NCBI GenBank assembly: GCA_047611125.1
Contig: JBLFXH010000001.1
Coordinates: forward strand, 654 to 64,653
DNA length: 64,000 nt
Origin: Rhodothermales bacterium
Lineage (GTDB): Bacteria; Bacteroidota; Rhodothermia; Rhodothermales; UBA10348
Direction: 5' to 3'
Part shown: piece after piece, positions 1-64,000 of the stretch
How the letters are laid out: each line of letters opens with the position of its first letter
How positions within the stretch are numbered: position 1 is the first letter of the stretch
Program-made: the position numbers and the translations under genes
Notes under the pieces: model-generated
Seen by the model: the letters and a program-made list of their open reading frames with translations, nothing else
The model's database searches: none
What the model was told of the DNA's origin: nothing

Positions 1-711
1 GACACACTGATCTACAACCTGGACGATCCGCTCCTGGAGGATCTGGCCTATCGGACGCCAGATCTGGAGCGACTCGGCATTTCCCTGACCGACACATCCG
101 GGGCTGCCTACGTCCGGAACGACACTATTCACCTCTGCCTCGACGGCAAAGACGAACCCCTTATGGAGACGGAGCAACTGGCTCTCCGAGGCAAGCACAA
201 CCTCTACAACTCACTGGCAGCTGCCGTGGCCGCAAGGGTCATGGAGGTGCGCAGTGATGTGGTGCGCGAAAGCCTCGCCACGTTCGAAGGCGTGCCACAC
301 AGATTGGAGCCCGTTCGCGAGGCCCACGGTGTGCGATATATCAACGACTCAAAGGCTACCAACGTAAACGCCGTCTGGTATGCGCTAGAGAGCATGCGGG
401 ACCCGGTAGTTTTGCTCGCTGGGGGGCGGGACAAGGGGAATGACTATGCGCCTCTCCACCCGCTTGTGGCCCAGAAGGTCAAGACGCTCGTCTGTTTCGG
501 CGAAGCGGCAGGATTGATCTCGGAGGCGTTGGGTGACGCTGCCGGACGCACGCTGCGAGCCCGGGACCTGGAGGAGGCTGTGGAATTGGCCACTGAAGAA
601 GCGGCCGACGGCGACATCGTCCTGTTGAGTCCGGCCTGTGCGTCTTTCGACCAGTTCGACAACTACGAACAGCGCGGCAACGCCTTCAAAAGACTGGTGA
701 ACAACCTGTAG
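1..711 (+). CDS. murD: UDP-N-acetylmuramoylalanine--D-glutamate ligase, C-terminal part (5' end outside window)
   Basis: Frame 1 is open from base 1 (DTLIYNLDDP...). Mur-ligase C-terminal motifs are present: 'RGKHNLYNSLAA', 'NDSKATN', 'SPACASFDQFDNYEQRGNAF'. Sits directly upstream of ftsW-murG. Confidence 0.9.
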   Translation, partial: DTLIYNLDDPLLEDLAYRTPDLERLGISLTDTSGAAYVRNDTIHLCLDGKDEPLMETEQLALRGKHNLYNSLAAAVAARVMEVRSDVVRESLATFEGVPHRLEPVREAHGVRYINDSKATNVNAVWYALESMRDPVVLLAGGRDKGNDYAPLHPLVAQKVKTLVCFGEAAGLISEALGDAAGRTLRARDLEEAVELATEEAADGDIVLLSPACASFDQFDNYEQRGNAFKRLVNNL

Positions 712-1850
712 TGCGCGCGATTCTGAGCACCATACTCGTTCGAGATCCGCTAGACAAATATGTTGTCCTGGTGACCCTTGCCCTCTCGGCGGTGGGCGTC
801 GTGGCTGTGTACAGTGCGATTTCGTACCTAGCCGATACCAAGGCCGGCGGCGACACCAGCGGTCTGTTGGCTGGACACGTCATGCGGGTCGGGCTGGCTC
901 TGGGTGTGATGGCGGTGGTTTCGTTTATCGACTACCGCGTGATCGCGCGATTCGGGAAGGTGTTACTGATTGGGAGTCTGGGGCTACTGGTGGTAGTCAA
1001 GATTGCCGGTGTCGCCAGTGGCGGTGCGACCCGATGGCTGGATCTCGGCCCTCTCAGGTTTCAGCCCTCCGACCTGGCGCGGGTTAGCCTGATTCTGTAC
1101 GCCGCGTGGATGCTGGCCAAGAAACAGACCTACATAGGATCCTTTAGCCGGGCCTTTGCGCCGCTTCTGTTTTGGATGATCGTGACGGGCGCTCTCATTG
1201 GTATGGAGGACCTGTCCACCGCTCTGGTGGTCTTGACAGCGGTAGGAACGATGGGTTTTGTGGCCAGGGTCAAAATATGGCAACTACTGGCCGTTGCCGG
1301 GATCGTGCTGACGCTGGGTTACGGGCTGCTTCTCACCTCCCCGGAAAGGGCGGCGAGAGTCGAGGCGTTTGTCGGCGTGAAGATGTTTCCCAACACATCC
1401 GGGGAGGATGTGAACTCGGATAAGGGGGAAGGCTATCAGGCCAGACAGGCCAAAATCGCCATAGCCATGGGCGGCTTGACCGGAAAGGGCCCGGGGAAGA
1501 GCACCCAGCGCAACTTCCTACCCGAGGCCTACAACGACTTCATTTTCGCCATCATCGCCGAGGAATACGGAGCGGCCGGGGCCCTGGGGGTGCTAGCGCT
1601 ACTGATGGCCTTCCTCTTCCGAGGATTCCTTCGAATCGCCCGACACGCCCCCGACCCATTGGGCCTCTTCCTAGCCGTGGGACTCACTTCGGCCATTGCC
1701 ATCTACGGTTTTGCGAATGCCGGCGTGGCAAGCGGACTCTTGCCCGTGACGGGACTGCCGCTTCCATTCGTGTCCTACGGCGGTACCTCCATGCTGGTCA
1801 GTGGCGCAATGGTCGGCATGCTGCTGAACATATCGAGGCAACTGCGATGA
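711..1850 (+). CDS. ftsW: FtsW/RodA/SpoVE (SEDS) family cell-division protein
   Basis: Polytopic membrane protein with SEDS motifs 'NDFIFAIIAEEYG' and 'GLPLPFVSYGGTS'. The GTG start overlaps the murD TAG by 1 nt. dcw context. Confidence 0.9.
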   Translation: MRAILSTILVRDPLDKYVVLVTLALSAVGVVAVYSAISYLADTKAGGDTSGLLAGHVMRVGLALGVMAVVSFIDYRVIARFGKVLLIGSLGLLVVVKIAGVASGGATRWLDLGPLRFQPSDLARVSLILYAAWMLAKKQTYIGSFSRAFAPLLFWMIVTGALIGMEDLSTALVVLTAVGTMGFVARVKIWQLLAVAGIVLTLGYGLLLTSPERAARVEAFVGVKMFPNTSGEDVNSDKGEGYQARQAKIAIAMGGLTGKGPGKSTQRNFLPEAYNDFIFAIIAEEYGAAGALGVLALLMAFLFRGFLRIARHAPDPLGLFLAVGLTSAIAIYGFANAGVASGLLPVTGLPLPFVSYGGTSMLVSGAMVGMLLNISRQLR

Positions 1851-2956
1851 GCCGACCGGCCCGCATATTGATTGCAGCAGGAGGAACCGGGGGGCATGTC
1901 TACCCGGCGATTGCGGTGGCCGATGCCGTCAAGCGGCAGGTGCCGGAGTCTTCCGTTGCCTTTGCGGGAACGGTAGATCGCATCGAATGGGAAGCCGTGC
2001 CACGGGCCGGGTATCCCATCTATCCGATCACGGCTGTCGCGTTCAACCGCACATCAAAAGCCGCGAACCTGAAGGTCCCTTTCAAGCTGGTCCGAGGCGT
2101 GAGTCAGAGCATGCGGTTGGTAAAGGAGTTCGATGCCGATGTGGTGTTTGGCGCCGGCGGCTTTGTCTCCGGACCGGTGGGCCTGGCGGCTTGGCTGCGG
2201 GGTCGTCCGCTCATCTTACAGGAGCAGAACGCATTTGCCGGAATAACCAACCGGTTGCTCGGCAAGGTGGCAGGGCAGGTTCACATCGCATTCCCTGAAG
2301 CCGTCGAGGCGTTTTCTGAGGGCCGCGCCGTCCTCTCGGGAAATCCTGTGCGGGCAGAAATGATGGATCTAGACCGGAAGGCCGCACGCGAAACACTGGG
2401 TCTCCCGCAGGATGCTCGGGTGGTGCTGTCCTTTGGCGGATCTGGCGGAAGCCAGGCCATGAACGAGGCCCTCCTGGAGGGTATCGAGGACTTCCTGGAG
2501 AAAACCGACGCCCACCTTATCTGGCAAACCGGGCCTAGGTACTACGAGCGAGTGATGGCTTCGGCCCCCTCTAATCCTCGCGTAAGGATTCTGGAGTACC
2601 TGCACGACATGCCATCGGCATACGCCGCTTCGGACCTCGCACTGTGCCGCTCTGGGGCCAGCACCTGCGCGGAGCTGTTGGTCACGGGCACTCCATCCAT
2701 CCTGATTCCGTCGCCCAACGTGGCGGAGGATCATCAGACTCACAATGCCCGAAGTCTGGTTGAGGCAGGTGCCGCGGTGCTGCTGCCTGAGGCTGAGATG
2801 CGGGAAGCTTGGGTATCGCGGACGGGGGCGTTGGTGAGTAACCCCGGCCTGCTGGAAACAATGGGCGCGAAGGCAAGGGCCAACAGCATCAGTGATGCGG
2901 CAGAGCGCATTGCGGCGTCAATCATCCAATTTGCGAATCGGAGGGCGGCGGCATGA
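1847..2956 (+). CDS. murG: UDP-N-acetylglucosamine--N-acetylmuramyl-(pentapeptide) pyrophosphoryl-undecaprenol GlcNAc transferase
   Basis: N-terminal 'AAGGTGGHVYPAIAVA' G-loop, 369 aa, dcw context, ATGA overlap with ftsW. Confidence 0.95.
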   Translation: MSRPARILIAAGGTGGHVYPAIAVADAVKRQVPESSVAFAGTVDRIEWEAVPRAGYPIYPITAVAFNRTSKAANLKVPFKLVRGVSQSMRLVKEFDADVVFGAGGFVSGPVGLAAWLRGRPLILQEQNAFAGITNRLLGKVAGQVHIAFPEAVEAFSEGRAVLSGNPVRAEMMDLDRKAARETLGLPQDARVVLSFGGSGGSQAMNEALLEGIEDFLEKTDAHLIWQTGPRYYERVMASAPSNPRVRILEYLHDMPSAYAASDLALCRSGASTCAELLVTGTPSILIPSPNVAEDHQTHNARSLVEAGAAVLLPEAEMREAWVSRTGALVSNPGLLETMGAKARANSISDAAERIAASIIQFANRRAAA

Positions 2957-4374
2957 GTGCACCACGCGGACTACCCGGTTTCACCCGCTATCGTCGGGTC
3001 CACATGGTGGGCATCGGAGGCATCGGAATGAGCTCCATTGCCGAAGTGCTCCTTCGTCGCGGGTTCGAGGTCTCAGGCTCTGATCTGACGCTGTCTGACG
3101 TCACCGAGCACCTGATCAGCCTAGGGGCCGTCATCCACGAGGGTCACCATGCCGCGAACGTCGGTGACGTTCAGGTGGTGGTGTACTCCTCGGCTGTAGA
3201 CCCCGACACAAACCCGGAGACCCGGGAAGCTCTTAGCAGGCGCATACCGCTAATCAACCGATCCGTCATGCTGGCGGAGCTCATGCGGACCAAGTTCGGC
3301 ATTGGGATTGCCGGCACACACGGCAAAACCACGACAACCTCGATGGCCGGCCTGGTGGTTGGTGAGGGTGGCTTTGACCCGACCATCATAGTGGGCGGCA
3401 AGGTCTCGGTATTCGGCTCCAACGCTGTTGCCGGGGAAGGCGAGATCATCATTGTTGAGGCCGATGAGTACGACCGGACTTTCCTGCGGCTGACGCCATC
3501 GATGGCGGTAATTACGAATATTGAGGAGGACCACCTCGACATCTACGAGGACCTGGACGATCTCCTGAACTGCTTCGTCCAGTACGCGAACTCGGTGCCC
3601 TTCTTCGGCGCCACCATCGTGTGCCTGGACGACGACAATGTTCAGCGAATCATCAGCCGCATAGACCGCCGTGTCGTGACCTACGGCACTCGTCGGCAGG
3701 CCGATGTGCGGGCGGCAAGGATCGAGCAAGAAGGACTCACCATGAGCTTTGACGTGGTGCACCACGGCAAGACCCTGGGCCGCGCCGTACTCCCCATCCC
3801 AGGACACCACAACGTGCTGAACGCTCTGGCCGCCATCACGGTCGGACTGGAGCTGGAGATGCCCTTCGAGGAGATCGCAGCAGGCCTCGTGCGATTCTCA
3901 GGAGTTCAGCGACGCCTACATGTCCTCGGGGAGGCCGGTGATGTCCTGGTGGTGGATGACTATGCGCACCACCCGACCGAGATACTGGCCACCCTGGAGG
4001 CGGCTGTCTCGTCTTGGCCGGACCGGCGCATCGTGGCCGTCTTTCAGCCGCATCTCTACTCACGCACCGCGGACTTCAAGGAGGGCTTTGCGCGGGCATT
4101 CTTCGATGCGGATGTCCTGGTCCTTACGGAGATCTACGGCGCGCGCGAAGTTTCGCAGGATCAAATTTCGGGCGCGACCCTTGCCCAACTGGCCGAGTCC
4201 TACGGACACCGCGTGGTGCACTACGTACCGGAACGGGCCGACCTGGCCGCCTACGTGACAGACCTTCTCAAGCCAGGCGATGTTGTAGTTGCCATGGGCG
4301 CCGGAGACATCTGGCGATCCTCGCGAGAACTGATGGAGCGGGTTGAAGCCGCTGCCGCGGAGGGTGCCCTATGA
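2953..4374 (+). CDS. murC: UDP-N-acetylmuramate--L-alanine ligase
   Basis: 'GIGGIGMSSIAEVL' Rossmann-like N-terminus and Mur-ligase P-loop 'GTHGKTTTTSM'. 473 aa. ATGA overlap with murG. Confidence 0.95.
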   Translation: MSAPRGLPGFTRYRRVHMVGIGGIGMSSIAEVLLRRGFEVSGSDLTLSDVTEHLISLGAVIHEGHHAANVGDVQVVVYSSAVDPDTNPETREALSRRIPLINRSVMLAELMRTKFGIGIAGTHGKTTTTSMAGLVVGEGGFDPTIIVGGKVSVFGSNAVAGEGEIIIVEADEYDRTFLRLTPSMAVITNIEEDHLDIYEDLDDLLNCFVQYANSVPFFGATIVCLDDDNVQRIISRIDRRVVTYGTRRQADVRAARIEQEGLTMSFDVVHHGKTLGRAVLPIPGHHNVLNALAAITVGLELEMPFEEIAAGLVRFSGVQRRLHVLGEAGDVLVVDDYAHHPTEILATLEAAVSSWPDRRIVAVFQPHLYSRTADFKEGFARAFFDADVLVLTEIYGAREVSQDQISGATLAQLAESYGHRVVHYVPERADLAAYVTDLLKPGDVVVAMGAGDIWRSSRELMERVEAAAAEGAL

Positions 4375-5099
4375 AACGATTGCTAGCTTCGGCTTTGGGC
4401 ATCGCGGCGGTCGCGTTTCTGGCCTTTCTGGGATGGCGATGGCTTGACGGCGTGCCCATTGATGACATTGCCATTCGGGGTGCCGTGCAAGCGGACTCCG
4501 CCGCGATTCTCGAACTCTCGGGCGTTCACCTTGGGGCCTCCTTGATGGACATCTCACCCGCCATCGTAGCTGACCGAGTTCGGCGACACCCTTGGGTCGG
4601 CGCGGCATCCGCGTCCAGGCAGCCGACCGGGACACTGGTGATCTCTGTTGTAGAGCGGGATCCGGTAGCGCTCGCCCTGGACAGAGGCGGCAGACCGGCC
4701 TACTACATCGATGCGGCCGGCTACCGGATGCCGGTGGATCGCGGCCTTGTGGTTGACGTGCCCATCGTCCGAAACGTGGCCGAGCCCTACCACCCTGTAG
4801 TGCCTGTCAGTAGCCCGGCACTCCGCGCGTTCGTCGCCCTTCTCCCAGGTTTGGAAGAGTTCGGGAACGCCCTGCTTTCCGAGATCCACGAGACGAACGC
4901 AGGCGAGATAGACATTTTCACAGCCGTCTCACCCTCGGGTCAGTCGATTCGAGTGCGGCTAGGAAGAGATCACTTTGAAGAGAAGCTAGACCGGCTGCAG
5001 TCCTTTTGGATGCAGGCCGTGCTGGCGAGACCAGAAACACAATACGACTGGGTAGACCTCCGCTTTGACGGACAGGTCGTGACCCGGGTACGTGCATGA
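4371..5099 (+). CDS. ftsQ: Cell division protein FtsQ (POTRA domain)
   Basis: Single N-terminal TM helix followed by a POTRA-like region ('IDDIAIRGAVQADSAAILELSG'). Located between murC and ftsA. ATGA overlap. Confidence 0.8.
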   Translation: MKRLLASALGIAAVAFLAFLGWRWLDGVPIDDIAIRGAVQADSAAILELSGVHLGASLMDISPAIVADRVRRHPWVGAASASRQPTGTLVISVVERDPVALALDRGGRPAYYIDAAGYRMPVDRGLVVDVPIVRNVAEPYHPVVPVSSPALRAFVALLPGLEEFGNALLSEIHETNAGEIDIFTAVSPSGQSIRVRLGRDHFEEKLDRLQSFWMQAVLARPETQYDWVDLRFDGQVVTRVRA

Positions 5100-6397
5100 A
5101 ACCCGCTGAGGACCCCATGGAGGAGTTGAACGATCATATTGTAGTCGGCCTGGACATCGGAACGACCAAGGTCTGTGCCGTTGTCGCCACGACGGATGAG
5201 TTGGACCGCATTAACGTGCTCGGCGTGGGCATGGCGGAGTCCGACGGGCTGAACCGCGGCGTCGTGGTCAACATTGACAAGACGGTTGCAGCCGTCCGGG
5301 TTGCGGTCGGCGAAGCCGAGCGCATGGCCGGCGTAAAGGTCAACAGTGTGATTGCCGGCATTGCCGGCGATCACGTCCAGAGTTTCCAGAGCCGAGGTGT
5401 GGTCACCATCTCGAACCGCGACGGTGAAATAACCGAGGGCGATGTCCAGCGCCTCCTGGAGGACACCACGCACGTGGCGATGCCTGCTGACCGGGAAATA
5501 CTGCACGTCATCCCGCAGGAGTTCATTGTCGATGGCCAAGATGGGGTCGCGGACCCCGTTGGCATGTCGGGCGTGCGCCTCGAAGCAAACGTCCACATTA
5601 TCACAGGACTGGTCTCGGCCGCGAAGAACATCTACCGCTGCATCGAGAAGGCCGGCTATGAAGTGGCCGACATTGTCCTCGAACCGCTGGGCTCCTCGTT
5701 TGCCGTGCTTCATCCCGATGAGAAGGAAGTCGGGGTGGCACTGATAGACATCGGCGGTGGCACCACGGACATCGCCGTGTTCGAGGACAACACCATCCGC
5801 CACACGGCCGTGATTGCCGTGGCTGGCAACAAGGTCACCGACGACGTCCGGAAGGGCCTGGGCCTCATGCGCGATCAGGCGGAACGGCTAAAGTGTACCT
5901 ATGGCACGGCCATGGTGGATCTGGTTGCCGAAGACGAGCAGATTGCCATCACCGGCATCGGAGGTCGCGGCGAGAAGCTGGTCGGCCGATCCACGCTCGC
6001 CCAGATCATTCAGCCCAGGATGGAAGAAATCCTGGAGATTGCCGCCATCGAAATCAAACGCTCCGGATACGGTCGCCACCTGTCAGCAGGTGTCGTCCTG
6101 ACCGGAGGCGGATCGCTGGTGGCCGGCACCGCAGCTCTAGCATCCGAAATCCTCGGATTCGAGGCCAGACTCGGCAAGCCCATGGGCCTCGCCGGAGGCA
6201 TGGTCAAAGAAGTCAGCGATCCGAAGTTTGCCACGGCCGTCGGCCTGGTCCTCTACGGATTGCGTCCTGAGATGATTGGCGGGACGCCCTTCCGATCAGA
6301 CATGGTATCACGTGATTCCAAGCAGCCCGAACTTGAAGGCGAACGCCTGGTGGGCCGCATTGCGAATCGAATGAAGACCTGGTTCGACGAACTCTAA
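5096..6397 (+). CDS. ftsA: Cell division protein FtsA (actin-like ATPase)
   Basis: 'VGLDIGTTKVCAVV' and 'DIGGGTTDIAVF' phosphate-binding motifs. 433 aa, immediately upstream of ftsZ. Confidence 0.95.
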   Translation: MKPAEDPMEELNDHIVVGLDIGTTKVCAVVATTDELDRINVLGVGMAESDGLNRGVVVNIDKTVAAVRVAVGEAERMAGVKVNSVIAGIAGDHVQSFQSRGVVTISNRDGEITEGDVQRLLEDTTHVAMPADREILHVIPQEFIVDGQDGVADPVGMSGVRLEANVHIITGLVSAAKNIYRCIEKAGYEVADIVLEPLGSSFAVLHPDEKEVGVALIDIGGGTTDIAVFEDNTIRHTAVIAVAGNKVTDDVRKGLGLMRDQAERLKCTYGTAMVDLVAEDEQIAITGIGGRGEKLVGRSTLAQIIQPRMEEILEIAAIEIKRSGYGRHLSAGVVLTGGGSLVAGTAALASEILGFEARLGKPMGLAGGMVKEVSDPKFATAVGLVLYGLRPEMIGGTPFRSDMVSRDSKQPELEGERLVGRIANRMKTWFDEL

Positions 6398-6506
6398 TCA
6401 CCCCTTTCTAACCATAACCCCTAAGAATCCGGTTGCTCGCCGGGTTCTGTGAGCGTGCGTTCCGGCCGCTCAATCGATACAGCCCAAACCCCCATTGGAG
6501 GATACC

Positions 6507-7772
6507 ATGGACCACAGTTTCAGCTCACACTTTGCGTTCGATGATGCGCAAAATGACGAGGCCAAAATCGCCGTCGTCGGCGTCGGAGGCGGCGGTGGAA
6601 ACGCCGTCAACAACATGATCGCAAAGGGCATCCACGGGGTGGAGTTCTTCGCAATCAACACAGACTCGCAGGCGCTTTCAGTGAACCTCGCGCCCACCAA
6701 ACTTCAGGCCGGCAGAGACCTGACCAAGGGCCTCGGCGCGGGAGCTCGCCCTGCGGTGGGCGCACACGCCGTTGAGGAAACTCGGGAAGACCTGACCGAG
6801 ATGCTCAAGGGCTTCGACATGATCTTTATCACCGCTGGAATGGGCGGTGGTACCGGGACGGGAGGCGCGCCGATTGTCGCTGCCATCGCCAAGGAACTGG
6901 GGGTCCTGTCAGTTGCCATCGTCACCAAGCCGTTTGACTGCGAGGGCAGGCGGCGGCACCAAGCCGCTGAGACTGGCATCCAGCTGCTAAAGGAAAACGT
7001 CGATACCCTCATCATTATCCCAAATGAGCGGCTCCTCGACATGTCCGACGTGAACACCACCTTGATGGACGCCTTTGCCAAGGCCGATGAGGTGCTCTAC
7101 AACGCCACGCGCGGCATCAGTGACTTGATCACGGTCCATGGTCTCATCAATCTGGACTTTGCGGACGTTCGCACCACGATGAAAGAAGGCGGCACCGCGC
7201 TGATGGGCGCCGCCATGGCAGCCGGCGACAGCCGGGCCGAAAAGGCGGCCTCCGAGGCCCTTTCGAGTCCGCTCCTGGACGGCCTTTCCATTCACGGAGC
7301 ACGAAATGTGCTGGTCAACATCACGGCCGGAAAGTCACTTGGCATCCGGGAAGCGACCGCAGCCACGAGCATCATTCAGCGCGAGGCTGGCGAGGATGTC
7401 GAGGTGATCTTCGGTACCGTCATCGACGAGGAGATGGGGGACGAGCTGCGCATCACGGTTATTGCGACGGGATTCGACACCACCGGAAAGTCGATTTCTC
7501 AGGTTGGCGATCGGAGTCGCACCGTGCCAATTGATGAGGTCGGCCCGGTTATCCAGTACAAGGGCGAGGAAGCCCTGCAGAAACTGGACATGCCGGCCTA
7601 TCAGCGCCGAACGGCATCCCTGTCTGTGGAGCCGCCGGGAAAGACAGCGGGTGACGGAGCACCCTCTTCGCGGGTCCGTCGCCTGAACGTGGAAGACATG
7701 GACAAGCGAAGCCATCCCGTCTCTACAGAGAAGGAAGAAATGCCCGCGTTTCTTCGCAAAATGCTGGATTAG
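6507..7772 (+). CDS. ftsZ: Cell division GTPase FtsZ
   Basis: Tubulin signature 'AGMGGGTGTGGAPIVA', 'GVGGGGGNAVNNM', C-terminal anchor peptide 'MPAFLRKMLD'. Start moved from TTG 6495 to ATG 6507, which lies 4 nt after a GGAGGA Shine-Dalgarno at 6497-6502. Confidence 0.95.
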   Translation: MDHSFSSHFAFDDAQNDEAKIAVVGVGGGGGNAVNNMIAKGIHGVEFFAINTDSQALSVNLAPTKLQAGRDLTKGLGAGARPAVGAHAVEETREDLTEMLKGFDMIFITAGMGGGTGTGGAPIVAAIAKELGVLSVAIVTKPFDCEGRRRHQAAETGIQLLKENVDTLIIIPNERLLDMSDVNTTLMDAFAKADEVLYNATRGISDLITVHGLINLDFADVRTTMKEGGTALMGAAMAAGDSRAEKAASEALSSPLLDGLSIHGARNVLVNITAGKSLGIREATAATSIIQREAGEDVEVIFGTVIDEEMGDELRITVIATGFDTTGKSISQVGDRSRTVPIDEVGPVIQYKGEEALQKLDMPAYQRRTASLSVEPPGKTAGDGAPSSRVRRLNVEDMDKRSHPVSTEKEEMPAFLRKMLD

Positions 7773-7784
7773 CCTATCCGCATT

Positions 7785-7818
7785 GTGTCCCGGCGTGCGC
7801 CATCGTACGCGGGGACAC
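7785..7818 (+). terminator. Stem-loop 13 nt downstream of ftsZ (candidate terminator, weak U-tract)
   Basis: GTGTCCCGGCGTGCG-CCAT-CGTACGCGGGGACAC: 15-bp stem with one mismatch and one G-T pair, followed by TTTA. Confidence 0.4.
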
Positions 7819-7908
7819 TTTACCTGCCTGAACCTGCATCCGGATCCTGAGCAAATCCGGGACAATGCCGCGGGCTGTCGGCTAGCAGGTTTTATAAGGT
7901 TCGGTCAA

Positions 7909-7944
7909 CGTGAGCCGCGTCCCCAAAAAGGGGCGTGGCTCGCG
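7909..7944 (+). terminator. Second strong stem-loop in the ftsZ-downstream intergenic region, followed by TTGTTT
   Basis: CGTGAGCCGCGTCCCC-AAAAA-GGGGCGTGGCTCGCG: roughly 15 bp with one bulge and wobble pairs, then TTGTTTGG. No ORF between the two hairpins. Confidence 0.4.
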
Positions 7945-8053
7945 TTGTTTGGATCCGCAAGCGTAGAGCCGGAGAACGAAAGAACTGCGGAGCGTTCCAG
8001 CATAGTCCCGACCAACTCCCTGTCACTCGGAAGTCGCTTCTCTCACGAGACAC

Positions 8054-8194
8054 ATGAATAGAATCCTCGGGCTACTACTGGTCGCCACTGCGCTTGTCGC
8101 CTGCTCGGAGCCTAGCCGGCGCGCGGTGCACGGACAGGTCGCGGACGATGCGCCTCTTCTTCGAGAAGGCGCTGAACAGGGTATCCCGATCTGA
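8054..8194 (+). CDS. Possible small lipoprotein (46 aa), hypothetical
   Basis: ATG ORF below the ORF-track length cutoff: MNRILGLLLVATALVACSEPSRR... with a lipobox-like 'LVAC'. No other support. Confidence 0.3.
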   Translation: MNRILGLLLVATALVACSEPSRRAVHGQVADDAPLLREGAEQGIPI

Positions 8195-8211
8195 TTAGTA
8201 CCTTCTCGTCC

Positions 8212-9849
8212 ATGTGTGGAACTCGCATAATACCGCTGCTGATATGCCTCTGGGCTGCTGCCATCGGCCCTGTCGCGGGCCAGCCTGTACCAGCGGAATT
8301 CGGTCGGGCTACACGGCTATCCGGACAGGGGCGAGCGTTGGAGCTGTCTTCCGTGGCCCCGCGGGGTCCGGGTCTGGGAATGGTCTGGGAGAAACCTGTG
8401 GATCCCATCCGGGCAGCCGCCGACCTCCGCGCCATGGCCGATCTAGGCGTGCGGGCAATCCGGACCAACATATGGGAGGACGGTCCGCTCTTTGATCTTG
8501 CCGATACGCTGGGCATTCTGGTATTCCAGGAGCTGCCTGTGAGATACGCTACGGCGCCATCCTTGGCCGACTCACTGGCCTACATACTTCGACACGTGGA
8601 TCGAATTCGGGAGGGTGGCAGAGTTTACGCGCTCGGGCTCGCCTACGCGCCGGACACCTTCAATCCCGAGACATGCAGGCTGCTAGGCGAGATGTCCGCG
8701 GCCGCCGCCGATTCACTCCACACCTACATCGTATCCGAGTTTGAGGCGGACGAATCCTGTCCCGGTAGCGTCGATCTGATTTTCCTCCGCGAGGATCGCA
8801 GCCGTACCATCCCAGGAACTCAGTCAGGCGAGATAAGCTTCGCCGTGAACTCGGGACGGACCATGCTGGAAACAGAGGGCGCAGAACAGACGGAGTACTT
8901 CGCGAACCGCCTACCAGACCGCCTCTCGAGCGGAGTCTGGACCTTTATCTATCGATGGGCAGACGCGCCGGACCCGACTGCCTTCGCCGCGCGGCCAGGT
9001 AGAGGCAACTGGGGACTTCACCGCGACGACGGGTCTTCCCGCCCCGCTCTGGCCGTGGTGGAGGGTGCCGCCCGCCGGTCACAGCGGGCTTTCCCTCGCC
9101 CGGTCCCATTGCCCCCCGCCAGCCCTGCTAACGGCTATGTTCTTGCCGGTTGGACCATGGTGCTGGCGCTGCTGCTAGTCTACGCCCAGTCCCCGAGGTT
9201 CAGGTCAATGTCGGGACGCTACTTTGCCGCTCACGGCATCTACCGTAGGACGGTCGCAGACAATCGAGATGACCTCACAGTCTCCAATGTCACCGTCCTC
9301 TTGTGCGTGAGTCTGCTCTTCGGGATGGTGGGTGAGCGGGCGCTTCGCAGCTACGCCGATCACCGCGCCTACGCCGCGCTATGGAGTTGGTCCGGTGAAG
9401 GGACGCGCGCAGTCCTTAATTCCCTCATGGAAAGCCCCGTCATGCTCAGCCTACTGATCGCGCTGTTGGCGCTCCTAGTCGTCCTTCTTTGGATGATTGT
9501 CTGGTACTTGTTGGCGGCGCGAACCAGCGGAGGCACCTTCTCGCAGGTCATGACGCTGTCGATCTGGCCTCGATGGCCGGTCCTTGCAACGCTCCCTGTG
9601 GTCATGCTGGTGGCGGCAGGGTCATGGGGCGACGCGGCGGCGCGACTTTCTGTCGTTTGGGTACTGGCAACCGGAGTCTGGAGTACTGTTCGAACCAATC
9701 TGGACGCCTCACGCGTGCTTCGATTGCGTCCCCTTGGAGTTACGCTACTCTGGCTGTCCGCGCCAATCGTTCCCCTCCTCTTGGCTGCCCTCCTCCTGGC
9801 CGGTCGGTACGCGGACAAGTTGCACTATCTAGGGCAACTGGCCCGGTGA
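8212..9849 (+). CDS. Hypothetical protein: signal peptide, soluble N-terminal domain of about 300 aa, then a C-terminal polytopic (about 6 TM, Yip1-like) domain
   Basis: Signal-like 'IIPLLICLWAAAIGPVAGQ'. The N-terminal half has alternating beta/alpha character reminiscent of a glycosidase-type TIM barrel. The C-terminal half has six hydrophobic helices, e.g. 'VMLSLLIALLALLVVLLWMIVWYLLAA'. Confidence 0.5.
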   Translation: MCGTRIIPLLICLWAAAIGPVAGQPVPAEFGRATRLSGQGRALELSSVAPRGPGLGMVWEKPVDPIRAAADLRAMADLGVRAIRTNIWEDGPLFDLADTLGILVFQELPVRYATAPSLADSLAYILRHVDRIREGGRVYALGLAYAPDTFNPETCRLLGEMSAAAADSLHTYIVSEFEADESCPGSVDLIFLREDRSRTIPGTQSGEISFAVNSGRTMLETEGAEQTEYFANRLPDRLSSGVWTFIYRWADAPDPTAFAARPGRGNWGLHRDDGSSRPALAVVEGAARRSQRAFPRPVPLPPASPANGYVLAGWTMVLALLLVYAQSPRFRSMSGRYFAAHGIYRRTVADNRDDLTVSNVTVLLCVSLLFGMVGERALRSYADHRAYAALWSWSGEGTRAVLNSLMESPVMLSLLIALLALLVVLLWMIVWYLLAARTSGGTFSQVMTLSIWPRWPVLATLPVVMLVAAGSWGDAAARLSVVWVLATGVWSTVRTNLDASRVLRLRPLGVTLLWLSAPIVPLLLAALLLAGRYADKLHYLGQLAR

Positions 9850-9872
9850 CAACTAGTCTCCGTCGGCCCGCC

Positions 9873-10613
9873 TTAGGGTCTCCGGCTGACCTGAAGGTCG
9901 TCAAAGTCCACGACGGCTACTCCATCGACTGAATCCGAATCACTCCATAGGAAAACGGCCGTCGGCTTGTCGGGAGGCTGCCTTCCAAAGAGGCGCTCGA
10001 AATCCTCCCTGACATTGCGTTGATGCTGAATCCAATGCCCGAGGCCGTCTTCTCCCCACGAGGAGACCACGAGCAGCTTGAGCGCGCCATACGAATCTGT
10101 GTAGCCCGCTGGCATCGTCGAACTGTACGAATACTTGATACCGCGAGGACGCCCTAGCCAGTCCTGGTCAAAGAGGACATACACGGCCGCGCCAGTGTCG
10201 TTGAGCTTCGATCGATCTTCCCTGGCGCCGACCGGGAGTTCGTGTGCGCGCCATCGCCAACTAAGAACGGGCTGCTCCGAAACGTCCCAGTCCATGCCGT
10301 CGCCGCCCCGGAGGATGATCCTGTGCGCATTGTCGCGGACGGTCGCCCGGACAAACTTGTTGCCCCCTTCCTGCATGACCGTGAAGCGCTCCAAGTCCGT
10401 CTGCAGCAAGCCGGTGACGGGCTGCACATCTTTGCGATCCTGGTAGGTGTACCAGCCGGTCGGCAAGCCGCCGTCCGTAAAACGTTCGAAGTCCTCGAGG
10501 ATCGAGCACGCCCGACCGTCCAGACACGTAGACGATGCCTGTCCTGAGGCAAGGCCGGGGAGTTGAACACAAATAACCCCGGCAAGCAGGAAGGCGTAGG
10601 TTGTCAGACGCAT
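9873..10613 (-). CDS. DUF3047-family secreted protein
   Basis: Signal peptide 'FLLAGVICVQLPGLASGQ'. Family-like core: 'PVLSWRWRAHELPVGAREDRSKLNDTGAAVYVLFD', 'IKYSYSS', 'FLWSDSDSVDGVAVVDFDDL'. Confidence 0.65.
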   Translation of the reverse strand: MRLTTYAFLLAGVICVQLPGLASGQASSTCLDGRACSILEDFERFTDGGLPTGWYTYQDRKDVQPVTGLLQTDLERFTVMQEGGNKFVRATVRDNAHRIILRGGDGMDWDVSEQPVLSWRWRAHELPVGAREDRSKLNDTGAAVYVLFDQDWLGRPRGIKYSYSSTMPAGYTDSYGALKLLVVSSWGEDGLGHWIQHQRNVREDFERLFGRQPPDKPTAVFLWSDSDSVDGVAVVDFDDLQVSRRP

Positions 10614-10756
10614 GAACCGGAAAATATCCTCGTGAGGAAGTGTTCCGCCGTCGGGAAAAGTAACGAGGCGGGATACGCGTCTTGAACTCGCAATGACCGT
10701 TCCGTAAAAGACGCGGGAGCGGCCGGTGGCCAGTCGACACCAGGGAAGCCCAGCCC

Positions 10757-11497
10757 TCAGTCGTCCTTGGCTTTCAGGCTGCGCTCGGCATGGGCAAGCA
10801 TCTCGGGCGTGTCGACATCCTGCCAGAACCCGTCGCCGATATCCAGTGTCCTCATCCGGCCGCTGGCGGCCAGTGTCTGGACTCCGTCTGAGAGGGAGAC
10901 GTCCCCATGCGCCGCGAAATGCACCTCAAGTGCGGAGAGGAGACCCCTCGTACAGACGAAAACTCCCGTATCGATGCAGTTGTACTGCTCGATGGTCTTC
11001 CCGATCGAGGTGATTCGGTTGTCGGATTCCAGCACCTTAGTGGCGTCGTCCAGATCGAAGACCGAGTCAATATTGTAGTCGACCAGTAGGGTGGCCCCCC
11101 CGTCCACAGGCGCATGGGCTCCAGCCAGCTTCATCACATCGTCTCCAACCACGTGATCGGCCATCACCAACAGGAACGTGTCCCGGATGTGAGGGGTTGC
11201 CGCGAGAACGGAAACGCCGTTTTGGAGATCAAAACGCTCGTTCAATACGAAGCGGAGGGGAACGGACCCTGTGTACTCGCTCTCCAGCGCAGACTGGATT
11301 CCCTCAGACTCAAAACCGAGCACGATGACCACTTCCCGGCATCCTGAGAGGGTCAATCCTCTGACGGCTCGGAGAATCAGCGGCATTCCACCGACTCTAA
11401 TCAGCGGCTTAGGCTGATTGCCCGAATCATCCGAGGCGAGTCGCGACCCGAATCCGGCAGCGAGAATCACGCCTACCTTTCCCGGCATCTCACTCAC
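10757..11497 (-). CDS. Sugar/alcohol-phosphate nucleotidyltransferase, candidate CTP:inositol-1-phosphate cytidylyltransferase
   Basis: N-terminal NTP-transferase signature 'GVILAAGFGSRL...KPL', 'NCIDTGVFVC', C-terminal 'WQDVDTPEML'. GTGA overlap with the upstream inositol-phosphate synthase gene. The substrate assignment is inferred from context. Confidence 0.7.
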   Translation of the reverse strand: MSEMPGKVGVILAAGFGSRLASDDSGNQPKPLIRVGGMPLILRAVRGLTLSGCREVVIVLGFESEGIQSALESEYTGSVPLRFVLNERFDLQNGVSVLAATPHIRDTFLLVMADHVVGDDVMKLAGAHAPVDGGATLLVDYNIDSVFDLDDATKVLESDNRITSIGKTIEQYNCIDTGVFVCTRGLLSALEVHFAAHGDVSLSDGVQTLAASGRMRTLDIGDGFWQDVDTPEMLAHAERSLKAKDD

Positions 11498-12822
11498 GGG
11501 GCGTCGTGATGGGGCTCGTAGTTCTCGGAGAGGTGGGTCACTGGCTCGTGGCCGGCAATCACACGAAGCGTGTTCTTCAGGCGGAAGTGCTGGATGAAAA
11601 GGTCATGCTCCTGCACGTGTCCTTCGCCCACATGCGGCCCCTTGAAGTAGAAGGACAGCCATTCCTGAATACCGGATCGACCTGAACGGCCCGCCAGGTC
11701 AAGGAAGAGAGCCAGGTCGAGCACAATGGGTGCAGCAAGGATCGAGTCGCGACACAGGAAATCAACCTTGATCTGCATGGGATAGCCCATCCAGCCAAAG
11801 ATGTCAATGTTGTCCCAGCCTTCCTTCTCGTCGCCGCGCGGCGGGTAATAGTTGATCCGCACCTTGTGGTACAGATTGCCATAAAGCTCCGGATAGATTT
11901 CCGGCTGCAGAAGGGTGTCCAGGACCGCGGCCTTGGTCACCTCCTTGGCTCGAAAGCTGGACTCGTCGTCCAGAATCTCACCATCTCGGTTTCCAAGAAT
12001 GTTGGTAGAGAACCAGCCGGCAATTCCGAGCATCCGGGCCTTCATGCCAGGAGCCAGGATGGTCTTCATCAGTGTCTGGCCGGTCTTGAAGTCCTTTCCG
12101 GCGATCGGGACACCATTCTCAAGAGCCAGCTGCTCTAGGGCAGGAACGTCAGCCGAGAGGTTTGGCGCGCCGTTGGCGTAGGGCACCCCCTCCATAATGG
12201 CCGCGTAGGCATATAGCTGGGACGGGGAGATGGCCTCGTCATCCTCCTTCAGTCCCTTGCGGAAGGCGTCAATGTTGTCGTGGCAGGGGGCGGGCTTGAG
12301 ATAGATTTCGGTAGAGCCACACCAGACCATGACCGCACGATTCGCTCCGACTTCCGCCATCCGATGCCGGATGTCTGCCCTGAGCATCTCTGCGAGCTCA
12401 AACTTGTTGGCCGCCTTCTTAACGTTGGGACCGTCGAGTCGCTTGACGTACTTCTGGTCGAAGGCCGCCGACATCGGCTTGATGGTCGACAGGTAATCCT
12501 TTACGCCGTCCAGATGCTCCGATCGAAGCACCTTAGCCCTGACCGCAGCCTCGTAGGCGTTGTCCGGAAACACGTCCCAGGCACCAAATTCGATGCTCTC
12601 CAGGGGCGCCAGGTCCAGCAGATCCCGGATGAAGGGGTTCCGGCCCTCAGAGCGTGGCCCGATGCGGATGGTCTGCATTTGGCTCAGCGAGCCGATAGGA
12701 GATGCAAGACCCCTGCGCACGGCCTCAACACCGGCCATAAACGTGGTCGAAACGGCCCCGAGTCCTGGCGTCAGGACTAGAAGTTTTCCTGAGTCTGCCG
12801 GAGTGGTGGCGAAAGCGGACAT
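11494..12822 (-). CDS. ino1: myo-Inositol-1-phosphate (inositol-3-phosphate) synthase
   Basis: 442 aa. Contains 'WFSTNILGNRDGEIL' (the family's xNxLGNxDG motif), 'PYANGAPN' and 'IAGKDFKTGQTLMKT'. Overall length and pattern match bacterial/archaeal MIPS. Confidence 0.85.
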   Translation of the reverse strand: MSAFATTPADSGKLLVLTPGLGAVSTTFMAGVEAVRRGLASPIGSLSQMQTIRIGPRSEGRNPFIRDLLDLAPLESIEFGAWDVFPDNAYEAAVRAKVLRSEHLDGVKDYLSTIKPMSAAFDQKYVKRLDGPNVKKAANKFELAEMLRADIRHRMAEVGANRAVMVWCGSTEIYLKPAPCHDNIDAFRKGLKEDDEAISPSQLYAYAAIMEGVPYANGAPNLSADVPALEQLALENGVPIAGKDFKTGQTLMKTILAPGMKARMLGIAGWFSTNILGNRDGEILDDESSFRAKEVTKAAVLDTLLQPEIYPELYGNLYHKVRINYYPPRGDEKEGWDNIDIFGWMGYPMQIKVDFLCRDSILAAPIVLDLALFLDLAGRSGRSGIQEWLSFYFKGPHVGEGHVQEHDLFIQHFRLKNTLRVIAGHEPVTHLSENYEPHHDAP

Positions 12823-12943
12823 ATAGACGAAGAGACTGAATTTCAGGACGGAGGAGAGAGTGCTTCGCTCCTCACAATGCGCAATCTACGGATCCCCCGC
12901 TCAAGGCTGCGAACCACAGAGGAAGTCACAGCCAACAGACCGG

Positions 12944-15148
12944 TCAGGCCTCCTGCAGGACCGGCCCAACCTCGGTAGCAAGGGATACGTGTTGCTTGTC
13001 GCCAGCCAGTCGTTGCATGGCTTCCCAGATCCGATCCCGGTTGTGCCCATCGGCACCGAGCATATGCCGATCCAGGAACTCACGAGCGACCACACCGCAA
13101 CAATCCGGGTCAACCAGAGCCTTGTCGATCTGATCCAGTAGGTCGTCGAAATTGCGGGCAAGAAGGCCTCCGTGTTCCTCAGGGGGCAACTTCCAGATAT
13201 ACCGGGCCTTCTCCAGGTGTTTTTCGCGGACGCCCGTCCACCTGAGCTGGCGCCAGATAAAAGCCTCATCCGCCGAGCGAACCGGGTACACGTGTATGGT
13301 TGGCCTGCCCGTCGCGTAGAACAGGTTCGCAATGCTACTGAAGTTGGTTATAAGAACATCGGAGACCTGCAGGTCTAGATAATTATCCGGAGAGGTGTCC
13401 TTGAACTTCAGGCAGACATTCGGAAAACGTGCCGTGAGACGATCCAGAAACTCCCGGTAGGCGGCATCAAACCGGTAGGAGTCGTGGAGCCGAATGATGG
13501 CGTTGGCACCATGACTGTCGACTCTCTCCAGGAGGCGCCCGAAAAGGTCCGAATCCTTGCCCCAGTGCGCGAATACTTCGCCGTAGTGCCAGGTTGGGGC
13601 GATGAGAACCGTCTTCCGGTTGACCACATCGAACGGGTAATAGGGCTGCGCCAGATTCCTGTCCAGCGGCTCGACCAGATCGTCATGGCTCGCGGAGCCG
13701 AGCTGAATACAGTTGTCTGGATGAACCGCGCTCACCTCGGTTCGGTGCTTGAAGTCCCAAGGCCCGAAGGCCTGCCAGATCAGATTCCGTGACGGCTTCC
13801 GGATATCGTCCCAGGTGCGCTTCAGCGTGAGATGGAGCAGCCAGAATTCCTTTTCATCGTTGGGCCCCTTCCAGCCGAAGCCGTGCCACAGAATCAGGGC
13901 CCTCTTTGAAGTCCTGAAAAAGGGAATCCGATTGTCGATAATCGTAAGATCCCACTTTCTGGAGGGTAGGTGGTGGTACCACCGCCGCTTCACGATCTCC
14001 GCCTTCAGTGGGAAGAGCTTGGCGACTCCCTGTCTGAGGAAAGTATTCGGGTCGTCCATGACCACCCGGAGGGTTACCCCAGGCAACTGATCCAGATACC
14101 TAGTGAGACTCCAGAGATCAGCTCCAAATGTTGTTGCCCAGACGAGGACCCTCATCGAGACTGCCGCGGCAGCCGCAACTTCAGGCTCGGCCGCATGGCC
14201 CGGCTCCTGGTCCGCGGCGTCAAACACGGACCCGGCGGGCTTGAAATCCGGCTCGTCGCTGAAGTGCGTAGCGAGATAGAGGCCGAAATTCGTGGTTCGA
14301 ACCAGTACGCTGCTCACCAGCAGCATGCCCGCGATGGCCGTGGTAGCCTGGCCCAGCGAATCGGACAGTCCCATCCCCAGACTCAGGAAGAACAAGTCCT
14401 TGCTGGGCAGAAAGGGGACGCGGTTGAGGACGATGAGCAGGCAGAGATAAGTCAGCCAGACCGCGAGCCCGATGTCGGGCACTCCCACGCTCCATTGGAC
14501 CACGAACAGGCCGTTGACCACAATGAGTCGGCTGTAGTGGATCCCCAGAATCCGATAGGCGGTGGGCTTTGGAAGGGCAAAGAGGTAGGTGCGGAACTGG
14601 TAGAGGACCACCCCCAATGCAATCGTCAGTCCGAGGCCGATCAGGATCTGCGCCTGGGAGACATCGCCGAATATTTTGTTCAGCTCGAGAATCCCACTCC
14701 CGCCTAGGATGGCCAGAAGAGCGGCTGCCGTGGTCATTGAGGCCACAGAAGACAGGATATTGACGTCCCGGACGGCCCGAAATGCCTCATCCCTCGCGAC
14801 GCCGAGCTTCTTGTAAAGCCACCAGAAGAAGTACACTTCTCCCGAATAGCCCGCCATCTCCTCGTTGAAAACCCGCTTTCGGATCAGGGCTCGAAGCCCG
14901 GTCCATGAGGGCACTGGCCAGATCTGACGATAGGTGATCAGTTCTGCCAGCGGCTGGGTCAGGTAGATCACCAGAAACAGCGCATAGAACCAAGGCGACG
15001 TTGGCAGCGCCGCCAGTAGATCATTCCATCCCAGTTGCCCCAGTCGGTAGACCAGGTAAACCACGACGGCCAGTGTCATGAGCCGACCAGCCCACGGCAG
15101 AACCCGTTTGACCTGATCGCTCTGAAGGAGCGATGTGAGTCGGGTCAA
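12944..15148 (-). CDS. Fusion protein: N-terminal polytopic LPG-synthase-TM/flippase-like domain plus C-terminal TagB/TagF-type CDP-alcohol phosphotransferase domain
   Basis: N-terminal ~300 aa carry about 8 TM helices. The C-terminal half has Glyphos_transf-like motifs: 'LWHGFGWKG', 'VLIAPTWHYG', 'AIIRLHDS', 'VSDVLITNFSSIANLFYATGRPTIHVYP'. The start is uncertain: TTG 15148, or ATG 69 nt downstream (MTLAVVVY). Confidence 0.7.
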   Translation of the reverse strand: MTRLTSLLQSDQVKRVLPWAGRLMTLAVVVYLVYRLGQLGWNDLLAALPTSPWFYALFLVIYLTQPLAELITYRQIWPVPSWTGLRALIRKRVFNEEMAGYSGEVYFFWWLYKKLGVARDEAFRAVRDVNILSSVASMTTAAALLAILGGSGILELNKIFGDVSQAQILIGLGLTIALGVVLYQFRTYLFALPKPTAYRILGIHYSRLIVVNGLFVVQWSVGVPDIGLAVWLTYLCLLIVLNRVPFLPSKDLFFLSLGMGLSDSLGQATTAIAGMLLVSSVLVRTTNFGLYLATHFSDEPDFKPAGSVFDAADQEPGHAAEPEVAAAAAVSMRVLVWATTFGADLWSLTRYLDQLPGVTLRVVMDDPNTFLRQGVAKLFPLKAEIVKRRWYHHLPSRKWDLTIIDNRIPFFRTSKRALILWHGFGWKGPNDEKEFWLLHLTLKRTWDDIRKPSRNLIWQAFGPWDFKHRTEVSAVHPDNCIQLGSASHDDLVEPLDRNLAQPYYPFDVVNRKTVLIAPTWHYGEVFAHWGKDSDLFGRLLERVDSHGANAIIRLHDSYRFDAAYREFLDRLTARFPNVCLKFKDTSPDNYLDLQVSDVLITNFSSIANLFYATGRPTIHVYPVRSADEAFIWRQLRWTGVREKHLEKARYIWKLPPEEHGGLLARNFDDLLDQIDKALVDPDCCGVVAREFLDRHMLGADGHNRDRIWEAMQRLAGDKQHVSLATEVGPVLQEA

Positions 15149-15186
15149 GGTCTAATCGGTTGCCATAAGGTCTAATCGGTTGCCAT
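15147..15186. repeat. Perfect 20-bp tandem duplication (AAGGTCTAATCGGTTGCCAT x2) at a gene junction
   Basis: Read directly: 15147-15166 equals 15167-15186. On the minus strand each copy reads ATGGCAACCGATTAGACCTT. It spans the MlaC-like stop codon and supplies the TTG at 15148. Confidence 0.95.
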
Positions 15187-15801
15187 GTCGTCGCGACGCT
15201 TTTCCAGGCGCTCCATGAGGGTGTCGAATCCGCGCTTGCGGATCATGGTACGAAATGACCTGGAGTACCCCTCAACCGTGCTCACCTCGTCCAGAATGAT
15301 GTCAGTGGCCACCCATGTGTCGGCCTTCTGGACCAGTTTGTAGGCAACCACCATCGGAACGTCCTTGATGACCGTGGAGGTCACCACGTCAGCGGCGGCA
15401 TCGTTGACAGTGATCGACGTGTAGGTGACCGCAGCCCGATAGGGATCAAGGTTGGCAAGGGACTGGCTCCGCACTATATCTGAGAAGACGTCCACAAAGT
15501 GGGTCTGCTGCGCGGCGCTCAGCTCGGCCCAGTGGGGACCGAGTGCACCCTTGGCCATTTCGCCGAAGTCCAGGAAGCCGTTGACCACAGTGCGCAACTC
15601 AGCCTTCTTGGCAGCGGCCACTTCGGAGCCCTTAGGGCCCAGGAGTGCCTTGATTGAGGCATCGCGCTGCTCAAGAAGCGCTCTGATCTGGGTATCGGGC
15701 GCCTGTGCCTGGGAGATGCCCGGGCTGATCCCATTCCCGGCCATGAGTAGCAGGAAAACGGCAGCGGTGTTCAGAATTCGGGACAGTAGCATGCGTGACA
15801 T
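15172..15801 (-). CDS. MlaC/Ttg2D-family periplasmic phospholipid-binding protein
   Basis: Signal peptide followed by the toluene-tolerance family pattern: 'FLDFGEMAKGALGPHWAELSAAQQTHFVDVFSDIVRSQSLANL' and 'VATDIILDEVSTVEGYSRSF'. Confidence 0.75.
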   Translation of the reverse strand: MSRMLLSRILNTAAVFLLLMAGNGISPGISQAQAPDTQIRALLEQRDASIKALLGPKGSEVAAAKKAELRTVVNGFLDFGEMAKGALGPHWAELSAAQQTHFVDVFSDIVRSQSLANLDPYRAAVTYTSITVNDAAADVVTSTVIKDVPMVVAYKLVQKADTWVATDIILDEVSTVEGYSRSFRTMIRKRGFDTLMERLEKRRDDMATD

Positions 15802-15844
15802 GGTGTGCGATTGCTCAGTTTGCGTTCGCCATGAACCAGTTCAA

Positions 15845-17221
15845 CTAGTGTGCCAGTAGCGGTTCCAGCAGCCCAGTGGCTGCGTGAAGTTCCAAAATGG
15901 CCATGTTGAGTTGGAAAACCGCCTCATGACGCGAGGCCTGCAACTGCAGCTTTGCCTGCACTGCCTTGATGAGGTCGTCCGTGTCACCAAGATCCAAATC
16001 GAAGTTGACGTACTCGGTCTGGAGCCATACCCGGGCAATCCGGAAGGACTCCTCGGCAGCGGCCAGCGAAGCCTGTCGGATGCGCACCCGGCGGTAGGCT
16101 TGCTCTACCTCGAGCAGGATCAACTGCTGCGCGGCGGTTTCCTGATACCGTACCTCCTGGAGGTTCGCTCTGGCCTGCTCGACCTTGGCGCGCGTCTGGG
16201 AAAAGTTCAGTTCAAGCCGCATCCCTAGTCCGGTCTCCAGCGACCGCGAGAGAAAGGAGTCCCCGACGTACGGATTGCGTTGGCGAAAACGATCCACCGT
16301 CCCCGAATAGTGGGCATGGACTCCCCAGACCAGCTTGGGGTAGTAGTCCGAGCGGGCGACGTCAACCAGAGCGGTCCGGGCGACAATGCCAGCAGCGGCC
16401 TGCGCAAACTCTGGACGATTCTGGAGAGCGAGTCCCTGATAAATGTCCAGTGAGTCGAGCGCCAAAATCAACGGCTCCAGGAAGCGGTCTTCTGCCGTTA
16501 CCACGGTGTGGTCCGGCAGCATCAATTGCCGGCGGAGCCCCGAGTGGGCAGTCTGCGATTCTTCTCTGACCTCGATGGTGCGCCGCCGCAACTCCTGCTC
16601 GGTGATCTGGACCTGGAAAAGGTCGGCGTCCCCGACGTCCGGTGACCCCTCATTGAGCAGCCGCTCTACTTCACGCTTGGCCCTGCCAACCGCTTCCTCG
16701 GCCTCATCAGTCAAACTGTCCATGGCGCTGAGCAGAACCACCGAGTAGTAAAGCCGCGCAGTCCGAAGGGCCACCTCTAACTCCTTGACCTCCACACCCC
16801 CAGTCTCCACACCAATTCCGGCCTCGGCTGCATCGATGGTTCGGCCCAGCTGTCCCCAGGTCCATAGCGGCTGAATCAGATCCACGTCGACCCGGCTGAA
16901 TGGCGCCAAATTCCCCCAGTCGTTCCGGACATCCGGATCCAGATAAAGACGGTCCGTAGGCGTGTCGTTAGGGTTGTTGAGCCCCGGTGCCACGGCGTGG
17001 GCGGACGTGGCCTTGAGGTCCGTTAGAAAACGGGATCGCACCGCCTGGTCGCGGCGAGCCTCGGCGAACCGGACCCGGGCTCGCTGGATATCGATGTCCG
17101 GGCTGATCCGGACAGCCCGCGAGATGGCCTCCGAGAGACTCACGTGCACGGTATCCTGGGCCTCGGCGGTGGGGGCCAGGAGCAGGATCAGAAGAGAGAG
17201 GAGCCAGCACAATCGAAACAT
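15845..17221 (-). CDS. TolC-family outer-membrane efflux protein
   Basis: Two OEP-like repeats, coiled-coil-rich (e.g. 'RARVRFAEARRDQA', 'TRAKVEQARANLQEVRYQ'). Start trimmed to ATG 17221, which yields signal peptide 'MFRLCWLLSLLILLLAPTAEAQ'. Confidence 0.8.
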   Translation of the reverse strand: MFRLCWLLSLLILLLAPTAEAQDTVHVSLSEAISRAVRISPDIDIQRARVRFAEARRDQAVRSRFLTDLKATSAHAVAPGLNNPNDTPTDRLYLDPDVRNDWGNLAPFSRVDVDLIQPLWTWGQLGRTIDAAEAGIGVETGGVEVKELEVALRTARLYYSVVLLSAMDSLTDEAEEAVGRAKREVERLLNEGSPDVGDADLFQVQITEQELRRRTIEVREESQTAHSGLRRQLMLPDHTVVTAEDRFLEPLILALDSLDIYQGLALQNRPEFAQAAAGIVARTALVDVARSDYYPKLVWGVHAHYSGTVDRFRQRNPYVGDSFLSRSLETGLGMRLELNFSQTRAKVEQARANLQEVRYQETAAQQLILLEVEQAYRRVRIRQASLAAAEESFRIARVWLQTEYVNFDLDLGDTDDLIKAVQAKLQLQASRHEAVFQLNMAILELHAATGLLEPLLAH

Positions 17222-17367
17222 GGCGCGAAACACGACTGTTGGATCTGAACGTTCCCGGCAGGCTCGACGCGTGTTCGGGCCGCCAGTGAACGTTCCCCCA
17301 AAACGATTTCCTCGGCGGCGAGTCAATTGGTGCCGGATGCAGACGCCTCTACCTTCGAACCTAGACG

Positions 17368-17577
17368 ATGCGTATAGACCGATGTATTTGCGTGGGTGTC
17401 CCGTTCAGGGTGCTGAAAGAGCAGGCCGACCAGGCTGGTTGTTCGACCCTCGAGGACCTGCAAGTTGTGGCCGATTTCGGGACCGGGTGCGGTCTATGCA
17501 AACCGTATGTTCGCGAGATGCTGCGAACAGGCGAAACGGAGTTTGACCAGGTCATCACTGAGTCTGGCGATGCTTGA
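17368..17577 (+). CDS. BFD-like [2Fe-2S]-binding domain protein
   Basis: 69 aa with cysteine pattern C6-x-C8 ... C41-x-x-C44 ('RCICVG...GTGCGLCKPY'), typical of bacterioferritin-associated-ferredoxin-like domains. Confidence 0.6.
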   Translation: MRIDRCICVGVPFRVLKEQADQAGCSTLEDLQVVADFGTGCGLCKPYVREMLRTGETEFDQVITESGDA

Positions 17578-18976
17578 GCTTTCTCGTGAAGCCATGGAAA
17601 GCCTTGGCAATCTGGTGGTCGACCACCTGGTCACGCACCGCGCCGATATTCGCGACCAGCCGGCGAGCAGAGTGCTCTCCCGCTCGGCGGCGGATGAACT
17701 GCTGGACGAAGCGCTCCCCCTGAACGGGACTGACCCCGAAGCACTGGTCAACCGGCTGAAGAAAGATGTCTTCGCCAACATCTCCCACGTCGATCACCCG
17801 AGGTTCTTTGCTTTCGTGCCGGGCCCGGGCAATTTCGTGGCTGCGATGGGGGCCGCTCTGGCGGCCGGGTATAACGTCTTCGCCGGGACCTGGCTGGGTG
17901 GATCCGGTGCCGCGCGCCTCGAGCAGACGGTAATCGATTGGCTTAAAGAGGCCGTCGGCTACCCGCCGGATGGCGGCGGTCTATTCGTGAGCGGCGGGTC
18001 AATGGCCAACCTCACCGCGCTTGGCGCGGCCCGACACGCGAAACTAGGCAGCCACGACGCCCGCGGAGTGGTGTACTTCAGCGATCAGACGCATTCTGCC
18101 GTGGAGCGCGCGCTGCGGGTGCTGGGCCTACCGGAATCGCAGATGCGCAGGATACCGGCCGATCCGTCCCGGGGATTGGATCCGGAACAGCTCTCCAACC
18201 AGGTGCGCGCCGATCGCGCCGCCGGATTGACGCCGTTCTGTGTCGTGGCCAACGCCGGCACGACAAACACGGGCGCGGTCGATCCACTGCGCGCAATCGC
18301 CGATATCTGCGATCGAGAAGACCTCTGGTTCCACGTGGACGGGGCATACGGTGCAGCCGCGGTTTTTGGGAATCGTGCAACGGCCGCGCTCCGGGGCCTT
18401 TCCCGGGCGGATTCCATTGCTCTGGATCCGCACAAGTGGCTGTTCCAGCCTTTTGAATGCGGGTGCCTGCTGGTGCGCGATTCGATCGCCCTGCGTTCGG
18501 CCTATGCCATCCACCCCGATTACATGGTGGATACCCGCCTCGAAGACGAGGAAATCAATTTCTGCGAGTACGGCGTGCAGTTGTCCCGTTCCTTTCGGGC
18601 GCTGAGTCTCTGGATGACCCTCAAGACCTTTGGCGCAAACGCTGTGGGAAAGGCCATCGACCACGCATTCGACATGGCCGATCATGCCGAGACCGTCCTA
18701 TCGGGGATGCCGGGGTGGGTGCTAGTCACGCCCCCTTCGATGGCCATACTGACCTTTCGATTCGAGGACGGTCCCGCTGATAGCCTGGACGCGTGGAATG
18801 CGGCGATGGTGCGCCAACTCAGGGAAAGCGGCGTGGCCATGGTCAGCTCCACCCTGCTCCGAGGCAACTACGTTATCCGACTCTGTCCGACGAATCCTCG
18901 GACCACCAGAGAAGACATTGAGGTCACGCTCGGCGCGCTCGCCCAATCGGCGCGTGACGCGGGTTACTGCCGGTAG
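17570..18976 (+). CDS. PLP-dependent group II amino-acid decarboxylase (aromatic-amino-acid / DABA decarboxylase-like)
   Basis: 'HPRFFAFVPGPGN', PLP-lysine motif 'SIALDPHKWLFQPFECG', 'VANAGTTNTGAVDP'. Start trimmed to ATG 17570 (MLELSREAME...), overlapping the Bfd-like stop by 8 nt. Confidence 0.8.
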   Translation: MLELSREAMESLGNLVVDHLVTHRADIRDQPASRVLSRSAADELLDEALPLNGTDPEALVNRLKKDVFANISHVDHPRFFAFVPGPGNFVAAMGAALAAGYNVFAGTWLGGSGAARLEQTVIDWLKEAVGYPPDGGGLFVSGGSMANLTALGAARHAKLGSHDARGVVYFSDQTHSAVERALRVLGLPESQMRRIPADPSRGLDPEQLSNQVRADRAAGLTPFCVVANAGTTNTGAVDPLRAIADICDREDLWFHVDGAYGAAAVFGNRATAALRGLSRADSIALDPHKWLFQPFECGCLLVRDSIALRSAYAIHPDYMVDTRLEDEEINFCEYGVQLSRSFRALSLWMTLKTFGANAVGKAIDHAFDMADHAETVLSGMPGWVLVTPPSMAILTFRFEDGPADSLDAWNAAMVRQLRESGVAMVSSTLLRGNYVIRLCPTNPRTTREDIEVTLGALAQSARDAGYCR

Positions 18977-20280
18977 GAAGCCGCAATCGCCGCGAGTCGT
19001 TCCTGAATGTCCGCCTCGGGGTACCACGTGCCCCGCACCATCACACCCGCCCGCTTGGCCACGTTGCTGATGGACTCTAAGGGATTGGCTGTCAGGAGAA
19101 TGAGATCCGCGCGGTTTCCTTCGGCAACCTGCCCAAACGTGTCCCAAGCCGAGAAGTAGGTGCCAACGTTAACTGTGCCGGTCCGGATGACATCGTACGG
19201 GCTCATGCCCGCGTCCACCATGCGCTCCATTTCTCGATGGAGGGAGAAGCCCGGCACGGAGTACTGTTGCGGGGCATCGGTGCCCATCAGGATTCCGGCC
19301 CCGGCCTTGTGAAGGGCAGACAGCACCTGCATGCGCGCGTCAATCACTCGCCGGTTCTGGGCCAAGTCAAACTGGGGGGCCATGGTACGCTGACGAAATT
19401 GCTGCTCCCAGGACGCCCGCGATGCCGGCGAGGCGTACACGAGTTCGGGAAACGCATTGAGGTGGTCGAGGTCGACCACCGAGTAGAGCGTCTCCCAAAG
19501 CACCATGGTTGGGACGACCCAGGCTCCCGCTTCCATGGTCTGGCCAACGATTTCGTTCAGTGCCACCTCATCTACCCCAGTCGGGTCCGCCTGGAAGAGG
19601 TACTCCACGTAACCATCCAAATGGTCGAAGGTCAGCTGACCCATGCGGATGGCATGCTCCAGGCCCACATCAGCCGGGACGTGGCCGCCAAAGTCGATCC
19701 CCTTTGTCCTGGCCGTGACGGCCATTGAGTCGAACTCGGCCCGCGTCATCCCCGGGTGGATTTTGAGGAGATCCCACCCCTCGGCGACTTGGTCACGCAC
19801 TTTGCCCGCCGCCTGTGACGGCGAGGATACCGAGCTTCCATTGAAGCTCGGTCCAGCCAGATACAGCGTGGGCGAGTCCATCAACCCCTGCTTGGCCTTG
19901 TCTCTGAGGGCCAACTGACCATCGTACCCCAGCATGCCCCGGACGGTTGTGATTCCGTTGGCCAGATACAGATAGAGTGTCTTCTCGATCTCCGCTGCTG
20001 ATTGGTTCGGCGGGGGAATGTGGCCGTGCATTTCGGCTAGTCCCGGCATCAGAAACAGGCCGGCGCCATCGATGCGGAGGACATTCGGAGGAATGAACTC
20101 ATTCTCCGCCGTCGGGCCGACCCAGACTATGCGGTCCCCGTCGATCAAGACCGTTTGGTTTTCCAGCACCCGCTCGGAGTCCATCGGAATGATCGACACC
20201 CCGACGAAAGCGACGGGATCAGCATGGGCGCCGGCGCACAGGACCAGGCAAAAGATGGTCGAAAAGAGAAATGTTTTCAT
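18964..20280 (-). CDS. Secreted amidohydrolase-family metallohydrolase
   Basis: Start trimmed to ATG 20280, giving signal peptide 'MKTFLFSTIFCLVLCAGAHA'. Amidohydrolase motifs 'PGLAEMHGHIPP', 'GGHVPA', 'GTDAPQ'. Confidence 0.75.
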   Translation of the reverse strand: MKTFLFSTIFCLVLCAGAHADPVAFVGVSIIPMDSERVLENQTVLIDGDRIVWVGPTAENEFIPPNVLRIDGAGLFLMPGLAEMHGHIPPPNQSAAEIEKTLYLYLANGITTVRGMLGYDGQLALRDKAKQGLMDSPTLYLAGPSFNGSSVSSPSQAAGKVRDQVAEGWDLLKIHPGMTRAEFDSMAVTARTKGIDFGGHVPADVGLEHAIRMGQLTFDHLDGYVEYLFQADPTGVDEVALNEIVGQTMEAGAWVVPTMVLWETLYSVVDLDHLNAFPELVYASPASRASWEQQFRQRTMAPQFDLAQNRRVIDARMQVLSALHKAGAGILMGTDAPQQYSVPGFSLHREMERMVDAGMSPYDVIRTGTVNVGTYFSAWDTFGQVAEGNRADLILLTANPLESISNVAKRAGVMVRGTWYPEADIQERLAAIAASYRQ

Positions 20281-20354
20281 GCCGGGAAGATAACTGTGAG
20301 CGGCGGAACGATGGATTCCTGGCAGCGTGGTAAGGCCCCCAAACACCGCGGAGT

Positions 20355-21863
20355 ATGAGTCTGACAACTGCTTTTCCTCACACGTCCGTCCGCACGCTTG
20401 GAGCGCTTCGCGAGTCAGGCTACCAGATTTGTTCGGTAAAGGACGAGATCAGATCCAATCTGGTCAAGGCACTCAAGAGCGGTCGAGATCCGTTCCCCGG
20501 CGTCCTAGGGTTTGAGCAGACCGTCATTCCCCAGATCCAGAATGCGGTCCTGGGGCGACACGATTTCATCCTGCTCGGCCTTCGCGGACAGGCAAAGAGC
20601 CGGATTCTCCGCCTGCTTCCTGGACTGCTGGACGAGTATATCCCGATGGTTGCCGGCAGCGATCTGCATGACGACCCATTCCGGCCCATTACCAAGTATG
20701 CCCGGGACCTGATTGAGGAGCATGGAGATGAGACACCTATCGAGTGGCTACACCGCGATCTGAGGTACGGGGAGAAACTGGCCACGCCAGACACCTCCAT
20801 CGCAGACCTAATCGGGGACATCGACCCCATCAAGGCGGCACATCGCAAGCTGACCTACGCGGACGAGGAAGTCATTCACTTCGGCATCATTCCGCGCACG
20901 AACCGCGGGATCTTCGCCATCAACGAGCTGCCAGACCTGCAGCCCCGGATTCAGGTGGGCCTCCTCAACATCATGGAGGAGAAGGACATACAGATAAGAG
21001 GATTCAACATCCGCTTCCCGCTGGATGTGCTCATGGTGTTCTCGGCAAATCCCGAGGATTACACCAATCGGGGAAGCATTATCACCCCGCTGAAGGATCG
21101 GATCGACAGCCAGATTATCACGCACTATCCCACGTCGGTGGATACCGGAATTGCCATTACGCAGCAAGAGGCGTGGCAGCAGAGGGAGGGCGATGTCACG
21201 GTGGATGTCCCGCACTTCTTCCGGGAGATCATTGAGCAGGTGGCGTTCGAGGCCCGGGGCAGCGAGTACGTGGACCAGAACTCGGGCGTATCGGCCCGCA
21301 TGACGAGAGCCGCCCTCGAGAACCTGATATCCGCTGCGGAGCGGCGCAGCCTCCTCTGTGGAGAGTCAGAAACCACCGCGCGACCGTCAGACCTGTGGTT
21401 TGTTGAAGCCGCGATCACGGGCAAGCTTGAGTTGGTATATGAAGGTGAACAGGAAGGTGCCCAAACCGTGGCGCAGGTGCTTACCGGCCGCGCGCTAAAG
21501 ACCATATTTGCGAAGCACTTCCCGGCGCCCGAGCGCGACCGGACCACCTACCAGAAGGTGCTCGGCTGGTTTGTGGCCGGCGGTGCACTCGAGCTGCACC
21601 ACGATATGTCGTTCATCGACTATGCGAAGGCACTCGATCAGGTAGACGGCCTGCGCGAATTGGTGGATCGTGTGGCCAAGCCCGACAGTCCGGCTGTCCG
21701 TGCATCGACCATGGAGTTGGTAATCGAGGCTCTACACCAGCATTCACTGCTTGGGAAGGAGGCCGGTCCCGGCTCCAGAATCTTCGTGGACATGATGGGG
21801 TCCATGCTGTCAGGCATTGCGCCAGACGACGCTGACGAACTCGGGGATTACGAAGACCAGTGA
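20355..21863 (+). CDS. AAA+ ATPase, Mg-chelatase ChlI-like family
   Basis: Walker A-like 'LLGLRGQAKSRI', Walker B 'GIFAINELPDL', 'LLNIMEEKDIQIRG', 'MVFSANPEDYTNRGSIITPLKDR'. Confidence 0.7.
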   Translation: MSLTTAFPHTSVRTLGALRESGYQICSVKDEIRSNLVKALKSGRDPFPGVLGFEQTVIPQIQNAVLGRHDFILLGLRGQAKSRILRLLPGLLDEYIPMVAGSDLHDDPFRPITKYARDLIEEHGDETPIEWLHRDLRYGEKLATPDTSIADLIGDIDPIKAAHRKLTYADEEVIHFGIIPRTNRGIFAINELPDLQPRIQVGLLNIMEEKDIQIRGFNIRFPLDVLMVFSANPEDYTNRGSIITPLKDRIDSQIITHYPTSVDTGIAITQQEAWQQREGDVTVDVPHFFREIIEQVAFEARGSEYVDQNSGVSARMTRAALENLISAAERRSLLCGESETTARPSDLWFVEAAITGKLELVYEGEQEGAQTVAQVLTGRALKTIFAKHFPAPERDRTTYQKVLGWFVAGGALELHHDMSFIDYAKALDQVDGLRELVDRVAKPDSPAVRASTMELVIEALHQHSLLGKEAGPGSRIFVDMMGSMLSGIAPDDADELGDYEDQ

Positions 21864-23896
21864 CCGGACCGGCCTCCAGCCTCGTCTCTGGGTTGCGGCT
21901 GATCGCGGCCGTGCTTCTGCTCTTCAGCAGTGGGAGCGTCGCGGGTCAGGCGGGCCCGGGCGGAACGCCGGGTCTGCGGGTGGCGCCAACCGGTAACCAC
22001 GTTGTGGCTTGGCCCGGGAGCGACCACGCTCATCGACTCTCGATGCGGGGTGGATCCTCGGTGGCATCGGCAGACTTCGACGCCACGTACTACGGGTTGC
22101 AGCTACGCATTGAGCTGAATCCCAACAATCTGGTGGGCACCGTCCGCGTGAAAGGCGTGGCTCGAGTCGCGATGACCCAGTTAGTCCTGGATTTCGATGA
22201 TGCCATGCACGTGGAAGGCGTGCTCGCGCCGAGCGGATCAGCCTTGGCATCAACGCATAGCGACAATGCACTCACCATCGCCCTTCCCGGAGCGGTGTCG
22301 CCGGGGGAAGAGGTGGATGTCACCATCAACTACCAAGGACTGCCCCCGTCTACCGGCCTGGGCGGCTTCGTTTTCGATACGCTGGCCAGCGGAAAGCCCG
22401 CCATCTGGAGCCTGAGCGAACCGTATGCAGCCCGGACCTGGTGGCCATCGCGGGATCATCCGTCCGACAAGGCGGACTCGGTGGATGTCTCGATTGAGGT
22501 CCCCCAGCCATTGATGGCGGCCTCGAATGGACTTCTGACCCAGACGGAGACCCTAACCGGTGGATATCGGCGTTTCTCGTGGTCGCACCGCTATCCCATC
22601 GCCACGTATCTCGTCTCGGTGGCCGTTGCGGAATACGACTTCGACCAGCAGATCTACACGCGGCCAGCCGCGCTGGCACGTGATCTGGGCAGCCTGGACC
22701 TCCCCCTTGTTCACTACAGCTTTGCAGGGAACGGGGCGTTTCTGGGCAATCACCCTCAGTTCGGATTCCAATACATCACGGATATTTTCCCCGTACTCGA
22801 ACGCTGGTTCGGGCCCTATCCGTTCGATCGGGAGAAATACGGGCACGCCCAGTTCACGTTTGGGGGCGCGATGGAGCACCAGACTCTGTCCTCGATGACC
22901 ACGAATTATCAGGGGACCATGGCGCATGAGCTGGCCCACCAATGGTTTGGCGACTCGATCAGTCCGGATTCTTGGCCTCACCTCTGGCTGAACGAAGGGT
23001 TTGCCACCTTTGGGGAATTGGCCTATTGGAATGAGGCAGAGTTTCCGGGGGTCTACGACCAGATTTTTGACATCTATTACAACCGCGCCCTGACCGCCGA
23101 AGGCACCGTGGTAGTTCAGGACACCACCGATGTCCTGGACATGTTCGCTCACAGCCGGGTGTACGCGAAGGGGTGGATGGTGCTGCGCATGCTCCGCGGC
23201 ATGCTGGGCGAGGTCACCTTCCGCGAGGTCATGAGGGCCTACGCAGCAGACCCCCGCTATCAATACGGCACGGCAACGACCGATGAGTTCCAGTCTCTCG
23301 CCGAGGCCGTCTCGGGACAGGACCTAGGCTACTTCTTTGACCAATGGGTTTCGGTCGGCGATGGGTACCCCACCTACACGGCAACATGGGGGAAACGTCC
23401 CAACGGCGCGGATTGGGACGTTGAGGTCACGGTGGGACAGACCACATCGGGCTCGACCAGCCTGTTTCGGATGCCCCTGCGCATTCGGGTCGAGACCTCG
23501 GGGGCCGACCAGGACTTCGTGGTCTTCAACCAGCAGCCTCGTGAGGCGTATTTCTTGACCGTAGCCGACGAGCCGACCGGCATTGCGATAGATCCCAATC
23601 GATGGATTCTAAGGGCTCGGGATGTCCGGGTGACCTCGACTGAGGGAGGCCCGGACTTACCGGAAGCACCTGCGTTGGCGTTGTACCCTAATCCGACCAC
23701 ATCCTGGCTAAGTATCGATTCGACTTTTCCGGACCGACGGCGCGCAGAACTGGTGGACGGGCTCGGCCGAGTCGTTTCGGTTCACGGCCTGATTCCCGGT
23801 TTCAACAGACTCTCTGTCTCCAGTCTCCCAGCCGGTTTCTATGGCCTGAGGATGGGAGACGGACGAACGCACACCTTTCTCCATACGCCAGAATGA
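21860..23896 (+). CDS. M1-family zinc metallopeptidase with T9SS C-terminal sorting domain
   Basis: 'GAMEHQT', zincin 'HELAHQWFGD' plus 'WLNEGFATF'. C-terminal Por-type tail 'LYPNPTTSWLSI...LPAGFYGLRM'. GTGA overlap with the ATPase gene. Confidence 0.85.
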   Translation: MTGPASSLVSGLRLIAAVLLLFSSGSVAGQAGPGGTPGLRVAPTGNHVVAWPGSDHAHRLSMRGGSSVASADFDATYYGLQLRIELNPNNLVGTVRVKGVARVAMTQLVLDFDDAMHVEGVLAPSGSALASTHSDNALTIALPGAVSPGEEVDVTINYQGLPPSTGLGGFVFDTLASGKPAIWSLSEPYAARTWWPSRDHPSDKADSVDVSIEVPQPLMAASNGLLTQTETLTGGYRRFSWSHRYPIATYLVSVAVAEYDFDQQIYTRPAALARDLGSLDLPLVHYSFAGNGAFLGNHPQFGFQYITDIFPVLERWFGPYPFDREKYGHAQFTFGGAMEHQTLSSMTTNYQGTMAHELAHQWFGDSISPDSWPHLWLNEGFATFGELAYWNEAEFPGVYDQIFDIYYNRALTAEGTVVVQDTTDVLDMFAHSRVYAKGWMVLRMLRGMLGEVTFREVMRAYAADPRYQYGTATTDEFQSLAEAVSGQDLGYFFDQWVSVGDGYPTYTATWGKRPNGADWDVEVTVGQTTSGSTSLFRMPLRIRVETSGADQDFVVFNQQPREAYFLTVADEPTGIAIDPNRWILRARDVRVTSTEGGPDLPEAPALALYPNPTTSWLSIDSTFPDRRRAELVDGLGRVVSVHGLIPGFNRLSVSSLPAGFYGLRMGDGRTHTFLHTPE

Positions 23897-24396
23897 GCAC
23901 GCTGACCCTTCGCCGAGCCGATCCGAAAGACGCGGGCCTGCTCGTTGAAATGATTCGAGAACTGGCCGCCTACGAAAAACTGTCCGACGAGGTCGAGGCA
24001 GATGAGGGGGCATTGGCCTCACACTTGGCAAGGGATGCCTCACCGAGATGCGAGGCGGTCATTGCAGAAGGAGAAAACGGGGAGCCGCTAGGATTTGCCT
24101 TGTACTACTGGTCGTACTCCACCTTCTTGACAAGCTGGGGAATTTATCTGGAGGACCTGTTTGTCAGAGAGGCGCATCGCGGAAACGGAATCGGACTGCA
24201 GCTGCTCGGCTGGCTGGCACACGAAACCGTGGACAGAGGCGGGAGTCGCCTCACCTGGCAGGTTCTTGACTGGAATGCACCCGCCCTCGGCTTCTACGAA
24301 AAACTTGGAGCCCAAGCGCTCAGGGAATGGCAGCCCATGCGTTTGGACGGCCAGGCGCTTGAAGACCTGGCAGCCGGCTACTCGGGGACTATTTGA
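23893..24396 (+). CDS. GNAT-family N-acetyltransferase (diamine acetyltransferase-like)
   Basis: Acetyl-CoA motif 'REAHRGNGIGLQLLGWL', 'WNAPALGFYEKLGA'. ATGA overlap with the peptidase gene. Confidence 0.8.
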   Translation: MSTLTLRRADPKDAGLLVEMIRELAAYEKLSDEVEADEGALASHLARDASPRCEAVIAEGENGEPLGFALYYWSYSTFLTSWGIYLEDLFVREAHRGNGIGLQLLGWLAHETVDRGGSRLTWQVLDWNAPALGFYEKLGAQALREWQPMRLDGQALEDLAAGYSGTI

Positions 24397-24614
24397 CCTT
24401 GACAGTCCACCTTCTGGCCCGGTCCAGGCCGCGCGGTCGGAGACCCCGAAACGGGCAACGCGGGCTCACAGTCCTTGGGGACGTAGTGCGTGTGATTCCC
24501 GTGTGGGACCTCGAAGTACGGACGGTTATCGAAAATCCCCAGGGAGTCGAGTATGACGAATGCCAGAAATAGGCCCAAGACAGCGATAAGGACTTTGCGG
24601 GTTCGGATCTTCAT
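24378..24614 (-). CDS. Small membrane-anchored protein with one streptococcal-type histidine-triad (HxxHxH) motif
   Basis: Start trimmed to ATG 24614 (MKIRTRKVLIAVLGLFLAFVIL = N-terminal TM anchor). 'FEVPHGNHTHYVPKD' closely resembles the Pht/Sht repeat core 'VPHGDHYHYIPK'. Confidence 0.55.
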   Translation of the reverse strand: MKIRTRKVLIAVLGLFLAFVILDSLGIFDNRPYFEVPHGNHTHYVPKDCEPALPVSGSPTARPGPGQKVDCQGQIVPE

Positions 24615-24691
24615 GGGCCGAGGATAACAACATTGTTCAGGATCTTCCGCCAACCTGTGATTGAATTACAAGTTCGCCCCACCCTCGCTCG

Positions 24692-26977
24692 ATGATATCC
24701 CGCTCCTTCTCGCCGTTGGCCCTGGTGATGTTGTTGGCCCTGGTGGCCCTTACCCCCAGGGTCACCCTTGGACAATTGGCTAGCATTCGCGGCACGGTAA
24801 CTGAAACGCGGACAGTGGCCGCGCTGCCAGGCGCATCGGTGGTCCTCCAAGAAGTCGGGGGTGCGAGACGCGGGACCTTGACCGGAGCAGAGGGCGATTT
24901 TCTGCTGACCAGACTCCGCCCGGGCCAATACTACCTGACGGTCTCCTTCGTCGGTTTCAGCCCCCGAACAGACACGCTGGAATTGGGATTTGACGAGGTC
25001 GTGGTTTTTGACGTGGCACTGGCAGAAGTGGCGGAAGAACTGGCAGAGGTTGTAATCGAAGAGACGCGCGGTGTCGAAGGCCGGTCCACGGCCGGCCTGG
25101 AAGTAGTAAGGCCATCTTCGCTCTCGCGGGTCCCGATGCCCGATGTCTCCTATGATCTGGCGGGCTACCTGCTCACGCTGCCGGGCTTCGTTTCCACCGG
25201 GGATCGCGGCGGGCAGTTGTATGTGCGCGGAGGCACGTCCACGCAGAACCTGGTGCTGGTCGATGGCATTCCGATCTTTCAGCCGTTCCACATTATCGGA
25301 TTCTATTCGGCATTTCCGGCGGATATCATCTCCTATGCCGATGTATATGCCGGCGGCTTTGGGGCGCGGTATGGGGGGCGCATTTCGTCTGTGGTGGACG
25401 TGACCACGACCAACGGAAGCAAGGAGCGAGCACAAGGAGCGGTATCCTTTGCACCGTTCGTGAGTGGCCTGCGATTCTCCATTCCGCTGGAGGTCGGCAA
25501 GGTTTCGCTGACAGGATCGATTAGAGAGTCTGTGATCGAACACATTGCACCGGCCCTGCTGGGCCAGGAACTCCCATACCGGTTTGGAGACCGGTTCCTG
25601 AAGCTGCACGCTTTCCTGAACCAGACGTCCAGCATGTCCCTGACCGGCTTGCAGACGTTCGACCAGGGAAACCTCGGCACCACCGAGGACGAGCGCCCAT
25701 CCTCGTGGAAGAATGACGCCTTCGGTTTTCGCTACACCTTCCTTCCCGACACCGACGCCGTCCTCTCTCAGTTCGCGATGCACTACTCGAGCATGGAGAG
25801 TTCCTATCAGCCGTCCCCGACGGTCCAACAGGAAGCCGATGTCGATGCCTTCACTATGGAGATCCTGATTGCCTACCTGATGGGCAAATCCAGGGTCCAT
25901 GTGGGGCTTTTCGGCACCCTGAATCGCTTTCACTACAACCTCGGGGAGGGCTCTCGTCCTGTCAGCGCCGGCATCACGAGTGGAGGCGCCTATGTGGATA
26001 CCCAGTTCGAGATCTCGCCCTCTTTTCGCCTCGAGCCGGGTGTCCGTTATGAGGTGTTTTCGCGCGGCGTGAAAGGCAGCCTGGCACCCCGGGTTCGTGC
26101 GCTCGTGCTCCCTTTTGGTCCCGGCTCGCGGCAGCAGTGGTCGGTGGCCTGGGGCCGCTATCACCAACAGATTGTTGGATTGAACAATGAGCAGGACGTC
26201 TCCGACGTGTTCACGGTCTGGGCCCCGGCTCCGCGAAATTCGCCGGTACCCAAGGCCACTCATGTTATCCTCGGAGTCCAGCAGCGGCTCTGGCGCTGGA
26301 TGGAGTTGTCCCTGGAGGGCTACTGGAAGGACCTCGAGAATTTGGCTTTCCCGGTCTTTGACGACATACCAAACCGCGTGCTCGGTTTCTCCCGCGTCGA
26401 CGGAATCGCTCGGGGTTTCGACGTCCGTCTGGAGGTGAATCGTCAACGGTTCTATGGACAGATTGGCTATACCCTCTCCGAGGTCGAGTACCGATGGGTG
26501 GACCCCGGTCGGAGCAGCATCCAGGGCGTAGAGACGATCGGAGCCGGCGACCGCCCGGCCTTCAATCCGCCCCACGACCGTCCCCATCAGTTGAACACCA
26601 CCGTTCAGTACTCGCTCGGGCAGACAAGCCTGACGGCCAGATGGCAGTACGGGTCAGGGCTTCCGTTCACCCAGATCAGGGGGTTCCATCAGGCGCTGTC
26701 GGTCGATCCTCAGAATCCCGAGGGCTTGCTCGGCGACCCAGGCATCACCACCGTCGCTCGGGGGCCCGCCTACGGAGCCCGGCTCCCGGCGTATCACCGC
26801 TTGGATATTTCTGTGGATCACAAGTTTGTGCGGCGCCGTTCGGTGACCACCCTGCAGGCCGGTTTGATCAACGCCTATGACCGCGCGAATATCTTCCAAT
26901 ACAATTTTTTCTCGGGCGAGCGTGTGAATCAACTCCCTCTGGTGCCGTCCGTCGGCCTGTCTGTGGAAATCCGATGA
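24692..26977 (+). CDS. TonB-dependent receptor-like outer-membrane protein (CarboxypepD_reg + plug + barrel), copy 1
   Basis: Signal peptide. 'IRGTVTE...GASVVL...GDFLLTRLRPGQYYLTVSFVGF' is a carboxypeptidase-regulatory-like domain. Plug motif 'GDRGGQLYVRGGTSTQNLVLVDGIPIFQPFH'. C-terminal barrel ends 'VGLSVEIR'. Confidence 0.8.
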   Translation: MISRSFSPLALVMLLALVALTPRVTLGQLASIRGTVTETRTVAALPGASVVLQEVGGARRGTLTGAEGDFLLTRLRPGQYYLTVSFVGFSPRTDTLELGFDEVVVFDVALAEVAEELAEVVIEETRGVEGRSTAGLEVVRPSSLSRVPMPDVSYDLAGYLLTLPGFVSTGDRGGQLYVRGGTSTQNLVLVDGIPIFQPFHIIGFYSAFPADIISYADVYAGGFGARYGGRISSVVDVTTTNGSKERAQGAVSFAPFVSGLRFSIPLEVGKVSLTGSIRESVIEHIAPALLGQELPYRFGDRFLKLHAFLNQTSSMSLTGLQTFDQGNLGTTEDERPSSWKNDAFGFRYTFLPDTDAVLSQFAMHYSSMESSYQPSPTVQQEADVDAFTMEILIAYLMGKSRVHVGLFGTLNRFHYNLGEGSRPVSAGITSGGAYVDTQFEISPSFRLEPGVRYEVFSRGVKGSLAPRVRALVLPFGPGSRQQWSVAWGRYHQQIVGLNNEQDVSDVFTVWAPAPRNSPVPKATHVILGVQQRLWRWMELSLEGYWKDLENLAFPVFDDIPNRVLGFSRVDGIARGFDVRLEVNRQRFYGQIGYTLSEVEYRWVDPGRSSIQGVETIGAGDRPAFNPPHDRPHQLNTTVQYSLGQTSLTARWQYGSGLPFTQIRGFHQALSVDPQNPEGLLGDPGITTVARGPAYGARLPAYHRLDISVDHKFVRRRSVTTLQAGLINAYDRANIFQYNFFSGERVNQLPLVPSVGLSVEIR

Positions 26978-27807
26978 TGAAAGTGGCGGCCCTATCGGCG
27001 GTATTGCTTCTGGCCCTCGCCGCTTGCGACAACAGCATCCAGCCGATGGTGGAAGGAAGCGAAGGGACCCTGTTCATCTATGGGTTCCTAGACAGCGCGG
27101 CCGACAGTCAGTTCGTGCGGCTCGACGGTGTTCGGATCGCGGCGCTCGGAGACCGCCCTGATCTGAGTACAGTTCGCCTGTCGTCCACAGACGATTCAGG
27201 CGAGACGGTCGATTGGATTTACCAGGGCGCGACCTTCGAAGACGGGAGTACCGGGCACAATTTTCTCGGTCTCTTTCGGCCTGTCGAGGGCGGGCGCTAC
27301 GCCCTGCAGGCCAGGTCAACCGATGGCCGGGTAACCGAGGCCTCAACCACCATACCGGTCCGTCCCCCGATTAGTCCCGACCCCCCAAGAGGGGACACCC
27401 TCCAGATTGTCCAGAAAATCCGGCTCTCAGGCCTTGAGCGGAGCCCCTTGCGGGTGATAGTGCAGTATGAGGTCCAGGCTCCTGAGAGCCCTGAGGCGGT
27501 GAGCGTATCGGTAGACTACGGGGATAGGGGTTCGCTCTCGGCGGACGGCTGGGACTTTGACGTCTTCCTGAAGCGCGATCATCCAACGGTGATGGCCGGC
27601 ATCGCTCGCAATGTCCGGGATCGAGACGTAGCACTCCTCTCCATCGGAGTTCGTGCGGAATTGCTGAGTGCGGAATGGGACGAGCCGCATACAGCGCGTA
27701 ACATCACGGGCGGTCGCGGTTTCTTCGGCGCCGTCGGTCGCTACGACCTGGGGTGGACGCTGGAGCCGGCGGTTGTAGCCACCATCGGCTTCGTCGATGG
27801 GCAATAA
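26974..27807 (+). CDS. DUF4249-like lipoprotein, copy 1
   Basis: Lipobox 'LLLALAAC', then 'LFIYGFLDSAADSQFVRLDGVR', typical of the lipoprotein that follows this receptor class. ATGA overlap with the receptor gene. Confidence 0.6.
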   Translation: MMKVAALSAVLLLALAACDNSIQPMVEGSEGTLFIYGFLDSAADSQFVRLDGVRIAALGDRPDLSTVRLSSTDDSGETVDWIYQGATFEDGSTGHNFLGLFRPVEGGRYALQARSTDGRVTEASTTIPVRPPISPDPPRGDTLQIVQKIRLSGLERSPLRVIVQYEVQAPESPEAVSVSVDYGDRGSLSADGWDFDVFLKRDHPTVMAGIARNVRDRDVALLSIGVRAELLSAEWDEPHTARNITGGRGFFGAVGRYDLGWTLEPAVVATIGFVDGQ

Positions 27808-27916
27808 TTTGATCCGTCCATCGCCTTCCTTAGTCGGCTCGGCCCTCATGCCTTTCTCCCCGATCGTCCCAGTCGTAACATCGTCGCTCCCTGAACTGAA
27901 ACAGAACCTTGTATTG

Positions 27917-30184
27917 ATGGTGCGAATTGCAGCGTTGTTGTTTCTGAGCCTCCTCCTGTCCTCTCAAGCCGTGGCTCAGAACGCCACCATCCGAGGATTT
28001 GTGACGTCAGAGGCAGACGGACAACCACTACCAGGTGTCAACGTTATTCTGCTGGGCGTAGATGGGTCACTCGTGACCGGGACGGCTACAGATGCAGACG
28101 GCTTTTACGCACTCTCTAGAGTAACGCCGGCCACCTACACCCTGAAGGCCACGTTCATCGGATTCGAGATGCTCGAGGAGATCGTCACGCTGGCGGAGGG
28201 CATCGTAACGAGAAATATTGCGTTGGCGGAATCAGCTGCGCTGCTTGAGGGCTTATTGGTCGAGTCGGAGCGAGAAACCTCTGGTGCTGCCAACATTACC
28301 GCTGGTTTGCAGACCGTTCGCCCCGCTGATATCGACTTGGTGCCCGCTCCGGACATCTCTGCTGATCTCGTCAATTATCTGACCGCGCTTCCCGGTATCG
28401 TCTCGCAGGGAGATCGAGGTGGCCAGCTCTTTGTTCGAGGCGGAGAGCCCACCCAGAACCTGGTGCTATTGGACGGCATGATGATCTATCAGCCGTTCCA
28501 CATAGTTGGCTTCTTTTCGGCCTTCCCGTCCGAGATCATCAACACGGTCGATGTGTACGCGGGCGGCTTCGGAGGCCGGTACGGCGGGCGGCTGTCCTCG
28601 GTCATCGACGTCGCGGCCCGCACCGGTAACAAGCAGCGGTTTGCGAGCTCGGTTTCTCTGGCGCCATTCGTCAGCACGATCCGCCTCGAGGGTCCCATCG
28701 TTCCAGGGAAAGCGTCGCTGCTAATTTCAGTCCGTGAGTCGGTCATCGAGCAGGGTGCCGCCAAGATCGTGGATCAGGATCTGCCGTTCAGTTTCGGCGA
28801 TCAGTTCGCGAAACTGCACGTCAATCTAGGACAGAGCGCCCAGGCCTCCGTGACAGCCATGCACACGTCAGACCGAGGACGACTTGGTCTGGACCCCTTG
28901 GCATCGGGCGTCGAGCCGGCCCAGGAAGAGGTACACTGGGAGAATCTCGCGGTCGGCACTCGCTTCATCTTTCTGCCGGCCACCCTACCGATTTTTGCAG
29001 AGGTGCTAGTCTCGGGTTCTCAGCTGAAGAATGACTTCGGCCTCCCGGATGAGCCGGTCCGTTCAACGTTGGCGAAGCGCTTCAACTTCGCGACTAACGT
29101 GACCCACTATCTGGGCAACACAGACTTTGCCTGGGGTCTGTTTCTGTCGTCGATCTCTCTGGAGAGTGATCTCGGAGGCCAGTTTCAGAATCTCGACCTC
29201 AAGAAGGAATTTGTGACCGAGGTCGGAGCCTATATGGAGCCGGAGTTCCGGCTCGGGAACGGGCTTCGGATCCAGCCGGCAGTTCGGCTGCAGTCATTCC
29301 CGAGCAAGGGCCTGACGTTCTTCGAACCCCGAATTCGTGCGGTCTGGAACATGGGCGCGCACCGGATCAGCGCTGCAGGTGGCGTCTACCATCAGGAAAT
29401 CGTGGGATTGAATGACCGTCGCGACGCTGGCGACGTGTTTACGGCTTGGGTGGCTTCGCCCGACGGTGTGGTCCCTCAAGCCGTTCATGCGATAGCGGGG
29501 TACTCGGTTCGCCCGACCGAGTTTTTGACACTCTCGGCGGAGGTGTTCTACAAGAAACTCACCGATTTGGTAGTCCCGGAATGGACGTCCTTCCCCCGCT
29601 TTACCACCGGTATTCAGGAAGCCGACGGCGAGGCCTACGGGACTGACCTCCGCCTGGAGATCACCGCCGGCAATTCGTTCTACGGCGTGATCAGCTACGG
29701 CCTCTCCGATGTCCAGTACAACGCGGAAATTCGCGCCTTGCAGCTCCTGACCGGAGAGGACGAGATTTCCTACGCGCCGCCTCATGACAGACGGCACCAG
29801 TTGAACGCAATGACCAGCATCAGCGCGAAGGGCTTCAACCTGAACATCAGGATGCAGTTTGGCTCAGGGCTTCCGTTCAATCAGTCGCTGGGCTTTGATC
29901 GATACATCTTGTTGGACAGCCTGGTAAACGTGCTCGACAATCCGGGAGAGGAGCGGGTCCTCTACGGCCGTCCGTACAGTGGTCGCCTCCCAACCTATCA
30001 CCGATTGGATATATCGCTGGATCGCGAGTTCGAGTTTGGAAAGCGAACCGCAGCTACAATTCAACTGGGACTCATCAATGCGTATGACAGGCCCAACCTC
30101 TTCTACCTGGACCTGTTCACCCTACGCCGAGTGGATCAGTTACCGTTGATCCCTACGATTGGAATCAAAGTGGACATCAAGTGA
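27917..30184 (+). CDS. TonB-dependent receptor-like outer-membrane protein, copy 2 (paralog of 24692..26977)
   Basis: Start trimmed to ATG 27917 (MVRIAALLFLSLLLSSQAVAQ). Same domain order as copy 1. Plug 'GDRGGQLFVRGGEPTQNLVLLDGMMIYQPFH' is collinear with copy 1. Confidence 0.8.
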   Translation: MVRIAALLFLSLLLSSQAVAQNATIRGFVTSEADGQPLPGVNVILLGVDGSLVTGTATDADGFYALSRVTPATYTLKATFIGFEMLEEIVTLAEGIVTRNIALAESAALLEGLLVESERETSGAANITAGLQTVRPADIDLVPAPDISADLVNYLTALPGIVSQGDRGGQLFVRGGEPTQNLVLLDGMMIYQPFHIVGFFSAFPSEIINTVDVYAGGFGGRYGGRLSSVIDVAARTGNKQRFASSVSLAPFVSTIRLEGPIVPGKASLLISVRESVIEQGAAKIVDQDLPFSFGDQFAKLHVNLGQSAQASVTAMHTSDRGRLGLDPLASGVEPAQEEVHWENLAVGTRFIFLPATLPIFAEVLVSGSQLKNDFGLPDEPVRSTLAKRFNFATNVTHYLGNTDFAWGLFLSSISLESDLGGQFQNLDLKKEFVTEVGAYMEPEFRLGNGLRIQPAVRLQSFPSKGLTFFEPRIRAVWNMGAHRISAAGGVYHQEIVGLNDRRDAGDVFTAWVASPDGVVPQAVHAIAGYSVRPTEFLTLSAEVFYKKLTDLVVPEWTSFPRFTTGIQEADGEAYGTDLRLEITAGNSFYGVISYGLSDVQYNAEIRALQLLTGEDEISYAPPHDRRHQLNAMTSISAKGFNLNIRMQFGSGLPFNQSLGFDRYILLDSLVNVLDNPGEERVLYGRPYSGRLPTYHRLDISLDREFEFGKRTAATIQLGLINAYDRPNLFYLDLFTLRRVDQLPLIPTIGIKVDIK

Positions 30185-31083
30185 TGATGCGACGATTCGC
30201 CCTCCTGCCCGCGGTAGCCTTCGTGCTGGCCGCCATGGCCCTGTCTGCTTGCGAGACTACGGTTGACCCCTTCATTGAGGATGACCGGTTCTTTACGGTT
30301 TTCGGATACCTCGACACAGCGACCGATCTCCAGGCGGTTCGCGTGATCGCCCTCGGGCGAGTGATCGGGACCACCACCGGTGAAATAGACGCGGCGGTAT
30401 CTTCCACAGAGATCGAGACGGGGGTGGTCACCGAGTGGTATCCCGAACTGATTACGTTTGCGGACTCTAGCGTCGGCAGTGTCTACCGAGGCCCCTTCCG
30501 TCCCATTCCCGGATTCTCGTACCGATTCGATGTTGTCCGAAGTGATGGAGCCGCAGCCACGGTCACGACCACAATCCCGGTGGCAACCGACGTCCAGGTT
30601 GATGAGCCGCTGGTGTCCATCTCTGATGCCTTTCAGCGCGTGTTCTGGTCGGACATCTCGTTCAAGCCATCCCGTCTCGAGGTTTGGTACCGGTTTATGG
30701 GTGTTCGTCCGTCGGATCCGTTCCTGAACGCGGTCATTGTCTACGACAACACCCTGTACGGAGATGCGAAGGATGGTGGATGGGAGACGCTGGTTCGACT
30801 GACCGGTGACCGTCTCAGGGTTAGTCAGCAGCTGAGCGTCGCGGGCGACGCCGGTCTGACGCTGCTAGGCGTCGGCGCCAGGCTAACCATGTCCGATGAA
30901 CAATGGCGGCCTCCCGGAGGGATTTTCGATAAGGAAGTCCTGGTTCAGCCCGGCACGTTCTCGAACGTAGATGGAGGATTCGGATTTCTTGGTTCGGTGA
31001 ATCAGTTCACGGTAGAGTGGACGCTCTCGCCAGAGATCACGACGCGAATCGGGTACACGGTTCCGGGCGCGCCCGCAGACTGA
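30181..31083 (+). CDS. DUF4249-like lipoprotein, copy 2
   Basis: Lipobox 'AAMALSAC', then 'FFTVFGYLDTATDLQAVRVIALGR', parallel to copy 1. The start (GTG 30181, or ATG 30184/30187) overlaps the receptor stop. Confidence 0.6.
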   Translation: MMMRRFALLPAVAFVLAAMALSACETTVDPFIEDDRFFTVFGYLDTATDLQAVRVIALGRVIGTTTGEIDAAVSSTEIETGVVTEWYPELITFADSSVGSVYRGPFRPIPGFSYRFDVVRSDGAAATVTTTIPVATDVQVDEPLVSISDAFQRVFWSDISFKPSRLEVWYRFMGVRPSDPFLNAVIVYDNTLYGDAKDGGWETLVRLTGDRLRVSQQLSVAGDAGLTLLGVGARLTMSDEQWRPPGGIFDKEVLVQPGTFSNVDGGFGFLGSVNQFTVEWTLSPEITTRIGYTVPGAPAD

Positions 31084-31084
31084 C

Positions 31085-31810
31085 GTGCCGACTGGCGCTA
31101 TTGTGGTGATTCCTGCCTTCAATGAGGAGGCGGCGCTAGGCAACGTTCTTGCTGCCATCCCCAAGGGCCTTGCGAGGGCCGTGGTCGTAGCAAACAACGG
31201 TTCGACCGATCAGACCCGGCAGGTGGCACTCGACAATGGGGCTGTCGTGGTTGATGAGTCCAGACGCGGCTACGGGAACGCATGCCTGGCGGGAATTAAA
31301 AAGGCGCGTGAGTGGGACCCGGAAATCATTGTCTTTCTGGACGGCGACTTCTCCGACTACCCTGAGCAGATGGCTCGCCTGGTTGACCCCATAGCCTCGG
31401 GCCAGACCGATTTTGTGGTGGGATCCAGGATGCGCGGGAGGAGCTCGCGCGGCGCACTGCTCCCGCAGGCCCGGATGGGAAATTGGCTGGCGGGCTCCAT
31501 CATGCGAGTAGTCTGGGGGGCCGGTTTCACCGACTTGGGTCCGTTTCGGGCAATCCGTCTGGATGCGTTGGACCGGCTGAACATGCAGGATCGCACCTAT
31601 GGATGGACGGTAGAGATGCAGTTGAAGGCGGTCGAGGCTGGCCTGCGCTGGATGGAGGTCCCTGTAGACTATCGGCGGCGGATTGGCACCTCCAAGGTGA
31701 CGGGCACGGTCCGGGGGACCGTGGGGGCATCACTGAAGATTCTCAGCATCCTGTTTGGGTATGCCGCCACGCGAGGACGCCGAACGTATCCGGGGCCTCC
31801 GGGCGAGTAA
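31085..31810 (+). CDS. Family 2 glycosyltransferase (polyprenol-phosphate glycosyltransferase-like)
   Basis: 'IVVIPAFNEE', 'ANNGSTDQT', 'GYGNACLAG', 'FLDGDFSD' (DxD). GTG start 1 nt after the preceding stop. Confidence 0.75.
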   Translation: MPTGAIVVIPAFNEEAALGNVLAAIPKGLARAVVVANNGSTDQTRQVALDNGAVVVDESRRGYGNACLAGIKKAREWDPEIIVFLDGDFSDYPEQMARLVDPIASGQTDFVVGSRMRGRSSRGALLPQARMGNWLAGSIMRVVWGAGFTDLGPFRAIRLDALDRLNMQDRTYGWTVEMQLKAVEAGLRWMEVPVDYRRRIGTSKVTGTVRGTVGASLKILSILFGYAATRGRRTYPGPPGE

Positions 31811-31978
31811 GGCACCGCGCAGGCGGGCCCAGCCTTCACGACTGACGCAAGGTTCAAGTCCGGACCCAAACGCGCCCGAGACCGTTTGTCTGAGACGTCC
31901 CACAGGGGTCGAATTTGGCCTCTCAATCGGAGCCAGAAGACCGCCTGAAATAGCACACTCCATTTCCTGACTGAGTCC

Positions 31979-32914
31979 ATGCAGAAGCACGACATCTGGT
32001 TCAACGGCGAATTTGTCCCCTTCGACGAGGCCAATGTGCACGTCCTCAGTCACGTGCTGCACTACGGGTCGTCCGTGTTTGAGGGTGTTCGGTGTTACAA
32101 CACCAAGGAAAAGGGCCCGGCGGTCTTTCGCCTGCGGGACCATACGCAGCGCCTGATCGACTCGGCAAGGATTTACCGAATGGAGATCCCGTTTGACCTG
32201 GAGACTCTGGAGGCTGCCCAGTTGGAGACCATAGCCCGAAGCGGATTGCAAGGCTGCTACATCCGCCCGCTTGTGTTTCGAGGAGTTGGTCCCATGGGTG
32301 TGAACCCGCTCAACAACCCGGTGGAGTCAATTATCGCCGTCTGGGAGTGGGGAGCCTACCTGGGGAAGGAAGCACTTGAGGAAGGAGTGGATGTTGAGGT
32401 GGCCTCATGGCAGCGCATGGCCCCCAACACCTTTCCAGCCATGGCAAAGGCCGGCGGTAATTACCTGAACGCCTCGCTGGTGAAGATGAATGCCGTGCTG
32501 AACGGCTATTCCGAAGGCATCATGCTCTCGAAGGACGGGCACGTTGCCGAAGGGTCCGGAGAGAATCTCTTCATGGTCAAGAACGGTCGACTCTACACTG
32601 CTCCGAGTTCGCTGTCGATTCTGCCGGGCATTACTCGGGCATCAGTGATGCGACTCGCTGACCAACTTGGCTACACGGTCGAGACTGCGAACATTCCGCG
32701 GGAAGCCCTCTACATCGCGGACGAACTGTTCTTCACCGGAACGGCTGCAGAGGTGACTCCCATCAAGAGTGTCGACAACTACGTGATCGGTAAGGGCAAC
32801 CGAGGGCCCATCACGAAGGCCATTCAGGATGCCTACTTCGACGTGGTTCATGGTGGGGTTGACCCGTATGGCTGGCTGACGCCGGTTAACGCCGAGGCAG
32901 CGCCTGCTAGCTGA
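31979..32914 (+). CDS. ilvE: Branched-chain amino acid aminotransferase
   Basis: Class IV aminotransferase pattern '[16 protein letters not shown]', '[12 protein letters not shown]', '[13 protein letters not shown]', 'LPGITR'. Confidence 0.9.
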
Positions 32915-32926
32915 AGCGCCGATCGA

Positions 32927-34195
32927 CTATCGCCGAACCGCCCCGGCCGGGACGAATTCGGGGAAGGTCTGGTTCATCAGGAAATTGGCGAACGGTCGGC
33001 CCTCATCGTTGAAGCCGATGATCAGGAAATCATCGTCCCCATCCCCGTTATAGTCGCCCACGGTCAGGTCTCCTTGGGTCAGTCCGGCTAGCACGAACTC
33101 GCGCCGAAACTGGCCGGCCTCATTGATCATAACCCGTCCGGCCCTGCGTCCGAGTACGCTCTCGGCACCGGTTAGGATAATGTCCAGATTGCCGTCCACA
33201 TCGTAGTCGCTCCAGGCTACGCCTCCCCCGAGCAGGTTTGGTAGGTCTGTCTCTACCCGAACCATTCCGGCTGGCGTTGACTTGAAGAGGACGGTCAGTC
33301 CTCGAAGCAGCTGCGGATCAAGAACACCGCCGCTTATGACCAGATCGGATCGGCCGTCGTTGTCGTAGTCTCCCCAGTCCAGGTCGGCCAGGTAAAGTCC
33401 GGGCATTCCCAGATCAACCTGTTGGAAAACCTCGGGTTCTATCTGTTTGTACACCACGCTCAACGAGCCGAGGGCGGACTCGCCCGTCAGGGCAAGGTCC
33501 AAGTCTCCGTCAGCGTCCATGTCCCCCCAGTCGAGCGTGCAGAGCATGGTGCCGGGCAAGCCTGAGGATATTGGCTCGAACCGGCCGCCGGTGTTGCGGT
33601 AGATGATGGTCTTCTGATCATATGGAGGCTCCGGGTTTGCCGCTCCGCAGGCGGCGAAGTCCTGATCGCCGTCGGCATCGTAATCACCCCAAGCCACGTC
33701 TCCTGCAAACAATCCCTGGAACGACTGGGCCTGAACCAGATTCAGGCCATCATTGATGAACAACTCGCCGACCGTCTCGACGCGGGGCTCTCCTATGACC
33801 CGCTCCACGATGGTCTTGCCAAAGAGCAAAAGGTCTCCGTCCCCATCGCCGTCTGCATCTCCCCAACTGGCACTGCCGTTCCATACCTGATTCAGGATGG
33901 CGGGCACTGTTCGGTAGACCTTGAAGGAAAGGACCACCTGGAAGCCCCCGAAAGACGCCACGAACATCGAGTCCTCGAGGACCAGTACCCGCGACAGGGC
34001 ACTGCCATTGCTGAGTAGCCCTGTCAGTACTAGATCCAGATCGCCGTCCCCGTCCATGTCGCCAAAGTCAACCGACCCTTCGGTGATGTCGGGAATTGGG
34101 TAGTCAATCAACAGCGGCGCCGCGGCCGAAATTTGGGCTCTAGCCGGATTGGTCACAGAAACGAGCAAAATCGCACAGAATAGGATGGGCTTCAT
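32927..34195 (-). CDS. FG-GAP/VCBS repeat protein (secreted)
   Basis: Signal peptide 'ILFCAILLVSVTNPARAQ'. Repeated 'WGDxDxDGDLDL' calcium-binding FG-GAP units. ATG 34195 shares 1 nt with the upstream stop. Confidence 0.8.
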   Translation of the reverse strand: MKPILFCAILLVSVTNPARAQISAAAPLLIDYPIPDITEGSVDFGDMDGDGDLDLVLTGLLSNGSALSRVLVLEDSMFVASFGGFQVVLSFKVYRTVPAILNQVWNGSASWGDADGDGDGDLLLFGKTIVERVIGEPRVETVGELFINDGLNLVQAQSFQGLFAGDVAWGDYDADGDQDFAACGAANPEPPYDQKTIIYRNTGGRFEPISSGLPGTMLCTLDWGDMDADGDLDLALTGESALGSLSVVYKQIEPEVFQQVDLGMPGLYLADLDWGDYDNDGRSDLVISGGVLDPQLLRGLTVLFKSTPAGMVRVETDLPNLLGGGVAWSDYDVDGNLDIILTGAESVLGRRAGRVMINEAGQFRREFVLAGLTQGDLTVGDYNGDGDDDFLIIGFNDEGRPFANFLMNQTFPEFVPAGAVRR

Positions 34196-34740
34196 CACAG
34201 CTCGAAAAGGATCATGACAAGGCTGCCTTCCTGTATTCCGGCTGTCAGAATGTCCAGGCGTCCGTCGCCGTTGTAGTCAAACCAGATGGTAGGGCCGAAG
34301 AGAACGCCCCGAAATCGGTGTCGCAGCACGAATCCCGAGTCGATCTGCTCGTAAACGACTATCTGCCGGTTATCTGGAATCTCCAGCTTCTCGATGCCAG
34401 CCACGAGCAGGTCTAAGTCGCCATCGCCCTCGAGATCACCGCATGATACATCCCCAGAGAAGACACCAGACAGGTTCGCACCGGAGTCTACAAACCCCGT
34501 CCCATCTGACTGCAGCAGGGTGGCATGCCCCGACATCAAGTCAGGGCTCAGCACTCCGCCCGTGACGAAAAGGTCGTCGTCTCCGTCCGCGTCATAATCG
34601 GCGGCGTCAATGGCCCCGAACGAACTAAAGGGCACGCCGCGCACAACGACCTGGGCAGCAGCAGATCCCCAGGAAAACGCTAGAAACGCTAACAGCAGCG
34701 GCGCGGGTCGGGCAAACTTGGAATGCACTGGCACAGCCAA
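34195..34740 (-). CDS. Short FG-GAP/VCBS repeat protein (181 aa)
   Basis: Signal peptide 'LLLAFLAFSWGSAAAQ'. Three FG-GAP-like units ('DYDADGDDDLFV', 'GDLEGDGDLDLLV', 'DYNGDGRLDILT'). TTG start. Confidence 0.7.
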   Translation of the reverse strand: MAVPVHSKFARPAPLLLAFLAFSWGSAAAQVVVRGVPFSSFGAIDAADYDADGDDDLFVTGGVLSPDLMSGHATLLQSDGTGFVDSGANLSGVFSGDVSCGDLEGDGDLDLLVAGIEKLEIPDNRQIVVYEQIDSGFVLRHRFRGVLFGPTIWFDYNGDGRLDILTAGIQEGSLVMILFEL

Positions 34741-34742
34741 AC

Positions 34743-36608
34743 TCAGCGAACCAGCGTGAGGGTCTTGACGTCTCGGTACGAGCCTGCCCTCATTTCGAGC
34801 AGATAGATACCGCCCGCCAGATGAGCCGGAGCATCCCAGCCGATGGAGTACGCACCCGGAGCCTGAACCGTGTTCAGGAGGAGACCGACCTGACGTCCCA
34901 GCATGTCGAAGACCCGTATCTGGATCGTTGATACGGCAGGGACATCGTAGTCAATGCGTGCCTGCTGGGAGAATGGATTCGGGTAGGGTGGCCTCAGGCG
35001 GAACGATGTCGGAACCTGCTCATCGTCGGTGCCGGTGGCCGTTGCCGAGACGTCGAAGGATCCTTCGCTGGAGAACGCGGAAGCGCTGAAGGTGGCACCC
35101 ACAGACTGGACACTCCAGAAATACCGGCCCGGGGCCAGATTTTGGAGGTAGGTGGATGTAGTCGACAGGAATCCAGGGCGAGCAACCCGGCGAAGGCCGG
35201 ATACCGGATCAGAAGGCGCCGAGCGAACATCGGCTAGGCCGGGTGCAGTGCCAATCCGGAGGTCGTAGGTAACCACGCCGGCGCGCGTGTCAGTCCACTC
35301 CAGTGCCACCACGCCGTCCGCCTGAATGGAGCGCAATGCGCTTGGCGCAGAGAGCGTCTCCGGGCGAACCTGACGCTCGTTCGCATACAGATTCAGGATG
35401 TTGGAGCCCCCTGAAGTCGCACCGGCAGACAGGAGATCTAAGTCTCCGTCGCCGTCAAAATCGCCCCAGTCCGCCGCAGCAAAAATGGCGCCCACCAGAT
35501 AGGTAGATTGCTCAAAATTGCCCTGCCCCGAGTTACGGTACACCCGCGCTGTCCGTCGACCCAACGCCGACTCGGCGCCGAGCGACAAGAGATCGAGATC
35601 ACCATCGTTGTCATAATCACCCCAAGTGATTGCACCGGCCAAGGAACCCTGGATGCCGGTTTCCACAGCCTGGAAGCTCCCATTGGTGTTCCTATAGACC
35701 ACCGCCTGCCCCTCGAAAATGCGCGGGGTCACTTGGCCGCCACTAACCACAATATCTAGATCGCCATCGGCATCGTAGTCTCCCCAGTCCACGCTGGAGA
35801 AGGCAAGCGGCGCAAAGCTTGCGACGAGATCGGTCAGGACGCCGCCACTTGTCCGGTACAGTGAAGTGCGGAATCCCTCCGGAGTAGCTCCCGAAATCAG
35901 CAGGTCCGGATCTCCGTCATTGTCGTAATCGCCCCACTTGGCCTGGCCATAGGCAAAGCCGGGAATGCCCGCCGGCGTAGCTGTGAAGCTTCCTCCCGCA
36001 TTGACAGCAATGGAGGACTGGTAGGCGCCGGCCGCATCGACTCCCGTGACAAGCAGATCCAAATCGCCGTCATTGTCAGTATCAGCCCAGCCCAGCGCGC
36101 CCGAATGATAGGCGGGCAGATCCGCACCGATGTCGACAAAGGAGTCTCCGTTGTTGCGGTAGACGGCGGTCAACGGAGCGTAGGGCGGGTTTGCCGAGGT
36201 ACTGCCCGAGACCGCAAGGTCAAGATCCCCGTCGCCATCTATGTCCGCCCAGGACGATCGGCTGTACGCCACTGCACGCACTCCACCGGCGAGGGGCGTG
36301 AAGGTGGTCCCATTTTCTCCGCTGCCGTCATTGCGATAGACGGCTGCGGTCAAACCCGCGTCCGAACGGCCCGAGACGAAGGCATCCAGGTCTCCGTCAT
36401 TGTCAATATCGCCCCAAGCCACGGCCGCATTCCGTACCGCAGGCATGGAGTGCGACTGCAGGTTGAACGTGAAGGGCTGGGAAACCGGCTGCGCGAGCGA
36501 AGCCGGTGCCAGCAAAGCAGAGAGAGCGAACAGGGAAAGGAGTCGCGTCACGGGGTACGTCCCGGTTGATTCAAGCTGAGAAAGGTACACACAGGAACAC
36601 CCACCCAC
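34743..36608 (-). CDS. FG-GAP/VCBS repeat protein with T9SS C-terminal sorting domain
   Basis: At least 7 'WxDxDNDGDLDL' repeats. C-terminal Por tail 'PYPNPFSQQARIDYDV...GIYLLEMRAGS'. The real start may be GTG 36551 (VTRLLSLFALSALLAPASLAQ) rather than GTG 36608. Confidence 0.8.
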   Translation of the reverse strand: MGGCSCVYLSQLESTGTYPVTRLLSLFALSALLAPASLAQPVSQPFTFNLQSHSMPAVRNAAVAWGDIDNDGDLDAFVSGRSDAGLTAAVYRNDGSGENGTTFTPLAGGVRAVAYSRSSWADIDGDGDLDLAVSGSTSANPPYAPLTAVYRNNGDSFVDIGADLPAYHSGALGWADTDNDGDLDLLVTGVDAAGAYQSSIAVNAGGSFTATPAGIPGFAYGQAKWGDYDNDGDPDLLISGATPEGFRTSLYRTSGGVLTDLVASFAPLAFSSVDWGDYDADGDLDIVVSGGQVTPRIFEGQAVVYRNTNGSFQAVETGIQGSLAGAITWGDYDNDGDLDLLSLGAESALGRRTARVYRNSGQGNFEQSTYLVGAIFAAADWGDFDGDGDLDLLSAGATSGGSNILNLYANERQVRPETLSAPSALRSIQADGVVALEWTDTRAGVVTYDLRIGTAPGLADVRSAPSDPVSGLRRVARPGFLSTTSTYLQNLAPGRYFWSVQSVGATFSASAFSSEGSFDVSATATGTDDEQVPTSFRLRPPYPNPFSQQARIDYDVPAVSTIQIRVFDMLGRQVGLLLNTVQAPGAYSIGWDAPAHLAGGIYLLEMRAGSYRDVKTLTLVR

Positions 36609-36694
36609 CCTCCTTCGGGCGACAAGTATACGCGAATGGTCGAACGTAGGCTGTAGGCGGATTTCTGCGACGTCTCACAGCCCCGGGGGCAGCC

Positions 36695-37426
36695 TCAGGA
36701 TGGGACGGCGGACTCGATCAGGCCTTCCGCCACGTCCTCGCCCAGGTACCTGTCTATGAGCCAGTGGGCCAGGTAGATCAACGGCGTAATCACGATGGCC
36801 ACCAAGAACTTGTACCCGTAGTTGAACAGTGTGATGGCAATGATGACCTGCAGGGTCATTTCGCCATAGAAGGCCACAAACAGGACGACAAAAGTGTCGA
36901 TGAACTGTGATCCGAACGTGGATCCTGTGGCCCGAAGCCAGAGGTGCTTCCCCTGGGTCTTCTTCCTCAACCAGTGAAACAGGGAAATATCGGCAAGCTG
37001 GCCAAGCAGGTAGGCTACAAGGCTACCCAGAATGATGCGGCCGGAAGCCCCAAAGACGGTATCAAAAGCCTCGCCTGGCACCGGAGAGATCGATGCGGTA
37101 GGCACCGCCATGGCAGCCTTGATGATGGCAAACTCGAAGATGATCATGACCACGCCCAGGTAGGTCACAAACTTGATCCCCTCTTTCCCGAAGTACTCGT
37201 TGAGAAGGTCAGTGATTATGAAGGTCACCGGAAACGCGATCACGCCGGCCGTCATTACGACCTCGGTAAAGTCCTGCCCCAGGATGGAAAGGGTAAAGGG
37301 GAGTTGAACCACCGTGAAAAACTTGGAGGCGGTGGCCTCCGCTACTACCAACGCGGTAATGAAGATTGCCGCGCAAATCACATAGAGCTTCTGAGGACGG
37401 GAGAGTCGGAAGGTCGTCGCTGACAT
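36695..37426 (-). CDS. yhhQ: YhhQ/VUT (DUF165) family queuosine-precursor transporter-like membrane protein
   Basis: 'FPVTFIITDLLNEYFGKEG', 'LGQLADISLFHWLRKKTQGKHLWLRATGSTFGSQFIDTFVV' match the YhhQ family pattern. Confidence 0.75.
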   Translation of the reverse strand: MSATTFRLSRPQKLYVICAAIFITALVVAEATASKFFTVVQLPFTLSILGQDFTEVVMTAGVIAFPVTFIITDLLNEYFGKEGIKFVTYLGVVMIIFEFAIIKAAMAVPTASISPVPGEAFDTVFGASGRIILGSLVAYLLGQLADISLFHWLRKKTQGKHLWLRATGSTFGSQFIDTFVVLFVAFYGEMTLQVIIAITLFNYGYKFLVAIVITPLIYLAHWLIDRYLGEDVAEGLIESAVPS

Positions 37427-37429
37427 GCC

Positions 37430-37894
37430 TTAGCCCACCTGATCGGCGCGAAGCCGCTCTAGCAGTGAACTGAGCGCCAGAAGCTCCTCACCGTCTAGGT
37501 GACGGGCCACCCGAGTCTGCATCTGAGAGACCTCAGGGTCCATTTGCTCCAAGAGTGTCTTGCCGGTGTCCGTGATCCCAACTTCCACGACGCGGCGGTC
37601 ACTCAGGGATCGCGCCCGTTCAATGTGCCCGGCTGCCTCGAGTCTGTTAAGCAGTCTGGTTACATCTGGAGTCCGGTCAAGAAGGCGACCGCCGATGTCA
37701 CTGCACGTCATGCGGGCCGGATCGGCTCCCCGTAGGATCCGGAGTACGTTGTACTGGGCCGGCGTCAGGCCGTAGGCGCCCATTGTGCCTGCCAGAATCG
37801 AGGTGATCCAGGAATTGGTCACCATGATATCGAACATCGCCCGCTGGCTAACATCGACGATACGTTCCTGCTTGATCAGTTCCTCAAGTCGCAT
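37430..37894 (-). CDS. MarR-family transcriptional regulator
   Basis: 154 aa. Winged-helix core 'LTPAQYNVLRILRG...CSDIGGRLLDRTPDVTRLLNRLEAAGHIER'. Confidence 0.8.
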   Translation of the reverse strand: MRLEELIKQERIVDVSQRAMFDIMVTNSWITSILAGTMGAYGLTPAQYNVLRILRGADPARMTCSDIGGRLLDRTPDVTRLLNRLEAAGHIERARSLSDRRVVEVGITDTGKTLLEQMDPEVSQMQTRVARHLDGEELLALSSLLERLRADQVG

Positions 37895-37921
37895 GTTCTG
37901 ACGGATGTTGTTAGAACAACC

Positions 37922-38941
37922 TTAACCGACGTTCGGCCCGCGCGTTCCGGGCACTCCCGTGCTCAGCGGCAGCATGAAGGAGAAGGTGGAGCCGATGCCT
38001 TCCCGACTCTCGACTAGTAGCGTTCGGTCGTGGGCAGCAAGAATATGCTTGACAATGGCGAGGCCCAGGCCGGTGCCCCCTTGCGATCGTGACCGGCTCT
38101 TGTCCACTCGGAAGAAACGCTCCGTGATCCGTGGGATCAGGTCTTTAGGAATACCTATGCCATCGTCCGTGACGGAAATTTTCGCCTCAGCACCGGCTTT
38201 CTGGGCCTCAAGCGTGACGACTCCCTCCTCATTGTTGTACTTGATGGCATTCTCCATCAGGTTCACGATGACCTGTCTGAGGTGCTCTCGATCCCCCACC
38301 ACATATGGGAGATCTGCGGGGATCTTGGCAGCAAGCCTCACGAGCTCTCGCGAGGCAATGGGCTCGAGTGATTCAACGATTTCCTGCACCAAGTCCCCCA
38401 TGGAGAACTGTACGGGACACATGCGGAGTTCGCCTTGCTCAATGCGGGCAATCTCGCCCAGATCCCGAGCCAGGTGATCCAGTCGATCGGCGTTCCGGAG
38501 AATTCTATCGACGAACTTTCGATTCACCTCCGGGTCCTCCAAGGCGCCTCCTTCCAGCGTTTCAGCAAATCCCCGGATGGCGAAGATGGGCGTCTTGAGT
38601 TCGTGGGAGACGTTGCCTATGAAGTCTCGTCGGTAGTCCTCCATTCGGCGGAGCTCCGTCATTTCACGTTCGAGCACCTGGCCCGTCCGGAAAACCTGCC
38701 GCACCATGTCGTTCAATTCGTCGCCACGCGGCAGATGGGCGTCCTTTAGGTTCTCGAACCGGCTGTGCCGGATTTGTCGCAGTAGCGTACGGCCCAGGGC
38801 GAGCCGCCGTGTCACGAGTCGGCCGGACACCCAGTACGTCAGGGCAAAGACCAGCAGAGGCGTCAGGATCAACAAGGGGAGCAGCCAGGGCCCCGGTCCC
38901 GACAGCACACGGGCCAGGCCGACGAGCGCCGCCGACAGCAC
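37922..38941 (-). CDS. Sensor histidine kinase (PhoR-like, minimal sensing region)
   Basis: H-box 'FIGNVSHELKTPI', N-box 'NLMENAIKYN', 'DDGIGIP', 'GGTGLGLAIVKHI'. GTG start; the N-terminus is uncertain. Confidence 0.85.
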   Translation of the reverse strand: MLSAALVGLARVLSGPGPWLLPLLILTPLLVFALTYWVSGRLVTRRLALGRTLLRQIRHSRFENLKDAHLPRGDELNDMVRQVFRTGQVLEREMTELRRMEDYRRDFIGNVSHELKTPIFAIRGFAETLEGGALEDPEVNRKFVDRILRNADRLDHLARDLGEIARIEQGELRMCPVQFSMGDLVQEIVESLEPIASRELVRLAAKIPADLPYVVGDREHLRQVIVNLMENAIKYNNEEGVVTLEAQKAGAEAKISVTDDGIGIPKDLIPRITERFFRVDKSRSRSQGGTGLGLAIVKHILAAHDRTLLVESREGIGSTFSFMLPLSTGVPGTRGPNVG

Positions 38942-38999
38942 CGCAGGAGGCCAGGCCAGCTTGAGGGAAATTCTGCTGAGTCTGCCCAGAGGGCGCTTG

Positions 39000-39704
39000 T
39001 CAGGCTCGGAACCGATAACCCACCCCCTTGACCGTTTCTATCATGTCTTCGCCCACCTTCTCTCGAATCTTACGGATGTGCACGTCCACCGTTCGGTCCA
39101 CCACAAAGACATCCAGGCCCCAGACCTCGTCCAGGAGTTGCTGTCGGGAATAGACGCGACCCGGGTTGCCGGCAAGGAATCGGAGAAGCTCGAATTCCTT
39201 TCTTGGCAGGTGGAGAGGATCCTCTTGGCCTTCCACGTCCACAACATATCGCGATCGATCGATCGTGAGTCCGTAGATGCGGACGAGGTGGGGAGTGCCT
39301 GAGGCATGCTCGGCACTACGATCTGAACTACCGTCCGCACTACGCAGTGAGGCCTTGACCTGGCTCATCAGAACCGGTATCGAGATGGGCTTCGTCAGAT
39401 AGATATCCGCACCGCCATCCAGCCCCTGGACGTGGTTGTTCTCTTCGCTTCGCGCCGTCAACATCACGATGGGCGTGTTCTTGAGAGCCGGGTGCTCGCG
39501 CATCCGCCGACAGGCCTCAAGACCATCCATGCGAGGCATCATGACATCGAGAATGATCAGGTCAGGAACGTGCTGGGAGGCCGAAAGAACGGCCTCTACA
39601 CCATCACACGCCTGCGTCACCTCGAAACCTTCCTTCTCGAGGTTATACCGGAGCAGGTCAATAATGTCGTCTTCATCGTCGACGACGAGAATGCGTTGCG
39701 GCAT
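39000..39704 (-). CDS. OmpR/PhoB-family response regulator
   Basis: Receiver 'ILVVDDEDDI...DLIILDVMMPRMDG...TARSEE...KP'. Winged-helix 'RVYSRQQLLDEVWG...RTVDVHIRKIREK'. The interdomain linker is unusually long and Ser/Asp-rich. Confidence 0.9.
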   Translation of the reverse strand: MPQRILVVDDEDDIIDLLRYNLEKEGFEVTQACDGVEAVLSASQHVPDLIILDVMMPRMDGLEACRRMREHPALKNTPIVMLTARSEENNHVQGLDGGADIYLTKPISIPVLMSQVKASLRSADGSSDRSAEHASGTPHLVRIYGLTIDRSRYVVDVEGQEDPLHLPRKEFELLRFLAGNPGRVYSRQQLLDEVWGLDVFVVDRTVDVHIRKIREKVGEDMIETVKGVGYRFRA

Positions 39705-39834
39705 AGAATCACCCTAACGTGAACCCCAAAGCTAAGTGAAGCCCGTTACCTCAGTATTACCATTGCAAGCCCAATCCTTGGGCGGTCTTGAAGAATGACC
39801 TTGACTACCTTTCCGCTTCACCAATCCTGGAATC

Positions 39835-41001
39835 ATGGCTGAAGGTCGAAAACTCAGATACGGAATGGTTGGGGGAGGCCCCGGCGCATTCATTGGTGCG
39901 GTTCACAGGATGGCCGCTGCGCTGGACGGCTCGATGGATCTTGTCGCGGGCGCCTTCTCGTCGAGCGCAGAAAAGTCCCACCAACAGGGCCGGGAATTGC
40001 GCCTGGACCCCGATCGGGTCTACGACAATTACCAAGCCATGGCAGAAGCCGAGGCGGCTCGAGAGGATGGGATCGACTTTGTGTCCATCGTGACGCCGAA
40101 CCATGTTCATTTTGGTGCGGCCAAGGCGTTCATCGAACGCGGGATCCATGTGATCTGCGACAAGCCGATGACGAACACGCTGGAGGATGCCGAAGAGCTA
40201 TGCCGGTTGGTGGCCGAGCACAATGTGATCTTCGCCCTGACACACAACTACACCGGCTATCCGATGGTCAAGGAGGCCCGGGATTTGGTGGCTTCAGGCC
40301 GACTGGGCCAGATTCGGAAGATCGTGGTGGAGTATCCACAGGGATGGCTCGCGGAGCTCATTGAGGAGACCGGTCAGAAACAGGCAGCCTGGCGCACCGA
40401 TCCCGCGCGTGCAGGCGTCTCATCGGCCATGGGGGACATCGGTTCGCATGCCGAGAATTTGGCCCGCTACATCACTGGACTCGAGATGGAGGAGATGCAC
40501 GCAGATCTCTCCACACTGGTGCCGGGGCGCCAGTTGGAGGATGACGGAAACATCCTCGTCCACTACCGGGGCGGTGCCCGCGGCATTCTCTACGCCTCCC
40601 AGATTTCAGTGGGCGAGGAAAACAACCTTCGGATCCGTGTCTACGGCACAAAGGCTTCCCTGGACTGGAAGCAGGAGCACCCGAACTGGCTGCATGTCCG
40701 GTATCCGGACCAGCCAGAGCAGATCCTGAAGCGCGGCAACCCTTACCTCGGAGCGGCGGCCGCCCATGCCACGCGGATTCCTGCGGGTCACCCGGAAGCG
40801 TTTCTGGAAGCGTTCGCCAACATCTATCTCATGGCAGGCCGAGCGATATCTGCTCGTATCCGGGGTGTTGACCCGGACCCATTGGACCTGGACTTTCCAA
40901 CTGCCCAGGATGGAGCCATCGGCGTGCACTTCATTCACACCGCCGTCCGAAGCAGCCGGGAGCGCGCGTGGGTGAATGCCGCCTATACACCGCCGGCCTG
41001 A
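39835..41001 (+). CDS. Gfo/Idh/MocA-family NAD(P)-dependent oxidoreductase
   Basis: N-terminal Rossmann '[16 protein letters not shown]', '[11 protein letters not shown]', 'HVICDKPM'. Confidence 0.8.
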
Positions 41002-41035
41002 TTTCAACCGACCTCACTCTTCAATCGTTCTAGCC

Positions 41036-42037
41036 ATGTCTCGTCCTGTCACTCTGTTTACCGGCCAGTGGGCCGACCTCCCACTCGAAACACTGGCCGA
41101 AATGGCGGCGGAGTTCGGGTATGACGGACTCGAACTAGCGTGTTGGGGCGATCATTTCGACGTCCAGCGGGCGCTGTCGGAAGACGGGTACTGCCAGGGC
41201 AGGCTTGACCTGCTGGCGCGTCACGGCCTGACCGTACACTCGATTTCCAACCATCTGGTCGGCCAAGCGGTCTGCGACAACATCGACGAACGGCACAAGT
41301 CGATTCTGCCCGCTCATGTCTGGGGGGACGGCGAGCCCGAGGGCGTCAGAGCCCGGGCAGCAGAAGAGATGAAGGACACCGCCCGAGCCGCCGCACGACT
41401 CGGCGTCAAAGTGGTAAACGGGTTCACTGGCTCCAGTATCTGGCACCTCGTCTACTCCTTCCCGCCAGTCACGCCGGGTATGATTGACGATGGCTTTTCA
41501 GACTTCGCCGATCGCTGGAACCCCATCCTGGACGTCTTTGACCACGAAGGCGTGCGATTCGCGCTGGAGGTACACCCGACGGAGATTGCCTTCGACATCG
41601 GCTCAGCGGAGCGGGCGCTTGCAGCCATCGACAATCGGCCTGCGTTCGGGTTCAACTACGACCCGAGTCATTTCGGATATCAGGGAGTCGACTATGTGGG
41701 CTTCATCGACCGATTCGGCGATAGGATCTACCACGTTCACATGAAGGATGTCTGGTGGTCGTCCAATCATTCCGAAGTCGGTGTCTTTGGCGGACATACG
41801 GAATTTGGCGATCGTCGTCGCTTCTGGGATTTCCGATCCCTGGGCCGCGGGTCCATCGACTTCGAAGAGATCATTCGAGCACTGAACCGAGTCGGTTATC
41901 AGGGACCCCTCTCCGTGGAGTGGGAGGATTCGGGTATGGATCGTGAGCATGGCGCTGCCGAGGCCTGTGACTTCGTACGCGCCATGGACTTCGCGCCGTC
42001 AACCGTGGCGTTTGACGCTGCGTTCGATAAAGACTGA
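41036..42037 (+). CDS. Sugar phosphate isomerase/epimerase (xylose-isomerase-like TIM barrel) family protein
   Basis: Start trimmed to ATG 41036 ([12 protein letters not shown]). '[15 protein letters not shown]', '[12 protein letters not shown]', 'YHVHMKD', 'LSVEWED' match the AP-endonuclease-2/TIM-barrel family pattern. Confidence 0.75.
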
Positions 42038-42162
42038 AGGTTGGGTCACGCCCTATGCGCTGGCGGCCCTTCCGTCCATCCCACGAGGCGGCGCTAGTCA
42101 TTGCGTCCCTGGCCGGTGAGCCGTATCTGGTTGGACCCTGAACCCAATCTCCTCTGTGGCCC

Positions 42163-43785
42163 ATGGAAGTCTCCCGTCGCACCCGCGTTGCCCGACTGAG
42201 CGAACTCGCTGACCGTGAACCAACCTATGCCCTTGCCGAGGGCGTGGACCTGGTTGTGGTCCTCACAGACGGAGAGGTATCTGTTCTGTACGGCCGATGC
42301 CTTCATCGCGGAGCGCTCCTGTCCGACGGTCACGTGGTCGGAGACGACCTGATTTGTGGGCTGCATAACTGGGATTACCGCATCGCTACGGGGGTTTCGG
42401 CCTACAACAATGACGAAAAACTGGAGCGGTTCACCAGCTTCATCGTCGGCGATGATGTCTTGGTTGATGCCGATGAAGTTGCCCGCTGGAAGAAGGAGCA
42501 TCCGCAGCCCTATGAAAGGGACGCCTACCTCGGTCTCTTCCAGGACGTCCATGGCGCGCCGGAAGAGCCGAATAATGCGCACATCCAGTCTCTGGCCCGG
42601 GATGGACTAAGCAAGGTCGGCCACCACGGTCCGGTCTCGGCGATGGGGATTGCGCTAACCGAGTTGCCCCGGTGGCGAGATATCCAGATTCTGACCGGCC
42701 AGTTGGCCACGCGTCCCTTGCTTGACGGTGCTGAGGTCGGGACCGAGACGGTCATTGGGCCCGGTGCGAAGCGCCCGTTGCACCTCGATATTCCCATCTT
42801 CGTCTCAGACATGAGCTTCGGGGCTCTCAGCGAAGAGTCCAAGATTGCGCTCTCGAAGGGAGCTGAGCTTGCAGGCACCGGTATATGCTCCGGCGAGGGC
42901 GGCATGTTGCCAGAAGAGCAGGAGGCCAACAGTCGATATTTCTATGAGCTAGCCTCCGCAAAATTCGGATGGGACCTCCAAAAGGTGGCCAAGTGCCAGG
43001 CCTTTCACTTCAAAGGAGGCCAGGGCGCAAAGACCGGCACCGGCGGGCATCTTCCGGGCGAAAAGGTAGTCGGGAAGATCGCGGAGGTACGGGGCCTGGA
43101 GCCCGGTCAACCAGCCATTAGTCCAGCCGTATTTCCCGACCTGGCAACTGTCGAGGACTTCCGGGAGGTGGCAGCGGAGGTTCGTGAGGTGACCGGCGGC
43201 GTACCCATCGGGTTCAAACTGTCCGCGCAACACATCGAAGACGATATCGACTTCGCCCTGGAGATCGGGGTGGACTACATCATTCTGGACGGCCGAGGCG
43301 GTGGTACCGGGGCGGCACCCGAGGTCTTCAAGCAGAATATCTCAGTTCCAACCATCCCGGCCTTGGCGCGCGCACGGCGGCATCTTGATGCGCGATCCGC
43401 CAAAGACGTCACGCTGGTGATCACGGGAGGCCTGCGGACGGAGGCGGACTTCGTAAAGGCCCTGGCCTTGGGAGCCGATGCGGTGGCCATCTCCAATTCG
43501 GCCCTTCAGGCCATTGGTTGCCTGGGCATGCGGGCCTGTCACACCAACAACTGCCCGGTCGGAATCGCCACCCAGAAGGAGCATCTCCGCGCCCGGCTTG
43601 AGATCATCAAGTCGGCGCACCGGCTGAAGAACTGGTTTGCTGCCACGGTCGAGTTGATGGAGGTTCTGGCCCGCGCGTGCGGTCATGACCACATGTCCGG
43701 GTTCTCCGCGCGGGACCTCACAACCTGGAGTACAGAGATGGCAGCGCTGTCCGGAGTCAAGTTTTCCGGAGTGGGCAAGGCCTGA
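42163..43785 (+). CDS. Fusion of a Rieske [2Fe-2S] domain with a glutamate-synthase-type FMN domain (GltS-related protein)
   Basis: Rieske 'CLHRGALL...CGLHNWDY'. GltB-domain-2-like 'PIFVSDMSFGALS', 'SGEGG', 'KGGQGAKTGTGGHLPG', 'ILDGRGGGTGAAP'. Confidence 0.8.
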   Translation: MEVSRRTRVARLSELADREPTYALAEGVDLVVVLTDGEVSVLYGRCLHRGALLSDGHVVGDDLICGLHNWDYRIATGVSAYNNDEKLERFTSFIVGDDVLVDADEVARWKKEHPQPYERDAYLGLFQDVHGAPEEPNNAHIQSLARDGLSKVGHHGPVSAMGIALTELPRWRDIQILTGQLATRPLLDGAEVGTETVIGPGAKRPLHLDIPIFVSDMSFGALSEESKIALSKGAELAGTGICSGEGGMLPEEQEANSRYFYELASAKFGWDLQKVAKCQAFHFKGGQGAKTGTGGHLPGEKVVGKIAEVRGLEPGQPAISPAVFPDLATVEDFREVAAEVREVTGGVPIGFKLSAQHIEDDIDFALEIGVDYIILDGRGGGTGAAPEVFKQNISVPTIPALARARRHLDARSAKDVTLVITGGLRTEADFVKALALGADAVAISNSALQAIGCLGMRACHTNNCPVGIATQKEHLRARLEIIKSAHRLKNWFAATVELMEVLARACGHDHMSGFSARDLTTWSTEMAALSGVKFSGVGKA

Positions 43786-43815
43786 CCTCGGTTCCAGAGC
43801 TGTCCCAACTCAGGG

Positions 43816-44436
43816 CTACTTCAGTTCCGCCACTCCCCGAGGTGTCCGAATCCGGGCCACAAGATGGGGCTGTTCGGACAGCTGCACGGTGACGGACAGA
43901 CCCAGTGAGTCGAGGATTCGGCCGATTCGTTTGGGCTCTGGGTGATGGATGGTGAGTCCTTCCAGTGACCCCGCGGCAGGTGCCGATTGGGCCGGATGGG
44001 GAGACCGGCCCCAATCGATCAGGAAAGGGATTGCGCCTCCTAGTCTGCCGACGAACGGATCCGAAAGAGTCCATGCCAAGACGCTACCGTCGGGCCTCTT
44101 TCGGCTACAGGGTTGAACGGGGCCGAGTGGGGAGATGGCGTTGTCGAGGGTGCGCTGAATGTCCGGTGCCTTCGCCACCCATGTGAACAGACCCTTTGCG
44201 CGTGCGCCCCAAACGTCGGTGAGGCGTCCCCGCGCTGGCGGATCCAGCGATGGATCTGGCGCGAGTACCTCCAAGTAGGTTTCTGGCCCCAGAGAGAGCA
44301 GGGCGTTGTGCGTACCAAAGTCGGGATGACGGCCTCCCGGTACCGGCTTCACACCCAGAAGCCGCTCAATGTGAGCGATTCCGGCAGCTAAATCGTTAGT
44401 CACGTAGACCAAATGGTCAATTTCAGGGATTTCCAT
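43816..44436 (-). CDS. VOC/glyoxalase-like domain protein
   Basis: 'IDHLVYVTNDLAAGIAHIERLLGV...GGRHPDFGTHNALLSLG..YLEVLAPDP'. The start is ATG 44436 or ATG 44472. Confidence 0.65.
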   Translation of the reverse strand: MEIPEIDHLVYVTNDLAAGIAHIERLLGVKPVPGGRHPDFGTHNALLSLGPETYLEVLAPDPSLDPPARGRLTDVWGARAKGLFTWVAKAPDIQRTLDNAISPLGPVQPCSRKRPDGSVLAWTLSDPFVGRLGGAIPFLIDWGRSPHPAQSAPAAGSLEGLTIHHPEPKRIGRILDSLGLSVTVQLSEQPHLVARIRTPRGVAELK

Positions 44437-44543
44437 GGGTGAATTTCGGGGTTCGGACACCGACTTTTCCATCGAATACCGCGCATCCGCGCAAAAACAG
44501 CTATACTTGTACCTTCACACCGTTCGCCCAACGAGAAACGAGA

Positions 44544-44837
44544 ATGACCAAAACAGAAATGTCCGAGAAGCTGGCCAAGAAGACCGGCTTGTCCAAGGCA
44601 AAAGCGGCGGAAGCTGTCAACTGCATCTTTGACACAGACCCAGGGAGCGGCATCATCGCCGTAGAGCTGGACGCCGGCCGCAGTGTCACCATCCCCGGAT
44701 TCGGGACGTTTGACACCGCCAACCGCAAGGCTCGCGAAGGACGCAACCCGCAGACGGGTGCGACCATTCAGATTGAGGCACGCACGGTGCCGACGTTCAA
44801 GGCTGGTAAGGGCCTGAAGGAGCGCGTGCGGGTCTAG
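44544..44837 (+). CDS. hup: HU-family nucleoid-associated DNA-binding protein
   Basis: Start trimmed to ATG 44544 (MTKTEMSEKLAKKTGLSKAKA). HU signature 'IPGFGTFDTANRKAREGRNPQTGATI'. Confidence 0.9.
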   Translation: MTKTEMSEKLAKKTGLSKAKAAEAVNCIFDTDPGSGIIAVELDAGRSVTIPGFGTFDTANRKAREGRNPQTGATIQIEARTVPTFKAGKGLKERVRV

Positions 44838-44849
44838 TCCCAATCGACC

Positions 44850-44900
44850 GAAACAGAAAAGGCGGCGCGTCCAATTGGACACGCCGCCTTTTTCTGTTTC
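44850..44900. terminator. Bidirectional intrinsic terminator between convergent hup and the LVIVD-protein gene
   Basis: GAAACAGAAAAGGCGGCGCGTCC-AATT-GGACACGCCGCCTTTTTCTGTTTC: a long GC-rich stem whose arms carry an A-run on one side and a T-run on the other. Confidence 0.8.
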
Positions 44901-44918
44901 GAGCCTTTGGACCGAGAT

Positions 44919-46904
44919 TTACATCTCGGCGGCTAGCCTCGAGATGGCCTGGGCAAGCATCGTTGCCTTTCCGCTGTCTGCCGCACGAACGGCATCTGCG
45001 GAGACCTCGGTAGCCAAGGTCAGCAGCATGCGCTTCTGAGCGGCCGAAGAAGCAGACTTAGCCTGTCCGAGACTCGATCGAATTGCCATGATCCGGGAGC
45101 CGGAGAGGCCATTGCTGCGCTCCAGCTGATCCAGATAGGAACCCGCGAGTGCGAAGGAAGCCGGCCACGCGTACTGAGGCTGACCCTGAGCGTTCAGGTA
45201 GTCCAGCTTAACAGTCTTGGAGGCGGCGATCTCGTTGGCCGAGATCGCCGCACTCGGCGTGAGCTCGAAGATGTCCAGTCCGCGACCGATTTCGGAGCTG
45301 ACCATCACTCCGTTGTACCAGTAGACGGACCAGCTGCCGCCGTTACCCATCTGATTCGCGTCAATGGGCCCGCGATCGTGAAAGGCAATCTCGATGGCAT
45401 TCGAGGGATCCGTCCAATCGAAGATGGAAATACCGCCCTGATACCAAGACTGGACCATGACTTCGCGCCCCGGAATGGGAATCATGGAGCCGTTATGGGC
45501 AACGCAGTTCTCCACGGACGTCTGAGGTGCGGGGAGCTTGTAGTAGCTCTTGAAGTCCATCACGCCATCGTCAATTGTAAAGATGGCGTTGGCGCCCCAC
45601 TCCTTTGGATCCATTGCGCGGCACTTGGGCTGACCGCCTCCGCCCCACTCGTCCGTGAAGAGGACCTTGGCGCCGTCGTTGCTGAACGTGGCCGAGTGCC
45701 AGTAGGAGAAGTTGGAGTCGGCCACGGCATCCATCCGCTTTGGATTTTCAGGATCCCGGATGTCTAGGAGAAGACCGTAGCCCTCGCAGGCTCCGCCGGC
45801 AATCCCAAGCGCGGGGTAGAGCGTGATGTCGTGACACTGGGTCGGGCCTGGCGCAGGTCCCGCGTCTTCACCTTCTGCAGGGGGGGCACCGAACCGCTCA
45901 CGGATAATCGCCGGAAGCGCCTCGCGGAAGGCCGCAGAGTCGGCAGCCGTGGCTTCTCCAACGCCTCGCTCGGTCATGAAGCCGGCAAGCATCGGACCTA
46001 CGAACCGATCTGGAACGACGGTTTCCGAACCTCCGAAATCAACAATGAAGGCACCGCGTGCGCGTGCTTCTTCCAGTGCTGCTGCATCGGCCGGAGAGGC
46101 CCCGTGCTGGGGCGGTGCCACCAGGTTGTCAAAGATCCGAGGTGAACTCACGATGGCCGCGGCTGCAGGGTTGGCCAATGGCACTTTGATCACTTCGATC
46201 CTGAACAGGGCCGAGTTCGGATCCTCGTCCGGTGCTGCGTCTGAGCAGCCGGGCAGTTCTTCTTCAGGCCTCACGGGTGCCGAACCGGAGACATACACAT
46301 AGACATTATCGTCGTCGTTCGGGTCTTTCAAGACCGAATGTGTATGCGAACCGCGGCACGTCTGGACATTGCTCACGTACTCGGGATTCCGGATGTCGGC
46401 AATGTTGAAAATGCGGATACCGCGGAGGCGCTCAGCGCTCGCACGCTCCTCCACACCCTGAGCACCACAATCAAGCCGGCCTCCCGTACCCTCGCCGGAT
46501 ACGAACATCAAGTCCCCGTAGACAGAGACATCGCTTTGAGACGCCGGGCACACGTACTCGGTCACGAGCTCAGGCGAGCTCGGGTTGGAGATGTCCCAGA
46601 TGATGACGCCGTTGTAGTTGCCCTGAAGAGCGTACTGCCCCTTGAAGGCTAGGTCAGAGTTGGTGATGCCCACAAAAGCTTCGGGCGGGGGCGTGCTGGA
46701 GAGCAAGCTCATGTTCCAGATGGCTTCCTCGGCATCGAAGAGGCCGGCGCCCAGGCCAACGCGTGGATCTGGACTTGGTGGCGTAATCCGCATGGTTGCG
46801 GTGTTGTCCATGACGGACTTGGGTGCACAGGCGGAAAGGCCAAGTAGGCCTACCAGTGCCAGAACGAATGTATATCGCAAGGGAGTGGTTGGTGGGGACG
46901 CCAA
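44919..46904 (-). CDS. LVIVD-repeat beta-propeller lipoprotein
   Basis: Lipobox 'LLGLSAC'. Repeated units such as 'GVIIWDISNPSSPELV', 'GIRIFNIADIRNPEYV', 'GLLLDIRDPENPKR', 'GLDIFELTP'. An extra alpha-helical C-terminal tail of about 100 aa. Confidence 0.65.
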   Translation of the reverse strand: MASPPTTPLRYTFVLALVGLLGLSACAPKSVMDNTATMRITPPSPDPRVGLGAGLFDAEEAIWNMSLLSSTPPPEAFVGITNSDLAFKGQYALQGNYNGVIIWDISNPSSPELVTEYVCPASQSDVSVYGDLMFVSGEGTGGRLDCGAQGVEERASAERLRGIRIFNIADIRNPEYVSNVQTCRGSHTHSVLKDPNDDDNVYVYVSGSAPVRPEEELPGCSDAAPDEDPNSALFRIEVIKVPLANPAAAAIVSSPRIFDNLVAPPQHGASPADAAALEEARARGAFIVDFGGSETVVPDRFVGPMLAGFMTERGVGEATAADSAAFREALPAIIRERFGAPPAEGEDAGPAPGPTQCHDITLYPALGIAGGACEGYGLLLDIRDPENPKRMDAVADSNFSYWHSATFSNDGAKVLFTDEWGGGGQPKCRAMDPKEWGANAIFTIDDGVMDFKSYYKLPAPQTSVENCVAHNGSMIPIPGREVMVQSWYQGGISIFDWTDPSNAIEIAFHDRGPIDANQMGNGGSWSVYWYNGVMVSSEIGRGLDIFELTPSAAISANEIAASKTVKLDYLNAQGQPQYAWPASFALAGSYLDQLERSNGLSGSRIMAIRSSLGQAKSASSAAQKRMLLTLATEVSADAVRAADSGKATMLAQAISRLAAEM

Positions 46905-46910
46905 AAAGGT

Positions 46911-47567
46911 CTAGCGGTCCTGGGTGGTGGGGAATAACGAGTCGAGCATGCGCCTCATGCGGGCAATCTCGGTGATCTGGTCGACGTGAATGTCTGAGGA
47001 AAGTTTAAAGGCTGCCTCATCCTGTCCGGCCTCATCTTGGCCGAAGAGGTCGTCGACCATGGATACGGCACCCTGATGATGCTGGATCATATAAGTGAGG
47101 AACAGGCGATCGAAGTCGGGTCCGGAGCTGGACGCCAATTCTTCCAATTGCTCAGACGAGAGCATACCGGGCATCATCGTATGCTCGCCGCCGCCGTGAA
47201 TCATGAGCTGCGTTCCATCAATGTGGACTTCCGGCACAGTTTGATCCCGGTCACCCAGCCAGCGCTGCATGCTGGCAATTTCATCATTCTGCGCGTTGAT
47301 AATTCGGGCCGCGAGCGTTCGTACCTGAGAGCTTGAAGCCTGCTCAGGGGCCATCCGGGCCATTATCAGGGCTTGCGCATGGTGGCCGATCATGCCAGTC
47401 ATGAAGGCGACCTCGGCTTCCGTGAAGGACTGCCTTGCGCTGTCGAGGCGGGCCCAGTAGAGGGCCTCCAGGGCTTGGGTGTCAGCCTGAGAGGAGGAGG
47501 CCTGGTTGCTGCCGGCGCAGCCTGCCAAAAAGCAGGCCGCTAAACCGATGCTTAGGAGTCGATGCAT
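46911..47567 (-). CDS. DUF305-family protein (lipoprotein; putative periplasmic metal-binding four-helix protein)
   Basis: Lipobox 'FLAGC'. Duplicated 'HH' helices 'MIGHHAQALIMARMA' and 'MIQHHQGAVSMVDDL'. Met/His-rich loop 'HGGGEHTMMPGM'. Confidence 0.7.
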   Translation of the reverse strand: MHRLLSIGLAACFLAGCAGSNQASSSQADTQALEALYWARLDSARQSFTEAEVAFMTGMIGHHAQALIMARMAPEQASSSQVRTLAARIINAQNDEIASMQRWLGDRDQTVPEVHIDGTQLMIHGGGEHTMMPGMLSSEQLEELASSSGPDFDRLFLTYMIQHHQGAVSMVDDLFGQDEAGQDEAAFKLSSDIHVDQITEIARMRRMLDSLFPTTQDR

Positions 47568-47733
47568 GCAAAGGAAAAGAGAGAGTGGCTGCCAACCCGA
47601 ATGCTAGCGCTAGGTTCGGTTAGTGAAAGGCCACTGCTGCGGCGTTTCCCTTTCCGTTTCACTTGGGCAATCCGGGAGCTAACGATACCGTTGAAACCCG
47701 TACGGCTGACATCATTATTGGATGCGGTCATTT

Positions 47734-47807
47734 CGGGGTGTAGCGCAGCCCGGTAGCGCGCCTCGTTCGGGACGAGGAGGTTGTGGGTTCAAATCCCGCC
47801 ATCCCGA
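47734..47807 (+). tRNA. tRNA-Pro (anticodon CGG)
   Basis: Manual cloverleaf: acceptor CGGGGTG/CATCCCG, D-arm GCGC-AGCCCGGTA-GCGC, anticodon arm CCTCG-TTCGGGA-CGAGG (anticodon CGG), variable loop AGGTT, T-arm GTGGG-TTCAAAT-CCCGC, discriminator A. CCA is not encoded. Confidence 0.9.
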
Positions 47808-47885
47808 CGCAAGGCGGTCCGTCTGAATTCAGGCGGGCGGTCTTTTTGCATACCTCTGGTGCCAACTGTCCAGCGCCGCGGTCGG

Positions 47886-48521
47886 CTACTGGAGGGGCTC
47901 CGCAAAGGCTGCAGCGAGCCTTTCGAAAAACCGCCCCACGTGCAATCCGTCCATCAGAGCGTGATGGACGGTCACCGAGACGGGCATCATTAGCCGTCCC
48001 TCGCGCTCTTCGAACCGGCCGAAGACCAGCTTTGGGACCGAGTCTTCGCGTCCCCATTTTCGGGGGTGGCTGACACTGGTAAAGGAAACCCAGGGCACCC
48101 AGGAAAAATGGATCATGTCCGTTCGATCCCAACGCGGGTCCATCTCCTGCGGGGGGGCGTCAAGCGCTTTTCTGCCGGCATCCATGCTGGCGAGGAATAG
48201 CTGCAGGTCCTCACTGTACTCGAAGTAGAGGAACGCGAAGCTGTCATCGTCCAGGAGTGTTGTTGTCGAGCCGTGAATGATCTTGTTCACCACAACGCGG
48301 CCCTTCTCGAGTCGATACCGAAACGGCTCGCAGGCATTTACCACACCCATCGTCTTGAAAAGCACGGCTCGAGAGAACGGGATGCCAGCGGACTTGGCCC
48401 CCCTTCTCAGGTCCGTGACATCCACGGGGGCCGTGATATCAAAGAAAGGATTGTCGAAGTCCCGGAAGTATTCGAATGCCGCCTTCCGCGACCAGCTCTC
48501 TATGTCCAGATACTCAGGCAT
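47886..48521 (-). CDS. Chloramphenicol-acetyltransferase (type A CAT) family protein
   Basis: Start trimmed to ATG 48521 (MPEYLDIESW). Catalytic-site region 'VSVTVHHALMDGLHVGRFF', 'PFFDIT', 'FSWVPWVSFTS'. Confidence 0.75.
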   Translation of the reverse strand: MPEYLDIESWSRKAAFEYFRDFDNPFFDITAPVDVTDLRRGAKSAGIPFSRAVLFKTMGVVNACEPFRYRLEKGRVVVNKIIHGSTTTLLDDDSFAFLYFEYSEDLQLFLASMDAGRKALDAPPQEMDPRWDRTDMIHFSWVPWVSFTSVSHPRKWGREDSVPKLVFGRFEEREGRLMMPVSVTVHHALMDGLHVGRFFERLAAAFAEPLQ

Positions 48522-48593
48522 GTTGACCTGACAATACACACTTTTTGACCATCACCCAGACAGTCGGGGCAAAAGTATTTACGCACACATGCG

Positions 48594-48623
48594 TTGACAC
48601 ACATATAGTACACATATTATAGT
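48594..48623 (+). promoter_or_regulatory. Near-consensus sigma70-type promoter upstream of the imuB-like gene
   Basis: TTGACA (48594-48599), 18-nt spacer, TATAGT (48618-48623). Lies inside an unusually AT-rich patch about 25 nt before the ORF start. Confidence 0.45.
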
Positions 48624-48647
48624 AGGGGTCCCACCTGTCCGTAGCTA

Positions 48648-49844
48648 TTGCTGCGGGCAATCACTCCACCCCACCAGGCGTGTCCGTTGACTGGTTGTTT
48701 TACGATTAAGCAGTACCCTGCATGGGCATTGTCTCTGGTCAAGCGATGTGACCCTCGACGTCCTCTAGTCGTGCAGGAAGATGCGCACATCATTGCGCTC
48801 AACCGTCACGCTACGGCCGCCGGACTGGAGGTAGGAATGACCGCGACACGCGCCCGATCTCTGTGTCCGTCAGCCATTCTGCTTCTACGAGACGCGGTAT
48901 CAGAGTACTGTGCGTGGGAGCATGTGATAGAGCAGATCCATAGGATCACACCGTTTCTGGAGAGCACGCAGCCGGTGGCGTGGTTCGATGCCCTCGCGCC
49001 TGAGATTCGCGAGACAGCTTCGCGGCTGCGGGCCTGTGTGGGGTTTGCTCCGGACCGGACGACGGCGCATCTCGCGGCAGTCTGGTCCGCTTCCGGAAGA
49101 ACCACCGCTATTCCCAAGCAGAAGGTTGACGCCTTTCTGGATGCCTTCCCGAGCCGGCTGCTCGTGGAGGCCGGGTTCAGTGAAGCGCTCGCCGACGGGC
49201 TGGAGCTACTGGGATGCACAAGACTGGGCCCGGCCCGCCGACTCAACAAACGGCAGATCGTGCTGGCATTCGGCAAGGAGGGGGAACGACTTCACACCGC
49301 ATTGCACCCGTCTGCGTCCAAGCGCGTCTCGACATTCCATCCGGCCCCCACCGTACGTAGGCACTTCGAACTGGAAGCACCCTGTAGTCAGGCAGGTGAC
49401 CTGCTCCCGATCGTGAGCCAGCTGACGGAGAAGGTGGCTCGCGCCATGAAGGAGCAGTTTGCCGGACAGATCCGGATTGTCCTTCATCTGGAGGGCAACC
49501 GTCCCTGCCATGGGTCGCGTGTGCTGCCGCATCCCACTTCACGGGCCGATACCCTCGAACGATTCGCCCTCCGCCTTGGCGCGGAGATGCTGGGCCGCCT
49601 GCATCAAGAGTCCCGGACCAATGAATCACGGCCCATCGACATTGACCGCATTGACCTAATCCTGGCAAGCCTGATGACCGGTGACCTGGTGCAGGCATCT
49701 CTGTTTGGCGAGAAGCTCAGGCAGGTGACCAGTGCCGTGGGTGATGTCCACCGGAAGTACCCCAATGCCATCAAGCGTAGCGTGGTGAGAGCGGGCGCCC
49801 ACTTCCACGAGGACCGCTTCGGGATGAACACCTGGGGGACATGA
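48648..49844 (+). CDS. imuB: ImuB-like Y-family DNA polymerase homolog (mutasome accessory subunit)
   Basis: Y-family-like N-terminus 'VVQEDAHIIALNRHATAAGLEVGMTATRARSLCP'. Sits directly upstream of dnaE2. The start is uncertain: TTG 48648, or an in-frame TTG about 40 nt downstream. Confidence 0.7.
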   Translation: MLRAITPPHQACPLTGCFTIKQYPAWALSLVKRCDPRRPLVVQEDAHIIALNRHATAAGLEVGMTATRARSLCPSAILLLRDAVSEYCAWEHVIEQIHRITPFLESTQPVAWFDALAPEIRETASRLRACVGFAPDRTTAHLAAVWSASGRTTAIPKQKVDAFLDAFPSRLLVEAGFSEALADGLELLGCTRLGPARRLNKRQIVLAFGKEGERLHTALHPSASKRVSTFHPAPTVRRHFELEAPCSQAGDLLPIVSQLTEKVARAMKEQFAGQIRIVLHLEGNRPCHGSRVLPHPTSRADTLERFALRLGAEMLGRLHQESRTNESRPIDIDRIDLILASLMTGDLVQASLFGEKLRQVTSAVGDVHRKYPNAIKRSVVRAGAHFHEDRFGMNTWGT

Positions 49845-50080
49845 AGAAACGCACTATAAAGGCGGAAGTGTGGTTTGACGGAAGTCACCCGATGATCCTG
49901 CAACGAGAGGGGTGGGCTGAGCCCATCCAGGCGGTTATTGAGCGTTGGGATGTACGGGGGAGGTGGTGGGCATCCGACACGCAGCGCCATTACATGACGG
50001 TGCGAACGGAGCGGGGCACCTTTGAACTCTGTGGTGACCGAAGCACACGTAACTGGATCATCACAGTGGTGTACGACTGA
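49841..50080 (+). CDS. Small protein resembling the detached C-terminal module of ImuB (DUF6504-like)
   Basis: 79 aa. 'IERWDVRGRWWASDTQRHYMTVRTERGTFELCGDRSTRNWIITVVYD' resembles the conserved ImuB C-terminal 'WW...RDY..V....G...W......W.l.G' block. ATGA overlap upstream and TGATG overlap downstream. Confidence 0.55.
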   Translation: MKKRTIKAEVWFDGSHPMILQREGWAEPIQAVIERWDVRGRWWASDTQRHYMTVRTERGTFELCGDRSTRNWIITVVYD

Positions 50081-53000
50081 TGTTTGCCCACCTCCACACC
50101 CGAAGCTGGTTTTCCTTCCAGGCAGGAGGGTCTCCGCCAGAAGCGCTACCGGAAGCCGCTGTCAAACAGGGAGTCCAGGCCGTTGCTCTGACCGAGCGCC
50201 ACGGCACGTACGGGGTAGTCCGGTTTCAGCGTGCCTGCCAGCAACTGGGTGTTCAGCACATCTTCGGAGCGGAGGTCCCGGTTGATGGCCACGATCTTGT
50301 ACTCATTGCCAGTAACAGGGAGGGGTATGCGAATATCTGTTGGCTGCTCACACAAGCGCACCTCCGGTCCAGGGAAGAGCCAACGGCTACTCTGGCAGAG
50401 CTCGCCTCGGCCCACGAAAACATCTTCTGCCTCACCGGGACAGAGGCTGGCCCCATCTATCCGCTCCTTCAACACTTCAAGCATCAGGAGGCTGCCCGTT
50501 GGGTGCACACCCTCTACGACATATTCGGAGAACGCCTGTCACTCGAGGTAACCCATCAGCGTCGGAAAGGCGATGATCGACGGCTCGCCCACCTGCTCCA
50601 GTTGGCCAGGCAGACGGGGGTCCCCCCGGTAGCTACGGGCGATGTGCGGTTTGCCGTACCGGGTGACTACTGGCGGTACGATCTCCTGACCTGCGTCCGC
50701 CACGGGATCACAGTCTTCGATGACCATCCGGAGCGTCCATCCAATTCGATGGCTTACCTCCAGGCCGAAGCCGAGCTGCTGCGCAGGGGACTTCCAAAGG
50801 AAGCCATCCACCGTTCGGGCGAGATCGCCCAGATGTGCAAGGTGGATTTGATACCCGGCCACATCATACCGCCGGGAACGAAACTGCCGGAAGGCGTCAC
50901 CTCCGTAGACCTCCTCAAGAAGAAGGCGAATCTGGCCTTCGAAGAGAAGTACTCGCCCGGCTCGCCTAATCGGGTGGCAGCGCGCCAGCGGCTGGACAAG
51001 GAGCTCCATGTGATTGTTGACCTGGATGTTCAGGAGTTCTTCCTGGTGGTAAAGGAAGTGGTTGATGAGGCACGCCGCCGCGGCATCCGCTGCCTGGGAA
51101 GGGGCTCGGCAGCCAACTCTATCGTGACTTACCTGCTTGGGATTACGGTGGTCTGTCCCATCGACCACAACCTTCTCTTTGAGCGCTTCCTCCATCGCGG
51201 CCGACAGGGGACGCCCGATATCGACCTGGACTTTGATTCGAGTCGCCGGATGGAAATCATCGAGTGGATGGAGGAGCGCTTTGGGATGGACCATACGGCG
51301 ATGGCGGCCACGATTGATCGATACCTGACAAAGTCGGCGGTCCAGGACACGGCCAAGGCGCTTGGCTGGCCCGCCGAGATGGCCGTTCAGATGTCGAAGG
51401 GCTGTGGCCACGCGCTCCCAAGCGACGAGGAAAACGCGGCGCACATCAGGTCAGTGGCCGGAGGTGACTCTCCCCTGCTCGAGATCCTGATCAAGGCCGC
51501 CACCAACCTGGTGGGATGCCCTCGCCATCTGGGCCAGCACTCTGGAGGCATGGTGCTCACGCGTCAGCCCATCCGGTACTTTACGCCCCTGCAGGTTTCG
51601 GCGAATGGAGTCCGCGTGGTCCAGTTTGACAAGGACGACCTCGAGTGGTTGGGTCTGGTTAAGCTGGACGTGCTGGCTCTTCGAATGCTGGGGACGGTGT
51701 CTGAGGCCACCATGATTGCCAATGACCTTGCGCCCGACGACGAGCCCATCGTACTGGATGAACTCCCCCTGGATGACCCAGACGTGTATGACATGATCTG
51801 CGAAGGCGACGTACTGGGGCTCTTCCAGATCGAATCCCCCGCGCAGCAGAGTGCGGGATCCAGAATCCAGTCGCGCAACATGCAGGATCTGATCAAACAG
51901 ATCTCTCTAGTTCGTCCGGGCCCCATTCAGGGAGGGCTGATGCACCCGTTCATCCGGCGTCACCGGGGATTGGAGAAGGTCCGGTATGACCACCCCATCC
52001 TTGAGCGCATTCTGGAGGACACCTACGGGGTGATCATTTTTCAGGAGCAGGTCCTGGAGGTAGCGCACCAGTTTGCCGGCTGGTCACTGGACCGGGCGGA
52101 CTCGTTCCGCCGATTGATGTCCAAGTTCAGAGACCCCGGTGAGATGGAGTCGATGCGCGAAGGATTTGTCCAGTCTTCGATGGAGACGAATGATGTCCCC
52201 GAAGAGGCGGCAAACAGGGTCTTCGATCAGGTATCTAAGTTTGTGGGCTACGGGTTCTGTCGGTCTCACGCGGCGTCGTTTGCCTTGACCGTCTATCACA
52301 GCGCGTATCTGAAGCGGCATCATCCGGAGGCCTTCTTTGCGGGACTGATGCAGCACAGGCCGGGCATGTATGCGCAGATGACGCTTGAGCAGGACGCGCG
52401 GAGGCATGGTGTACTGGTCCTGGTGCCGGACATCAACAAGTCAGGCCTTCGCTATCAGTTGGAGGAGGTCGAAGGCAAGTTGGCCATTCGGAAGCCACTG
52501 ACGTCGGTGAAAGGCGTACAGGGGTCCTTGGCCGAGGTATCGGTACTGGAACGGGAGCTGCAGTCCTTCGCGTCCCTAGAGGAGTTCTTTCACCGTATTC
52601 CGGTGGATGAAAAGCAACTCAAGGCGCTGGTTCAGTCGGGCGCCTTTGACTCCCTGGAGGGATCCAACCGCACGGCGCTGTACAAGATGAAGGTGCTAGT
52701 GCAGCAGTTCCAGAAGGGCGGGGCCAACGCACAGGGAACGTTGCTTGATACAACGAGCATGCGTGCGGCTGATCTGCCGGCGCTTCCGGGGATTACCCTT
52801 CATAAGAGGCTGGAGTGGGATCTGGCGACGCACTCTGGTCCTCGCGTCCATCCTATGGTGGTACTGAGAAGAAGCCTGGTATATCACGAAGTGCGACCCA
52901 TCTCTTTTGTGCAGCAGTTCGGGAAGACGCTCCCCTATGATGAGCGCCGGCCGCCCATGACCACCGTGTCCGGCCTAGTTATGTTCAGGCAGCGACCAGG

Positions 53001-53295
53001 GACTGCCAACGGGACCATGTTCATCTTTTTGGAGGATGAATCAGGGTTCATTCAGTGCATCTGCCGCCCGAAATGTCGTCAGCGATTTCGTGAGGAGCTC
53101 AAGCAAAGCGCGCTGATCATTCGGGGAAGAGTCCAGGTAACGGGCCCCTGGCGAGGCATCATGGTGGATCATGTTTCGACGTTGAAGGGGGTCATTGGCG
53201 GATATCAAGGTCGCCACGGAGGGCCGACATACGGACGAGAGAACAGGGTCACAGTATTCGGGGAAGCGGTAGGAGAGCCCGGGTTGCAGTCCTGA
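50080..53295 (+). CDS. dnaE2: Error-prone DNA polymerase III alpha-subunit paralog DnaE2
   Basis: 1071 aa. PHP N-terminus 'FAHLHTRSWFSFQAGGS'. Pol III alpha core 'PDIDLDF', 'HLGQHSGGMVL', 'GLVKLDVLALRML', 'VRPGPIQGG', 'IIFQEQV'. Coupled to the imuB-like gene. Confidence 0.9.
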   Translation: MFAHLHTRSWFSFQAGGSPPEALPEAAVKQGVQAVALTERHGTYGVVRFQRACQQLGVQHIFGAEVPVDGHDLVLIASNREGYANICWLLTQAHLRSREEPTATLAELASAHENIFCLTGTEAGPIYPLLQHFKHQEAARWVHTLYDIFGERLSLEVTHQRRKGDDRRLAHLLQLARQTGVPPVATGDVRFAVPGDYWRYDLLTCVRHGITVFDDHPERPSNSMAYLQAEAELLRRGLPKEAIHRSGEIAQMCKVDLIPGHIIPPGTKLPEGVTSVDLLKKKANLAFEEKYSPGSPNRVAARQRLDKELHVIVDLDVQEFFLVVKEVVDEARRRGIRCLGRGSAANSIVTYLLGITVVCPIDHNLLFERFLHRGRQGTPDIDLDFDSSRRMEIIEWMEERFGMDHTAMAATIDRYLTKSAVQDTAKALGWPAEMAVQMSKGCGHALPSDEENAAHIRSVAGGDSPLLEILIKAATNLVGCPRHLGQHSGGMVLTRQPIRYFTPLQVSANGVRVVQFDKDDLEWLGLVKLDVLALRMLGTVSEATMIANDLAPDDEPIVLDELPLDDPDVYDMICEGDVLGLFQIESPAQQSAGSRIQSRNMQDLIKQISLVRPGPIQGGLMHPFIRRHRGLEKVRYDHPILERILEDTYGVIIFQEQVLEVAHQFAGWSLDRADSFRRLMSKFRDPGEMESMREGFVQSSMETNDVPEEAANRVFDQVSKFVGYGFCRSHAASFALTVYHSAYLKRHHPEAFFAGLMQHRPGMYAQMTLEQDARRHGVLVLVPDINKSGLRYQLEEVEGKLAIRKPLTSVKGVQGSLAEVSVLERELQSFASLEEFFHRIPVDEKQLKALVQSGAFDSLEGSNRTALYKMKVLVQQFQKGGANAQGTLLDTTSMRAADLPALPGITLHKRLEWDLATHSGPRVHPMVVLRRSLVYHEVRPISFVQQFGKTLPYDERRPPMTTVSGLVMFRQRPGTANGTMFIFLEDESGFIQCICRPKCRQRFREELKQSALIIRGRVQVTGPWRGIMVDHVSTLKGVIGGYQGRHGGPTYGRENRVTVFGEAVGEPGLQS

Positions 53296-53342
53296 TAGAC
53301 ACTTGATATATTAGTGATATACATTACCAATCGCGCCACGCC

Positions 53343-54269
53343 ATGTCCGTCACCTGGGAAGGAGTATTCCCCGCCGTCACCACCAAGTTCAACGATGCAC
53401 TCGAAATCGATGCCCATTGGACCGAAGTAAACCTGGAGGCGCAAATCGCCGCAGGTGCTGCAGGCATCGTGGTAAGCGGATCGCTTGGAGAGGCATCGAC
53501 TCTGAGCATGGAGGAGAAAGCCGAGCTGGTAGAACTCACCGTCAGACTGGTGAAAGGCCGAGTGCCGACGATCTGCGGAATCGCACAGCGCACCACCGCT
53601 GACGCCTGCACGATGTGCAAGATGGCGGAAGCCGCGGGAGCACAGGGCCTGATGCTCCTCCCACCGATGTTGTACACGAGCGATCGCCGGGAGACCATCA
53701 CATTTCTAAGAACGGTAGCGGCGGCTACCGATCTCCCCATCATGCTCTACAACAATCCGGTCGCGTACAACGTGGACCTAACGCCGGAGATGCTGCAGGA
53801 GTTGGCCGACGAGCCCAAGTTCGAGGCCGTCAAGGAATCCTCGGACGACGTGCGCCGGATCACCGACATCGTAAACCTAGTGGGTGATCGCTACGCAATA
53901 TTTACGGGCGTAGACAACGTGGCCCTGGAGGCGCTGATGCTTGGGGCCGTGGGATGGATTGCAGGCCTGGTGGACGCATTCCCTCGCGAGACGGTGGCCA
54001 TATACAACCTGGCCAGACAGGGACGCTACGCGGAGGCCCTCAAGATCTACCGCTGGTTCATGCCACTGCTACACCTGGATGTGAACATAAAACTGGTGCA
54101 GAACATCAAACTCGCTGAGTCTATGGTAGGACTGGGTACGGAAACAGTCCGCCCACCGCGCCTACCGCTCGCCGGGGAGGAGCGCACTAGGGTTATCGCG
54201 ACCATCAACGAGGCACTCGCCAATCGGCCGGAGGAACTGGTCAGCCAGGCCCTCGGCCAACCATGCTAG
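53343..54269 (+). CDS. DapA/DHDPS-family lyase, candidate delta1-pyrroline-4-hydroxy-2-carboxylate deaminase
   Basis: DHDPS-family pattern 'GIVVSGSLGEASTLSMEEK', 'YNNPVAYNVDL', 'AVKESSDD'. The specific function is inferred from the hydroxyproline gene context. Confidence 0.7.
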   Translation: MSVTWEGVFPAVTTKFNDALEIDAHWTEVNLEAQIAAGAAGIVVSGSLGEASTLSMEEKAELVELTVRLVKGRVPTICGIAQRTTADACTMCKMAEAAGAQGLMLLPPMLYTSDRRETITFLRTVAAATDLPIMLYNNPVAYNVDLTPEMLQELADEPKFEAVKESSDDVRRITDIVNLVGDRYAIFTGVDNVALEALMLGAVGWIAGLVDAFPRETVAIYNLARQGRYAEALKIYRWFMPLLHLDVNIKLVQNIKLAESMVGLGTETVRPPRLPLAGEERTRVIATINEALANRPEELVSQALGQPC

Positions 54270-54270
54270 C

Positions 54271-54918
54271 ATGCTAGCCACCGAGGCAGCGCCGACGTTA
54301 GCAGAGGGGGCCTATGAGCGCGTAGAGTCCCTCATAGTAACTCTGCAGTTGGAGCCCGGGGCAGTCTTCTCAGAAGGCACCCTGGCGGAGTCACTCGACA
54401 TCGGACGGACGCCGCTGAGAGAAGCCCTCCAGCGCTTGGCCGCCGAGGGTCTAATGACAGCGATACCCCGCCGGGGGATGATGGTCAGCCCGATTGACCT
54501 TCGCGAAATGCTGTCCGTCATCCAGACCAGAAAAGCGCTGGATGCCATCATCCACTCCGGAGCGGCCCGGAAGGCTACCGACCGAGAACGGAACGACATA
54601 AGGGAGGCGAGGCAAGAACTGATCGGTACAGCCGGCGGCGCGCTGCACTTCATGGAAGCGGACTACAATCTGGACAAGGCAATCTGGGACGCAGCACCGA
54701 ACCAATACGCCGTCCAAGCCACCCGGCCGCTGCACGCACACTGTCGCCGTTTCTGGTTCAAACACCAAGAAGATGACGACCTCCGCCGCTCCGCGGACCT
54801 GCACGACGCCGTAGTCGAAGCGGTAATACGCGGTGACGCGGTTGCCGCGCGGGAACGGAGCGACAAGCTCATGGATTACCTGACCCTGTTTACCAAGCAC
54901 ATACTCATCGCAGCCTGA
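54271..54918 (+). CDS. GntR-family (FadR/FCD subfamily) transcriptional regulator
   Basis: wHTH 'FSEGTLAESLDIGRTPLREALQRLAAEGLM' plus a helical C-terminal FCD-like domain. Confidence 0.85.
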   Translation: MLATEAAPTLAEGAYERVESLIVTLQLEPGAVFSEGTLAESLDIGRTPLREALQRLAAEGLMTAIPRRGMMVSPIDLREMLSVIQTRKALDAIIHSGAARKATDRERNDIREARQELIGTAGGALHFMEADYNLDKAIWDAAPNQYAVQATRPLHAHCRRFWFKHQEDDDLRRSADLHDAVVEAVIRGDAVAARERSDKLMDYLTLFTKHILIAA

Positions 54919-54921
54919 CAC

Positions 54922-56559
54922 ATGAACGCCACAACAACTCTGACAGGAGCGAATCTGATCGCAGGAAACGAGAGTGCCGAAGGTCGCGGGCAGATAGCCG
55001 GCGTCAATCCGGTAGACGGTAGCACACTCGCACCCTTCTTCCACGAAGCCACCGAGGCTGAGATCAGTCAGGCGGTAAAGCAGGCAACAGCTGCCTTCGT
55101 GGCCAACAAGAGCCGAAGTGCCGAAGACTGGGCCATGCTCCTGGAGACCATCGCCGATGAGATCGAAGCGCTAGGCGATACTCTCATAAACCGCGTGATG
55201 GCGGAAACTGGCTTGCCGGAAGGAAGAGTTCGGGGTGAGAGAGGGCGCACCATGGGACAGCTCAGGCTGTTCGCGAGCGTCACCCGGGAGGGTTCATGGG
55301 TAGACGCCAGGATTGAAACGGCGCTCCCAGACAGGGCACCCATTCCGAGACCGGACATACGGAGCATGCTGCGTTCGATAGGTCCAGTCGCCGTGTTCGG
55401 CGCCTCAAACTTCCCGTTGGCGTTCTCAGTCGCCGGCGGGGACACGGCATCTGCGCTGGCAGCCGGATGCCCCGTGGTCTGCAAGGCACACCCTGCTCAC
55501 CCCGGGACTTCAGAACTCGTCGGTCGAGCCATCGGTGCCGCCGTCGCCGGTCAGGGCTTTCATCCCGGGACCTTCTCACTTGTGCATGGTGCAGGAGCAC
55601 CCGTCGGCCTGAAGCTCGTGCAAGAGCCGGGAATAGCCGCGGTTGGATTTACTGGATCGCTAACCGCAGGGCGAGCCATCTTTGATGCAGCGGCGGCCAG
55701 AGCCACCCCCGTGCCGGTGTTCGCCGAGATGGGCAGTACCAACCCGGTCTTCCTCATGCCTGCTGCCATCGCCAAAAGAGGCGAAGCCATCGCGGCCGGG
55801 CTTGCCGGCTCGGTCACGCTGGGATCAGGTCAGTTCTGCACCAATCCCGGCCTCGTATTCGCAGTCGAAAGCCCCGCAACAGAATCGTTCGCGGTCTCGC
55901 TAGCCGCCCGCATCGACGCGCTTGGATCGCAAACCATGTTGCACAAGGGGATCGCAGATGGATTCAGTGCAGGCCTTGGTCGAGCCGCCCAAACAGCCGG
56001 AGTGTCCACATTGGCCTGCGGGGCAGAGGCAGCGACTGGTGACGGCGTAGCCGACGCCGCCGCACAGGCTCAGCCTTGCATACTTAAGACGAGCGGCGTC
56101 ACATTTGCCGCCAATCCGCACCTGCATGAGGAAGTCTTTGGGCCGGCCTCGATTCTGGTTGTCTGTGCGGATGCAGATGAGATGACCGCCTTGGCTGCGA
56201 ACCTAGACGGTAGCCTAACAGGTACCGTCCACATGGAGGAAGGCGAAATCGGGGACGCGAGCGACCTCGTGGGATGCCTGGAGGGCGTAGTCGGCCGCGT
56301 GGTGGTCAACGGATTTCCGACGGGCGTCGAAGTCTCGCACGCTATGCACCACGGTGGGCCGTACCCGTCTACCACTGCACCCTCGACAACATCGGTGGGG
56401 ACCAGAGCAATTCTCCGTTTCGCGCGGCCGGTTTGCTATCAGGACTACCCGGAGCAGCTTCTTCCGGCGGCCCTGACAAACGGCAACCCGCAGGGCATCG
56501 TGCGCATGATCAATGGTGAGCGCACACGCGAGACGATTTCCAGCGAACCCGCCGTCTGA
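54922..56559 (+). CDS. Aldehyde dehydrogenase, candidate alpha-ketoglutarate semialdehyde dehydrogenase
   Basis: ALDH-superfamily pattern 'FGASNFPLAFSVAGGD', 'VGFTGS', 'EMGSTNPVF', 'GQFCTNPG' (catalytic Cys). Function inferred from context. Confidence 0.7.
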   Translation: MNATTTLTGANLIAGNESAEGRGQIAGVNPVDGSTLAPFFHEATEAEISQAVKQATAAFVANKSRSAEDWAMLLETIADEIEALGDTLINRVMAETGLPEGRVRGERGRTMGQLRLFASVTREGSWVDARIETALPDRAPIPRPDIRSMLRSIGPVAVFGASNFPLAFSVAGGDTASALAAGCPVVCKAHPAHPGTSELVGRAIGAAVAGQGFHPGTFSLVHGAGAPVGLKLVQEPGIAAVGFTGSLTAGRAIFDAAAARATPVPVFAEMGSTNPVFLMPAAIAKRGEAIAAGLAGSVTLGSGQFCTNPGLVFAVESPATESFAVSLAARIDALGSQTMLHKGIADGFSAGLGRAAQTAGVSTLACGAEAATGDGVADAAAQAQPCILKTSGVTFAANPHLHEEVFGPASILVVCADADEMTALAANLDGSLTGTVHMEEGEIGDASDLVGCLEGVVGRVVVNGFPTGVEVSHAMHHGGPYPSTTAPSTTSVGTRAILRFARPVCYQDYPEQLLPAALTNGNPQGIVRMINGERTRETISSEPAV

Positions 56560-56573
56560 CCGGCTAAGCGGCC

Positions 56574-57575
56574 ATGGCGCGACACACGTTTGATTGCATT
56601 GACGCTCACACGTGCGGCAACCCGGTCCGGGTTGTCCGCGGCGGTGGACCAGAGCTTGTCGGCGCCAGTATGCGGGTGCGCCGCAAGCATTTCATGGACG
56701 AGTTCGATTGGATTCGAACCGGCCTGATGTTCGAGCCGCGCGGCCACGACGTCATGTCAGGATCCATTCTCTACCCATCCACCCGACAGGACTGTGATAT
56801 CGCAATTCTCTTTATCGAGACTAGCGGCTGTCTGCCCATGTGTGGCCATGGGACGATTGGAACGGTCACAGCGATGCTGGAATACGACCTCGTCCAGCCT
56901 GCAGAGCCCGGGTTGGTGCGACTCGATACGCCCGCGGGACGAGTGGACGCCTATTACACCATGGACGGCTCGAGGGTGTCAAGCGTGCGTCTAATCAACA
57001 TACCCTCATTCCTGGCCGCTGAGGGTTTGACTGTTGAATGCCCGGACTTGGGGGTGCTGAAGATGGATGTAGGCTACGGAGGAAACTTCTATGCCATCGT
57101 AGACCCCCAGGAGAACTACCGCGACTTGGCCGATCACCCGGTCAGTGATCTTCTCCGGTGGAGCCCCATCTTGCGAAAGAGACTGAACGAATCCTACACC
57201 TTCGAGCATCCAGAAGACCCGACCATCCGCGGCCTGAGTCACATCGAATGGACTGGCGCTCCCGTCAGGCCTACATCTACCAGTCGCAACGCCGTCTTCT
57301 ACGGAGACAAGGCCATTGACCGGTCACCCTGCGGTACTGGTACCAGCGCCCGGATGGCCCAGTGGGCTGCCCGGGGACAGCTCAAAGAAGGCGACGAATT
57401 CGTGCACGAGAGCATCATAGGAAGCCAGTTCATTGGCCGCATAGAAGGCCGCACGAAGGTCGGCGCCATTGATGCGATCATTCCGAGCATAGAGGGCTGG
57501 GCCCGTGTGACGGGTGAAAACACCATATTTCTAGATGACGACGACCCGTTCAGGGACGGCTTTACGGTCCAATGA
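56574..57575 (+). CDS. Proline-racemase-family enzyme, candidate 4-hydroxyproline 2-epimerase
   Basis: 'IDAHTCGNPVRVV', and both catalytic cysteines are present ('LPMCGHGTIG' and 'DRSPCGTGTSA'). The Cys/Cys pair indicates an epimerase/racemase rather than a dehydratase. Confidence 0.8.
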   Translation: MARHTFDCIDAHTCGNPVRVVRGGGPELVGASMRVRRKHFMDEFDWIRTGLMFEPRGHDVMSGSILYPSTRQDCDIAILFIETSGCLPMCGHGTIGTVTAMLEYDLVQPAEPGLVRLDTPAGRVDAYYTMDGSRVSSVRLINIPSFLAAEGLTVECPDLGVLKMDVGYGGNFYAIVDPQENYRDLADHPVSDLLRWSPILRKRLNESYTFEHPEDPTIRGLSHIEWTGAPVRPTSTSRNAVFYGDKAIDRSPCGTGTSARMAQWAARGQLKEGDEFVHESIIGSQFIGRIEGRTKVGAIDAIIPSIEGWARVTGENTIFLDDDDPFRDGFTVQ

Positions 57576-58789
57576 GCGTGCCTGAGCAATGCGCCGATGT
57601 TGTCGTGATCGGAGGCGGAGTGATCGGTCTGACGACGGCCCTGTATCTCCAGCGCGCGGGCCGATCAGTGACTCTCGTGGCAGCGAGCTTGGCCGGCGAA
57701 GGCGCTTCTGCCGGGAACGCAGGCATGATCGTACCGAGTCATGTCATTCCGCTGTCTGCCCCCGGGGTCATCTCGCAGGGGTTGCGCTGGCTGACTCGCA
57801 GGGATGCGCCTTTTCACCTCAAGCCGCAACTGAACCTGGCGTTTCTCCGCTGGCTGTGGCAGTTCAGGGCTCACTGCACGGCGGCGCACGTAGAGCGCTG
57901 CATTCCGATCCTCCGCGACCTCGGTCTTGCCAGCGTAGAGGGGTTCGATGAGCTGGCCGCGGAAAGCGATGACTTCGGCCTGGCGCACACCGGCCTGCTC
58001 ATTGCCTACCATACTCCGGCGATGGAGGACGCGATGGCCCACGAAGCCGAGAAGGCCCGGTGCGCTGGTCTGGAAGCGCGAGTTCTCGATACCGCCGGCC
58101 TTCGGGCCAAGCAACCGCACCTCCGCTCCAATGCAACCGGCGCCATTCTGTATGAGCAGGATGCCCGGGTAGACCCAAACCTGCTTCTGGCATCTCTCTG
58201 TCGCCGGTTCGAGGAAGCTGGCGGCGAAATGAGGCACGGCGTCACGGTGTCCAGCATCGAGTCAGGCCGAGTGACACTACTGGGCGGGGAGCTGACCGCT
58301 GAAGATATTGTGGTCTGCGCAGGAGCCTGGACGCCGCGCCTGGTGCCACGAATCAGCATTCAGCCGGCCAGAGGCTACAGCGTAACCATCAAGGCGCCCC
58401 GCGACTCTCCTCCAATCCCGATGATCCTCATAGAGGACCGCGTCACGATGACACTCATGCCGGGCAAGCTGCGGTTTGCCGGCACGCTGTCACTGTCCGG
58501 ATTCGAGTCGAAGGTGGATCAGCTTCGGATCCGGCCCATCCTGGACGAAGCCAGGCGCTACCAACCCGACCTGAACACGGACGAACTGCCAGTGTGGTCA
58601 GGGTACCGCCCCGCATCTCCGGACGGTCTTCCCTTCATTGGCCGGGTTGCTGACGGAGTCTGGGTCAACGCCGGCCACGGCATGATGGGCGTGTCCCTGG
58701 CCCCGGCCTCCGGCAAGCTCATGTGCGCATTGGTAACGGGTACAGAGCCACCCGTATCTCCAGGACCGTTCGCCCCCGACAGACTCTAG
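57572..58789 (+). CDS. FAD-dependent (DAO-family) oxidoreductase, candidate D-hydroxyproline dehydrogenase
   Basis: 'DVVVIGGGVIGLTTALYL' dinucleotide-binding motif. 405 aa. ATGA overlap with the epimerase gene. Confidence 0.7.
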   Translation: MSVPEQCADVVVIGGGVIGLTTALYLQRAGRSVTLVAASLAGEGASAGNAGMIVPSHVIPLSAPGVISQGLRWLTRRDAPFHLKPQLNLAFLRWLWQFRAHCTAAHVERCIPILRDLGLASVEGFDELAAESDDFGLAHTGLLIAYHTPAMEDAMAHEAEKARCAGLEARVLDTAGLRAKQPHLRSNATGAILYEQDARVDPNLLLASLCRRFEEAGGEMRHGVTVSSIESGRVTLLGGELTAEDIVVCAGAWTPRLVPRISIQPARGYSVTIKAPRDSPPIPMILIEDRVTMTLMPGKLRFAGTLSLSGFESKVDQLRIRPILDEARRYQPDLNTDELPVWSGYRPASPDGLPFIGRVADGVWVNAGHGMMGVSLAPASGKLMCALVTGTEPPVSPGPFAPDRL

Positions 58790-58813
58790 AGCCGAACTAG
58801 GACCCCAAAGGCC

Positions 58814-60658
58814 CTAGACGATGCCCGCGTACATCTCGTCAATCAACTCGGCAAAGTTTTTTTCGATAATCTTACGACGGAGTTTCAGCGTCGGCGTCAT
58901 CATGCCGTTCTCGACTGAGAACGCCTCGGCCACCATGCGGAAATTCCTGATCTTCTCGGGGCCCGCAGCGGTCTTGGAGTAGGCGCGAAAGACCTGCTTA
59001 AAGGCCTCAGCCAGCTGATCTTCGCCGCCGGCCATCCTGACCGCATCCTCGTTGGCGACAACCAGCGCGGTAAGGAATTCGCGACCCTCGCCGACTACCA
59101 TCATTTGATCAATGAGTGGCTCGGTCTTGAAAAGCTCCTCGATGGGCCCTGGGTAGATGTTCTTTCCACCCTTGGACACAATCATGTGTTTGATGCGATC
59201 CGTGATCCGGAGATATCCGCCCTCGAACCGACCGACGTCGCCCGTATGGTACCAGCCGCTTTCATCGATAGACTCACGCGTGGCCTGGTCATTCATCCAG
59301 TATCCGAGCATGATGTTTGGTCCCTTGGCCACAATCTCGCCTGCCTCCGAGTCCAGCGTGGTCGGGTAGTCCTTGCCCGAAATCTGCGCCTTGATCTCGC
59401 CTGACTCTAGGTCCATGATCCCGACCGTAACCTTATCGATCACATGACCGACGCTCCCGTAGCGCGGTGCCTTGAGTGGATTGATGGTCAGGACAGGGGA
59501 AGTCTCGGTCAGTCCGTAGCCCTCGACGATGGTAACGCCAGCCGCTTGGAAGAACTCACCGACTGCCGCGGGCAACGCCGCGCCGCCTGACACGGCAAAG
59601 CGGAGTCGGCCGCCCAGCTTCTCATGGAGCTTGGCAAAGACCAGCTTGTCGGCCATCCCTTTCTTCCAACGGATGTATGGATTTGCTCCGCCGTTGACCT
59701 CCGCCCGCGCATACTGCTTTCCCGAAGCCACCGACCAGTCGAATATCCGACGCTTGAGCGACGAGCCTTCATTAACCGACTTGGCGATCACGTTGTAGAC
59801 GCGTTCAAAGAGCCGCGGCACCGAGATCATGACCGTCGGATGAACCGACATCAGGTCCCGGTTGACCGTGTCGACGCTTTGTGCATACGTGATCCGTGCA
59901 CCACAGGCCAGGACACAGAGGAAGCCGGCCATCCGCTCGAAGGAATGGCAAAGCGGCAGGAAGGAGAGGTGATGGTCCGTTTCATGAAACGGAACCCGGT
60001 CCAGGGCGCCCGAGACGTTGGAGCAGAAGTTGGCGTGCGTAAGTCGCACACCCTTCGGATTCCCGGTCGTGCCGCTGGTGTAGATGAGGGCCGACATATC
60101 GTCCGGCTTGGTATTGCCGGCCAAGGGCGTTATCTCGGCCTCCCGCGCCTTGTAGGCCTTTGCTCCTGAAGAGAGTGCTTCATCCCATCCGGTCACGAAA
60201 TCAGGATGCGACTTCCGCATATCGGACATGGTCACGATGGTCTCCAACTCGGGGCAGTCCTCAAAGATTGCCTCGGCCTTCTTGAGTTGAATTCCGGTCG
60301 AGACAATGAAGACCTTCGCAGCCGAGTCCTTGACTATGTATCCGGCCTGCGTGGCTGGCAGGGACGTGTAGAGCGAGACGTTTACCGCACCCAGCATCTG
60401 GGTGGCAATATCCGTGACGGCCCACTCTGGCCGGTTCTCCGAAAGGATGGCCACCCGGTCACCAGGCCGCACACCGATCTCGTAGAGATACCCCATCATG
60501 TCCCGGACCGACGCGTGGAGCGTGTCCCAATCGATGTCAAACCAGGACTTGGACGGGCGATCCCAATGGCTCAGGACAGGCCTCCCCGATCCCGCATAGC
60601 GGTCAAAGAGACCGGCGAACAATTCGGGGACCGTGTTGAAAGAAACGACAGCCGGCAT
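58814..60658 (-). CDS. Long-chain fatty-acid--CoA ligase (AMP-dependent synthetase)
   Basis: Start trimmed to ATG 60658 (MPAVVSFNTVPELF). AMP-binding motif 'YTSGTTGNPKGV', 'EGYGLTETS', 'GWYHTGD', 'KGGKNIYP'. Confidence 0.85.
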   Translation of the reverse strand: MPAVVSFNTVPELFAGLFDRYAGSGRPVLSHWDRPSKSWFDIDWDTLHASVRDMMGYLYEIGVRPGDRVAILSENRPEWAVTDIATQMLGAVNVSLYTSLPATQAGYIVKDSAAKVFIVSTGIQLKKAEAIFEDCPELETIVTMSDMRKSHPDFVTGWDEALSSGAKAYKAREAEITPLAGNTKPDDMSALIYTSGTTGNPKGVRLTHANFCSNVSGALDRVPFHETDHHLSFLPLCHSFERMAGFLCVLACGARITYAQSVDTVNRDLMSVHPTVMISVPRLFERVYNVIAKSVNEGSSLKRRIFDWSVASGKQYARAEVNGGANPYIRWKKGMADKLVFAKLHEKLGGRLRFAVSGGAALPAAVGEFFQAAGVTIVEGYGLTETSPVLTINPLKAPRYGSVGHVIDKVTVGIMDLESGEIKAQISGKDYPTTLDSEAGEIVAKGPNIMLGYWMNDQATRESIDESGWYHTGDVGRFEGGYLRITDRIKHMIVSKGGKNIYPGPIEELFKTEPLIDQMMVVGEGREFLTALVVANEDAVRMAGGEDQLAEAFKQVFRAYSKTAAGPEKIRNFRMVAEAFSVENGMMTPTLKLRRKIIEKNFAELIDEMYAGIV

Positions 60659-60776
60659 GGTGTTCTCTGGCAGTGGTTGGGCAGTTGGAAAATGTACGCC
60701 TGCTCTCAGTGCCCTGCAATGAGGGCTAACCCCGGGAGAAAACCAGCCTGCGCGATGCCTTCGCCCGGACCGGGGA

Positions 60777-61880
60777 TCAGTTCGCCGGGCCCACACCCAC
60801 GGCATCGGAGACCGAGGCGAACCCGTCTCGCTCCAGGAGTTCGTCCAACTCCATCTTGATCAGTCGGAAGACCGCAGGCCCCTCATAGACCAGGGCGGTA
60901 TACAACTGGACGAGGGACGCCCCGGCCCGAATCTTGTCGTAGGCATCCTGCCCCGTAGACACCCCGCCCACACCGATGATTGGGAGTTTGCCGCCGGTCT
61001 TCTCGTAGAGGTATCTAACCAGTTCGGTGGATCGGGATCGTAGCGGAGGTCCGGAGAGTCCACCAGGGCCGATGGCGGCCAGGCGTTCCTCGGAGACGTC
61101 AATAAGGTCCCGTCCCGACTCCGTGTTGGAAGCCACGAAGCCGTCTATGCCGTGCGCCCTGGAAACTGCGACGATCTCGTCCACCTGGCTGTCCAGCACT
61201 ACCCGGTCCGTCACCGGCGGAGACAATTTCAGCAGGATGGGTGGCGGGCTCTCCATCACCAAGCGGAGTGGCATGATGTACCCCAGCAGCTCATCAAGCG
61301 CGTTTGGGTCCTCAAAAGTCCGACCCTCTGCCGTATTCGGGCACGACAGGTTTAGCACCACCAGGGAGGAGAACGGGGCACAGGCGGAAAAACTGGTGGT
61401 GAAGTCCTTGATGGCATCCTGGCCCTGTATGGCTGGGTCGTGGGTCTTCGTCAGGCTTACCGCGAGTGGGATGGCCGGCGGATGACCGGCCGCGATCCGC
61501 CGGGCGATTCGGGCGGCGCCCTGATTGTTGAGTCCCATCCGATTGATGACGGCCCGTTCCTCTTCCAGCCTGAACATCCGAGGCTTCGGGTTTCCGCGAC
61601 TCTTCTTGGCGGTCACTGAGCCGATCTCCGCAAAACCACAGCCGAGGGCCTCCCAAAACCGAATCAGGCGGGCGTTCTTGTCGAATCCGGCCGCGATTCC
61701 AAGGGGATTGGCAAACGAGAGTCCCCAAACCTCAGTGCGCAGCCGCTCAGACTCATAACGGAAGCGCTTCTCCAGCATTCCGTGGGCCAGTCGCTGACCA
61801 GCGCGCGCGGCCATGCTTCCCATGTTGTGGGCACGTTCCGGGTCAAGGCGGAACAGGAACCTGCGGAGTCTTTCGTACAT
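60777..61880 (-). CDS. pyrD: Dihydroorotate dehydrogenase (quinone), class 2
   Basis: 'GLSFANPLGIAAGFDKN', 'FAEIGSVT', 'NRMGLNNQG', 'NLSCPNT', 'IIGVGGV'. Confidence 0.9.
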   Translation of the reverse strand: MYERLRRFLFRLDPERAHNMGSMAARAGQRLAHGMLEKRFRYESERLRTEVWGLSFANPLGIAAGFDKNARLIRFWEALGCGFAEIGSVTAKKSRGNPKPRMFRLEEERAVINRMGLNNQGAARIARRIAAGHPPAIPLAVSLTKTHDPAIQGQDAIKDFTTSFSACAPFSSLVVLNLSCPNTAEGRTFEDPNALDELLGYIMPLRLVMESPPPILLKLSPPVTDRVVLDSQVDEIVAVSRAHGIDGFVASNTESGRDLIDVSEERLAAIGPGGLSGPPLRSRSTELVRYLYEKTGGKLPIIGVGGVSTGQDAYDKIRAGASLVQLYTALVYEGPAVFRLIKMELDELLERDGFASVSDAVGVGPAN

Positions 61881-61971
61881 GTGAAGCGTCTACGTGTGGG
61901 CGCCGAAAAAGTACGCGACAGCAGCATGGGCCGTGCAGGCCCGGAACGTCTTAGACCACAATTATACGAGC

Positions 61972-62772
61972 ATGGCCCTAGCGTTTACTCAGGTGGATGC
62001 CTTCGCAGATAGCCCATTCACTGGAAACCCTGCAGCCGTATTTGTGCTGAACGAGTTCCCCGGGGATGATTTCCTCCTCAACGTGGCCAGGGAAATGAAC
62101 CTGTCTGAGACCGCGTTCTTGGTCAGGACAGGGGCCAACGAGTTTGACCTGCGCTGGTTTACGCCGGGGGGAGAGGTGGATTTGTGCGGCCACGCCACGC
62201 TGGGCTCGGCACATGTCCTATTTGATAGTTCTGCGGTTTCGGGCAAAGGTGTCAAGTTCAACACGCGGAGCGGTGTCCTCACGGTGGGCCGCAATCAAGA
62301 CGGCTCCATGACGATGGATTTTCCAGCTGAGCCCGCCGTCGGCAGGCCTAGGCCTGCCAATCTCGAGACCATTCTCGGGGCACCAGTCTCCTGGTACGGA
62401 GAAAACAGAATGGATGCCTTGGTGCAGTTGGCTGAGCCGGGTTGGGTGCGAGCACTGGACCCCGACCTGAGCGAGATAGCCCGCATGCCGGTACGCGGGC
62501 TGATCGTCACAGCCACGGGAGACTCGCCCGAATACGACTTCATATCTCGGTTCTTCGCGCCCCAGTTGGGTGTCCCGGAGGACCCAGTGACCGGATCCGC
62601 CCATTGTGCCCTAGCGCCCTTCTGGCATCAACGGCTCGGCAGAGCCAATCTGGTTGCCTTCCAGGCCTCGGCCCGGGGCGGTCGGGTGCGAATGCTCCAT
62701 AAGGACGACCGCGTCCTCCTGTCGGGAAAGGCCCTAACGGTGCTTCGCGGCGAACTGCTGGTTGATCCCTAA
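61972..62772 (+). CDS. PhzF-family isomerase-like protein
   Basis: Start trimmed to ATG 61972 (MALAFTQVDAFADSPFTGNPAAVF). 'LSETAFL', 'LRWFTPGGEVDLCGHATL', 'EDPVTGSAHCAL'. Confidence 0.85.
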   Translation: MALAFTQVDAFADSPFTGNPAAVFVLNEFPGDDFLLNVAREMNLSETAFLVRTGANEFDLRWFTPGGEVDLCGHATLGSAHVLFDSSAVSGKGVKFNTRSGVLTVGRNQDGSMTMDFPAEPAVGRPRPANLETILGAPVSWYGENRMDALVQLAEPGWVRALDPDLSEIARMPVRGLIVTATGDSPEYDFISRFFAPQLGVPEDPVTGSAHCALAPFWHQRLGRANLVAFQASARGGRVRMLHKDDRVLLSGKALTVLRGELLVDP

Positions 62773-62774
62773 GG

Positions 62775-62800
62775 CGTGAGTCGGGGGGTGCCGACTCACG
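62775..62800. terminator. Perfect 10-bp inverted repeat between convergent genes (hairpin without a U-tract)
   Basis: CGTGAGTCGG-GGGGTG-CCGACTCACG, located 3 nt after the PhzF-like stop and 15 nt from the minus-strand OMP stop. Confidence 0.45.
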
Positions 62801-62814
62801 GCCCGACCCGCAGT

Positions 62815-64000
62815 TTACCAGCCCGGAACGATCTGGAACCCGAAGTGAGCGCCCTTGCCCGGCCGCTGGTAGGGCTTCGCATAGAAGATCTCCAGCACGG
62901 TGTAGCCGAACAGGTTGAACCGGGAAGTCACCCCCGTTGAGAACACGGGAACGCGCTCTGCAGAGGCTCGCTCGAACTTCAGGACCGGGCCATCTTCGGC
63001 CGTCCATGCCATGCCAGCATCCGCAAAGAACGTGATCTCAGTGGGTAGATACGGGAAGTTGATCAGGCCAAACTGCTTCGTTCCGAAGACCGGGACGCGG
63101 AGCTCGGCACTGGCAAGCGCAATTCGACTTCCGCGCAGGCGGTCGAATTCCGCACAGGTTCCGCTGGCGGATGGAGTACACTCTTCGACGCTGCTAAAGG
63201 AGGTGAACGAGTAGCCACGAAGGAAACCGCGGCTATTCGCATACCCCAGGTACTCTTCAGTGAAAAGCCGGTCTGCACCGTCCCCGCCCGACTTGGCCCC
63301 GTAGTTACCTACGTGGAGCCCACGGACGGCCAACGTGACCTGCGACACCTGCATGTACCGGCGAAAGTCGACGGTCGCGCGAACGAAGCTGGCCGACCCT
63401 AGGAACGGCGATATTTCGAAACGCGAACGCCCACCACGGACGGGCGAAGTGAACCCGAATGACGAGTAGTCGCTAATGAGGGAGACCCCACCGGTAGCAA
63501 AAAAGACAGGGTCTGGCTCCAGGTCATTCTGCTGAACACGCTCGCGCCGGACTCCAAACTGGCTGAAGTAGAAGGTCTCGGTTTCGTAGTCGAAACCGTA
63601 TCGGGTGAATCCTCCCGAGAATTCCACCCTTCGGGTCTGGGTAAACGGATAGCTGGCGATGCCCTGCAGCTGGTCGATATAGATGCGCTGCTTCTGTTGC
63701 GAGACTACCTGGCTCAGGACCCCCGTTTCCGGGTCAATACCGGTGCCAACGCCGGTTCCGATGAGCAGAATGGGTATGTGCCCCAGGCTGCCGCCGTAGT
63801 TGAGCCGGTTTGCGCGGTTCATGTAATACGCCTGGCCGCCGATATCCTTGAACGTGCCGTTGGCCTGGGCCACCACGGTCAGATTGTGATTGCCTAGCAT
63901 GTCCGAGAAGAACAGGCCAACACCGCCAGAGAGGCCTGATCCGTAAGGCCCGCCGGCGGTCACGCCGATGCTGGGAGGCGCCACATAATCCAGAGTCAGT
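62815..64000 (-). CDS. Outer-membrane beta-barrel protein (Omp85/surface-antigen-like C-terminal barrel), 5' end outside window
   Basis: The reading frame stays open to base 64000. Alternating amphipathic beta-strand pattern, Gly/aromatic-rich, with the terminal signature '...HFGFQIVPGW' ending in an aromatic residue. Confidence 0.6.
   Translation of the reverse strand, partial: LTLDYVAPPSIGVTAGGPYGSGLSGGVGLFFSDMLGNHNLTVVAQANGTFKDIGGQAYYMNRANRLNYGGSLGHIPILLIGTGVGTGIDPETGVLSQVVSQQKQRIYIDQLQGIASYPFTQTRRVEFSGGFTRYGFDYETETFYFSQFGVRRERVQQNDLEPDPVFFATGGVSLISDYSSFGFTSPVRGGRSRFEISPFLGSASFVRATVDFRRYMQVSQVTLAVRGLHVGNYGAKSGGDGADRLFTEEYLGYANSRGFLRGYSFTSFSSVEECTPSASGTCAEFDRLRGSRIALASAELRVPVFGTKQFGLINFPYLPTEITFFADAGMAWTAEDGPVLKFERASAERVPVFSTGVTSRFNLFGYTVLEIFYAKPYQRPGKGAHFGFQIVPGW

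What the first reader, a model, noticed from the sequence alone, without database searches (positions are those of the whole stretch)
24378..24691. Membrane-anchored mini-protein with a pneumococcal-type histidine-triad motif, divergent from TonB-dependent receptors
The 78-aa product has an N-terminal TM anchor followed by 'FEVPHGNHTHYVPKD'. This matches more than the bare HxxHxH: it fits the extended core of the streptococcal Pht/Sht histidine-triad repeat ('VPHGDHYHYIPK'). In Firmicutes that repeat binds Zn2+ and hands it to AdcAII-type importers. Such a motif in an FCB-group diderm is unexpected, and here it sits head-to-head with a TBDR operon. It suggests a periplasmic or inner-membrane-tethered zinc (or other metal) relay coupled to outer-membrane uptake. 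The 77-bp divergent spacer contains a short inverted repeat, AACAA-CA-TTGTT (24626-24637), that could be a metalloregulator operator.
Basis: partly seen in the sequence, partly recalled or inferred. Interest (0 to 1): 0.55.

Follow-up and report, generated by a model that had tools for sequence, protein, structure and literature searches.

The report
Membrane-tethered histidine-triad mini-protein family
This is a real, strongly conserved 78-residue membrane-anchored periplasmic protein with a Pht-like three-histidine hairpin; it founds an undescribed family whose relatives sit in copper and cytochrome-maturation gene clusters, so it probably handles a metal, more likely copper than zinc.

Summary
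The gene is real. The ORF 24378-24614(-) is under strong purifying selection (dN/dS 0.055). It has about 180 distinct relatives, all from Rhodothermales, Balneolaceae or unclassified Bacteroidota.

The protein has an N-terminal membrane helix and a rigid 45-residue periplasmic module. H38, G39, H41 and H43 are essentially invariant in that module. A cysteine pair is present or absent together, which indicates a disulfide.

The match to the streptococcal Pht core is genuine but short. HHalign gives 96.6% probability over 22 columns. Pfam scores 19.9 bits against a cut-off of 27. The published structural Pht pattern matches 0 of 183 family members. So this is a new family that shares a hairpin motif, not a Pht member.

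The head-to-head link to the TonB-dependent receptor (TBDR) and DUF4249 genes holds in 36 of 43 assessable Rhodothermales species and fails in 7. In the wider family only 7 of 77 loci have a TBDR nearby.

Other relatives are translationally coupled to ccmF and tlpA. Others follow DUF411 (CopG), SCO1 or P1B-ATPase genes. In cultured Balneolaceae the module is fused to azurin inside a copper-homeostasis cluster.

The proposed operator repeat is at chance level and is broken in the closest relative.

Verdict: a probable tethered periplasmic metal-handling protein, with copper favoured over zinc. The zinc relay and the operator are not supported.

The parts
24378..24614 (-). Coding sequence of the 78-residue mini-protein, stop codon included. 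This is the founding member, in this window, of an undescribed family of membrane-anchored histidine-triad modules.
   Evidence: ORF. 25 close homologues and 79 clusters at 50% identity. dN/dS = 0.055 against L012, from 27 nucleotide and 4 amino-acid differences.
24543..24608 (-). N-terminal transmembrane helix, residues 3-24, preceded by MKIRTRK. It is read as a signal anchor with the N-terminus inside and the C-terminus outside.
   Evidence: AlphaFold2 helix at 3-24, pLDDT above 90. The positive-inside N-terminus is read directly from the sequence. The extracytoplasmic C-terminus is supported by the co-varying cysteine pair.
24477..24518 (-). Beta-hairpin, residues 33-46 (YFEVPHGNHTHYVP), carrying the histidine triad H38, H41 and H43. 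The HGNHTH codons lie at 24486-24503. This is the Pht-like core.
   Evidence: Predicted strands 33-38 and 41-46. H38 in 172/173, G39 in 173/173, H41 in 172/173 and H43 in 173/173 distinct domains. Pfam, PDB and HHalign matches are confined to this stretch.
24381..24476 (-). C-terminal half of the module, residues 47-78 (KDCEPALPVSGSPTARPGPGQKVDCQGQIVPE). It is proline-rich with two short strands. C49 (24468-24470) and C71 (24402-24404) form a probable disulfide. This part has no counterpart in Pht proteins.
   Evidence: Gap-free 45-column alignment A3. P59 in 171/173 and P63 in 173/173. C49/C71 present together in 49, absent together in 123, one alone in 1. Predicted strands 67-69 and 75-77.
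24615..24691 (.). 77-bp divergent spacer between the mini-protein gene and the first TBDR gene.
   Evidence: The equivalent regions of about 50 related loci share no motif. No sigma-70-type promoter match was found.
24626..24637 (.). Judged to be a chance feature.
   Evidence: 32% of spacer shuffles contain at least one such repeat. It is broken in the closest relative, L012, and absent in the others.
24668..24677 (-). 10-mer GCGAACTTGT, about 55-80 nt upstream of the mini-protein start (54-63 nt in the window). It is conserved only in the four closest lineages. It may be a promoter element, since GAACTT resembles an ECF-type -35 box. Function is unknown.
   Evidence: It is not enriched elsewhere in the window.
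24692..26977 (+). First TonB-dependent receptor gene (CarboxypepD_reg + Plug + barrel), divergent from the mini-protein gene.
   Evidence: Pfam. Orthologues are adjacent to the mini-protein gene in 36 of 43 assessable species.
26974..27807 (+). First DUF4249-like lipoprotein gene, the presumed surface lid of the receptor.
   Evidence: Pfam DUF4249 E=9.5e-6, 25.8 bits, just below the cut-off of 28.5. The lid role for DUF4249 was proposed in bioRxiv 10.1101/2023.03.17.533168.
27797..31083 (+). Second TBDR gene (27797-30184) and second DUF4249-like gene (30181-31083). Together they form a paralogous cassette.
   Evidence: Pfam. The number of cassettes varies between 0, 1 and 2 among related species.
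23893..24396 (+). Convergent GNAT acetyltransferase gene, overlapping the mini-protein gene by 19 bp.
   Evidence: Pfam Acetyltransf_1 E=1e-16. It is adjacent in 28 of 45 assessable species and absent in 17.

Best explanation
The ORF encodes a small bitopic inner-membrane protein. Its N-terminus is in the cytoplasm, and one helix spans the membrane. A compact domain of about 55 residues sits in the periplasm and is stabilised in this clade by a C49-C71 disulfide.

The periplasmic domain is a four-stranded mini-sheet. Its first hairpin presents H38, H41 and H43 in the same HxxHxH register as the zinc site of streptococcal Pht repeats.

I infer that the three histidines bind one transition-metal ion. 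The fourth coordination position would be left to water, to a juxtamembrane acidic residue, or to a partner protein. On this reading the protein acts as a membrane-tethered periplasmic metal-handling factor, a chaperone or buffer.

Copper is the more likely metal, because of the genes its relatives keep company with and are fused to. Zinc is the alternative, by analogy with Pht.

In Rhodothermales the gene is usually transcribed divergently from one or two cassettes of a TonB-dependent transporter plus a DUF4249 lid. It may therefore receive what those transporters bring in, but that coupling is optional and lineage-specific.

Shown: gene reality, family, topology indicators, motif similarity, and the neighbourhoods. 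Inferred: metal binding, metal identity, and any hand-off.
For: The gene is real and constrained:
- 25 close homologues plus 79 representative clusters.
- 47 species loci and 80 metagenome loci, all carrying the full module.
- dN/dS 0.055.

Fold: AlphaFold2 pLDDT is 96.2 for the full protein and 94.6 for the module alone. It predicts a hairpin at 33-46 and strands at 67-69 and 75-77.

Histidine triad: H38, G39, H41 and H43 are invariant in 172-173 of 173 distinct domains.

Periplasmic location: the cysteine pair is strictly co-occurring, and other clades have differently placed pairs.

Pht-like hairpin: HHalign 96.6% and hits to PhtD and PhtA structures. In those proteins the triad binds Zn2+ together with an Asp or Glu (PMC3842936).

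Metal context in relatives:
- ccmF-mini-tlpA with 4-nt gene overlaps.
- P1B-ATPase, methyltransferase, DUF411, mini, tlpA in one direction.
- SCO1/SenC upstream.
- An ArsP permease with a YHS domain upstream.
- A multicopper-oxidase-like gene downstream in L047.
- At least 25 protein clusters in which the anchor plus module is fused to an azurin domain, including cultured Gracilimonas, Fodinibius and Aliifodinibius.
- The Gracilimonas tropica cluster: ArsR, P1B-ATPase, CcmF-like, DUF411, fusion protein, TlpA-like, DsbD, multicopper oxidase, FUR, RND.
- DUF411 is CopG, induced by copper in the CueR regulon (PMC12341060).

TBDR link: adjacent in 36 of 43 species, and also next to the distant tandem-module relatives P0036 and P0040.
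Against: - No metal binding has been measured, and model coordinates could not be inspected for site geometry.
- No conserved fourth ligand was identified. E35 is present in only 108 of 173 domains and D29 in 83 of 173.
- A few members lack one histidine, for example KGSHAH and HGAMAH. The second module of tandem forms has none. The fold can therefore exist without the site.
- In the azurin fusions the anchor plus module occupies the place that a lipoprotein anchor has in paralogous azurins. Part of its role may be simple tethering.
- The window itself contains no copper gene, so the copper inference is transferred from relatives only 35-40% identical.
- Most loci of the wider family lie among unrelated housekeeping genes.
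- Foldseek found no structural neighbour, not even PhtA.
Confidence: 0.5

Rival explanations
1. The protein is a Pht-type zinc chaperone. It takes Zn2+ from the divergent TBDR/DUF4249 outer-membrane system and passes it to an inner-membrane importer. Both promoters are controlled by a Zur-like repressor at the AACAA-CA-TTGTT repeat.
For: The Pht-like core VPHGNHTHYVPK. Pht triads bind and transfer Zn2+ (PMC3842936). The gene is head-to-head with the TBDR in 36 of 43 species and in two distant tandem forms.
Against: - Scores fall below the Pfam and TIGRFAM cut-offs, and 0 of 183 members match the structural Pht pattern.
- No Zn solute-binding protein, ZnuABC, ZIP or Zur gene was found nearby.
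- The TBDR is absent next to the gene in 7 species and in about 90% of wider-family loci.
- The repeat is at chance level (32% of shuffles) and is broken in the closest relative. Upstream regions are unconserved.
- The informative contexts of relatives concern copper and redox functions, not zinc.
Confidence: 0.12
2. The module is mainly a structural membrane anchor, stalk, or protein-docking element. It might hold partner proteins near the inner membrane, and the conserved histidines might serve fold stability or protein contacts rather than a metal site.
For: In azurin fusions it replaces the lipoprotein anchor of paralogous azurins. The second copy in tandem forms lacks all three histidines yet keeps the rest of the module. 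The C-terminal half (FPT.PP...E.I.P.G..V) is as conserved as the triad. Many genomic contexts have no metal theme.
Against: Three histidines and the turn glycine are invariant in 172-173 of 173 sequences across about 35% overall identity, in exactly the register of a proven Zn site. That is hard to explain by fold stability alone. Stand-alone 78-residue forms have nothing to anchor.
Confidence: 0.15
3. The protein is an accessory of cytochrome c maturation or haem handling. It would be a CcmE-like tethered periplasmic carrier that ligates haem iron through histidines. This would connect TBDR-mediated haem uptake in Rhodothermales with CcmF in other lineages.
For: The gene lies directly downstream of, and is translationally coupled to, CcmF-like genes in 7 loci, with tlpA or dsbD alongside. 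No CcmE homologue was detected in those loci. Multihaem cytochromes are nearby in L111.
Against: The CcmF-like gene in Gracilimonas lies inside an obvious copper cluster with CopA-like, CopG and multicopper-oxidase genes. The fusion partner is a copper protein, not a cytochrome. Nothing indicates that the TBDR substrate is haem.
Confidence: 0.08
4. The ORF is not a gene. It would be a chance ORF in GC-rich DNA overlapping the GNAT 3' end.
For: It is short, overlaps the GNAT gene by 19 bp, has no Shine-Dalgarno sequence, and GC-rich DNA contains many spurious ORFs.
Against: dN/dS is 0.055. Full-length conservation extends down to about 35% identity in more than 120 loci, with invariant residues. 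The AlphaFold2 model has pLDDT 96. In most relatives the gene does not overlap the GNAT gene.
Confidence: 0.01

Closest known systems
Streptococcal polyhistidine-triad proteins (PhtA/B/D/E; Pfam PF04270 Strep_his_triad, TIGR01363)
   Same: They share a hairpin core of about 16-22 residues, [FY].VPHG[ND]H.HY[IV]PK.D, with HxxHxH on two adjacent strands. Profile-profile probability is 96.6%, with hits to 2cs7 and 9p1v. Both are extracytoplasmic. In Pht the triad binds Zn2+ tetrahedrally (PMC3842936).
   Different: - The upstream [DEH]-G strand that supplies the fourth (Asp/Glu) ligand is absent (0 of 183 match the pattern).
- Everything after the hairpin differs: a proline-rich FPT.PP...E.I.P.G..V tail instead of the LS.SELAAAQ.YW helix.
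- There is one module and a transmembrane anchor, instead of 4-6 repeats on a protein of about 800-1000 residues with a cleaved signal peptide.
- It occurs in Rhodothermota, Balneolota and Bacteroidota, not Firmicutes.
- There is no adjacent AdcAII/Lmb gene.
- Scores fall below both curated cut-offs.
Periplasmic copper chaperones and accessory factors of cuproprotein biogenesis (Sco1/SenC, PCuAC, CopG/DUF411, TlpA)
   Same: Relatives are encoded immediately beside these genes and are sometimes translationally coupled to them. Like Sco and TlpA, this protein is tethered to the inner membrane by one N-terminal helix and faces the periplasm. The roles of Sco and TlpA are stated from general knowledge of the families.
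   Different: There is no sequence or detectable fold relationship. The ligands would be three histidines, not the Cys/Met/His sets of Sco, PCuAC or CopG. The window itself has none of these partner genes.
AztD, ZinT and ZrgA-type periplasmic zinc chaperones of Gram-negative bacteria
   Same: The concept is the same: an auxiliary periplasmic metal-binding protein that passes metal to a transporter (PMC6689063, listed).
   Different: Those are soluble proteins of 150-400 residues with unrelated folds, encoded with ZnuABC/AztABC systems. Here the domain is tethered and has about 55 residues, and no ABC zinc importer is nearby.
CcmE (membrane-anchored periplasmic haem chaperone)
   Same: The architecture is the same: an N-terminal anchor plus a small periplasmic beta domain with a functional histidine. 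Relatives are adjacent to CcmF.
   Different: There is no sequence similarity. CcmE has an OB fold with one haem-binding histidine. The fusion partner here is a copper protein.
TBDT plus DUF4249 'lid' pairs of Bacteroidota (e.g. BT2172/BT2173)
   Same: The divergent operon in the window consists of two such pairs. The published proposal is that DUF4249 lipoproteins cap non-SusC transporters (bioRxiv 10.1101/2023.03.17.533168).
   Different: That work describes no small inner-membrane partner. The substrate is unknown for both the published pair and the window's pairs.

Membership tests
Pht / Strep_his_triad (PF04270) | Score at or above Pfam's gathering threshold (27 bits) | tested here: not met
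   19.9 bits, E=7.4e-4, residues 36-48 only.
Pht / TIGR01363 pneumococcal-type histidine triad protein | Score at or above the NCBIfam cut-off (33 bits) | tested here: not met
   14.4 bits, E=0.014.
Pht repeat | HxxHxH core followed by two hydrophobic residues on a beta-hairpin | tested here: met
   The sequence is HGNHTHYV. Predicted strands are 33-38 and 41-46. HHalign gives 96.6% probability over 22 columns.
Pht repeat | Structural pattern of Bersch et al. 2013, which includes the first strand and the fourth acidic ligand: [DEH]-G-[hyd]-x(12,16)-[hyd]-[hyd/A]-[hyd]-x-H-x2-H-x-H-[hyd]-[hyd] | tested here: not met
   The window protein does not match, and 0 of 183 family members match. Thirteen of the 14 true Pht proteins retrieved give 3-6 matches each; one divergent one (P0104) gives none (pattern from PMC3842936).
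Pht proteins | Several triad repeats per protein (the published criterion requires at least 2 hits) | tested here: not met
   There is a single module. In the tandem forms of relatives, the second copy lacks the histidines.
Pht proteins | Genetic linkage to an AdcAII/Lmb-type zinc solute-binding protein | tested here: not met
   Neighbours within about 10 kb are GNAT, M1 peptidase, AAA, TBDR, DUF4249, GT2 and BCAT genes. None of the 120+ related loci showed an SBP as a recurrent neighbour.
Pht proteins | Zn2+ binding by the triad and transfer to a partner | not testable with these tools
   This needs ITC, ICP-MS or NMR on the purified domain.
New family: membrane-anchored His-triad module (Rhodothermota/Balneolota) | N-terminal transmembrane helix followed by a gap-free 45-residue module, Y..[IV].HG.H.HYVP.D[RC]D..V....[FS]PT.PP....E.I.[PC].G..V | tested here: met
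   Alignments A1-A3. All 80 hits of the DNA pattern scan carry the whole module.
Metalloregulator (Zur/Fur-type) operator in the spacer | A palindrome that exceeds chance and is conserved in orthologous promoters | tested here: not met
   32% of shuffles reach the observed level. The repeat is broken in L012 and absent elsewhere. No regulator-specific position matrix was available, so a non-palindromic site is not excluded.
Functional TBDR partner (conserved gene neighbourhood) | Adjacency maintained across lineages beyond inherited synteny | tested here: inconclusive
   Adjacent in 36 of 43 Rhodothermales species and lost in 7. Present next to distant tandem forms with otherwise different flanks. 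Present in only 7 of 77 loci of the wider clade.

The most novel reading that the evidence does not exclude
The gene would represent an unrecognised family of inner-membrane-tethered periplasmic metallochaperones of Rhodothermota and Balneolota. The family would be built on a histidine-triad hairpin that either shares ancestry with, or converged on, the streptococcal Pht zinc site. In Balneolaceae it would load or serve cupredoxins, where it is even fused to azurin. In Rhodothermales it would be the periplasmic acceptor for metal imported by a TonB-dependent transporter with a DUF4249 lid. If so, it would give the first substrate clue, copper or zinc, for that widespread orphan transporter class.
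Probability: 0.2. Interest if true: 0.7.

Novelty: new variant of a known kind. Interest (0 to 1): 0.5.

Why it matters
Small membrane proteins are often missed or left as 'hypothetical', and this one is among the most conserved genes of its locus. If the triad binds metal, the family adds a new minimal type of periplasmic metal-handling protein in a poorly studied group of halophilic and thermophilic bacteria. It would also show that the Pht-type zinc hairpin is not confined to Firmicutes.

The azurin fusions and the copper-cluster neighbourhoods give directly testable hypotheses in cultured strains such as Gracilimonas, Fodinibius and Rhodothermus. The frequent pairing with TBDT/DUF4249 cassettes could supply a first handle on what those orphan transporters carry.

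Tried and rejected
- Foldseek against the PDB. The full model gave a best E-value of 3.2, and the module-only model gave no hit at E<=10. The domain is too small for this tool, so the result says nothing either way about a shared fold with PhtA.
I replaced it with A1 on genome contigs and a hand-made degenerate DNA pattern on metagenomes.
- A motif search in the upstream regions of about 50 loci found nothing shared beyond a 10-mer in the four closest lineages.
- The sigma-70 promoter scan found no site. It is of limited value because Bacteroidota-type promoters are not covered.
- A sequence search of the TBDR and the DUF4249-like protein against the PDB for substrate clues gave nothing informative. 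NCBIfam gave only weak BtuB-like plug matches.
- A tblastn search of the window for any copper-cluster gene of the relatives gave none.
- Literature searches for this family or for HxxHxH proteins linked to TBDRs found nothing specific.
- I rejected the 91-residue TTG start, because the extension is not conserved.
- I rejected the idea that the recurrent ABC-ATPase neighbour is ZnuC. That cluster lumps unrelated ABC ATPases, and its partner is an unannotated 553-residue membrane protein.
Full report
**Observation.** The minus-strand ORF 24378-24614 encodes the 78-residue protein MKIRTRKVLIAVLGLFLAFVILDSLGIFDNRPYFEVPHGNHTHYVPKDCEPALPVSGSPTARPGPGQKVDCQGQIVPE. It lies 77 bp from, and divergent to, a TonB-dependent receptor (TBDR) gene that starts at 24692. 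That gene heads two cassettes of a TBDR plus a DUF4249-like gene (24692-31083). The ORF overlaps the convergent GNAT gene by 19 bp. So the description is accurate.

**Is it a gene?** Yes.
- A word-indexed search found 25 homologues at 46-95% identity, all unannotated or 'hypothetical'.
- Their alignment shows VPHGxHTHYV invariant and places the start at the ATG, not at the upstream TTG.
- Against the closest relative (L012) there are 27 nucleotide but only 4 amino-acid differences, giving dN/dS 0.055.
- An exhaustive profile search of 1.84 billion representative proteins found 79 clusters.
- A scan of species-representative genomes found 47 loci, all labelled Rhodothermales, Rhodothermia, Bacteroidota or simply uncultured bacterium, apart from one 'Bacteroidales' MAG.
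- A degenerate DNA pattern for HG.H.HYVP.[DN]R[DN] found 80 metagenome loci, and every one encodes the complete module.

**Anatomy.** AlphaFold2 on a 61-sequence alignment gives a very confident model (pLDDT 96.2). It has a helix at residues 3-24, a hairpin at 33-38/41-46 with HG at the turn, and two short strands at 67-69 and 75-77. The module alone folds the same way (pLDDT 94.6).

The periplasmic part is a rigid, gap-free 45-residue module: Y..[IV].HG.H.HYVP.D[RC]D..V....[FS]PT.PP....E.I.[PC].G..V. Over 173 distinct domains, H38 is present in 172, G39 in 173, H41 in 172, H43 in 173, and P63 in 173.

C49 and C71 are both present in 49 domains, both absent in 123, and singly present in 1. That is the signature of a disulfide and therefore of an extracytoplasmic domain. 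Together with the MKIRTRK positive-inside N-terminus, it supports a topology with the N-terminus inside and the C-terminus outside.

The architecture varies among relatives:
- stand-alone anchored modules, which are the majority;
- tandem modules whose second copy lacks all three histidines;
- modules at the C-terminus of secreted proteins of 250-400 residues;
- one module inside an FG-GAP protein.

**Relation to Pht.**
- Pfam Strep_his_triad scores 19.9 bits (cut-off 27) on residues 36-48, and TIGR01363 scores 14.4 bits (cut-off 33).
- The family profile hits PhtD 9p1v and PhtA 2cs7 at E=4e-4 and 2e-3 over 16-17 residues.
- HHalign against 71 Pht repeats gives 96.6% probability over 22 columns and nothing beyond.
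- In Pht, the zinc is held by the three histidines plus an Asp or Glu about 20 residues upstream, on a three-stranded sheet. Bersch et al. encoded this as a pattern that found only Firmicutes (PMC3842936).
- That pattern matches 0 of 183 members of the present family, but matches 13 of the 14 genuine Pht proteins retrieved 3-6 times each (one divergent one, P0104, gives none).
- After the hairpin the two families are unrelated.

So the protein may work like a Pht triad but is not a Pht family member. Whether the shared hairpin reflects common descent or convergence cannot be decided. Foldseek found no neighbour for so small a domain.

**The TBDR link.** Within Rhodothermales the locus is syntenic: BCAT <- GT2 <- [DUF4249 <- TBDR] x 0-2 <- | -> mini | <- GNAT <- (M1 peptidase) <- AAA.
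- A TBDR is the divergent neighbour in 36 of 43 assessable species. It is absent in 7 (L015, L042, L047, L048, L052, L054, L055), where the mini-protein gene is nevertheless kept.
- GNAT is adjacent in 28 of 45 species.
- Two distant tandem-module relatives (P0036, P0040) are also head-to-head with orthologous TBDRs at 36-45% identity, in otherwise different flanks. Two others (P0030, P0039) are not.
- In the wider 'DRD' clade only 7 of 77 loci have a TBDR within three genes.

The association is therefore frequent and old in one lineage, but optional. It is compatible with a functional link and equally with inherited gene order. DUF4249 proteins have been proposed as surface lids of non-SusC transporters, and their substrates are unknown (bioRxiv 10.1101/2023.03.17.533168). 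Sequence searches gave no substrate clue for the window's TBDRs.

**What the relatives say about function.** Sixteen of 77 metagenome loci place the gene among periplasmic metal or thiol-redox genes.
- ccmF-mini-tlpA occurs with 4-nt overlaps, and dsbD-ccmF-DUF2085-mini also occurs.
- P1B-ATPase (with an HMA domain), methyltransferase, DUF411, mini and tlpA lie on one strand.
- SCO1/SenC lies upstream in L098, and an ArsP permease with a YHS domain lies upstream in L076, L123 and L114.
- A multicopper-oxidase-like gene lies downstream in L047.

Most tellingly, in L098 the anchor plus module is fused to a plastocyanin/azurin domain (PF00127, 39.8 bits). This fusion recurs with full-length coverage in at least 25 protein clusters, including the cultured Gracilimonas tropica, Fodinibius roseus and Aliifodinibius.

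In G. tropica the fusion gene sits in a textbook copper cluster: ArsR, P1B-ATPase, CcmF-like, SHOCT, DUF411, fusion, TlpA-like, DsbD, multicopper oxidase, Lnb, FUR, RND. DUF411 is CopG, a copper-induced member of the CueR regulon (PMC12341060).

The window's protein aligns to the module of the fusion at 39.7% identity (E=1.5e-11). However, the window has no homologue of any of these copper genes.

**Regulation.** The proposed operator does not hold. One repeat of that quality is expected in about a third of shuffled spacers. It is disrupted by three substitutions in the closest relative, and upstream regions are otherwise unalignable. No Zur, Fur or zinc importer gene is within about 10 kb. 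A 10-mer, GCGAACTTGT (24668-24677, minus strand), is conserved 55-80 nt upstream of the start in the four closest lineages only. It could be a promoter element.

**Mechanism proposed.**
- Shown: a translated, conserved, membrane-anchored protein with an extracytoplasmic disulfide-bearing mini-domain and an invariant HxxHxH hairpin that resembles a proven metal site.
- Inferred: the hairpin binds one transition-metal ion with an open or exchangeable fourth position. This suits capture and hand-off at the outer face of the inner membrane.
- Metal identity: the company kept by relatives (CopG, Sco, TlpA, DsbD, P1B-ATPase, multicopper oxidase, azurin fusion) makes copper the most likely metal. The Pht analogy makes zinc the alternative.
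- TBDR coupling: in Rhodothermales the protein may accept metal brought in by the divergent TBDT/DUF4249 system, but this step is speculative.

My rough weights are:
- about 0.5 for a periplasmic metal-handling role with copper favoured;
- 0.15 for a mainly structural or tethering role;
- 0.08 for a haem or cytochrome c maturation role;
- the remainder for something not considered.

**Novelty and verdict.** The family has no Pfam or NCBIfam model, no solved structure and no literature that I could find. It is a new variant of a known kind: a histidine-triad metal hairpin in a new, minimal, membrane-tethered scaffold, outside Firmicutes. The finding is real and moderately interesting. Its specific zinc, Pht and operator interpretation is only partly supported, and the evidence redirects it towards copper and cuproprotein biology.

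Noticed in passing
L098:1222-1980 (-); L184:9001-9759; proteins P0130-P0154: In Balneolaceae, including cultured Gracilimonas tropica, Fodinibius roseus and Aliifodinibius, the transmembrane anchor plus His-triad module is fused to an azurin/plastocyanin domain. The fusion lies in a cluster with P1B-ATPase, CcmF-like, DUF411, TlpA-like, DsbD and multicopper-oxidase genes. Databases annotate the protein simply as 'azurin'.
   Followed up: partly
L120:5544-5819 (-), L111:11468-11725 (+), L114:9583-9909 (+): Stand-alone module genes overlap their neighbours by 4 nt (ccmF-mini-tlpA; DUF2085-mini). This suggests translational coupling inside cytochrome-maturation or thiol-redox operons.
   Followed up: partly
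window 24668-24677 (- strand): The 10-mer GCGAACTTGT is conserved 55-80 nt upstream of the mini-protein start in the window, L012, L001 and L013, but in no more distant locus. GAACTT resembles an ECF-type -35 box.
   Followed up: partly
window 24692-31083; loci L012-L058: The number of TBDR plus DUF4249 cassettes between the GT2 gene and the mini-protein gene varies among Rhodothermales species (0, 1 or 2). The two cassettes in the window are diverged paralogues.
   Followed up: partly
proteins P0030, P0036, P0039, P0040: In tandem-module relatives the first copy has the histidine triad and its own cysteine pair (CPT...QCQ). The second copy has TYYVP/TYFVP (HYVP in the fragment P0078) in place of HG.H.HYVP, so it is a metal-site-less duplicate.
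   Followed up: no
proteins P0074, P0077, P0082, P0084, P0087, P0088, P0071, P0079, P0100: The same 45-residue module occurs elsewhere: at the C-terminus of otherwise unannotated secreted proteins of 250-400 residues, near the N-terminus of a 505-residue protein, inside a 518-residue protein, and inside a 912-residue FG-GAP repeat protein. The contexts and partner domains were not analysed.
   Followed up: no
window 21860-23896 (+) and 32927-36608 (-): An M1 zinc aminopeptidase and FG-GAP repeat proteins carry Por_Secre_tail (type IX secretion) sorting domains. This is consistent with a Bacteroidota-related organism. No link to the finding was established.
   Followed up: no
window 24611-26587 (-): A 658-residue ORF runs antisense to the first TBDR gene and has no support as a gene. 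It is a typical spurious long ORF of GC-rich DNA.
   Followed up: no
L130:1051-2712 (-) and 11 other metagenome loci: In 12 loci the mini-protein gene is divergent from an unannotated multi-pass membrane protein of about 520-555 residues with no Pfam hit. In at least 6 of them an ABC ATPase follows that gene. This may be an uncharacterised exporter.
   Followed up: no
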